Below are positions 1 through 41,053 of a DNA stretch of 41,053 bases, piece by piece. Within the stretch, counting starts at the first letter, position 1, and each line of letters begins with the position of its first letter. The position numbers and the translations under genes are program-made. The stretch covers positions 1-41,053 of the forward strand of contig LPNZ01006744.1 in assembly GCA_001655205.1 (NCBI GenBank), read 5' to 3'. The notes under the pieces were generated by a model. The model did no database searches. It was not told where the DNA came from and saw only the letters and a program-made list of their open reading frames with translations. The DNA comes from Lenisia limosa. Its lineage: Eukaryota; Protista; Breviatea.

Positions 1-49
1 ATGCCGTGTTAGATTTTTCGATTTTGCAGAAAGAGAGGAGTGAACAACA

Positions 50-3000
50 ATGGTGGTGAGCGACCATTGGAAACCTCCAAGTGAGGTGTCCACAATCTTC
101 TCTTTATTGATCCCAACGTAAGTGGTGCGGTTGACTAAAAAAATTCTCTTGAGCTTTTATGTGATTATTCAGATATCGTAGTCAAAAGTACATTCCAAAA
201 TGGCTGATCGTTACCTCTATTGTTGTGTTCTCAATTGCTTTCAAGCTTCTCCTTGGACTGGCAGGGTACTCAGGTGGGCAACTAAGGGATAGGTCTTTTC
301 ACATTTGCATGTTTGTATTGTAATTTTGTTTTCCTTCACCCAACTCAAAAGAGTTGCTGTCAAACTGGATCAACATCACTTATATCTGTAATATTCTTGT
401 TGTTAACTTTTATGTTAATTACACCCGTTGATGGAAGGACCGAATCCTTTTTTCTCTTCTCACGAGTAGGCGAAGGAACGCCCCCACAGTTCGGGGACTT
501 CGAAGCTCAGCGGCATTGGATGGAGGTTGGCTCCTTGCTTGTTTGTTCCGTATTGTACATTCCTGTTATTTTTTCTATATACTATACCATATATGTATAT
601 GATCGATCACAAGTTTTCATAAATGGCCAATACCTACCAAGTGAAGCATTTTCTTTCCAGATTACTTGGCACTTGCCTCCTACGCAGTGGTATGTCCACT
701 CCGACATCAACCCTGAGACGTGGTGGCGTCTTGACTACCCCCCTCTCTCTGCATACTGGAGCTGGATATGCGGTGCCGTGTAGGAGGGTTTTCATTTCGT
801 GAATTCGTCTTGCAAATTGTATGAGTAGTTCTTGGAGTCACGTAGAAAGCTATGTACACGGAGTTGTAGCAAATGATTGGGTTACTCATTGTCTCCTATC
901 AATATGATGGTGTGGCTTCGGCCAGATACTCCTAGTTGTTGACTCATGTTACTGGAGCATATAACAAAACAGGATCTCACTTGTGCACCCCCAAATGATT
1001 GCACTTGAAATCAGTCGTGGTATTGAGGAGCCACTCTCCCGCTTTATCATGAGACTCACTGCCCTTTGTGGCGATGTTCTGGTGTTGACCTCTGCTGGTT
1101 TTGCGCTGGCATTTCTCTCCACGCTTTCTTCAGGCTGGTCATTTAAAGCTAAGGTTTGATGGTGCTTTCATATCACATGGACTAATGATAATGATCACTT
1201 TTCTATTAGACAGTTTTCTTTGCGCTTTTTGCCTTCGCTCCAGTGATCAGTGAAATCGACCACGGCCACTTCCAGTGAGCGGAACTCTACAGTCTCTCTC
1301 GCTCTGTTGAACAACACGTGTTATCGCCATAGGTATAACGCCATGTCGCTGGGCTTGACAGCGTGGGCTGCGTACTTTCTGGTCCATAATCATGACCTGG
1401 TATGTCAGCAAACAAAGTGATTTGATAAAACGGAATGAGACAAACATAATATTGCTCTATCATATGCTTTAATAATGAATAATAGTGGCCACATCATTTT
1501 ACAACATTAATGTATTAGCTGTCAGCTGTTGCCTTTACTTTGGCATTGACCTACAAACAAATGTCCCTCTACCACGCACCTGCCTTCTTTGCGGTGATGT
1601 TAAGTCGTGTTCTTTCGGAGCCTTCTTTTTTGAGGTACAGACAGTTATTTTTGTTGAATAAGTATAGATATGATATCTTTTATAGTAATCTGACAAAAAT
1701 GTTCGTTAAACATTGAGAGGTATTGATTTTTCATTTGTTAAAGTAGAACCAATCTTGTTTTGCTTGTTGAAATAGTAAAAAGTCTATTGTATTTTCTGAC
1801 TTGCTAGGAAGTTTTTCCGTCTTGCCATTTTGGGATCAACTGTTATTTTGACACTGGCTGTGGTTTTTGCTCCATTTGCCGTTTATGGAGGAACTGAAGG
1901 GTTCCTAGCTGTTATTATTAGGTATGTACAAGTATTACATAATATCCTCTTTTTTTTTCTTTTACTGAGTGTTTATTCTGCTATTACAGTTCATTCGTTC
2001 AAAACTTACAACGATAGGATATTCCCCGTTCATCGAGGCCTTTATGAAGACAAGGTTGCCGGAATTGATGGTTGATGATCAATTTTGTTATTTCACTTTA
2101 ATTATCTATTTACTGAACAGGTTGCAAACTTGTGGTGCACGTTTGAACCTTTTTTTAGAGTGCGAGAAAAGTTTTCTCAACCTCAACTTGTGAAAATGTG
2201 GTATGTTGGATTCGCATTTTACTGTTATCGTGGAAACTAATTTATTTTCTTTAGTTTATCCTTGACATCAATTATGCTACTCCCTGGATGTGTGGCAGCC
2301 TTTTTGAAGCCTTCTCCGAAAAGACTGTTCTTGTGCCTTCTCACCTCATCTTTGGCTTTCTTCCTTGCTTCTTATCATGGTTAGTGTGATGAAAGTCATA
2401 CTCCGACACCTATGTTGAACCAGTCAAATGAACTTCCTCTTTGTCATTTATTAGTTAACTCTTTAATGGAAATAGTTCATGAGAAGTCGATCCTGATCCC
2501 TGCTGTTGCAGTCCTGCTCTTAGCGCCAGTTTACCCGCAAATTTCTTCGATCTTTAGATCTTTTGCTCTATTTTCGTAAGTTTATTTCTAGTCTGCACTG
2601 TTTTGAGCCCGACCGCCCGGCCAATAGTCTCATTGTTTATTAGCGAATCTTATATCATATCACAAATACTGTACACATATTGAAATATTGTTTTCTTGGG
2701 GTGGCCATTATTAAGTCATAGTTTTGGGGTGAGGGAATATTGTATTTGAGGCAAGTTCCATTGTTTTGCATTTTCGCTTTCAGAGCATAAATAAAGGTGA
2801 AATGAATTCAATGAACTCCTTTTGTGAAGAAACTATTTTTCATTGTATACTGGTGATTAACCATTGTTTGATATATCCAGAATGATTCCGCTGATGGTAA
2901 AAGATGCAGCCTCGTTTGCTGGTCTTGCCCTCCTTTTATTTCACTCGGTTCTCTTCTTTCCTCTGAGGTCCACAAGTTACTCACGTCAAGTCTATCTTGT

Positions 3001-3217
3001 GAGGGAATAAATGTGATGTTGCATTTCTCAAGTACCATTCATACTCTTATTCCTCCAGGCAGTTCACGGCTTCATGGCAGTTCTTCTGGTGGTGCTGTTC
3101 ACAGTCCAGCCACCAACACACCTTCCAGACCTCTGGACTCTGGCCGTGACGGCATCGTCTTGTGGAGCCTTCGGGTTACTCTGGCTTGCCGCGTCTGTTG
3201 AAATCTGGAGGGTGTGA
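50..3217 (+). CDS. ALG6: Dolichyl-P-Glc:Man9GlcNAc2-PP-dolichol alpha-1,3-glucosyltransferase (ALG6), multi-exon; first exon tentative
   Basis: Spliced exons give ...LGLAGYSG|EGTPPQFGDFEAQRHWME|ITWHLPPTQWYVHSDINPETWWRLDYPPLSAYWSWICGA..., later SYHVHEKSILIP and a C-terminal QPPTHLPDLWTL...IWRV* (TGA 3215-3217). These are ALG6 hallmark motifs: GD[YF]EAQRHW distinguishes ALG6 from ALG8. The ATG at 50 is only a candidate; coding sequence is secure from about 190. Confidence 0.93.
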
Positions 3218-3785
3218 TCCGACTATTCGTTTTGATGTAGGATGAGGGTTCTCTTTTTGGTATTTGCTTGCCCTTTTCTGAGATCATAATTTATTAAAAC
3301 TGTTGAAAACAGTCTGTCCCACTTCGAATATTAAAACTATTTTCACATAAGAATTCTTGATATGATTTTTGAGCAATGTTGTGTTGCTTTATTGTTATGA
3401 TTTTCAACTTTTAATTGATACAATGCTTTGGCAAGAAATATATACATACTAATTGTTTAAAGCATTTTGGATACTGAATAGGATTTTTCTGGACGATGAT
3501 AAGTCCTCGATAGCGATAAATAAGTAACATTGGATGATGACCCATCAATCTCTGACATCTTCATTCCTGTAAATAGTTCTCAAACTACTACAAAAACTAC
3601 CTCAGCTGACTAATTTAGGAACAAGTCAAGTGAAGAAATGGCATGGAACTGTAAAATTATTCTCACATTTGAAAATTCCTTTAAATACATTATTATGGCC
3701 TAACTTAATTTTGCCTTTGTAATTTATACCATGTTAGGCAGTTTTGCTCTGAGACCATTTATGTGTACCATCGTACCAAATTTAA

Positions 3786-5366
3786 TCAACTGAACTGAAT
3801 GTCAAACCCAATATTGAGCAATTTTTTGTGAATTTCATGAACAAGTGTGATGAATACCATTTTCGAGCCTCTTTTCAATTTATACTCTATCTTTTTTTTG
3901 CTGGTAATAATGTTGAAACTCAGCATGCCCCCAGATACACTTGACATTGAATCCTGAAACGTGATATTACGTTTCACTTACTAGTTGCCCTAAGATTTGA
4001 ATTGAGTTTTCATTTTTCTTGTCAATAAAGAGAGCACCATTCCCAGCAAAGGTGATTCCATGAATTACCTTGGTGTTCCTTTGTTGTAAAAAGGCGAAAT
4101 TGGAACTGGCGACCGAAAATCTCCATGTGACGCTGAGGTCAGAAGAATCAATGTTAAAACAAAATCCAACCATTGCTCATCTCAAGGTCCATACTAACAG
4201 GTTCTACAGATCCCATAGAACTGAATAATAATAATAAAACAGCTTTGGAGAAAGAAATATATGGTGGTGGTGGTAGTGGGATTTTGATGTCATATCTACC
4301 TCTTGCTCAATGCGCTTACTTTGTAATTCTCTTAACAACTGTTTTAAGCGTGGCAGCCATACTGGGACAATTGAAATCTTGCGAACTTTTCATAACGTAA
4401 GGGCCATCTGGAAGTGGTAACGACTCCAAAGAAGGCAATTTGATAAGAAATGACCAAGCAACAACCCATCGCGTTGTTTTCCCCTGTGTTAACTGAAAAT
4501 GTAAACCTGATACAGAGTTCCAATTGCAATTGTTGCTTTCAGAGGCCGAAGCTTTGTTACAACTTTGGATAGAGTCTCCTTTTTGCCCGTCATCGATGTG
4601 AACCAGGTCACCTAACAAAAGTAATAAAATCAAACTTAGTCATCAATTCTTCCCCACACACACCTTCTTAGATAGCTCAGTTGACTCCTCCACCATTTGG
4701 CTGATGAAACGTTCTTCCCCTCCCTCTGTTGCCAGTTCCACAGATGACGCATCCAGGCATCGGTCGCCCCTCTTTTCAACTTTCTCATCAAGCCTGTAGA
4801 ACGGAGGGTTGCACATCATGAAGTCGAACCGGTCGTGGGAGGAGGAGAAAAGGGGAGGAAGAACAACGGAGGGGTTTTCATTAAGGACCAATTCAATCTG
4901 ATCTTGCATTTGGTTCCTATAGACATTCTCAAGGGCAACGTCGTGAGAAAATGGATCAACTTCCGTGGCTACCATTTTTAAAGTTGGAAATAAGTTGGCA
5001 AAGATTAAGGGGAAGACACAGGAAGCTCCAGCCCCAATGTCACCACCAACAACATCATCTCCGATAAACTGACACCATGAAGGATGGGATTTGGTCATGA
5101 GAAGGAGGCTTTCAATCCACTTAATATAATGAAACCTGTTGGTTATTCCAGGAACCAATCTATTTTCAGGTAAGATGACCGACAGGTTGAAGTGGAACTT
5201 GAAGAGAACTGCTGTCAGAGACCGACAGCCTTCAGCCGAACTCCAGTCTACTGTGTTTCTTGACGATAAATACAAAAATATCACCGTACCCTCGGACATA
5301 AGGCCTAATTTCTGGATACTTCTCTGCTAGTTTTCTGAAGTCAATGAAGCCTAATGTTTTGCTCAT
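3786..5366 (-). CDS. METTL16: U6 snRNA m6A methyltransferase METTL16 / RlmF family (3' end below ~4316 uncertain)
   Basis: ATG at 5366 gives MSKTLGFIDFRKLAEKYPEIRPYVRG|NTVDWS...LPENRLVPGITNRFHYIKWI. It has the SAM-binding motif DIGAGASCVFP and the catalytic motif FDFMMCNPPFY, followed by EGGEERFISQMVEES, WFTSMTGKK and TLYQ|GKTTRWVVAWSF. Introns found at 5259-5289, about 4609-4660 and 4484-4506. Confidence 0.9.
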
Positions 5367-5470
5367 GTTGGCTGAAGTGATGGACGCAGTAATACTATTG
5401 AAAAGAAGGGGACTTCTCTAATTTTCAGGGATACGCGGGCGGTTTATTTTCATTATTAAAAAAATAAGTC

Positions 5471-5490
5471 GGGAGGGTGAGAGGGTGGGG
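5471..5490 (+). promoter_or_regulatory. G-quadruplex-forming motif in the 217-bp divergent METTL16/RBM22 intergenic region
   Basis: GGG-A-GGG-TGAGA-GGG-T-GGGG fits G3(N1-7G3)3 and lies in otherwise AT-rich DNA between two head-to-head ATGs (5366 and 5584). Function untested. Confidence 0.35.
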
Positions 5491-5583
5491 AAAGTGGAAG
5501 CTTCCAAAAAAAAGCAATGCAATATAAATACCACACGAAGGAGTATATAAACAAACAAATTTCAAAAAATATTTGCCGTGAAG

Positions 5584-7535
5584 ATGTCCATTTCGCAGCC
5601 GATATATGACAAAGAGGGTATGTAAATCTGTAATTGTTCAAAAAAATAACACTATGTAGGTAGGGAAGACTCCAACTTCCCTATTGTCTGTGAAACATGC
5701 TTAGGGCCTAGCGAATTTGTTCGTATGCAAAAATTCATCCATGACAAGGAGTGTCATGTTTGTGAAAGACCAGCAACGATGTTTAGGTATGGAAGGCTCT
5801 TCCTCCTTCCTTTTATCCTTCATCAGGTGGAAGCCTGGAGGAGAAGGTACTAGATACAAGCAGACTGTTATTTGCCAACAGTGCTCTCGTGTTAAACACG
5901 TTTGCCAAGTTTGTATGTTTGATCTTGCTTACGGTCTTCCAGTTCAGGTAAATGGGACTTTTTCAACTGCAAATCTCCATATTAGGAATAGTTTTTGCAT
6001 ATTGCAGAAATTAACTGTTTCTCAAGGTTCGTGATGCTGAGGTCGGCGTTGACCCCTCCATCATTGCTTCTTCAAGGACCAACAGAGAGTTCCAGGCTCA
6101 GATTGCTGACCGTTTGCAGGGGCTGTGGATGATTGTTTGCTTTGGGCCGTAATAGAGGAGGAAGTGTAATTATGTGATGGAGAAGTAAGAAGGACTGTTG
6201 CCTGAATTGGGCTTCCTTTGTGCAAATATTTTTGATTCTTTTTATATAGTTTCGTTCAGTAGCTAGCACAGCTTTGTGCGCGCGCTTTACATTGTTTCTC
6301 AACTGGAAGTTATCATAATGAGTGTAACGCTCTTCAGGCAGTCTCGCTACCGCCGACGGTCAAAGCGGCCAGGGCTTCACAGACTACAAGACAACCGCTC
6401 CGTCGCACACCCTCACGGCCCTGGCTCGCACCGCCCCCTACTATAAGAGAAACAGGACGCGCGTGTGTTCGTTCTGGCAGAAGGGCGAGTGTAAGCGTGG
6501 CAAGGAGTGCCCCTACAGACACGACGATACCGACGCTGACCCCGACGTTTGTGGGAGCTAAGGAAAGGGAGTTATTAGTCTTCGGCCACTTTTCGAGAGA
6601 TATTGGCTGATTCAGCGTCAACTCACATTTTTTATTGCCCAATTATGGACCAACCACCATCTCACTCACGACTGTAGCTTCAGAATCTCTCCTACAAGGA
6701 CCGTTACTATGGTGTTAACGACCCTCTTGCCGAGCGTATCCTGGCAAAGGTCAAGGGTGGGTGGGCTTCGGGTTTCTGGCTCATTCTGATGGACTGTTTT
6801 GAGTTGTATATGCTATCATCCACTCCGACTTATCCTCCAGGCACCCCCCGTCTTGTTAAGCCCGAGGACCCTGGGATCACAACACTCTATGTTGGTGGAC
6901 TGGACCCTGTCAATATCAAAGAGGCCGACATCAAGGACGTCTTCTACGCTTATGGTGAAATTAAGTTTGCACGTCTGGGTTATGCTAGAATTTCAGTTCA
7001 GTTCGTCAAATCGAAGATTGAACAAAATTTTTGTTTGCTTTGTTTTTGGAACCGATGTGAGTGGTCCTTTCAGCATGACCTGAGCTGCCAATGCCCCTCT
7101 GACCATATAGATCCATCAAGTTTGCCAAGGCCCGCAACGCAGCATTCATTACGTACCATCAGAGACGTGGCGCTGAGCGTGCTTCCGACGCCTTGTACAA
7201 CAACTGCACTATCAAGGGACAGAGATGCAAGGTGGGCATTCTTCATTTGTGGACGAACTCTTTCTTATTGGGTCATTTTCTGACCTCCAGGTTCTTTGGG
7301 GCAAGCCAGTGAAGCACGGAGTGGTCAATGCGGCGCCTGTGTCAGCAGCCCAACCCACAGCAGCTGCCTTCCACAATATCGCTGCCCCTCCTTCCGCCAA
7401 CGCTTCCGCTTATCCGTCTCAGGTTCGTGGCTCAATCCCATATGCTATCCTTTCCCTTTCTTTATAGCAATGAGAAATAATAAATAAGTTTCCTTTCTTA
7501 TTGTTCAGGACCCTTCTCGTATTGGAAGCGACTAA
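5584..7535 (+). CDS. RBM22: Pre-mRNA splicing factor RBM22 / Slt11-Ecm2 / Cwc2-like (Zn finger + CCCH + RRM)
   Basis: Spliced: [23 protein letters not shown]...[13 protein letters not shown]|WKPG...[30 protein letters not shown]|VRD; [34 protein letters not shown]; [21 protein letters not shown]; [15 protein letters not shown]; ends YPSQ|DPSRIGSD* (TAA 7533-7535). Confidence 0.95.
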
Positions 7536-7754
7536 GTTATTTGTTTTGCCGTTAAATAGAGGTACTGTGCATTATTAGTTCACGGGTGATGACCACGGTC
7601 AAAAGATGTCATATTAACAGTTGAGCTTCCGGTCACAAAAAACTAACAGCTGGGGAAGGGGGGAGTCATACTGTCTCAGGTCATTGTACTGCATCTAGTG
7701 GCTCATCATCATCAAACTGAGAAATGAAATGACAAAGACGAACGTACTAAAACA

Positions 7755-10700
7755 TTAGCTGTGTATAATATCATACAAAACTGTATTCAGTTCCAGAGTT
7801 TTAACCATAGCCCACGCCAAAAGAGGTGGATGTACCCTGAAGGGCGGGTCTAGGCGAGAGTTTTTTCGATACTTGGGGCGTGGCTTCGGCCAGGCTAGAT
7901 GGGATGAGACAAAGGGTGGGGGGTACAAGCAATCTTCAGCAACCCACGGAGTAATCGGATTAGAAGGAGGGCTTGTGGCAGGAGTTGAGACTTCTGACGA
8001 TGGCATGTCTTCGTCATTGAAGAGGTCCGTTGTCTGTTGGTCAGAATACTAACTCTGACATACATCCCACCTCTTCTTTCTCCACCAAGGGGTACCAGTA
8101 CAGGTCGGCCCAATGCTCATCGAACATTTTCCTCGCGATTGTCACAGCTGAATCCAGGCCGTCTTCTGCAGCTGAAGGGTAAATATTGGAACTTACGATC
8201 AAGCATAAATGAGGGATTGAAAACAAAACAACAAAGCCTTGTCCAGTCGATTCTACCATATCCATCGAATCTCCTACCCATTTCCTGGACAACATGGACG
8301 TTTTTGACTTGAGACGAGCCAACTGTCGGTTTGCAGAGCCAATGTGTCCACATCACTTCACACGTGGGTAACCCACTTTCTTTGCTTGCATCAACGTCCT
8401 CTTCAGTCTCAGTGACAGTTGGGGAATCTGAGAGAATCAAATGACGAAGAAGTGTCCAACTCTCGTTCTGAGCCTTTGTGATGATGCCCAAAGTTTGTGA
8501 CATTGACATGTTGTCGGCTTGGATGGTAAATTCGTTGACAAGAGCCTGACGGAGGGACGCGAAAACGGCATTACAGGAGGTCTGTGACTCATTTTTGACA
8601 ACGGTACTCATCTATAAATTTAATAGATGAATGAACAGTCTATTTGATGCATATCATATCAGCATATGGGATAAGACACACAAGTGTCCAGATAATTATT
8701 TCCAATGTAATATCCTCTATTGACAGACCTGGAGCACTGCAAAGTCCTTGGGGCATGTGCCATGTCTTTCAGTCTGAAGGGAAGCAAAAGTTGCAAACTC
8801 ATGATCTTCAGATGGCGGAATCGTCATGGCTGGTAGGTTACAAAAGGTGATAAAGAAATCCATTCAAGAAACCTGGATACCAAACGAGTTGATGGACGGC
8901 GGGTTTTTGACGACACACGTTGCACGGGACAGCAATGTGTCTAATGGGGTGTCAAAAAGGCAAACTCGGAAAGACACGGCGCATTATCGCAACTCTTCCC
9001 TACCAGTTTTCTTTCTTGAACGATCGGTAACATATTCTGCTCCAATAATGATTTCATTGGCACGGAACACGTTTCCCTCATCATCCTACTTAATTAAAGA
9101 GAATCTTGAGAATATCCCTCACAGTCCCTTTGTTCCAAGATCAGTTTTCAATCCTCCTCCCCACAGTCACGCCTTCAACAGCCCCGTCAGCGTTTTGGAC
9201 CAAAGCAGTCAGATTCCTTCTGAGGATATACACTCCACCATATACTGCACTAAGTCTGAAGGTATCCATTAAAAACAATAAAAAAGACAGTAATATCAAA
9301 ACAATAAAAGGAGGCCGGGGGGGGGGGAGGTTCTCACCTGCAATATGCTTGGTTGAATTCAGCAAGACCATATTTAGGGAAAAGGTAGGCTGTGGGGCAT
9401 TGGTCCGGGGAAAAGCGTCCTAGCTCGGTTATCAAGACAACGTAAAATTCATTTCATCTGAATAATCCGAAATAATATGACTCCTTCAACTTGGAAAGAA
9501 TCAGACCAGTCTTCATACCTAATGAAGTGATGTATTGCTGCAGACGTTTGACACCATCACTTCCTGATAAAAATTTTGCATTTTCTATAATTGTTATTGG
9601 AAAAGTCACTTCCATGAAGAATAGAAAGGGCCTACAGTGACCAAGTTTCTTACCATAAGAAGAAGCGACAGCATGGGTTAATACGTTACAACTAACTGGG
9701 AAGTTGTTGAATTTATGACTATCGAGGATGTCCGCAAATGACTCTCCTTCTGAAGAATAAATTGTGTGTGATTTGACACGATTGAAAGACACTAGAGTTA
9801 TGTTCTAGTTAACACCTCACCAATGGTCTCTATCTGGCCAGCCATCACTTTCTTGAGGAAGGCAGCCAATTTTCCCCTTTCTCTCAGGCTCAGTAACGAG
9901 GACTGTCGCACTTCAGCCGCACTACACGGCACCTGTCGCGTTAATAGTGCGTTGCAATACAAAGTGGACAAGAAAGGGCATAAAAGCCTTCATCTCACCT
10001 TGTAGTTCTTATCATCCTTCCTGAAAAGAGCGTAGGAAACTGGCATGAAGTCAATGTACTTACATACCTCAGTCTCTACCAAACAGTCCACAATCTGGTA
10101 TGGTAAAACGTGCATGAACCAAACCACCTCATACCAAGCAATCACACCAGACAGGGTCATGGAGCAAGTCAATTGAGAACCGACGGTCTACCCCCTTGAT
10201 GGCGTCAGCCTGAAGCTCGCTCTCGGCACAGCAGATGCCTCCAGGGTTGACGTTGCTTTCTAATGGGACAAAAACTTCTCCTTCTTTGAGAAGAGACATG
10301 TCCAGCGTCTTGTCTATCATCGTATTAGTGTCTCTGTTGTTTTCCATATGATACGAGCTATTACATAATAGTATGCTGGGTAGGCACGTAAAAAGCTGTG
10401 TGCACAGAGTTGTAAGGCAAATGGTTGGGTGAATTATGATATAATCCAATATCTCTGATAAGCATGATGGTGTGGAAGGCTTTGACCAGATACAACCTTG
10501 TTTTATTTCTCATTTCTAGATATTCCAAGAGTATATGATATCATCATTGACCAGTCATATAGGTACCATGCCAACCATCAGAAGACAAAGCGGATGCATC
10601 AGCCACGTCATCATTCCTTCGGAGCATCAGCTCATGGAGCTCCGAGGCAGAGAAGCAAGGCATTGAGCCGCCATAGTATGAGTTGTGGTCCAAATGAAGA

Positions 10701-11181
10701 ACCTTTTTGCCGGCTCTTGAAAGGGCTCTATACAATAAAGGTGCCAAAGAAAAAATAATATATGAGACGAGTTGCATCAGATGTGTACAGTTTTATTTAC
10801 CCAAAGACTATTTACCGACTCCGCGCAATTAACTGAAAAATTTATTGCAAAATTTGAAGTGAGGCATATTGAAAAATACGAACTCAATTTCAGACACTTT
10901 TATTTCAAAATTTGTAAATGAATTTCCTCAAAAAATAAATTGCACGAAGTTCTACATTTTACCTCGTCACCGTGATTTCGCCATTTTTAAGGGGAAAATA
11001 ATATATCTATATTTCAAGAAACGAAACATGCTGTGTCTGAAAATATAAATGGGAAGAACTGTTTAAAACTGGAATATTACACAACAAACAAAAGAGCGAG
11101 CATTAATCCAGCATACCCAGCAAGGAGTGACTGAGGAAGGCTTGTCCCGACAACAATGACATCAAAGGGGTCCAGCTCCAT
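7755..11181 (-). CDS. CHM: Rab escort protein (REP/CHM/Mrs6; GDI superfamily); 3' end approximate
   Basis: ATG at 11181 gives MELDPFDVIVVGTSLPQSLLAG|ALSRAGKKVLHLDHNSYYGG; then RRFSIDL, CKYIDF, VPCSAAEVRQSSLLSLREKGKLAAFL, AYLFPKYGLAEFNQAYCR|LSAVYGGVYILRR and GLDSAVTIARKMF. The motifs, notably VPCS and RRFxIDL, favour REP over Rab-GDI. Confidence 0.88.
10816..10952. mobile_element. MITE family B, copy 1 (in REP intron 1)
   Basis: Imperfect terminal inverted repeats, (C)GACTCCGCGCAATTAA ... TAAATTGCACGAAGTTC, followed by TA. Aligns by eye with the copies at 36868 and 40684 through internal blocks such as AAATTTGAAGTGA and AGACACTTT.ATTTCA. Confidence 0.75.
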
Positions 11182-11696
11182 TGCAGATTAAATGGGATTC
11201 AAAACACTGCTAGAGTACAACAGAGTCAAACAAACAAAATCTAACTTTTAAATCTATCTAGCAACCTAGACTCATATCCAGTGGGGTGAGTGAGGGGAAC
11301 AAAAAGACTATTTTTTACTACTACTAGCACAATTACAGCGTGACTACAGCACTACTACAGCCTAGCAGGTTGACAAGGGTAAGTAAAATAGTTAAAAAAA
11401 ATGGAAAAAACGCAAAAAAAAAGTCCACCAAGCCGGACCGGCTGACAGGGTGGTTCTTTGGTGGTCAAGTATGGCACACTGTACTCCCGGGGAGATTTTG
11501 GGGGATCCAGAGTGGTTGGTCATACAAACAGTACAATCGTCCCCCCCTAGCTCCATTTCCATGGTGGTCACGTGGTCACCAGACAGCAAATAACAATAAT
11601 CGAAGGATAAAATGTATTAAAATCAGATAAGAAAACGCGAAACATAATTAAAACAGGAAAACAATAATATTAAAAAAAAAAGGGGGATCAGAGGTG

Positions 11697-14600
11697 CTAC
11701 TTCAGATCATCTAGGTTGTCAAAGAAGTCGTCAAAGAAGTCATCTTTGCCCTTTCCGAAGCTTTTGAATGTTGGGTCTGAAGTGCCGTCAGCCGACGTGT
11801 ACGCCCCGTTAAAGAGGTCTGGTAACTGTCCGGCTGGCTGTGCGGCTTCAACACTGCATGATCAGTGCGAAGAATAGTCCAAGGAATTAGCATACATATG
11901 TATGCATGGGATGTATAGAAATGAGAAATAAACACATTGGATTGTAGTATAATCTTAATTCACCCAACCATTTAACACAGCTTTCTGCGCTCTTCCCCAG
12001 CATGAGATAAACAGGAAAGTTTTACCAAATAAAGAGACATGATTTTGACGACATCCTGTCTATGGCAAAGAAAATAGCGATCGAAAATGCTTATTTGGCT
12101 AACTCGTTGGGAGGGTTTGACGACTTCTCATCAGCAAAAAAGGAGTTCCAAAAGTTTTCACTTTTCCTCTGTTCCTTGGCAAGAGTTGTCCCTTGTCTAT
12201 CTTTCACCGAGTTCTGAAGTGTGATACAAGTCATTAATCTCTACATCATATCGCGCAGCACGATAAGTTGCTCACCTTTAAACGTATGCTGTTCAGAGCC
12301 TGGGCGTAAGGTGAAGGGTGATAGGAAGACACCGGCCTAGTCTAAAGCGTTAGGTTCCTGAACGCAATTCTTAGTCCGTACCTTGCTTGAGGTCTCATCC
12401 TCCACGTGACGTTCCATTGTCGACTTTGGGCGTGACGCCCTAATACGTGATATCGTGAAACCAAGAATACGTGATATATTGAAACCAAGACAACGTCCAA
12501 CACTTCATTGAGACAAGAAAGGAAGGAAACCTTACCCACTTTGGATGCGGGGAGACTTTCCGTCGTGGCGGCGCCGCGGCCGGATCCACTGACTCCTTGT
12601 TCTCGGGTATCGTCTCCATAGCTACGTTGGCAAAAAAGTCCTGGGGAAGGGGGAGTAAAATTGGAAAATTTATGAAACAAAAACAAGCCCAAAATCAACT
12701 CTGTTGGCTGACAACACACAATACAAAAACTAAGCACAGACAAGAAAGCAAAAAAAAAAGAGTTCAAAATTATAAAAATGTAATGATCAAATAGAAAAAG
12801 AAGGCTAACCTGCCAAAAAGGCTCTTCATTCTCAGGGCCATGCTCCACAGCAGTGATAGTCTCTGGAGAGAGGGGAGTGGGTGGTACGGTAACGACTGGT
12901 GAAGGAGACGGAAAGGAGGTCGGGGGTTCTGTTGGTTAGATCGGGCTTGGAAAAAGGAACATCAGTATGAGACGTTTAAATCGAAAATTATCACAGGGCA
13001 CAAGCTACCACTAATCAGACAACATACTTTTCTCTCTTTCAGCTTGGGGAGAAAGGAGGGGAGAGGGAATGGGAAGAGATGCTACAAGAGTAAAAACTTT
13101 TTTTAAAAAAAAACTGAAGATAATAAGATGAGGCAACATAACAAGACCTGCCACCGCCCCTTACGGCCTGAACCATACAGCTGGAGACTATGCAGTGCAG
13201 CTGCGTAGCTCTCGCGTGACAAGCTGGGAATATTGGCAGCAAGCTTGTCAAGGTCTGTGGTGGTTTGAAAGGAGTCTTCGCGGTCCAATGGCTTAATGTG
13301 GACCTGGATGGTTACCGAGTTGTTTCTTCCCTTTTCATGTGTTGCCCTTGTCCCACAGAGTCTTCAGACGCATCAGAGGCAACACGCGGTCTCGAGCGGG
13401 ACTCGCTGCTGATTGAGAGACGGCGGCCGAATGACGGACGGACCTGTTTCCGCGGCTCCGTATCGTCCGCCGACGTTGAGTTGGTTATCATGTGTCCAAC
13501 CTACAAGGGCGGGGGGGGGGGTGAAAAGGTTTAATATAAAACTCAAAAATGCGATGAAACTTTTCGCCCTCATGTCTCAGTGAGGGAAGCACCATACAAA
13601 CCTGTTTGAAAATGTCTTCGAAGAAAGGGTTGTCAGCACCGGTCATTTCTTTCTATAACAATAAAAGAAAAAATTTGGAAACTCAGAAAGCAAAAAGCAA
13701 CATGACACATAACTATGAAAGGTAATAGTCGAATATTACTGGAGCAATACCTCATTTTCAGTTGGAATAATACGCAGAGAGGCAGTGTTAGACTGAATTG
13801 CTGCTGCATAAGGGGTCCTACTTTATTATTTCCACAATTGAAAATAGTTCGAGAAGATATCGAAATTATCCTATTAGCAGACTGTGCTATTTTTGATGCG
13901 GGGCGGAACTGCTGTATTCTCAGAGCACTGACCGCCTCCGTCTCGGAGTCGGCCTGAATGGCTGCGAAGGTCTGGTTGGACTCGGCGTGGGGCTGAAGGT
14001 GCTGCGCGTACTCGCGCACTGATGCCGTAAAATGGCAAAACTATCAAATACATAGTGACATGGTCAAGGTATCAGGTCCACATCATCACGCAAAAGAGAT
14101 ACTTATTTTTGTGCACGCTGCTTTCTCACGCTCTGTGAATTCAAATCCACCAACCTATTGCAAGGGTTTTAGAAAAATGAGCAGCAAGTGACGAAAGAAG
14201 GTTCTGCATATCTGCAGGTGTGCGAGTATTCGCTCTTAAATATGAGATCAAGTTAAACCATCATATGAGATACACCGGGATGCTATTTTATAGTTGTTTC
14301 ATTCTTGCCAATGGTAAATAAAAGGTTTTAAATCGAAGATCTAATGCCATGTCATCATACATTCGCCCACCCACCTTCTAAGTCTCAGCATGTGTGTGGC
14401 AACACATTCGATAACCGACAGCGCACTCGTTTCAAGGGAGTCCGCTTCCCGCCCAAGGTTATCACTGAAATCCACTGGTCCTTGGAGGTTAGTTCTGCTG
14501 GTACAATACAGCCAAAGCATATCTAACACAATTTAAACTATTCATCGTGATCACCATTGTCAAAGTTGATGAGACCATATGATTAAAGCCTACCGATACC

Positions 14601-15760
14601 CGCTTTGCACCTTGCCTCAACCGCTGACGACATTTTGGAAAGAGATGAACAGGCAAGTGAGATAGCTGGGTTGTCAATGTCTGAACAGGAGCCACAAAAA
14701 ATATCTCCATTTACCATTCATGGTTGCAATGTGGGAAGGGGCGGGGGAATTGTCGACTTGAGCGGCATCACCAAGAGCATGAAGGGCACTGACAAGCTGG
14801 AGAGAATGTTATGGCTTGCTTAAGTGAAAAATGTTCACAAAAGTACAATCATGGTATTATCCACTGAAATACATATTGTAGACAAATAAAAATATTTTTA
14901 TCAATTTAAAAGTGAACAAAAACATCCTCCTGGGCAATATCTCTGAACCAATCACACGATACACCTCCAACAGGTGTACTGACAGCTTCAATGGAGAACC
15001 TGTCAAGTAGCCTTTCAAGCTGTGTGGATCTCGAGCTCAAGGCCGAAAGCTGACTATAGAGCGAGCTAATCGCGTTATAAGTGCAGTAAAAGCGGAAGTT
15101 AGTGGGCTGTTCAGAGGCCCTTTGAACAATCGTCAACCATGAGTGACACGTGTAGCAAAAATCTGGCTTATCAATATCCGCCAAAATTGGGAACAACTGC
15201 TTACCTTGTATCTTTCACAGATGGTGAAGACGCAGTTGCGGCTTTGCACTGAAAAATGGCCTCGCCAGCACTCACAATGCCCTCACAGTGTGCATAGACC
15301 TTGAAGGTGATTTCGTCATAAGCCAACGTTGCATTGGATTATCCCTGCTTACCTGGCTCAAAACAGCCTGTGATGGGTGAAGAATTGCCACCGTCTGTCT
15401 GGCAATGGAGGCAAACTCTCCTGCATTCAGCCCGACTGAGTGGCATCGATCCTCTGTACATATTATGGTGTACCTCAGAAATGGAAACCTGGGCTAAGTC
15501 TGAATTATATGTAAATATATACACTCTGCCAACTTAATTCATGCTTGGGGGCATCAGAAGTTTTTTGAAGTATCAAATCGCAAATGTGAGAAAGACCGCC
15601 GGCCTGTAAAGTTGTTATATTACCTTAATATTCCTCAAAAAGAAAAGATGGGAGTTTAATATAGCTTACACTCTCTCCAAAGTTAGAATAAGCATCGCAG
15701 AACCGGAGTTTTTGCAACTTAGGTTCTTTAAATAGATCAACAAATAAGGGGTGAACTGTT
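11697..15760 (-). CDS. Multi-exon hypothetical protein with low-complexity S/P-rich C-terminal half, ending KDDFFDDFFDNLDDLK*; 5' end unresolved, could be more than one gene
   Basis: Chain of open exons bounded by GT/AG, e.g. HPLFVDLFKEPKLQKLRFCDAYSNFGES, LAYDEITFKVYAHCEGIV, REYAQHLQPHAESNQTF, NSVKDRQGTTLAKEQRKSENFWNSFF and VEAAQPAGQLPDLFNG...FFDNLDDLK* (TAG 11697-11699). No family recognised. Confidence 0.55.
12443..12490. repeat. Two-copy 24-bp tandem duplication in a probable intron
   Basis: ATACGTGATATCGTGAAACCAAGA followed directly by ATACGTGATATATTGAAACCAAGA (2 mismatches). Confidence 0.8.
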
Positions 15761-15956
15761 TTCCCCATTGTATTCCATTAAAATTGCCAATGAGACCTGA
15801 TTACAGAAAACAGTTGTCAAGGATTAGTTTTGATTACTTATACTCACAACGTCACTCACAACTATTTGAATTTCAGGAATTTTTTTCTTGCAAAACCCTT
15901 TCAGCCTCTAATTTTGTCCAAATACCCGTTTTATTTATCTAATAATGATTAATACT

Positions 15957-18900
15957 ATGTCTGATGTTTATATAACTGAGCCTGATCAGGTTCTAGTTCC
16001 CAAGGTTTGCTTTTTTTCGCTATTTTCACCCCTACCTCCAAGTTCTATTACAATTTCTGACGTATTCAGGTGAATGCTAGTGATCCTGAGGAATGGGCAC
16101 CCAAGACAATCATGGAAGTCTTTGAAGACTCCTGTGCCGTTCGCGGTAATAAGGTTAGCTTTGCGGGTGGCTTTTTAGAATGCTTAGATGATCATTTGTA
16201 ACCTTTTCTCAGCCTGCTCTTTGGAGAAAGACTAATGGCGAGGCTTACTCTCCAATCACCTGGAGCGAATACAGAACTGATGTAAGAAAAAAAGGATTAC
16301 AACTTTCTCTTTTTTTTACAGGAAAGTATTTTGTTCATAATCATGCTTTTTGGGGAGAATTGTGAGTATAAGAGATTTTGACAAAGGCATTTTGGACTTC
16401 CGACGATGACACCGCAGGTCTTGCGTGCTGCTCGTGCAAGCTTGAAACTCGGCCTTCCTAAACACCATGGAGTTGCTATCCTTGGATTCAATTGTTATGA
16501 GTGGTTCGTTGCCAAATTTGGCGCAATTTTCGCAGGAGGAATTGATGCAGGTGTCTACCCAACTAATGGTTTGCCCCTTTTGCGTTTTTTTTTATCTACT
16601 ATGTGTTGCGTGTTGTTGTATCTCGCTCTTCCGGTTGCTTCCGATAACTTCTTTTTTAGGCCCTGATGCCATTGCTCATCTCGTCAACAACTGTGAAGCT
16701 CACATCGCCTTCGCTGAAAGTCCTTCAGCCCTTGCCAAGTTCTATTCCATTCGTGATCGCGTTCCTTCCATGAAGGTATTCCATGTTCTTCAAATCATTT
16801 CTCTCCATTTTCTTCTTCTTACAATCCCTTATAATCAACCACCCAATTAGGTTCTTGTCCTGTGGGGTGATGAAGAAGTTCCCGAAAGTCTCCCTTCCAC
16901 TGAAGAACTGAAGATCATACACTGGACTGAGTTCCTGAAGGTTTGAAATCCACTGCAATTTGCTTGTGTCTCAACGTGAGTTTCTCTTACGAATTAGCTT
17001 GGAGACGACACCGAGTTGGAGCCCCTTCTCCAGGACCGCATTTCCTCTCAGGTTCGTTTCTTTTGGTCAATTGTGAATTTTTTTTCCCCCTAGTATTCTT
17101 TATCGAAATTTCCTTCGTTTTTCTCCCCAGGTAAGGTGCTGCAGAATCGACTGACCTGGCCTTTTTTTTTTGTTGTTTTCAACCTTCGTGTGTTGCTAGC
17201 CAAACAGATTTTGNNNNNNNNNNNNNNNNNNNNNNNNNNNNNNNNNNNNNNNNNNNNNNNNNNNNNNNNNNNNNNNNNNNNNNNNNNNNNNNNNNNNNNN
17301 NNNNNNNNNNNNNNNNNNAACAACTGGAGCCGCTAAGGTTTGCCGTTTGCATGTTTTGTTTTGAAAAGGGCCAGTTCTATTCCTTAGCAATGCTTACCAT
17401 CTAGGGTGTGATGCTTACTCATGATTGCGTGATGTGGTGTGCAATCAGTGCCGGCCGCTGGATTGATATTGACGAGAACTGCCGTGCGGTGTCCTTCCTT
17501 CCCCTTGCTCACGTTGCCGCTCAGATTATTGACCAGTATGCCGCTCTCCGTTTCGGTATGTAGGGAGTTGGAAAACAGTCTCATGCTGTTCCAATTGAAT
17601 ATGCTTTGATGATTAAGGTTTCCAAATCTACTTCGCCCAGCCTGACGCTCTGAAGGGCTCTCTTGGTGACACCCTTCGCGAGGTGCGGGGGGTAACTGTC
17701 ACATGGTTAACGTTTTTTCTGAGCTTTTTAATCTGACACCCTGTAGGTCCGCCCCACACATTTCATTTCCATTCCCCGTGTCTGGGAGAAGATGATGGAG
17801 AAAATGAAGGAAATTGGAGCCAAGACTACTGGCGCTAAAAAGAGCATTGGTGAGTTCTTTTCTTTCTGCTTATGCTTTCGTTTTGGCTTTGACCTCTCTG
17901 TTACGGCACACTCTTTCACACCGCAGCTACCTGGGCCAAGTCCATTGGTCTGGAGTCCAACAGAAACCTCCAAGAGGGCAAGAGCAGACCTTGGGGCTAC
18001 ACCCTGGCTAACACCTTGGTGTTCAAGAAGGTTTGTGGGCTTTTTTTTTTTTTGCATCTCCTCGAATAAACCATGCGGTATCCACTCTTGATATCCAAAT
18101 TTTTTCAGGCTAAACATGCGCTCGGTCTGGACCAATGCCGCTGGTTCTGCAGTGCTGCCGCACCCATTTCAATGGAAACCCTCGAGTACTTCCTCTCCCT
18201 CGACATTCCCATTTGCCAGGTTCTTGGTTAGCCGGGTGTGAGGTGTGTGTTAGAACAAAGCAAGTCACATATTTAAGTAACCACCCAGGACTCTCTGAAA
18301 CATCCGGCCCAGCCACCATTGCCATTCCCCGTCTTCTTATCACTGGAAACGTCGGTAACGTCTTCCCTGGCACGGAATGCCGCATTGTCAACCCTGATGC
18401 CACTGGCGAGGGTGAAATTTGCTTCCGCGGCCGTCATCGCTTCGCTGGCTACCTCCATAACCCTGAAGGTGAGTCATCGCTAACAGTTCTAATGTTTGCA
18501 TTGCGGTTTCTCAATTTCTTTAGAGACAGTGAAGTCGATTGACACAGAGGGCTGGCTCCACACCGGCGATCTTGGCAAGATGGACGATCTTGCTTTCCTT
18601 TCAGTTACTGGTAGACTCAAGGTGTGTATCGGGATACTGGCTTTGAGACCTTATTTTGACACCCTAGGAGCTGATCATCACCGCTGGTGGTGAGAATGTG
18701 GCCCCTATTCTTATAGGTTCGTGGTGGACACATCTCGCTTTATCTTGGTTTACGTCGTGATCCGATAACTCACTGTACAGAGGACCATATCAAGGCTGGC
18801 TGCCCGCTCCTCAGTAATGTTATCGCCATCGGTGACCGTCAGAAGTACCTTACTTGCCTTCTTTCCTTAAAGACCGAAGTGAATCTCGAGACTATGATTC

Positions 18901-19402
18901 CCTCTGACACGCTTGCACACAATATCAAGACCCATCTCAAGTTGGCGAGTGTGATTATCTTTTGAGTCTTGTCACCATCATAATCTCTGACCTTTTCAGG
19001 AACATCGGCAGCTCAGCCACCACGATTGAGGAGGCTAAGACGTGCCCCAAGGTCGTTGAAAATATTGAGGTTTGTCAACAATCCCTTCACATTAAGTTTT
19101 AAGAAATCAAGTTACATTTATGTTAATTCTCAGAATTTAATGATTGGATGTAAATGACCTGTGTCTAGGCCGCCATCACACGTGCCAACGAACTGGCCAC
19201 TTCCAGAGCCCAGAAGGTCCAGAAGTTCCGTGTCCTCCCTGTTGACCTTTCTATTCCTGGTTTGTGAAAGTTCAGTCAATGCTGTATTCTGCTGCCTTCA
19301 AGTCTCACATAGCCAGGAGGGGACCTCACCCCCACCATGAAGATCAAGCGCAAGATTGTCCACCAGAAATACGCTGAATTGATCAACGAGATGTACGAAT
19401 AA
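15957..19402 (+). CDS. ACSBG: Long-chain-fatty-acid--CoA ligase, bubblegum (ACSBG) type
   Basis: MSDVYITEPDQ|...ITWSEYRTD|VLRAARASLKLGLPKHHGVAILGFNCYEWFVAKFGAIFAGGIDAGVYPTN; P-loop remnant TTGAAK right after the N-gap; EGEICFRGRHRFAGYL; EGWLHTGDLGKMDD; VTGRLK|ELIITAGGENVAP; DLSIPG|GDLTPTMKIKRKIVHQKYAELINEMYE* (TAA 19400-19402). Confidence 0.92.
17214..17318. other. Assembly gap (N run); five more at 20682-20753, 29741-29811, ~37289-37336, 38454-38540 and 38979-39130
   Basis: Runs of N in the sequence. This gap probably hides the short exon preceding the TTG P-loop of the acyl-CoA synthetase. Confidence 0.99.
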
Positions 19403-19696
19403 CTCTCAATCTGTCTTTATTATTGCATACTCTTCCTCTCCTTCTCTTTAATGTTATTGTATTTACAGTGTGTCAACCGTCCTATGTGTTGTTTTGATAA
19501 ATGGTTTCATCTCGATTTCATGCAAATGAGAATTATGTAAATTGGATAAGCCAGATGAAATAGAAGCATTCAGAAATGCATTTAGAATAGAAAAGAAACA
19601 AGAAAAGAAACATGAAACCAGCAACTAAAATCACAACCTATTACACAATGAACTAAAAACACAAAAACACAAAAACACACCATAAAAACCACACTG

Positions 19697-22574
19697 CTAT
19701 GAGCCAGATATGGCAACCTGCTCCTCACGCGGTCGGCTCCGTTCCAGACTTCTCGGCTTCTTGACATCACGCGGCTTAAAACCTCGAGGCGCCACCGGGG
19801 TGGACTTTGACAGGCTCGGCGTCGGCAGCGCGGATAGTGTTGCCTTCTTCGGCAGCTCATCCTAAAACATAAAATGCTACTGGCATGGGGCAAGTGAGTT
19901 TGGAATCACAATCATGCGCACCTTAACTACGCGACGAGAAGATGAGAGCGGCTGGGGAGGTACAGTATCGTGGGGACGCTGAGGGGTTAGTGGAGGAGCG
20001 ATAAACAAGAGACCGAAAGAGTCTCAAAAGATCCGTCAGAACAAACCTTTCTGGGGATAGGGGTTTGGTAGGGGCTGGAGCGACTAGGGGGAAGAGGGGT
20101 TTTGGGGGAAGGTGTGACCATGTTTGGTCGTGAACGGGGTGGCATAGGAGTTCTAAAAGGTGAGCTTTGTCAAGAACAAAAAAGAGATAGCTTTGGAATC
20201 CCACTCACGAGCCAGGGGCAAGAGGAAGTTTCATGGGGGTGGACTTGGGGAGGGGAGTGACGGCGCTCTCTGGGGAGCCATGCATCGGAGGTGACGACTT
20301 TTTGGGTGTTGCAAACTGTGCGTTAGCTGCTCGCCTTGCCATGTACTCCTGTGAGGTCAAGAATCGTTGTCCGAGTCGGGCTTTATTTTTCTTTTTTTAA
20401 AAAAAGCACTACACAAGATGAATGATACATACCTCTTTAGTGATAGGCTTCTTCGGGGTTTCTTGTTCAACCTCCTTCTGCTTACTAAGGTGGTGAGAAG
20501 AAGGCAATGAGATGAGAGAGCTGTGAAGCCGATAAACACAAGCAAAGAATTTGCTCCCACCGACCTGGCAGGTCTTGGAGCGAGGGGTGGTGAAGGCCGA
20601 CGCTCGGGCATTGGTCCAGTGGGCTTCTTGATGGACACAGGCTACATTGTTAGAAACTTCGGGCGTGCGGGGGGGGGGGGGNNNNNNNNNNNNNNNNNNN
20701 NNNNNNNNNNNNNNNNNNNNNNNNNNNNNNNNNNNNNNNNNNNNNNNNNNNNNTCCGTTGGCTGAACACACAAGGGTTCATAACAACAAACAAACAAAGC
20801 CCAGCCAGTCGCTTCTGCAGCACCGCATCCCATCCTCCGTGGCTCACCATAAGGGTTTTTTGCTGTGTAGGGGTCTGAGCTTTGCGCTTAGCAACGTTGG
20901 ACTCCTTGAGCTTCCTCATGACGGCCTCACGCTTGCCGGCAAGGCTGTTCTTACGCGAGATTCGGTGGAATAACTCTGGGAAGGGGTGAAACAAAGAGGA
21001 ATGCGGAGCAGCAGCGACTTTGGTACCTACTTTTGAGATCATGACCAGGAGTCACCTCGTTGCGCATGATGACTTCGAAGTATCTCGGAAGAGTGATCTG
21101 CAGGGTAAGAGGAAGTACTGGTGGACAAAGCCAAGAAAAGTCCACATTATGAACTCAAAAGACGAAAGAAAGAAGAGGATTACTCATACCTGAACTGTGG
21201 TGGACTCATCCTTGTTGATGACGTGTGAAGCGAACTTGATGACTGCGACGGCCAGTTCACGACCGGTATAGACAAGAGAGTTGGGCGAGAAGGCTCTGTG
21301 GAGGTCAGCCATATGATTCAAGATGGTGGCAGCAAGTGGGGAGATAGCATACGATGCGTTAGCGAAGTCCCAGCTTTTCTTCCTGAGTTGCTTGAAAATC
21401 TCACTATCGTGCTTGAAATGTTCTGAAGGAGTCAACATTCGTGTTTTTTTTTGTTGAACGAGTTCTTGTGAGTTACTTGAGATCCGCTTACCAGCCAGTG
21501 CGGGGAACAGCTCGAGAAGATGTACGTGGGGGGTGAAATCAGTGAAGTCAAGATTAAAGTCTTGTAATGTAAGAGAGGGGTTGAAGATCAACACAGCCTT
21601 TCAAAAACGAAGAATAGTGTGTACCTAGTCTTTTGAGAATGTCAAGTTCAGCCGAGATCACACGGTTCTTGAAGGATTCATATTCCTTCGACTCCATCCA
21701 GGTATTTTGGTAATCCTGAAGATAAGACCGATCCTTGGTGAGAAGGATCAAACCTGTCGTTCTTTCGCCGTAGTCCATGACTCTGAGAGTTTGGGACTGA
21801 ACCATAGATGTGCTCGCCAAAGAACATGTTGGATTGATCGAGGGGTATCATTAACCTTGCCACTGAGGAAGACACAAGCTACGGCAACGAACTAGGAGCG
21901 TTATACCGTTCAGGAGGGCGGAGTTGATGAGAGAGTGCATGAAATGCGGTGCCAATTCATATTTTGCGCTGATCGAGAGAAGTTTTAACAACTAGTTTTG
22001 ACTAATACGACGAGTAAGGATAGGTATGAATCCCTAATTGCGTATGAACGTCTCAAAGCCGGATAATATTCAGTACAGTTTAATTTTTGACGACAAGAGT
22101 CGTTAATAGGACCAACCTTTGAATTCCTGACATAGGGAACAAGGCTCTTATCTTTAGGATAGTCGCCCTTGTGCTCAAGCAATTCAAATTGGAAATACCG
22201 GTGAAATAGCAACATAGCATTCACAATCACCGTCGTTTGACTGGAAAAACAGTCAGATAGTTTCATTCAAAGAACGAAAAAGTGACTTATTTTGGTTGAA
22301 ATAGGGTTAAACCACTCCCTATTTACAATTCAAGCTTCAGCGAAAGGTCTTTGATCATTTCGCAGCGGTTGAACACCTTCTCAAAAAAGTCGTCTTCGGA
22401 CATGCCAGCAAGCTGAGAACGAATAAAACAGGGTTTGTAAAAGCATATTCAGGTTTAAAAAACAAAACCGAATGAACATATTGCTTTAACCCCAATTCTC
22501 ACCAAGGCAGGATTCTTGGCCAAGTCCTCCTCTCGAAAGAGGGGGAAATGATTCCCGTCGTAATCCTCAAACAT
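19697..22574 (-). CDS. Transcriptional cyclin (cyclin T/K/L family) with long S/P/K/R-rich C-terminal tail
   Basis: MFEDYDGNHFPLFREEDLAKNPAL|LAGMSEDDFFEKVFNRCEMIKDLSLKLEL|...TVIVNAMLLFHRYF...|FVAVACVFLSGKVNDTPRSIQHVL...YESFKNRVISAELDILKRLG|...TPHVHLL...SWDFANASY...RELAVAVIKFA. This matches the two cyclin boxes of CDK9/12/11 cyclins (FHRF, ACLFLAGKVEETPR, E..IL..LGF). The tail spans an N-gap; TAG at 19697-19699. Confidence 0.85.
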
Positions 22575-22929
22575 GAGAAGAAGTAGAAAAAAAGTTATTC
22601 CATAATGCCTCCCCTTTCTCCAACTAGTGTCAATATACTAACAAAGGAAGGATAAGAGGAAAGAACTTGTCAAAAATAAATTATTAGTTTAAATAGTCTC
22701 TGTTTGGACCAGTATTTATATGTTTTGTTGGCATGCGCCCAAATAATTCTATTTCTGACTTTCTGACTGCTTAGGACTCGTTCAGGATCAGGATTCCCAA
22801 GATTTCCTTGGGATCCCAATTTCTCCCTTTCCTACATTGAACACGATATGAAAAAGCGTACTTGCCTCGGAAATTTCAAAGGAATAAATAAATAACTAGC
22901 TAATATACATTCGGCTTGTTGAAACCGAG

Positions 22930-25900
22930 TTACTCGATGTTGAAGGCACTGAGAGGGGTCTCCACATACATGGGTCGGACCTGGAAGTGTCATCAAAAAC
23001 CAGAGCAGGAACCTGCATCAAATCCACCAAGTTTCTTTCAACTTTACAAGTTGATATTAACCCGCATACAGTACGCTTGGTGACATTCTCGTTGTAGTTG
23101 ACACCTTCCTCCCAGAAAAGACGGCCCATCATGTTATGGCAGCTATCGGTGTGAAAAATAGAAAAAGGAGAAAAAAAAAAAAGAGATACAAACAAAAATA
23201 AAATATGTTTAAACAAACATGACACATACGTCTTAGACTGGCAGGCACCCATTCCAGTTCTGGTAAGAGCCTTGATTTCGTTCTCATCAGTGACACCCTT
23301 TGCAACAAGCTCGCGGATCTCGCCAGCAGTTACGCGCTCGCAGCGGCAGATGATGGCTTCGTCAGCGGGGGTATCAATCTCAAAGCGGTCCACAAGGGGA
23401 ATAGAAGGAAGAGTGAAGATTGAGGCAACCTAAGACATAACAAAGAATTCAAGGAAGAACCAAGATGAAATCAATTCCCAATTCACATACCTTGGGGGCG
23501 ATTTCACGGGGGACATCGATGGTGATAAGGTGGGTATTGGAAACTTCGTCATGGTCCATATCTGTGACTTCAAATTTGCCAAGAGGGGCACCATCATCAT
23601 CCATGACTGTAACTTCAGATCCTTCCTCAACCTAGAGCATTAGTTATTTTATTTCAAGAGTGTCATTTTGTCGCTGATACTCTTTCTCCCTGTACCCACA
23701 TTTTCTTCCCAGAGCTCATAAGGCACAGTGACGGAAGCAAGAGATTCGTCTTCGTGATCATAGTCAATGAGAGTGATAGCCAGTGCAGGGCATTGTGAAA
23801 CGCTGCAAGTCAGTCAGTGTTACACAACAAGATAATTTCAACACAGCATCAAAGGCGCGCCGCTTACCATTTGGTGCAGCCGTCGCAGTCTTCGGCTTCT
23901 CCAACGTAGCTGGGCATTGCAGTGATACCGTCGCCTCCAATTTTGATGTTGTCGCGAGTGCAAGCGTCTTGACAGGGGCGGCAGGGAATGTCTTGGAAGC
24001 CTGGGGGGAGGAGGGGTATGAAACTAAAAAAAACAAAACAAAAAAACACAGTGGGGGATGGGGAGGGAGTGGTTAATGTAAAAAGACAGGTATTCTGCAA
24101 ACAGTGGAAGATAGGAACGAAAGTCTCGTTAAACTTAATAGGATCGGGGTGCTTGCGGCCAGTCACGGGTCCGGGGTGCATCTTAAGGACCTGCTCCTTG
24201 ACCTTCCAGTCATCGGGGATTTCCTTGTCAGTGGCTCCAAGGTCCTTGGCAATAGTCATACCAGCCATCTTACCGCCGAACATGGCAGAGGATGCCTCAG
24301 CTAAATGATCAACCGACTTTTCAGCAATCAACAGTCGCAACACAAAGATTTATTCCTGTCCACCAACCGATTTCCTTTGCGTCACCAGCGGAGTAGACAG
24401 GGATGCCATACTCCCTAGCCTTCTCAACAAACTCGTCACAAGGCTCAAGGCCGGTGGCGACCATAACACAGTCAACTTCGTAGTCCTTCTCAGTGCCAGG
24501 AATGCGCTTGAAGTTCTCGTCAACCTCGGCAATGGTGACACGTTCAACCTATTTGCGTCACAATTTTGAAAAAAAAAAAAAAAACCCTCGGTGATTACAT
24601 TTTCAAAAGAGCCCCTGTGGTGTTGTTATTTGATAAAATGACAACAGCTTACGTGGTCCTTGCCATGGGCTTCAACAATGGTGTGCTGGGTAAGAACAGG
24701 AGTACCAAGACGCTAGAGATGGTCAGAACAAGAAGCAAGTATCTAGTAAGAGCCCAGATGCTTACAATGAGCTTGTCAACATGAACCTTGTATCCAGAGC
24801 AGGTCTTAGCGGCTTCAACGACAGCAGCGACCTCAATTCCGGCCTGGATGGCGTGGTAGCCACCAATGACACCAACATTTCCAGCACCGACAATGAGGGC
24901 GCGCTTGCAGGGGCGGACAAGATCACGGTTCACAAGGTTCTGGAAGGCTCCAGCTCCAATCACACCGGGGAGGGTGTTACCAGGAAACGAAAGAGACTTT
25001 TCACGGGCACCAGTGGCGACCATAAGTTTCTTGGGACGGATAAGGTCGTACTTGTCGACGCCTTGGACAAGACCAATGACGTCATCGGAGAACACACTCT
25101 GAAAGAGTCAACTGAGTCATGTCCCACTGAAGACAAGAGATGAGGAAACCAGAAAAGTGCACTGATAACCCACAAACCACTGCATTGGTGTCGAGCTGAA
25201 CCTCAACAGAGGGGTATTCACGGACCATGCTATCGAGGATGCGGCCAATTTCGAATCCACGAGTACCAGCCCAGGAGTCTTCCTTAGTGCCGAAGAACTT
25301 GTGAGTTTGAAGAACCTGAGGGGGGGTCAGCCAAGTGGAAATTTGAGGTTAAGGACTGCAGACAGTATCAAAAACGGCTGGTTTAGAAAAGATAACGGTA
25401 GCCCAAGCAATCCCAACCGTGATAACAACTATCCAAGCCCAGCATACAAGTTTTCCTCCAAGTCTGTCCTTATCATCAACAAGAAGGACCTAGTAGAGAG
25501 TGAGATTCTTGAGAAGTGGGAGAGTGAGTGTAACGAAGCTGAGTAACCAAACATACTTCGACTCCAAGTTTGCCAAGCTCGACAGCAGCAGAGAGTCCAG
25601 CGGGGCCACCACCGACAATAAGAACATCAACATCGCGGATTGGGCGATGGGGGGCGGGAGGGGGAACCTCAGTGACAAGAGGAAGAGGAGGCTATTGGGG
25701 TAAGTGGATGTGGGAGAATGTCAAAAAGGAGCAATATATTCAACATGTTCTTCAAATATATTCAAGGGCACGTAGGAGGCTCATAGAAGACAAGTTCTTA
25801 CCAGTCCAAAGAGAGATTCAGCTTCAAGGCCTTGAGAGATCTTGGTCATGCATCCTTTAACAGCATGTTCATCGACAATCACTTGACATTGCCCACATTG

Positions 25901-26529
25901 ACCAATGGTGCCTGGAAAAAATCAAGGAAGTCAATCAAGATCCTTTCTGAAATTGAAGGAAAATACAAGTTGCCAAAAAACCAAATATTTTGCGACTCTA
26001 TTTAAGTTTAAACAGAATCCGAAGATGATAGCAAGAAACAGCGAAGAACTACTGCCCAAATTTATCCGTTAGACTAAACTGGTTTATATTCAAGCATTAA
26101 TTTTGCCAATAAACCTTATAAAAAAGTAGCTTACAGAAATAAGAGCGGGGAGAGCCATCCTTAGGGTGAGAGCCCGTAATATCGATTCCATTCGCAACAA
26201 GAGCGGTGGTAAGATACTCTCCTTCAAATCCCTCAAGTTCCTTGCCGTCAAACTTGAATGAAATGGGCTTCCGATCAGGAATCTCAACAACGGGGTGCTC
26301 AGTGATACGACGTCCAGTGCTTTCAGGCATAACATCAAATTCTAAAAGCAAAGTGAGTCTATGAGAGAAGCTTAGAGCTAAAAAAAGTCGGAAAGTTTTA
26401 TTTCGGGAATGATAGATTATGTTGTTAACCCTGAAAATACAAGTTATTCTTACTTAATGCAGCAGATGCCATAAAAGAACGGGCAGCAAATCGGCTGGCT
26501 GAAATAATTAATTGAATAACTGGAAGCAT
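22930..26529 (-). CDS. Fused [2Fe-2S]-FAD/NAD(P)-oxidoreductase-2x[4Fe-4S]-BFD[2Fe-2S] protein (PDH2-type proline dehydrogenase alpha+gamma+delta / HcnAB-like), ~725 aa, 16 exons, with putative organellar presequence
   Basis: RITEHPVVEIP...FDGKELEGFEGEYLTTALVANG...SYF|CTIGQCGQC...GC (2Fe-2S); DVLIVGGGPAG (FAD); LGGKL|VLQTHKFFG; ATGAREKSLSFPGNTLPGVIGAGAFQ; IVGAGNVG; AGDAKEI|AEASSAM; H|CFQDIPCRPCQDAC and CDGCTK|CVSQCP (two 4Fe-4S); IICRCERVT...TRTGMGACQSKT|C (BFD); ends VRPMYVETPLSAFNIE* (TAA 22930-22932). All junctions are GT-AG and keep frame. The leader exon (26454-26529) is less certain than the body, which starts at ATG 26330. Confidence 0.92.
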
Positions 26530-27399
26530 AGTATCGTAATCACAATAACATTTATCTAATAATATTTAATTAACAAAATAGCTATTAGGAAACGAGTATG
26601 AAAGGTATTTGCCTTCATATGCCACAAAAATCAACTTGATCCATTGTACATACCTGCCTGAGTTGAAGCCTTTAGGCCCAAAGAACCAATTGCACGAAGA
26701 AAAGACATACTTTTATATACTTATTTAATGTAATAAAAGTATTTCTATGAATGATTTTTTTTATTTTTTTTTTAATTTAAAGTGAACTGAACTTTCCGAC
26801 TTCCGGTAATGCACCCTGTTAAGTTGTTGTCCGTTCCGACTACAATCCCACCCAAATCCGACCATACGCAGCTCCACTCCTCCACTCTGGCTCCACTACC
26901 ACACTGCCACGTTTCAAAAAATCGGTTACAAATTTTAAAATCAAATCAACAAATTGTTTTCTGTGTATGTTTCTTTGTGGAGTCAACAGTTGGATCTCTA
27001 TGGTTCCTAGTTTCAATAGAGACTTTTCAGCAAAAAAAAATTGAATAATAGCAATCAAGGAGGATAGCAATTTTGTACTTAAAGGCTTAAATAGGATTTT
27101 ATAGTGGTTGATATCTGTTGTGTCTCTGCTTTACAGAGTAGAATTATCCATCTCCAGGAAATAAAAATAAAAATAGAAGTGTATTAAATAAGGTAATCAC
27201 AAAACTTTAAACCAGATATCAAAGGATCTGGGGTCGGAAATGAATGTTTCAAATTGTTCAACTTTCAAAAAGACCGAATATCAACCGCTCTAATGTCTAC
27301 ATCATCAATATATAATCAGTGTGAAATAAGAACAGCAAGGAGAAAATTTGTGAAAACAGAAATAAAACACAATAATTAATAAAGAGAAATCTATGCTAC

Positions 27400-30300
27400 G
27401 TGTATCTCAAATGTGTGATAACAGAAAGAGCTCTCAAAAGAATAGAAGAGTGACTCACTCCTTGTATGATTCTCTACCAACCTCAGCTCTGTATCTAATA
27501 TACTTGGCTCGGTTTTTGGTGAAGGGGATTGACTCACAACTACAAGATTAAACAACAATCAAAGGTGAAACCCATTTTACTCCAACATACTGCATGACAA
27601 AGTTCTCATAGCAGGGAACTACAAAATCCATTGAGTCGTTCTACGAGGTTAGTTTCGGAACCGCGTATCCAAATCTCTTAGCCAGCCTCACTTTAATTGA
27701 CTGCTTTAAGGCAGGGTCAGCCACAGCGTAATTTCGTTGTTGCCTCATCTCAATATCCAATTGGAGATTAAAAGTCTAAGATGGTTAAGGCAGAACTCTT
27801 GCGCTATTTCATATGTATGTAACAATGGACACAATGTCAACCGACTTCCCCGACCGAGAAAGCCTGTTTGAGCAAATGATACTTCTTGCTTGGTACAGTT
27901 GAGGCATCAAACTGCTCATCAATGTCCGCTGGAAACTTCAAGTCGAAAGACACGTCACGGATTCCGGCCAAAGCTCTCTCGAAGCTGCATGTATGATAAT
28001 AGCAAATTACTGTGCCTTCAAAAAACTGCCAAACCTATCCAATATGAACTGTCTCTGATGCTCTTCAACAAAGTTGAGGAGTCGGGTCTCAAGAGATTTG
28101 GGAACATGTTGCTGAAATGGATAAGCTACTTGCAAAGCCCCAATTTAAGAACCTCGAGCTTGTCCCCATGAATGTTGTTGGCAATGTAGTGTAGGTTGTT
28201 GAGGTTGAACAGTGTGCGCAAAGAGGCGTGCTTGTAGCCAGCTGATTTCGATTCCATGTTGTCAACAAGTGCCTCAAGGAAACTGCCTGATTTGGTGAAA
28301 GGAGTCAAAAAGTGGGAAAGAACAAGATAAGTGAAGATGAGTCTACAAGTTTACTTATTGCTGTAATTTTGGTAGGCAGCTAAAGAGCACCATATTTCCA
28401 GCCAACTAATTTGAGAAGAAAATGACGAAGATCCCTGTGGAGAGAACGATGAGCTGACAGAGGGATGTAGTGACATTGCCCTGGCAAGACGTTGGCGCTG
28501 TTTTAATATGTCATCTTGGGCTTCTCTATTGAATCAGTGGAACCAAATTGTCTTAAGTATTAAAATAAACTTTCTGCCCTCACGACGAGTTGGTATTGGA
28601 GTCTATTGAAGACCTCAGGGGGCTTCCACTACACGGGTTGGTCAAAATATGAATCATGAAGCAAAGTAAAAAAAAAACTATGTTTACTAATAGCTCCCGC
28701 TTCCCACCGATTAGACCTGGACATAAAGGTGGCCTCCAAGGCACTGGTATGGTCCACGATTGAGGAGAGTTTTGTGACAACAGCGACATAATCCATGAGA
28801 CGATGGAGGAAGAAAAGTGCCTGAAAGAGGTCAGATACAGATCATTATTATCCAGAAGTGAAATGTTACCCACATTTGATGCAAGGCTGTGAACAGTTCC
28901 ATCGGCAGGGATGGGCTTGAGAGGGTGATTTTCGATGAACGTAATTGCTGTTGGGATGATTGACATTACAGATTCCTTAAGTCCGTTCACTGTCTGTTCG
29001 AGAAGCAAGCTTGTTTCTTCACACTGGGTGGGGGAGGTGTAGATGAGATGAGGTCTGGACAGCGTGTTACTTGATTGTTGACACCATTGATATCAAAGAA
29101 TCAGGGCCATTTTGCTTACAGGTATGCATTCAAAGAAACCGTCCAGATGCAGTTCCAAAGCACTGAGTAGTTCGAAAACTATCAGTCCGGACACTGACAA
29201 GCCACTAGGAAGGGGTCATTGAAAACCCCAGTGAATAGAACAAAGGAGCATGCTTACATTGACAGGGACTTCGCTAATTTGGTAACAGATGAGCAGAGTA
29301 ACTCAATCATTGGACGGAGACAGCTGTCCAGGCTACGTTGTGAGAGTATTTAGAATATTGACCCACATTTGTTTGGAGAGGGAAGGCTCAAGTTCGTCAC
29401 CAAACACTTCTGAAAACAGGAGAACTTCCCCCTTTAAAATTATATCAGAATCTTGGTTCACAACTCAGCACACCTTTATGAGAACAAGAGCAAGAGGAAT
29501 GGTCTGGAGGAATGGATGTGAAGATAAGTCACTAGCGTCATGCCGCCTAGATTTCAGTCACGTATTGATAAAGCGAAGAACTGATGCACTGCAAGACATA
29601 CACAGCAAGTTGTTCTGATCGATGTATACGGTCTTTGAGGGTTTCGAGAAGGAATTCAGCGCGGTGTGTCTTGTATGTGTGGAACGCCGAATGCTATAAA
29701 GATAATAAGACAAATGCTGCAAAATCACCCCCCCCCCCCANNNNNNNNNNNNNNNNNNNNNNNNNNNNNNNNNNNNNNNNNNNNNNNNNNNNNNNNNNNN
29801 NNNNNNNNNNNACTCTGTCAAGTCTTTCTCACTGGCAAGTTCTGAATTGTAACATTAAGGTAAACTGATCACTGACCACGATAAGTCCTCACACGATTGA
29901 CTGAAGACAAAGCTCAATATCAGTGTCAGGACTCATCGCGAAACCACAAAATTCCAAATTACAACAAGTAACGAAAAAGCAGACCTATTTTGCCATTGGG
30001 AACAGGAACTTGCAGTTTGGAAGCCGAAATTGGTGTAGAAATTCTGCTAACGATAGCAATGAACATGGGTGTGAGGTGTCCGTCTGCCTTAGTCAACAAG
30101 TGACGCTGAGAGGATGATGTTGAATCAAGATATGCAATTCAGAGTATTATCTGATTTCTCTCAAAGCCCTACAATGCTATTGGCGGTTCTGTCAGCAGAC
30201 TTGAAATGACTGTGTTGAGTGATAATGTTCTGGCTTTGAAGCAAATCATCAACAGCATTTAGGTACTCTGAGAGGGAGTGCCGAGGACTAAACGATTACT

Positions 30301-31455
30301 TGTGAAAACTAAATAGCGATTTGTTTTGTCCCCCCTCCCCTACCCTTCTCTGACAATAGCTTCATGGCGACTTGGTGCAGTGAGCACTCCCAGGAACCGC
30401 TCAAACGAAACAATAACTTCTTCAATATCTGAATGTTTGAGCATTTTTTTGATAGTAAACACCCGTCTATTCAATTCTCACCCTCCCCACTATCATCAGC
30501 CATCGTGAGTTCTTTGGTGTTCTCATGTAATGTCTTGACTGAGTCCTCAATTCGGGATAAATTGTCATCAATGAGTCCAAGGCCTTGTGTCTATCATAGA
30601 TGAGATGGGAGGAAACCAATGCGTAAGTGTCTTGTAAAAAGGTTAAACAAAAACAGCATGCTTTATCAAAGAAATAGGATTTAACCGTTGCTTAACTTCC
30701 TGAATACAAACTAGACAAACCAAGGCAATGGACAATTTATTGATCTGGTCAGCCTGCCCCTCGATCCACTGAATTCTTGCTTTTTCATGCTCCAATCTAA
30801 GGTGTCAGTTGTTTGCGACACTTTGCAGCATCCAGTTTGAAGAAAGAGAAACAATAATCCATCACAGTAAGGTCATTCAGAGATCCATCCATTTGGAAGT
30901 CCTTGACCCACTTCTTCTTCCTCTCCTCACGCTCCCTCAGCACAGTGCCAATAATCCGCCGCCGTTCCTCCGCCGACTGAACTGCTGGTGTCGCATCAGC
31001 TACAAGATGAGATATTTCAGCAAAGCCAATACAACTTACATGCACCCAAAGGTGAGGCAGTGGGGGATGTAATCTACAAAATTATTCAAGAATTGAAGGG
31101 AATGAAATGATACACTAGGATACATCAAATTCAACTATGAGCCTGCAGTAGTATTCTCAAGTCATGTACATCTTTTTCCCTTCGGGCAATGAACAATATC
31201 AAAATAAAAGATGAATACAGAACACTTCCTTTCTATAAATATATTACGACCACTTGCATCAAATCAAATCAAACACAAGTTCATGCCGAACAGACCTGGT
31301 GTGACGACCTGTTTCGTCGACGGTTTGGGGTGACCGAGCTGTTTCCTCCAAGAACTACCAGAGTAAGAAGAGGGAAGCCAAGAAAAAGGCCAACTTGACT
31401 TTGGGCGAGGCCTGCGTCTTGAAACAATACCTGGAGACCCTGCAAGGCCATCCAT
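27400..31455 (-). CDS. EXO70: Exocyst complex component Exo70 (EXOC7); 3' end approximate
   Basis: Candidate ATG at 31455; N-terminal coiled coil IDDNLSRIEDSVKTLHENTKEL; PIPADGTVHSLASNV (DGTVHELTSN motif); LVDNMESKSAGYKHASLRTLFNLNNLHYI; TFNLQLDIEMRQQRNYAVADPALK; VVPCYENF; PFTKNRAKYIRY (KNPEKYIKY motif). Confidence 0.88.
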
Positions 31456-32030
31456 GGTAGCCTGCTAAGCAGAACTGCTTTAGGAAACGAGAATTAAGAA
31501 CAATCTGCCTGGGTAAGGTTATTTATAAATGCTAATCTGTTAACTTTAACCATATAACCATATAAGAGTGAAAAAAATGAATTTTGGTTTTTAAAATTGA
31601 TCATTGATCTCACTATCTAATAGTCCAGGCCACCGCTCTTTCACCGTTGTCGTCGTCACCACCCCAGTATTTTTGAAACATCTTGTTCGATCAGTATTTA
31701 CATATATGGTTTGCAGATGGTTTTATGGTCTGTATCAGATGATAAAATTATGATACGATATGACATAAGAAACATGTCCGAGGAGGGACATGTCGCCAGG
31801 TGTGTGGCTGATACAATTGAACAATTTATGAAACAAAGGATTACCGAACTATAAACTCCCTACTGCACGCTCACGGTAAATAACTTAAAAATTCATAAAT
31901 TCATAACTTCATTCCTAAAATATTCGACAAAATCTTTCAGAGAGTACTAATTCAGTTGCAACTATGAAGTGAGAAGAGAGAGAACAGAACCCACCAAAAG
32001 CCATCAGTTTCTGTGGGTATCAACAACGGG

Positions 32031-35000
32031 TTACTGAGGGTCGTTTTGAAGTAGACTTAACACATTCTGTGCTCGTCTTTTCCCCTCTTCAGTCTACAAA
32101 TGTCACTATCAGTGTACAGATTCAATATTATTTGACTTAACTGACGTTTTTCACAGCATTCAGTTCTTCCTGGAGCTGTAACACCACTTGTTCCATTTCA
32201 CTACAGTGGGGGCAGTCTAAAGTGTGACTCTTGGGACGATCTCATCATTCAGCAGTTATGCCCACCTTGGCCAAAAGAAGTCTCAACAACATTGAGAACT
32301 TCGTCGAAGAGTTGCGAGGTGTCCGCCATTAGATCGGACACTCGAGAGGTGTCAAGCTGAGGTCATTTTAGCAGGAAGCAACACGGATTTGTATTGTTAA
32401 TAGAAAAACCCAGTAAATTTTAAGGAAACAGGTCCACCAAGAAATGCGTAACAAGGTTAAATACACACACATCCACAAACCGCTTCTTCTCGAGATATGT
32501 GGTGAGGTTTAATAAATTTGGGCGGTCCTTCAAGATCGTCATCCTCAACAGAGTGCAGAGAAGTACACGAGTCAGAGAGCTTGGTCTGGTGTGTATAACA
32601 ATTACATGAGATGAACAAGTGGAAAAAGGGTGTACAGTGACCGGGACAAGTCTTGACCGATTTTCCCGAGAAAATCACATAGCAAATCGGTCAGGTCTTA
32701 ACCCGGTCCCTGTAAGTATAATAATAAGATATCATTGTCATTTACATGTAAGTGATCCACCCAAAGAGTTATAAACTACTCCGAGTCGGAGAAACTCACT
32801 TCAATAGTTTTGAGTTGGTTGTAGACCTCAGGCTCGTTTGAATCTGAGCAGATGAAAGATAAGGATTCTCGCACTGAAATACCTTGCAAGGAGGCAGCCA
32901 AAAGTGAAACCTGGACTCTGGCTTCACTGGTACGCATCCGCTCATTTTCAAGCTGCTCATTAAGCGACTCGTTTCTAGATGGTCAAACACCAACTAAGTC
33001 AAGCGTTACAGTACTGGAACACCATCCCACTTAAGAACCATGGATTCCTCTCTCGCAAGAGCCACGGATGTGTCCGAGTTGGACGCCAAAACTCTTTCCA
33101 TACTTTTTTCATTTGCATCAAGCGATACCTTTTTTAAGTAAGGGCAAATCTTGTGATTTCAATATGACAACCACATTAGGAATTATCCAAAATAGTAAGT
33201 ATTAAGGGAACATTCAAATAGCCCCGTAAGAAAAGAGGAACCCTGCAAAGATACAACAGAGCACTGGTAATGTAATTGGACGCACCTTAAGGTCTATTTC
33301 CTTGTTCTCCAACTGCTGTTTGAGGCGTGCTATTGTTTCCTTCAGTTGTTGGGTCTCGTCTGACGATGTTGGCGACTCTGTGTTGTTACTGCCATTCAAT
33401 GCACATTTCATTACAGAACCAAACATGATTCCATCAAGTGATCAAGTGATCAAGTGTTGTCATACTTGCAATTCGTAACTCTTCCTGGAGACGGACCACA
33501 GCAGCTTCCGCCTCCTGAGTCTTGCTCAGCTGCTCACTCGCCTTCAGTGTCAACTGCCGAACCTGAACAGTCAAAAACAAGAAAATTTGAATTCAAGAAA
33601 AGAGCCGCCATTGTAAACGCGGCCTTCACCTCAGTAGCAACAGCTTGACTTCCGGCAATGAGAGAATCCTCTCTGTCGGCCCTTTTCTCAAGGTCTGTAT
33701 TGAGGTTGTCTATTTCTTCAGTAAGCTGTTGTTTCTCTTGGATCACTTGTTCCACTTCAACCACCTACATTCGTCACAATCTTCTTATCGAGAACACTCT
33801 ATTCAGATCAAAAACGGCAATTAAACATTGTCTTCCTTCAAAGGTATCCCTAAACCTTCTCTGCCAAATCGCTCATAAGTCTCTTGTTGAGGTCTTCAAG
33901 GTCAGCAATTCGAGACATTTGGGCCAATGTGTTCTTTGGAATCTTGCATTTAAGGGCAGCATGCTTCTCAGCCTCTGTTTTTCCAAGACTAGCTACTTCC
34001 TAAGAAATGTCATATAGAAAAAGTTGGATTTAGAAATAATATTATAACTATTCCAAATTGAACCAATGAACAATCCCAGCCGTACCCTCAGTTCATCAAC
34101 CATTTGCTCCTGGGTTCCAAGCTCCATATCAATTTCCGCGCTTCTCTTGGCCTTAATGGTGAAAATGGTTGGGATAATTGTAACTCAATGTGGCTAACCT
34201 CCTCTGCGATTTGATCAGACAGAACCTTGTGATCAAGTTTCAGTTTCGAAACGGTGTCCTTTAAAATTGAATTTTCTTCTTGTGCATTCTAAAGAATCAA
34301 TTCACCAGTCACACCAAATTTTAGTTCATTATTTTCCCCATTATATATATCATTATCTTTCAGGTTCTCAAAAACATACATAGAAAGCCCGATGAAACAC
34401 ACCTTTAGTTGTGAAGCCAAATCGGTGCTATAGCTATTCCGATCAGCTTCAAGAGCCCTACTTTTCTCATCTTGGCAAATTCTGGAAATATATTCTTCTT
34501 CCTTCCTTTTCTGCTTTTCAAGATCACACTTCAGCTCATTAATGAGGATATGAGAATCTTTAACTTCTATATTGGCTCTTTCAAGCTGTTGGGAAACACT
34601 TTCAGCCTTAGTGTTCATTTCCAAAGCTGGTGCCTTTTCCAGCTGCAACTGAGAAGACAGTTCTCTGTTTTCTTCTCTCGCAGATTCAAGGGCACTTGTT
34701 GCTGTGGTCACTTCCGTTTCCAATAGTTGGATCTGGCTTTCAGCATCATGATGAAGACCGTTTAGCTCATCTCGGTCCTTGGTCACTACATCAACTTGTT
34801 TTCGAGCTTGACTGAGAAGAAGCTCAGTTTCAGCATATTGGGATTTGGAAGCTTCCAGGTCAAGTTTTGTCTCTTCAAACTGGTTCATTGTAGTGGCATA
34901 GCGCTTTTCAGCGTTTATTAGAGCTTCCTCAGCCGAGTTCAATGTGGCTTCAACCGAGGAAATAGCTGTACGGCAGGATTCCGTCTCAACCTTGTAAGAC

Positions 35001-37787
35001 GCAACACTGAAAGGTAAAAAACATCTTTGGTGACAGTAATACAATTACGATACCAGGCTTTTTCAGAATAAAGTTGTAATATTAAAAGATGCCAAAAAAT
35101 ATCACAATATTGATTTTATTGAACCAACCTTTTATCGAGGAAGTCAACCTTATCAGAAAGAGCTTCACAGCGAACGGTGCTTGCTTTCAATTTCTCTTCA
35201 GCATCTACGACATTTTTCTCTTCATCTTGCAATAACTTCTTCAATTCTTCAATCTTTGTGGTCTTCTCACCGATTTCCTTTTCTTGTTCCCGAATTACTT
35301 CTTGTTTTGCTTCGAAGTCCTTTTGAACAGAGATAGTAGTCGACTTTTCTTCTTCAATCATTTCTTCAAATTCAACACGAGCCTGTGGAAAGGGATTATG
35401 AACATAGGTCTTAGATATTATCCAAACGTATCATATTACTCTTTCTGAATTAAGTACCCTCAAATATTATGATAATTCGACATCCACCAACTTGGTCAAA
35501 TCTTGAGTTAATGCGCTCATAATCATCCCTTAGCGAAACATTGACTTCTTCCTTCTCCAAAATAACCGCTTCCAATCGATCGATCGCGACATGTGCACTA
35601 CAAAGTTTCTCATCTGCCTCTTTTTGATGCAGTAAAGCGTCCTGATAGTTCTTATTCAGTTCTGAGATGCGAAGAGACCCTTCATCAACCTCAAAGGTGG
35701 CTGCCTCCAATTTAGACTCGAAAACAAACTTCTCCGCTTGCCATTCTTTTTCTCTGTCATTTTGGGCGTTTTCAAGACATTTCAAGGCTTGCTCAGCTTG
35801 CTGTGCAGCTTTATCCGTTAGCTTCACATGTTCCAATGCGTTATCTCGAGCAAGAACTGCTTCTAAACGGTATTAGGAAACGGATCTATCCCTGCAAGTC
35901 TACCCACCAGCTCTATTACGGTTAGCTTCATTGGCATCAGCGGCGGATTTGGCTGCAGCAGATTCAGCAACAACCGCACGGTAGTCTGACGCAGCTCGCA
36001 TGGAGTCAATTCGGACCATTTCCTAAAATGGCAAGTCAGTTGTTTCCTGATGTAGCTTGGGGGGCGATTATTATTCCCCAAATACCCCACCTTATTTCTT
36101 GCCTCCGTGGCCTCAACCTGAGACTCGGCCATTTGGACAACCGCGGCAACAGCGGCTGCCCTTTTCTGTGCTGAAGGCGACGACAAAGCAATGAGTGCCT
36201 GTTTACGTAGGTTGGTGATGGCGGGCGTCGCTGGCTCCCGCGATGCTGTTACTGGCGATATGTCGATCTGGGGGGGGGGTTACATTCTTTCTGGAGATGT
36301 TAGGAGTCCAAGACAATATAACATTGTTTAGAATATGACTAGTTGCAAGAACACAACATACCTGAATTGATGGTGGTGCGTTACGAGGTTCATTTGTATC
36401 CTCAAAGGTACTTGTAACATTAGTTCGGAGAGGGCTGGCAGGCTGGGACGATTATGATTGGAATTCAGGCATACCTGGGTTTGGGGGGAAGAAGGGGGCT
36501 GAGGAGTGAGTTTTTCAGGGGAAACACTTTGAGCAGTGCGCTTGGGCCTTCTTGTGGCAGGACGGGCTAAAAATGGGGTAAGTGATGTTGGGAGGAGAAA
36601 GTGCGTACCGGATTGAGGGGGTGAAGCTACGGCTGTTGATGATGCCTAATTGGTTAGTAACCTTTCTCTGTTAAAGAAGAGCCCGAAACGTCTCTATATG
36701 AGCAGAAATGAGCTCAAAGAGGAATTCTCTAGTTAAGCTAGTTACAATGTCTCCTTCTCATTCAATGCTTCTTCCCTCTTGCCTATCAGCAAAAACTCAA
36801 ATACAAAATGATCGTTTTGTTCGTAGATATAGAATCAAAACTCAAAAAACAACTTGTCTTAATATCAGGACTCCACACGATTAATTGAGGAAATTCATTT
36901 TTAAATTTGAAGTGATACATATCATACTGTAACCAAGACTCCATATTAGACACTTTCATTTCACATTTTCAAATTAAAGAGACGAACCAAATATGGAAAT
37001 GTTACGACTTGTCCAAAATGGAGGTTCTTTTAAAAAACATCTGAGGTTGCAAAAATTAACCTTTTTAAAAATGTTGTTCATAAAAATACCATTTTTTACC
37101 ACTTTTTCTTTTTTTAACTACAGACGCTGCCAATGTTACATGCCCCCCCCAAGAATTCCAAAAGCCCAACCCAACTTTCTTAGTTGGAGACACCGATGCT
37201 CGCTTAGTCAGGACTCGGGCACCCTTTGCTGGGGGTGGTGGTGCTGGCTTAGACTGCATGCCATTTTTGAGGGCCTGGGGGGGGGGGGNNNNNNNNNNNN
37301 NNNNNNNNNNNNNNNNNNNNNNNNNNNNNNNNNNNNGAAGGAAATTTCCTGGGGGGGTCATGAACACATTGCTAAATGTTTGGGAAAATGGGTAGCACAC
37401 TGACAGAAAAGGGATGAAAAACAATGAAAAAGGAAGCGGATTGCCTCGCGTTTCTTCAATTACCTTTATATCCCAAATCCCAATCCAAATGATTGTGAGC
37501 GAAACTGTCTGGCATTTAGAACAAGTCAATTTGAGGGAAGAAACATTTCAAAATAGCTCGAGTTTTTGCGACCATCAGACCTGTAGTCTTGCAACAGGAG
37601 GGTAAACAACAGTCCCATCCCCATTCGGCGACTTTGTTGATCGTGCTGTTGAGGTCGCGGAGATTGTCTTAGAAGGGGACCTTGTTGTCGTTGAGGAAAT
37701 AAGACACGCAGACGCAGCTGCTCTCCTTGATTGCTGTAATGAGTGTGATGGAGGGGGTGGCGCTGGTTTGGCCCGATGAAACGACAT
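32031..37787 (-). CDS. Large coiled-coil protein with P/S/T-rich N-terminus (cytoskeletal/centrosomal-like); exon linkage partly uncertain
   Basis: ATG at 37787 (MSFHRAKPAPPPPS...), a second KPAPPPP exon, then long E/K/Q/L heptad-rich exons (35450-35836, 35116-35361, 34289-35044, 33534-33764, 33214-33426). Ends TEEGKRRAQNVLSLLQNDPQ* (TAA 32031-32033). No globular domain recognised. Confidence 0.65.
32635..32712. mobile_element. MITE family A (78 bp, Tc1/mariner-type), copy 1, intronic
   Basis: TA|CAGTGACCGGGACAAGTCTTGACCGATTT...AAATCGGTCAGGTCTTAACCCGGTCCCTG|TA. It has 29-bp TIRs (24/29 match), TA on both flanks and a CAGT terminus; 63/78 identical, ungapped, to the copy at 39501-39578. Confidence 0.85.
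36868..36978. mobile_element. MITE family B, copy 2 (right end truncated or decayed), probably intronic
   Basis: GGACTCCACACGATTAATTGAGGAAATTCATTTTTAAATTTGAAGTGATACATAT...AGACACTTTCATTTCACATTTTCAAAT aligns colinearly with 10816-10952; the right TIR is not found. Confidence 0.65.
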
Positions 37788-38279
37788 GATCGTCCTTTGT
37801 GATTTGTGGTGACACGATTGGGGAAACCCACAGGAATGAGTAATTCACGTTATATTATTTATTTATTTTGTTATAATGAGTTATATCTGTGTGTAAATTG
37901 ATGAAAATTCACACCCAAAGGGAAGATCTGCTAGATCGATAATCGAAGGGGTCCACTGAGTTCTCCATTTGCATTGTGTTTATTTCAGGATTTCAGGTTG
38001 ATTTGTTGATTTGTGTGCGTGGGGGCGTGGGTGTATGTGTCCAGTGTTAAGAACAAGTGTCAAGTATGCTACAGCTGCGGAGTAGCGGATGTGGCAAAAG
38101 GGGGGTGCCAAGTTGGTGATGATAAGATATATGTATATGCCTCTTTGGTTGGTGTAAAGACAATCATAAACCTTAAATAATCAAATAATAGGAAAAATCT
38201 TTTGTGAAATGGGATTGCGAGATAAATAATAAACCTCGAACTAGTACGGGGTCCTGCGACCCTGGCAGAGCATGTAACC

Positions 38280-39971
38280 TCATCGCGCGATACCTTCGAT
38301 TTTGCTAATCTGAACACGACACAACGGACAGTCCGTGGCTTTGCTTTTTCGCACGCCTTGTCCACGCCACTCCTCCACGCACACCGCGCAAAACTCGTGC
38401 TGACATGGTAGCAGTCTTCGATTCGTCTGAAGGGTCATGGGGGGGGGGGGGGCNNNNNNNNNNNNNNNNNNNNNNNNNNNNNNNNNNNNNNNNNNNNNNN
38501 NNNNNNNNNNNNNNNNNNNNNNNNNNNNNNNNNNNNNNNNACAGTCAATGTGGTATGTACAAGTGTACACTTCTTCATTCAGCTGTAACCAAAGATTACT
38601 AATGAAGCAGCAATACTAATAGCACAGATATCATTCATGCCACACATTATGATTCTTGGTAAATAAGTCTAAAATTGGAAACCCACATATCCAAGTATTA
38701 TTTTCCTTTCATGACTGGAAAATGGTAAAGACATCAAGGTTACATTTCAATATGACTATTGGAGTTGTGTTCGTGAATGCAGTGCTAGAATGAAGCGTGC
38801 TTCCGCAGTACATTTAGCAAAACAAAGCAGGGCAACATACGGGCCTTAATCGCTCTTACATTACCTTTACCATGCTTACCATGTTAATATAACAAATTGA
38901 ACACAAATCTTCCTCATCCTCCGAATCCGCCTGGAAACAGTGACAACAATATTACAATTATGATAAAATATGAGCAAANNNNNNNNNNNNNNNNNNNNNN
39001 NNNNNNNNNNNNNNNNNNNNNNNNNNNNNNNNNNNNNNNNNNNNNNNNNNNNNNNNNNNNNNNNNNNNNNNNNNNNNNNNNNNNNNNNNNNNNNNNNNNN
39101 NNNNNNNNNNNNNNNNNNNNNNNNNNNNNNNTTATTTGCAAAGAAATATTCAGAGATTTCTCTATTATTTGGCCATTATTTTGTTAAACCCAGCATACAT
39201 CAGCCTCATTCTCCTTCTTTTCGTGTATAGCGGAGTAAAATGCACGCCCCAGCGCAATTATTGACACACTCTCTTCAAACGACTAAAGGAGTTTCAAAAA
39301 AGATACAATGAAATCCAAAAATTTCAGAAAAAGAGCTTTCTCCCTGTTTAATCGAAATGAAGATTAGAAGTAAAGTAATCTCAAATGGTAATAAACATAT
39401 ACCATAAGAGGCACAGGACTAAATATATACTGAATCCCAGGCATATCTTTCGAGATATTGAAACCCATTTCTGCGTTTCAAGAACTTCGTTTTCGATACA
39501 CAGTGAACGGGATAAGTCTTGACCGATTTGCTACATGATTTCCCAAGGAAAATTGATCAAGACTTATCCCGGTCACAGTACATACATGGAACAATAATGT
39601 ACACACAGAGGATGAATTCCCTTCGCAAATGAACGGAAATATTAGGCAAGACAACTATCGTGGAACCCAGTAAATAAAAAAAGGCTTGAATAGAAGTAAT
39701 ATAGCTGCGGTACTAAAATAAAATCTACCCCTGAAACAAGATAGTAATAAAAGTCCTGAGAAGATTCCACAAATCAACAGCCAAAGCTTGTGCGAACCTG
39801 TCCTCTCATCTGTTGCAAGGCATTTCGCAATCCTGAAGGCCCCAATTGCTAAATAAGTAAATACAGGCTGAAAGATATCCGAGAAGAGCGATGTGTATCT
39901 CTCCAAACCTTCGTCAAGAATCGTCGCACTTCCTCGACTTCTTTTGGTGTTGGTGTCCCTTTATTCGACAT
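38280..39971 (-). CDS. Putative RING-HC (C3HC4) zinc-finger E3 ligase; interrupted by two N-gaps, linkage of 5' exons to the RING exon inferred
   Basis: The last exon reads TNRRLLPCQHEFCAVCVEEWRGQGVRKSKATDCPLCRVQISKIEGIAR* (C-x-H-x2-C-x2-C...C-x2-C). The first Cys pair was not located and probably lies in or before the gap. Candidate first exons: MSNKGTPTPKEVEEVRRFLTK|QLGPSGLRNALQQMRGQ (ATG 39971). Confidence 0.55.
39501..39578. mobile_element. MITE family A (78 bp), copy 2, inverted relative to copy 1
   Basis: CAGTGAACGGGATAAGTCTTGACCGATTT...AAATTGATCAAGACTTATCCCGGTCACAG|TA; TIRs match 25/29. The left flank is CA (probably decayed TA) and the right flank is TA. Confidence 0.85.
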
Positions 39972-40390
39972 TTTTAAATGCTATTAAGAGCCGTAGTTGG
40001 ATAAGTCCTCTTCAGCGACAACTCAGTAACTCTTCTTCGGTACTTCACTCTCTCTTTCTCTTCTTATTAGCTTCGTCTCAGTTATTATTCTGTAATAAAG
40101 TATAGAAAGGTGCAATTTTTGTTTTCTGTTCATTTTTGGATTTCTGATCGATGATCACCTCCGATTATAGGGCTTGAAAGAATATCTATCTCCTGTCAAC
40201 CTATGAACTTCGAATGGCGAACACGAGAAATCAAACTGGCAAATTGCAATTAAATAGCCAAAACGCAAACGCAAATTAAACACACGAATCTCAAACAAAT
40301 AACCAAATAACTTGCAAATAACACATCATTGGTGGTGTGGTGACCTGCACCAATGTGAAAGAAGAAAATGGTTTACATTTCAAAACAGAA

Positions 40391-40960
40391 TCATTTGGCG
40401 AACTTAGAGATAGCCTTGACAGCTCGTGAGGCAGTCATCACCAACTACACGGTAAGCAATTGTCAAAGAGTATCGACTATGCTCTCCATCCAGTTAAAGA
40501 CATGTAGCACAACCCAGTAGTACAGGAGACCCCCAACCTGAGCAGTAGTACCCTGCATGACAGGCATGAAGTCAATGGCCTCGGAGATAAGCTTGAACAT
40601 GTTAGCTGCATGTTGGCATTTGGCTCGTCTGAAGCAAATAAGGGGGTATTTGGGAGCAAACGGAGAGAAAAAAGGGTGTAAATGGATCCGTGTAATTAAT
40701 TAAAAAATGATTTTCAAATTTGACCCTATTCCAGACACATTAATTTCTAATTTTGTCAATTGATTCCCTCAAAATATTAATTGCACGGAGCCCTAGAGTA
40801 AGGGAACATGTATCTCAGCCTGGCAACAGCGAACCTTTCCTCCATGGACAAGTCCACCCCAGCCCGCGACTCCGGAGCATCCAAACTTGACGTGATGAGA
40901 GGCGCAAACGACGTGGCCAACTCCTCGGCACATCGCAGCCCGGCAGCGTGGTGCCTGAAC
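40391..40960 (-). CDS. 3' end of an unidentified gene continuing beyond the window
   Basis: Phase-consistent splicing gives ...HHAAGLRCAEELATSFAPLITSSLDAPESRAGVDLSMEERFAVARLRY|IRAKCQHAANMFKLISEAIDFMPVMQGTTAQ|LVMTASRAVKAISKFAK* (TGA 40391-40393). Family not recognised. Confidence 0.5.
40684..40793. mobile_element. MITE family B, copy 3 (110 bp, internally shorter), intronic
   Basis: TIRs GGATCCGTGTAATTAAT ... ATTAATTGCACGGAGCC(C)|TA (15/17 match). The reverse complement aligns with that of 10816-10952, apart from a ~25-bp internal deletion. Confidence 0.8.
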
Positions 40961-40969
40961 GTCATTTCA

Positions 40970-41053
40970 CATCAATAGCAAGGTATATCTGAGGCCCATA
41001 ACACCATCAATAGCAAGGTAGATCAGAAGCCCATAACACCATCAATAGCAAGG
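40970..41053. repeat. 35-bp minisatellite, at least 2.4 copies, cut by the window end
   Basis: CATCAATAGCAAGGTATATCTGAGGCCCATAACAC / CATCAATAGCAAGGTAGATCAGAAGCCCATAACAC / CATCAATAGCAAGG... Confidence 0.85.

Follow-up and report, generated by a model that had tools for sequence, protein, structure and literature searches.

The anaerobic protist Lenisia limosa carries an intron-rich transferred gene for a flavoprotein with four predicted iron-sulfur clusters; the gene is expressed as one mRNA. Our analysis suggests, with a probability of roughly 0.6, that its product, acquired laterally and probably targeted to an organelle, serves as an NAD(H)-linked electron-transfer subunit in an amine or amino-acid dehydrogenase with a DAO-family partner. 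We infer the partner in Lenisia, the substrate, the use of NAD(H) and ferredoxin and the location in the cell. The protein is not a new kind, and its fusion of modules is not a eukaryotic innovation: the first-pass annotation had described a three-subunit fusion in an intron-rich eukaryote, but the same ~695-residue single chain is the prevailing form in prokaryotes. Since the fusion is the ordinary prokaryotic form, the interest lies in the protein's role in eukaryotes.

The coding region (CDS 26708..22930, 734 amino acids) lies on the minus strand of contig LPNZ01006744.1, in a window that comprises the whole 41,053-nucleotide stretch of DNA analyzed. It is divided into 17 exons by 16 GT-AG introns of 53-223 nt each (Table 1). 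All 16 exon junctions are contained in one 2235-nt polyA RNA-seq contig (depth 117), and the spliced model translates as a stop-free open reading frame across all exons. The stop codon ends at 22930. The start ATG is preceded in frame by a TAA five codons upstream, and the RNA contig, ending at 26707, misses this proposed ATG by one base; another ATG, at 26529, falls inside intron 1. RNA depth is zero between the gene and its upstream neighbor, which is represented by separate RNA contigs. The first-pass annotation had spliced 15 exons into one gene with one reading frame, and the RNA junctions place exactly 15 exons between 22930 and 26341; two more lie 5' of that range (26498-26454 and 26708-26654). 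Separate transcripts or stops between modules, which it had named as grounds for doubt, are not found in the RNA, where a single contig with one uninterrupted reading frame joins all modules.

Bacterial contamination or a chimeric assembly, instead of a eukaryotic gene, would account for the fact that the best full-length matches are prokaryotic proteins. However, sixteen GT-AG introns are spliced out in polyA RNA, the gene is flanked on the same contig by intron-bearing eukaryotic genes (ALG6/ALG8, a Methyltransf_10 RNA methyltransferase and an AMP-binding enzyme), and the source run has one DNA contig that covers the entire stretch. The spliced RNA refutes this explanation, whose remaining probability is negligible.

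Table 1. Exons of the Lenisia limosa gene, with encoded residues, content and evidence
Exon	Coordinates	Strand	Residues	Content	Evidence
1	26654..26708	-	1-19	Start codon and first part of N-terminal extension (MSFLRAIGSLGLKASTQA)	RNA joint 26498->26654
2	26454..26498	-	19-34	Second part of extension (SRFAARSFMASAAL)	RNA joints 26498->26654, 26341->26454
3	26135..26341	-	34-103	End of extension, RRITEHP, first half of Fer2_4	Pfam Fer2_4, E 5.3e-10
4	25802..25911	-	103-139	C-x4-C-x2-C-x11-C [2Fe-2S] motif; invariant Cys103/108/111/123	Pfam Fer2_4, E 6.2e-5
5	25557..25691	-	140-184	Linker and FAD Rossmann GGGPAG (166-171)	Pfam FAD_binding_3, Pyr_redox_2 N-terminus
6	25448..25489	-	185-198	VLLVDDKDRLGGKL; D, G, G, K, L family-invariant	RNA joints
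7	25178..25315	-	199-244	Invariant LQTHKFFG	RNA joint 25098->25178
8	24766..25098	-	245-355	Second dinucleotide fold, GAGNVG (315-320) then VVEA	Pfam Pyr_redox_2, E 3.2e-7; exon used as query in the representative search
9	24653..24712	-	356-375		RNA joints
10	24368..24548	-	376-436	End of flavoprotein core (IPGTEK, GDAKEI)	Weak Pfam Pyr_redox_2; RNA joints
11	24103..24300	-	436-502	Linker to Cys502 (split codon)	RNA joint 23999->24102 fixes FHC/FQDIPC junction
12	23868..24000	-	502-546	Dicluster motifs C-x5-C-x2-C-x3-C and C-x2-C-x2-C	Pfam Fer4_7, E 6.7e-3
13	23700..23802	-	546-580	Cys550-Pro, start of beta-rich segment	RNA joints; beta strands in model of homologue P0261
14	23491..23631	-	581-627	Beta-rich segment	RNA joints; no Pfam family matched
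15	23230..23429	-	628-694	BFD-like [2Fe-2S] domain, Cys655/657/690	Pfam Fer2_BFD, E 1.1e-9
16	23070..23142	-	694-718	Cys695 and following helix	RNA joints 23142->23230, 22978->23068
17	22930..22980	-	719-734	VRPMYVETPLSAFNIE and stop	RNA joint: acceptor 22980, not 23012

From the amino terminus, the product consists of a 43-residue extension, a Fer2_4 [2Fe-2S] domain, FAD and NAD Rossmann folds, a dicluster ferredoxin-like domain, a small beta domain and a BFD-like [2Fe-2S] domain. Both the spliced product and Pfam (run on single exons) agree with the module order of the first-pass annotation, and every motif string that it quoted is present. These are RRITEHP (44-50), opposite which the prokaryotic homologues start (residue 44, exon 3), GGGPAG (166-171), LQTHKFFG (200-207), GAGNVG (315-320), VVEA (337-340), IPGTEK (391-396), HCFQDIPCRPCQDAC (501-515), CDGCTKCVSQCP (540-551), VTVPYE (570-575), VMDDDGAPLGKFEV (589-602), IDVP (618-621), CRCERVT (655-661) and GMGACQSKTC (686-695). 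The 16 cysteines proposed as cluster ligands (103/108/111/123, 502/508/511/515, 540/543/546/550 and 655/657/690/695) are all kept in the true splice form and show 98-100% conservation in an alignment of 57 family members; the remaining four cysteines are not conserved in that alignment. Both GxGxxG motifs and LQTHKFFG show little or no variation across the family, and the RP..VE motif of exon 17 is likewise conserved. On full-length homologues, the Pfam match to Fer4_7 reaches E values of 2.6e-6 to 8e-5. As read from its motif, the Lenisia protein is predicted to bind NAD(H). The carboxy-terminal motif, C655-x-C657-x32-C690-x4-C695, fits the BFD/A3-like pattern C-x-C...C-x4-C, and the amino-terminal one, C103-x4-C108-x2-C111-x11-C123, fits the [2Fe-2S] definition C-x4-C-x2-C-x11-12-C (PMC4575208).

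Over residues 44-728 the Lenisia protein is collinear with 693-695-residue proteins from metagenome-assembled genomes (MAGs), at 55-56% identity. The ~695-residue single-chain architecture has 7450 matches at E<=1e-20, of which the best 120 are all 689-789 residues long, and spans more than 15 phyla of anaerobes; relatives include Desulfobacterales, Anaerolineae, Acidobacteriota, Thermoplasmata, Promethearchaeota and many other anaerobic groups. Separate ferredoxin-module proteins are scarce (138 matches, mostly gene fragments). Prokaryotic 'FAD-dependent oxidoreductase' proteins of this length (P0261; P0230 from a Deltaproteobacteria MAG; HOM93899.1 from Candidatus Saccharicenans) have the same five modules as the Lenisia protein and share with it the 16 cysteines, both dinucleotide motifs and LQTHKFFG, whereas the Lenisia gene is set apart by its 16 introns, its 43-residue amino-terminal extension and the lack of an adjoining DAO gene. 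Natural fusions on the same core include flavodoxin (P0002), polyferredoxin plus FlpD (P0029) and a GltD-like module (P0033). The prokaryotic ~695-residue proteins are automatically named 'sarcosine oxidase subunit alpha'. No NCBIfam model matches the close homologues at its cut-off, soxA (TIGR01372) scoring 147-156 bits against a cut-off of 1164, and no characterized family member with this architecture was found.

The protein belongs with SoxA, the archaeal proline dehydrogenase alpha subunit and HcnB/OoxA. That placement, as distinct from the idea that the fusion is a eukaryotic feature, stands on the motifs and the nearest solved structures: by sequence and fold, the best solved relatives of the close homologues are 1y56_A (PH1363), 1vrq_A and 2gag_A. 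A structure model of the closest full-length homologue, P0261 (pLDDT 85.6, pTM 0.85), matches sarcosine oxidase alpha and proline dehydrogenase alpha first, followed by the bifurcating NfnABC and StnABC. PH1363 (PDB 1Y56), the alpha subunit of an archaeal dye-linked L-proline dehydrogenase, is the best or near-best solved relative (E 1.4e-19; TM 0.79 on target). It has in common with the Lenisia-type protein an amino-terminal Fer2_4-like domain, a core of two dinucleotide folds and a carboxy-terminal BFD/A3-like domain, and it pairs, like the prokaryotic family, with a DAO-type beta subunit; however, it is only 493 residues long, is ~18% identical and lacks the ~170-residue ferredoxin-plus-beta insertion, a candidate counterpart of the separate gamma subunit in the heterotetrameric form. 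The title of its structure entry records bound ATP, which we take to sit in the fold equivalent to the NAD-type fold of the Lenisia protein and which weighs against the NAD(H) reading of that motif. The pdhA-pdhF-pdhX subunits are presumably ~54, 19 and 8 kDa, sizes that would fit three segments of the Lenisia protein. A heterotetrameric L-proline dehydrogenase complex is known from Thermococcales (PMC8704557), although our genome scan yielded closer relatives and no Thermococcales sequence.

Sarcosine oxidase alpha (1VRQ, 2GAG) has the same fold in its amino-terminal half (Foldseek E 2e-30) and also a DAO-type beta partner, but SoxA is ~965 residues long, whereas the Lenisia protein ends at residue 734, after the BFD domain, and lacks the carboxy-terminal half. 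That half of SoxA is a folate-binding domain, and SoxA is not known to contain Fe-S clusters. Membership of soxA (TIGR01372) was rejected, given the score far below cut-off and the missing half. HcnABC, OdhABC/OoxAB and D-hydroxyproline dehydrogenase combine the same two types of [2Fe-2S] motif with a DAO-type catalytic subunit; a small subunit or domain carries C-x4-C-x2-C-x11-12-C, and the NAD-fold subunit carries C-x-C...C-x4-C (PMC4575208). These enzymes differ in being dye-linked systems of aerobes with separate subunits and no dicluster ferredoxin domain, and the BFD spacing is 15-20 residues in OpnDH-type enzymes (PMC4575208) against 32 in the Lenisia protein. FngABC, for which bifurcation between glycerol-3-phosphate, ferredoxin and NAD has been demonstrated (PMC13689815), shares the cofactor logic of DAO-type FAD, [2Fe-2S], NAD-binding FAD and [4Fe-4S]. 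The core of the Lenisia-type protein shares 31.6% identity (E 1e-27) with the FngB-type subunit from an FngABC-type locus in Clostridium paridis, and its BFD domain shares 39% identity (E 8e-9) with that of the FngA-type subunit. In FngABC, however, the BFD domain is on the catalytic subunit, the [4Fe-4S] clusters are on a DUF1667 protein (FngC), there is no Fer2_4 domain, and the partner is of the GlpA type as opposed to the ThiO/DadA/SoxB type found with the prokaryotic relatives of the Lenisia protein. Architecture and partner type thus exclude membership, and a resemblance remains; this distant kinship suggests a concrete assay.

As the first-pass annotation supposed, we found no characterized eukaryotic member. 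Homologues of the same architecture, with 40-53% identity, are present in Anaeramoeba flamelloides (KAJ3443836.1), Cantina marsupialis (EP01029_P022149), Carpediemonas membranifera (KAG9389563.1) and Chilomastix cuspidata (EP00767_P006179), and in a Logan contig of SRR22387828 (the L090 gene). Those in public databases carry misleading automatic names. In the Carpediemonas and Chilomastix proteins a DAO partner domain is fused at the carboxy terminus. The L090 and Lenisia genes have two intron positions in common, after residues 139 and 244 and both in phase 0; the Anaeramoeba gene has only 3 introns, none shared with Lenisia. In the tree, a branch with support 96/89 separates all eukaryotic rows and P0002 from the rest; the branch that groups only the named eukaryotes has weak support (83/39), and several long branches occur among these rows. 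The 96/89 branch and the two intron positions common to L090 argue for one eukaryotic origin. Judging by prokaryotic affinity in sequence, lateral acquisition from an anaerobic bacterium or archaeon is the best reading, and a transferred prokaryotic gene so heavily populated with introns is a clear example of its sort. The family has a very large membership among anaerobic bacteria and archaea, and at least five anaerobic protist lineages took up and kept the protein; since they apparently did so for their reduced mitochondria, it is a candidate for an overlooked step in the anaerobic energy or amino-acid metabolism of eukaryotes.

Of the first 35 positions of the 43-residue extension, five are basic (K/R) and none is acidic (D/E). 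Basic amino-terminal extensions, of ~20-30 residues, also occur in the Anaeramoeba and Cantina homologues, and prokaryotic homologues have none. A basic presequence absent from prokaryotic homologues is as found in proteins imported into mitochondrion-related organelles, and by composition, judged by eye, the extension most likely sends the protein to such an organelle.

In prokaryotic loci with downstream sequence (L001-L002, L006-L024 and L027-L031), a DAO-family gene lies ~20 to 600 nt downstream, most gaps being under 150 nt. These partners have near-equal, sub-threshold scores for ThiO, DadA and SoxB (8e-34 to 3e-22), against 3e-9 for GlpA, and they do not contain the BFD domain of GlpA/FngA. 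No DAO-family gene occurs within the 41-kb Lenisia window, nor does one adjoin the Anaeramoeba homologue; being unlinked is normal for eukaryotic genes, and a single window that lacks one tells little. The earlier notion of an 'electron wire' from NAD(H) to a flavoprotein or ferredoxin is a reasonable one, which this gene context strengthens. We propose that a nuclear gene derived by lateral transfer from an anaerobic bacterium or archaeon later gained 16 spliceosomal introns and the 43-residue extension, and that its product would serve as the large subunit, for electron transfer, in a two-component flavo-iron-sulfur dehydrogenase. Catalysis would fall to a DAO-family FAD partner that is encoded elsewhere in the genome and is akin to glycine, sarcosine, proline or D-amino-acid dehydrogenases. 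Electrons would pass from the amine substrate to the partner FAD, then by way of the BFD-type [2Fe-2S] cluster and the remaining clusters to the FAD of the Lenisia subunit, which would exchange them with NAD(H). A second path, through the dicluster ferredoxin-like domain and the amino-terminal [2Fe-2S] cluster, might lead to a low-potential carrier such as ferredoxin, to which the protein may also couple by analogy with the bifurcating FngABC.

An oxidoreductase that acts without a DAO partner, passing electrons from NADH to ferredoxin or another acceptor in the organelle and feeding or draining a ferredoxin or hydrogenase pool, would be consistent with the missing DAO gene in the window and around the Anaeramoeba gene, and with the flavodoxin- and polyferredoxin-fused variants. 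The archaeal heterotetrameric proline dehydrogenase alpha subunit, moreover, has NADH dehydrogenase activity of its own. We regard this alternative as quite improbable, however, since a DAO gene directly adjoins in the prokaryotic loci with downstream sequence and a DAO domain is fused to the homologue in two eukaryotes. A flavin-based alpha-beta enzyme that bifurcates or confurcates among NAD(H), ferredoxin and an amine/imine pair, in the way of FngABC with glycerol-3-phosphate, is rather unlikely. Amine oxidation with NAD+ alone is uphill. A like argument has been made for glycerol-3-phosphate, and the cofactors would resemble those of FngABC but be richer, with DAO-type FAD, BFD [2Fe-2S], FngB-like NAD-binding FAD and [4Fe-4S] (PMC13689815). 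NfnABC and StnABC are the next fold matches after SoxA and proline dehydrogenase alpha, and flavodoxin, FlpD and GltD fusions occur within the family. Against this, the argument is one of analogy at ~32% core identity, the Gln-Cys-Ile-His of FngB corresponds to Leu-Gln-Thr-His in the Lenisia protein, and, within the wider kind, the characterized dehydrogenases of opines, D-hydroxyproline and proline are dye-linked enzymes that make no use of NAD (PMC4575208). The fuller version, a bifurcating amino-acid (amine):NAD+/ferredoxin oxidoreductase with an unlinked DAO-type partner in a mitochondrion-related organelle, its module acquired once and then passed among unrelated anaerobic protists, is doubtful; if bifurcation were true, amino-acid breakdown or imine reduction would be tied to the ferredoxin and hydrogenase pool.

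The GenBank name of the Anaeramoeba homologue implies yet another function, that of subunit B of anaerobic glycerol-3-phosphate dehydrogenase. Apart from this automatic name (KAJ3443836.1), two distant homologies speak for it, one between the core and FngB and the other between the BFD domain and GlpA/FngA. Nevertheless, such an identity is very improbable, as GlpB of E. coli and FngB are unrelated proteins (PMC13689815), the NCBIfam matches of the homologues include no GlpB model, and FngB has no Fer2_4, ferredoxin or BFD modules. The adjoining prokaryotic partner, in turn, is without the GlpA/FngA BFD domain and matches ThiO, DadA and SoxB far better than GlpA.

Every exon junction of the minus-strand gene is present in a single 2235-nt RNA contig (depth 117), as seen when the coding segments, spliced by hand and by script, were compared with polyA RNA-seq contigs from a run of the same study (source runs of 2016: polyA metatranscriptome and DNA). 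The first-pass annotation had proposed a spliced gene of 15 exons between 26330 and 22930 and had named separate transcripts for its modules as a result that would count against it; the gene is real, the RNA joins the whole of it in one contig, and 15 exons do lie within that range, with the stop codon ending exactly at 22930. Re-inspection of the 5' side added a further junction, 26498->26654, in the same RNA contig, and the gene model, now exact, contains 17 exons and 16 introns (53-223 nt, all GT-AG) and encodes 734 amino acids. An in-frame TAA lies five codons 5' of the ATG at 26708. The RNA contig ends at 26707, adjoining an A-rich tract, and the extreme start of the coding sequence is therefore without RNA coverage. 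Four other choices are ruled out by the RNA joints: a start at ATG 26529, which the 26498->26654 junction places inside intron 1; an acceptor at 23012 for the last exon; a donor at 25181; and an alternative model (B) with the junction FHCLQNTC/FQ, excluded by the joint at 24103. ATG 26529 does resemble a start codon, in that it opens a frame continuous into exon 2, and just before it ATG 26551 opens a three-codon upstream ORF.

Contamination is excluded as the source of this gene. The other genes of the window are eukaryotic. Exon-sized ORF matches to a glycosyltransferase, an RNA methyltransferase and an AMP-binding enzyme mark ordinary eukaryotic genes beside the transferred one, and the upstream neighbour carries at least 13 short introns of 34-185 nt, all GT-AG among the joints listed. 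Across 22930-30500, an AG end and a length of at least 34 nt are common to all 16 introns of the studied gene and the listed introns of the neighbour; no 21-26-nt intron of a GT...TG type is among them. The neighbour is found on separate RNA contigs at roughly tenfold lower depth, with zero RNA depth between the two genes. None of the six scaffold gaps falls inside the studied gene and one falls inside the neighbour.

Features of the window and candidate cluster ligands of the spliced product
Feature	Position	Strand	Remark
Studied gene, coding sequence	26708..22930	-	734 aa
Intron 1	26499-26653	-	
Upstream neighbour	27146-30500	-	
ALG6/ALG8 glycosyltransferase	313-783	+	exon-sized ORF match
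Methyltransf_10 RNA methyltransferase	4643-5299	-	exon-sized ORF match
AMP-binding enzyme	18135-18542	+	exon-sized ORF match
Scaffold gap (N run)	17214-17318		
Scaffold gap (N run)	20682-20753		
Scaffold gap (N run)	29741-29811		
Scaffold gap (N run)	37289-37336		
Scaffold gap (N run)	38454-38540		
Scaffold gap (N run)	38979-39131		
Candidate ligand Cys, group 1	C103/108/111/123		protein position
Candidate ligand Cys, group 2	C502/508/511/515		protein position
Candidate ligand Cys, group 3	C540/543/546/550		protein position
Candidate ligand Cys, group 4	C655/657/690/695		protein position

Pfam matches to single exons occur in the order Fer2_4, start of the FAD Rossmann fold, Pyr_redox_2, Fer4_7 (weak) and Fer2_BFD, and the same families are found with better scores in full-length homologues; the domain order read earlier from the sequence thus holds, and all of the motif strings quoted for it occur in the spliced product. 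The 16 cysteines proposed as ligands are retained in the RNA-supported splice form, and their conservation across an alignment of 57 family sequences is 98-100%; the other four cysteines of the protein lack conservation there. Both [2Fe-2S] motifs are of the types given for dehydrogenases of the opine, D-hydroxyproline and L-proline kind (PMC4575208). P0261, the full-length homologue nearest to the window protein (56% identical), was modelled in its stead, and the structure model is confident (pLDDT 85.6, pTM 0.85). The folds that match this model best belong to sarcosine oxidase alpha (1vrq_A, 2gag_A) and Pyrococcus proline dehydrogenase alpha (1y56_A; TM 0.79 on target), followed by the bifurcating NfnABC and StnABC complexes. 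A sequence search of solved structures returned the same first three matches.

The single chain had been read as a fusion of three prokaryotic subunits in an intron-rich eukaryote, but this form is the prokaryotic norm. The family was searched with two queries, the longest exon (full HMMER scan) and the homologue from Cantina (word-indexed search), the latter giving 7450 matches at E<=1e-20, and exactly the architecture of the window protein is found in this very large family (689-789 aa among the best 120 of these matches). Residues 44-728 are 55-56% identical to proteins of Deltaproteobacteria and Desulfobacterales MAGs, and a scan of species-representative genomes recovered full-length relatives in Desulfosarcina, Anaerolineae, Elusimicrobiota, Acidobacteriota, Bipolaricaulota, Cloacimonetes, Actinomycetota, Thermoplasmata, Methanobacteriota, Promethearchaeota, Spirochaetota, Thermotogota, Caldisericota and Atribacterota. 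The earlier interpretation is supported in part. Its family assignment is sound, as is a role in electron transfer, but the fusion was inherited from prokaryotes and is no eukaryotic novelty; the window protein adds a eukaryotic representative to a kind that is known but uncharacterised. The family is common yet unnamed and uncharacterised, as both the large protein (nearest model soxA, 147-156 bits versus a cut-off of 1164) and its DAO-family partner (nearest models ThiO, DadA and SoxB) score below the cut-off of every NCBIfam model. Stand-alone forms of the ferredoxin segment were scarce: a search with it gave 138 short proteins, mostly fragments; two on long contigs, considered as true subunits, looked like frameshift-broken calls. 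Stand-alone Fer4+BFD clusters in the atlas, from Bacillota and other phyla, serve as leads only.

The window protein most likely serves an amine or amino-acid dehydrogenase as its electron-transfer subunit, because a DAO-type flavoprotein is constantly paired with its homologues and is fused to them in two protists. Among the homologue loci with downstream sequence (L001-L002, L006-L024, L027-L031), a DAO-family gene lies ~20 to 600 nt downstream of the large gene, mostly within less than 150 nt. No DAO domain was found in the 41-kb window by tblastn with the fused Carpediemonas and Chilomastix proteins, and the best 120 matches to the Carpediemonas DAO domain, all prokaryotic, neither reveal nor exclude a partner for the window protein. 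NAD(H) use is suggested by the second dinucleotide fold, in which GAGNVG precedes an acidic residue, and a second electron route, at low potential, by the additional clusters. Natural fusions on the same core point likewise to such a route and hint at the redox partners of the family: an N-terminal flavodoxin (P0002), an N-terminal polyferredoxin with an FlpD domain (P0029) and an inserted GltD-like NADPH module (P0033). FngABC, made up of a DAO+BFD subunit, an NAD-binding flavoprotein of the HcnB/OoxA family and a [4Fe-4S] protein, has been shown to perform electron bifurcation between glycerol-3-phosphate, ferredoxin and NAD (October 2026 paper, PMC13689815). At an FngABC-type locus of Clostridium paridis, the FngB-type subunit is homologous to the core of the window protein (31.6% identity, E 1e-27) and the BFD domain of the FngA-type subunit to that of the window protein. 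The homology provides a testable analogy; membership in the FngABC family does not follow.

Homologues are also present in other eukaryotes: Cantina marsupialis (P0008, 711 aa), Carpediemonas membranifera (P0034, 1190 aa) and Chilomastix cuspidata (P0019, 1218 aa), the latter two with the DAO domain at the C-terminus; Anaeramoeba flamelloides; and the eukaryote behind a Logan contig (L090, from SRR22387828, GC 43%), whose homologue bears introns. Our literature search found no paper on this protein family in protists; a paper on Anaeramoeba describes a transferred 'FAD-dependent oxidoreductase' from Deltaproteobacteria, a candidate match to the Anaeramoeba homologue only. Within the first 35 positions of the 43-residue N-terminal extension of the window protein, five residues are basic and none is acidic. 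This extension is without counterpart in prokaryotes, and comparable extensions occur in the Anaeramoeba and Cantina homologues, so that import into a mitochondrion-related organelle is likely, but unproven.

In a careful maximum-likelihood tree, the window protein groups with L090 (100/68) and is joined successively by Cantina (99/94), Anaeramoeba (100/97), Carpediemonas plus Chilomastix (83/39) and the flavodoxin-fused P0002 (96/89), whose contigs have long non-coding flanks. All eukaryotic rows therefore lie on one side of a branch. These groupings favour a single uptake of the gene that later spread from one anaerobic protist to another, which is not proven because several eukaryotic rows are long branches. 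Of the five introns in L090:1-3001 (34, 142, 34, 37 and 37 nt, in the part of the gene between its N- and C-terminal ends), two share exact position and phase with window introns, after residues 139 and 244, both in phase 0; with 15 window introns and ~2070 alignable nucleotide positions, we estimate the chance probability of two such matches out of five to be near 5e-4. The Anaeramoeba gene (L005:10001-16359) has a first intron of 3.8 kb and two short ones, none of the three in common with the window gene. Two codons separate one of these from an L090 intron of equal phase.

Follow-up and report, generated by a model that had tools for sequence, protein, structure and literature searches.

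Hydrogenosomal leaders of the Trichomonas type comprise 5–15 residues, often begin with ML(S/T/A).. and carry an Arg at position -2, and the contexts in which processing peptidases cleave have Arg at -2, -3 or -10. For breviates, Lenisia limosa included, mitochondrion-related organelles (MROs) have been described, for which machineries of import and folding as well as an anaerobic energy metabolism are predicted, and a breviate copy of SMSCB (a SMS/SUF fusion) is stated to have 'acquired a mitochondrial signal sequence' (10.64898/2026.01.29.702055). The most recent inventory of the breviate MRO took homology to known mitochondrial proteomes as its starting point, so that an enzyme without mitochondrial precedent could be missed. 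The MRO-targeted SMS/SUF copy of Pygsuia-clade breviates resembles the L. limosa gene analysed here in that both are of prokaryotic ancestry, both have a basic, acid-free N-terminal extension and both reside in a breviate with an MRO; in the Lenisia gene, however, the cargo is an Fe-S flavoprotein (a relative of SoxA and PDH alpha), the leader is distributed between two mini-exons and targeting is read from the sequence. The Lenisia leader is N-terminal, basic and of the cleavable type, as are Trichomonas-type leaders, but with its MSF.. N-terminus and its length of ~35–40 residues it corresponds to the classical long mitochondrial type.

The gene lies on the minus strand of a 41,053-nucleotide stretch of L. 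limosa DNA (contig LPNZ01006744.1; hereafter the window, numbered from its first letter) and runs in 17 exons from an ATG at 26708 to a TAA at 22930–22932, giving a product of 734 residues. Splice sites are clean in the spliced model, whose product is 100% identical, at every residue, to the EukProt protein EP01086_Lenisia_limosa_P005880 (P0274; TransDecoder 'complete'), which was retrieved with a profile built from the Cantina homologue together with six exon translations. Contigs from two sequencing runs were placed on positions 22600–27400: a single minus-strand contig of 2235 nt from the polyA RNA-seq run X1 provided 15 GT..AG joints among those listed, and the summed exon lengths (82+73+...+207+45+54) reproduce its length exactly; one near-identical contig from run X2, the source of which was probably DNA, contains the whole stretch. 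The X1 contig and the Trinity protein in EukProt probably originate from the same 2016 study, and they are to be counted as two assemblies, not as two experiments. The Logan RNA contig stops at 26707 and misses the A of the initiating ATG by a single base, a gap that is spanned by the Trinity-derived protein; at the other end of the gene the 3' UTR extends to at least 22899. With 16 introns in a coding sequence of 2.2 kb, the gene is interrupted about once per 130 nt, and we regard its structure as settled.

Within this structure, the 5' end differs from what had been predicted from the DNA alone. The original prediction placed a single 76-nt leader exon at 26529–26454, opening with ATG 26529 and followed by a 112-nt intron (26342–26453) with GTAAGA donor and TTTTAG acceptor, joined in phase 1 through an A|AA Lys codon. 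The intron, which is intron 2 of the gene, was borne out in full: the X1 joint from 26341 to 26454 (CT..AC on the plus strand; acceptor at 26342–26347) skips exactly 112 nt and is thus the spliced RNA that had been named as a check, the phase-1 lysine follows from both the RNA joint and the model, and the joint is absent from the DNA-type run X2. The exon could not be upheld in its proposed form, as the RNA contig holds only 45 nt (26454–26498) above this intron: they form the shorter side of joint 26341/26454, 35 of them fall into the depth bin 26464–26624, and they constitute exon 2 (minus strand, phase 1 to phase 1), which encodes (A)SRFAARSFMASAAL(K) and includes the in-frame ATG at 26472 (M28). 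The ATG at 26529–26527 instead lies inside intron 1 (26499–26653, minus strand, 155 nt), which has a GTATGT donor at 26653–26648 and a TATTTCAG acceptor at 26499–26506; RNA contig depth is nil over 26499–26653, the bins spanning 26464–26785 containing exonic bases only. The model that matches EukProt starts at 26708, and its N-terminus reads MSF.. in place of the anticipated 'ML' start, the first 11 residues of the predicted product (MLPVIQLIISA) being intronic.

The coding part of exon 1 (26654–26708, minus strand) opens with ATG 26708–26706 and continues with MSFLRAIGSLGLKASTQA plus 1 nt (phase 1); 54 nt of this exon are present in the X1 RNA contig within the depth bin 26625–26785, and its junction with exon 2 is fixed at the codon level by the EukProt identity (..STQA|ASRF..) and by depth-bin arithmetic. 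Exon 3 (26135–26341, minus strand) supplies the final 3–4 residues of the leader, (K)FDV, then M38 (ATG 26330, MPESTGRRITEHP) and the start of a Fer2_4 2Fe-2S domain, such that both internal ATG codons of the original prediction, 26472 and 26330, are present. The other 14 exons and 14 introns (22930–26134, minus strand) cover the Pyr_redox_2 flavoprotein core, 4Fe-4S ferredoxin-like motifs and a BFD-like 2Fe-2S region. The leader therefore does not occupy one exon but consists of two mini-exons and 11 nt of exon 3, whilst the idea of an in-frame, spliced N-terminal extension ahead of a prokaryote-like start is confirmed by the RNA joint and the EukProt identity. An arrangement that joins exon 1 to an acceptor at ~26553 (attattag|ataaatg) and keeps ATG 26529 in frame was also considered, and was ruled out by RNA depth and joints together with the EukProt identity. 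At the 5' end of the gene, no introns are richer in AT than the two of the leader (27% and 32% GC for introns 1 and 2, respectively).

The resulting N-terminal extension is 37 residues long, MSFLRAIGSLGLKASTQAASRFAARSFMASAALKFDV, and is followed by MPEST. Its initiating codon, ATG 26708, is in frame with the body, has A at position -3 and is preceded by a short 5' UTR; an in-frame TAA stands four codons upstream, and over 157 nt upstream there is no ATG in any frame, the nearest being at 26865. RNA depth is zero in 26786–26946, which places the transcription start site between 26708 and ~26785 and makes ATG 26708 the first AUG of the mRNA. Since the EukProt protein begins at M1 and is flagged complete, a transcript with ATG 26708 had been assembled. 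The leader is thus translated and is not 5' UTR, and the caveat that the predicted exon might be untranslated is answered by the same facts, ATG 26708 being the 5'-most AUG ahead of a region of zero depth. An open frame of this length is weak evidence when taken alone, with 21% of shuffles of the 111 leader nt lacking an in-frame stop. Through leaky scanning, the internal in-frame AUGs (M28 and M38) could also yield a shorter protein that stays in the cytosol.

Several features of the surrounding DNA are recorded here for completeness. In the intergenic stretch that precedes the gene, at 27007–27037, a second X2 contig of 404 nt leads from 27026 back to 27008, the two positions being separated by 13 different letters, and a loose end is seen at 27037; a small repeat may be responsible, or else a variant between alleles or assemblies. 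A separate weak RNA contig (depth ~2.4) at 27108–27400 represents another transcript, which lies upstream of the oxidoreductase gene at a distance of ~400 nt, and beyond 27298 it continues into sequence unlike the window. Runs of N, which appear as X in translated open reading frames and mark assembly gaps, are found at ~20700–20780 and ~37250–37300 of the window.

In the body of the protein, Pfam analysis of the exon translations identified PF13510 (E = 4.7e-10, exon 3), PF07992 and PF04324. A HMMER scan with exon 3 returned 187 relatives, and most matches start at residues 2–6 of the target opposite residues 8–11 of the query, which indicates that the prokaryotic proteins begin at about 'STGRR'; expressed in the numbering of the Lenisia product, prokaryotic homologues begin at about residues 42–44, M38 is situated about 5–7 residues ahead of this point and the leader reaches ~40 residues beyond the prokaryotic starts. 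Full-length relatives are 'FAD-dependent oxidoreductases' or 'sarcosine oxidase alpha' proteins of 690–700 aa from metagenome-assembled genomes of Desulfobacterota and Thermoplasmatota (53–56% identity), and the match to prokaryotic proteins of 693–697 aa is collinear over ~685 columns with the same set of domains; these Desulfobacterota/Thermoplasmatota relatives are uncharacterised and none has a leader. The best matches among solved structures are the archaeal dye-linked L-proline dehydrogenase alpha subunit (PDB ID: 1y56_A, PH1363; E = 2.7e-25) and sarcosine oxidase alpha (PDB ID: 2gag_A, 1vrq_A; E = 5.8e-24), from query residue ~57 on: they have the Fer2_4-like N-terminus and the Pyr_redox_2 core in common with the Lenisia protein, although the relationship is distant. 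Against TIGR01372 (soxA) the body scores 158.6 bits with a cutoff of 1164, and it falls outside sarcosine oxidase alpha proper. By homology, the product is best described as a prokaryotic-type Fe-S flavoprotein related to the alpha subunits of sarcosine oxidase and PDH.

The leader is located at the extreme N-terminus, ahead of the conserved mature domain, and the presequence-like composition that had been claimed for the predicted exon also holds for the corrected leader: it is rich in Ser, Ala, Arg and Leu, residues 1–37 contain five Lys and Arg against one Asp (net charge +4), and this Asp, at position 36, is the first acidic residue. In order to judge how unusual this is, we used as background 3194 windows of 37 residues drawn from homologues: S/A/T/L/R account for 62% of the leader compared with a background mean of 31%, a value as extreme as this being found in 0.16% of the windows, and the joint charge criteria are met by 0.8% of them. 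The hydrophobic moment (Eisenberg) is by comparison unexceptional and without discriminating power, since the maxima of 0.58 (11-residue window) and 0.40 (18-residue window) are reached by 27–29% of background windows, the upper figure applying to the 11-residue window. Arginine contexts within the leader are R21-F-A, R25-S-F and R25-x-F27-x-x-S30-x-x-x-K, motifs that are common at this length; we take R21-F-A, R25-S-F and the R-10-like R25-x-F27-x-x-S30 to be candidate processing-peptidase cleavage contexts, and S2-F-L-R-A-I-G8 presumably resembles a Tom20-binding pattern. Signal peptides for the ER have a short charged n-region and then an uninterrupted hydrophobic core of ~7–15 residues; inspection did not reveal such a core in the leader, whose hydrophobic stretches are broken by R5, G8, S9, G11 and K13, with basic residues distributed over 34 positions. 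A search with ESM features using residues 1–45 retrieved only eukaryotic N-terminal 2Fe-2S fragments, among them mitochondrial SDHB and complex I subunits, with scores of 0.70 or less, which is below the level of trust and makes this a weak lead.

Eukaryotic members of the family come from Cantina marsupialis (EP01029_P022149), Anaeramoeba flamelloides (4 sequences, including KAJ3443836.1), A. ignava (2) and Carpediemonas membranifera (2, including KAG9389563.1), all of which have the full-length architecture of the Lenisia protein at 45–54% identity. Counting residues before the conserved R[IVL]xxHP, prokaryotic proteins have 2–4 (K+R 0–3, D+E 0) and all 10 eukaryotic homologues have 21–48: 44 in Lenisia (K+R 6, D+E 2), 21 in Cantina (K+R 3, D+E 0), 29–32 in the six Anaeramoeba sequences (K+R 3–6, D+E 0–1) and 39–48 in the two Carpediemonas sequences (K+R 3–4, D+E 7). 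Basic, acid-poor extensions are accordingly present in Lenisia, Cantina and 6/6 Anaeramoeba sequences, and acidic ones in Carpediemonas, from which it follows that an N-terminal extension in this protein family is not always a targeting signal. The Cantina, Anaeramoeba and Carpediemonas extensions cannot be aligned with the Lenisia leader, nor can those of the different eukaryotes be aligned among themselves. In A. flamelloides, unlike in Lenisia, a single exon encodes the leader together with the first 156 residues, without a separating intron. Two side observations concern this A. flamelloides gene (JANTQA010000023.1, L001:1968-5725): a gap of ~3.7 kb separates the exon for residues 1–156 from the next, other introns being of ~160–250 nt, and the tblastn segment for residues 280–532 reaches no more than 95% identity, suggesting that a small intron is absent from the model or that the annotation differs. 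The Carpediemonas homologues differ in being 1190 aa long through a C-terminal fusion to a DAO-like FAD oxidoreductase domain of ~430 aa; this domain is presumed to be the catalytic beta subunit and points to a functional partner that the Lenisia locus lacks. A quick ML tree places the lineages of all four eukaryotes together among the prokaryotic sequences, with an SH-aLRT of 92, a result for which long-branch attraction is a possible cause; the grouping of a breviate, a stramenopile, Anaeramoebae and a fornicate hints at a single acquisition followed by spread from eukaryote to eukaryote. Orthologues from other breviates were not found among the best 120 of three profile/sequence searches, which is not proof of their absence.

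As to the origin of the leader, the caveat that its codons end in A/T unlike those of the gene body proved true of the corrected leader also: comparing the leader (26654–26708 + 26454–26498) with the body (22933–26330), GC3 is 24% (9/37) in the former and 52% in the latter (Fisher p = 0.001), and a value this low is not reached by any window of 37 codons in the body. Codon choice differs in the same direction, with TTT:TTC at 4:0 in the leader against 8 TTT and 15 TTC in the body, and with GCA favoured in the leader and GCT/GCC in the body. The low GC3 suggests a leader of more recent origin than the acquired body, or one under less constraint. The further proposal, that the enzyme was retargeted by gain of a leader exon, is conjectural: intron 2 does sit 11 nt upstream of M38, but introns are so dense in this gene that chance alone would put one within ~15 nt of the leader/body border in about one case out of five, and the Anaeramoeba leader has no exon of its own, being contiguous with the body. 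Acquisition of the leader as a discrete exon is hence not demonstrated.

In assessing what the leader does, we consider it likely, judging by its composition and by the comparison with homologues, that it serves for import of the flavoprotein into the MRO. The main competing reading is that the leader is translated but contains no import signal: it could be a neutral or disordered tail, address the protein to a different compartment, or have a regulatory or degron role, with the enzyme remaining cytosolic. The unexceptional hydrophobic moment is in keeping with this, as are the Carpediemonas extensions, which are of similar length yet acidic and clearly not presequences, the failure of the extensions of different eukaryotes to align with one another, and the GC3 of 24% with atypical codon use, which suggests weak constraint on the leader. 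Set against this are a net charge of +4, 35 acid-free positions and an S/A/T/L/R content of 62%, a composition confined to 0.16–0.8% of background windows, and the recurrence of the same basic, acid-poor combination in three unrelated lineages that bear MROs; a signal for the ER is in addition opposed by the lack of an uninterrupted hydrophobic core. We therefore judge a non-import tail to be unlikely, whilst giving it more weight than either of the alternatives that concern the gene model.

One of these holds that exons 1 and 2 act as a functional 5' UTR, with translation starting at M38 (26330) or M28 (26472) to yield a leaderless, cytosolic enzyme: M38 is indeed close to where the prokaryotic proteins begin, the Logan RNA contig ends at 26707 without the full ATG, and an open frame of 37 codons arises by chance in ~21% of shuffles. 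This is nonetheless very unlikely, because the Trinity/TransDecoder protein of EukProt begins at M1 and is flagged complete, because scanning ribosomes should use ATG 26708 as the first AUG, which is in frame and, with A at -3, in a good context, and because extensions are present in all eukaryotic homologues. The 76-nt first exon of the original prediction (26529–26454, product MLPVIQLIISASRF...) might in turn persist as a minor isoform, produced from a transcription start site within intron 1 or by retention of this intron, given that exon 2 continues the frame of ATG 26529 and that RNA data at the level of contigs lose rare variants. Such an isoform is scarcely to be expected: the RNA contig has nil depth in 26499–26653, database searches gave no protein with that N-terminus, and if intron 1 were retained the frame from 26708 would pass the donor (MSFLRAIGSLGLKASTQAGMYNGSS) into a TGA, leaving ATG 26529 as a downstream AUG.

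Returning to import into the MRO as the favoured reading, the course of events may be pictured from the established gene structure. Transcription begins shortly upstream of 26708, the introns at 26499–26653 and 26342–26453 are removed, and the first AUG at 26708 opens a continuous frame, the product of which carries the 37-residue extension ahead of the methionine near the prokaryotic N-terminus. This extension would act as a classical N-terminal presequence of the mitochondrial type that is recognised by the TOM/TIM machinery of the Lenisia MRO and then removed by a processing peptidase, where cleavage at the R-10-like site would make F35 the new N-terminus. The flavoprotein would finally work in the organelle matrix, beside other Fe-S, ferredoxin and hydrogenase enzymes. 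A broader scenario, which we put forward as a tentative possibility, is that this Fe-S flavoprotein is an unrecognised matrix enzyme of hydrogen-producing MROs: it might have been acquired once from anaerobic prokaryotes and passed among Lenisia, Cantina, Anaeramoeba and Carpediemonas, with a leader added independently in each MRO-bearing lineage (that of Lenisia from AT-rich native DNA, now in the form of two mini-exons), and it might link the oxidation of amino acids or NAD(P)H to the organellar pool of ferredoxin and hydrogenase. In the literature on sarcosine oxidase, MROs and lateral transfer, Anaeramoeba, Cantina and proline dehydrogenase, we found no discussion of this protein as an MRO component.

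A presequence on a transferred gene is an ordinary pattern for organisms that bear MROs, and the gain of presequences after transfer is well known, so that the conceptual gain is modest. The present analysis corrects the model of a gene whose leader, being assembled from two mini-exons, is invisible to a six-frame reading of open reading frames, and it brings forward an uncharacterised Fe-S flavoprotein of prokaryotic derivation as a candidate enzyme of the Lenisia organelle; by comparison, this nomination extends to Cantina and Anaeramoeba. Should the predicted import prove true, a redox module would be added to models of anaerobic organelle metabolism, and the Lenisia gene would provide another instance of presequence gain after gene transfer.
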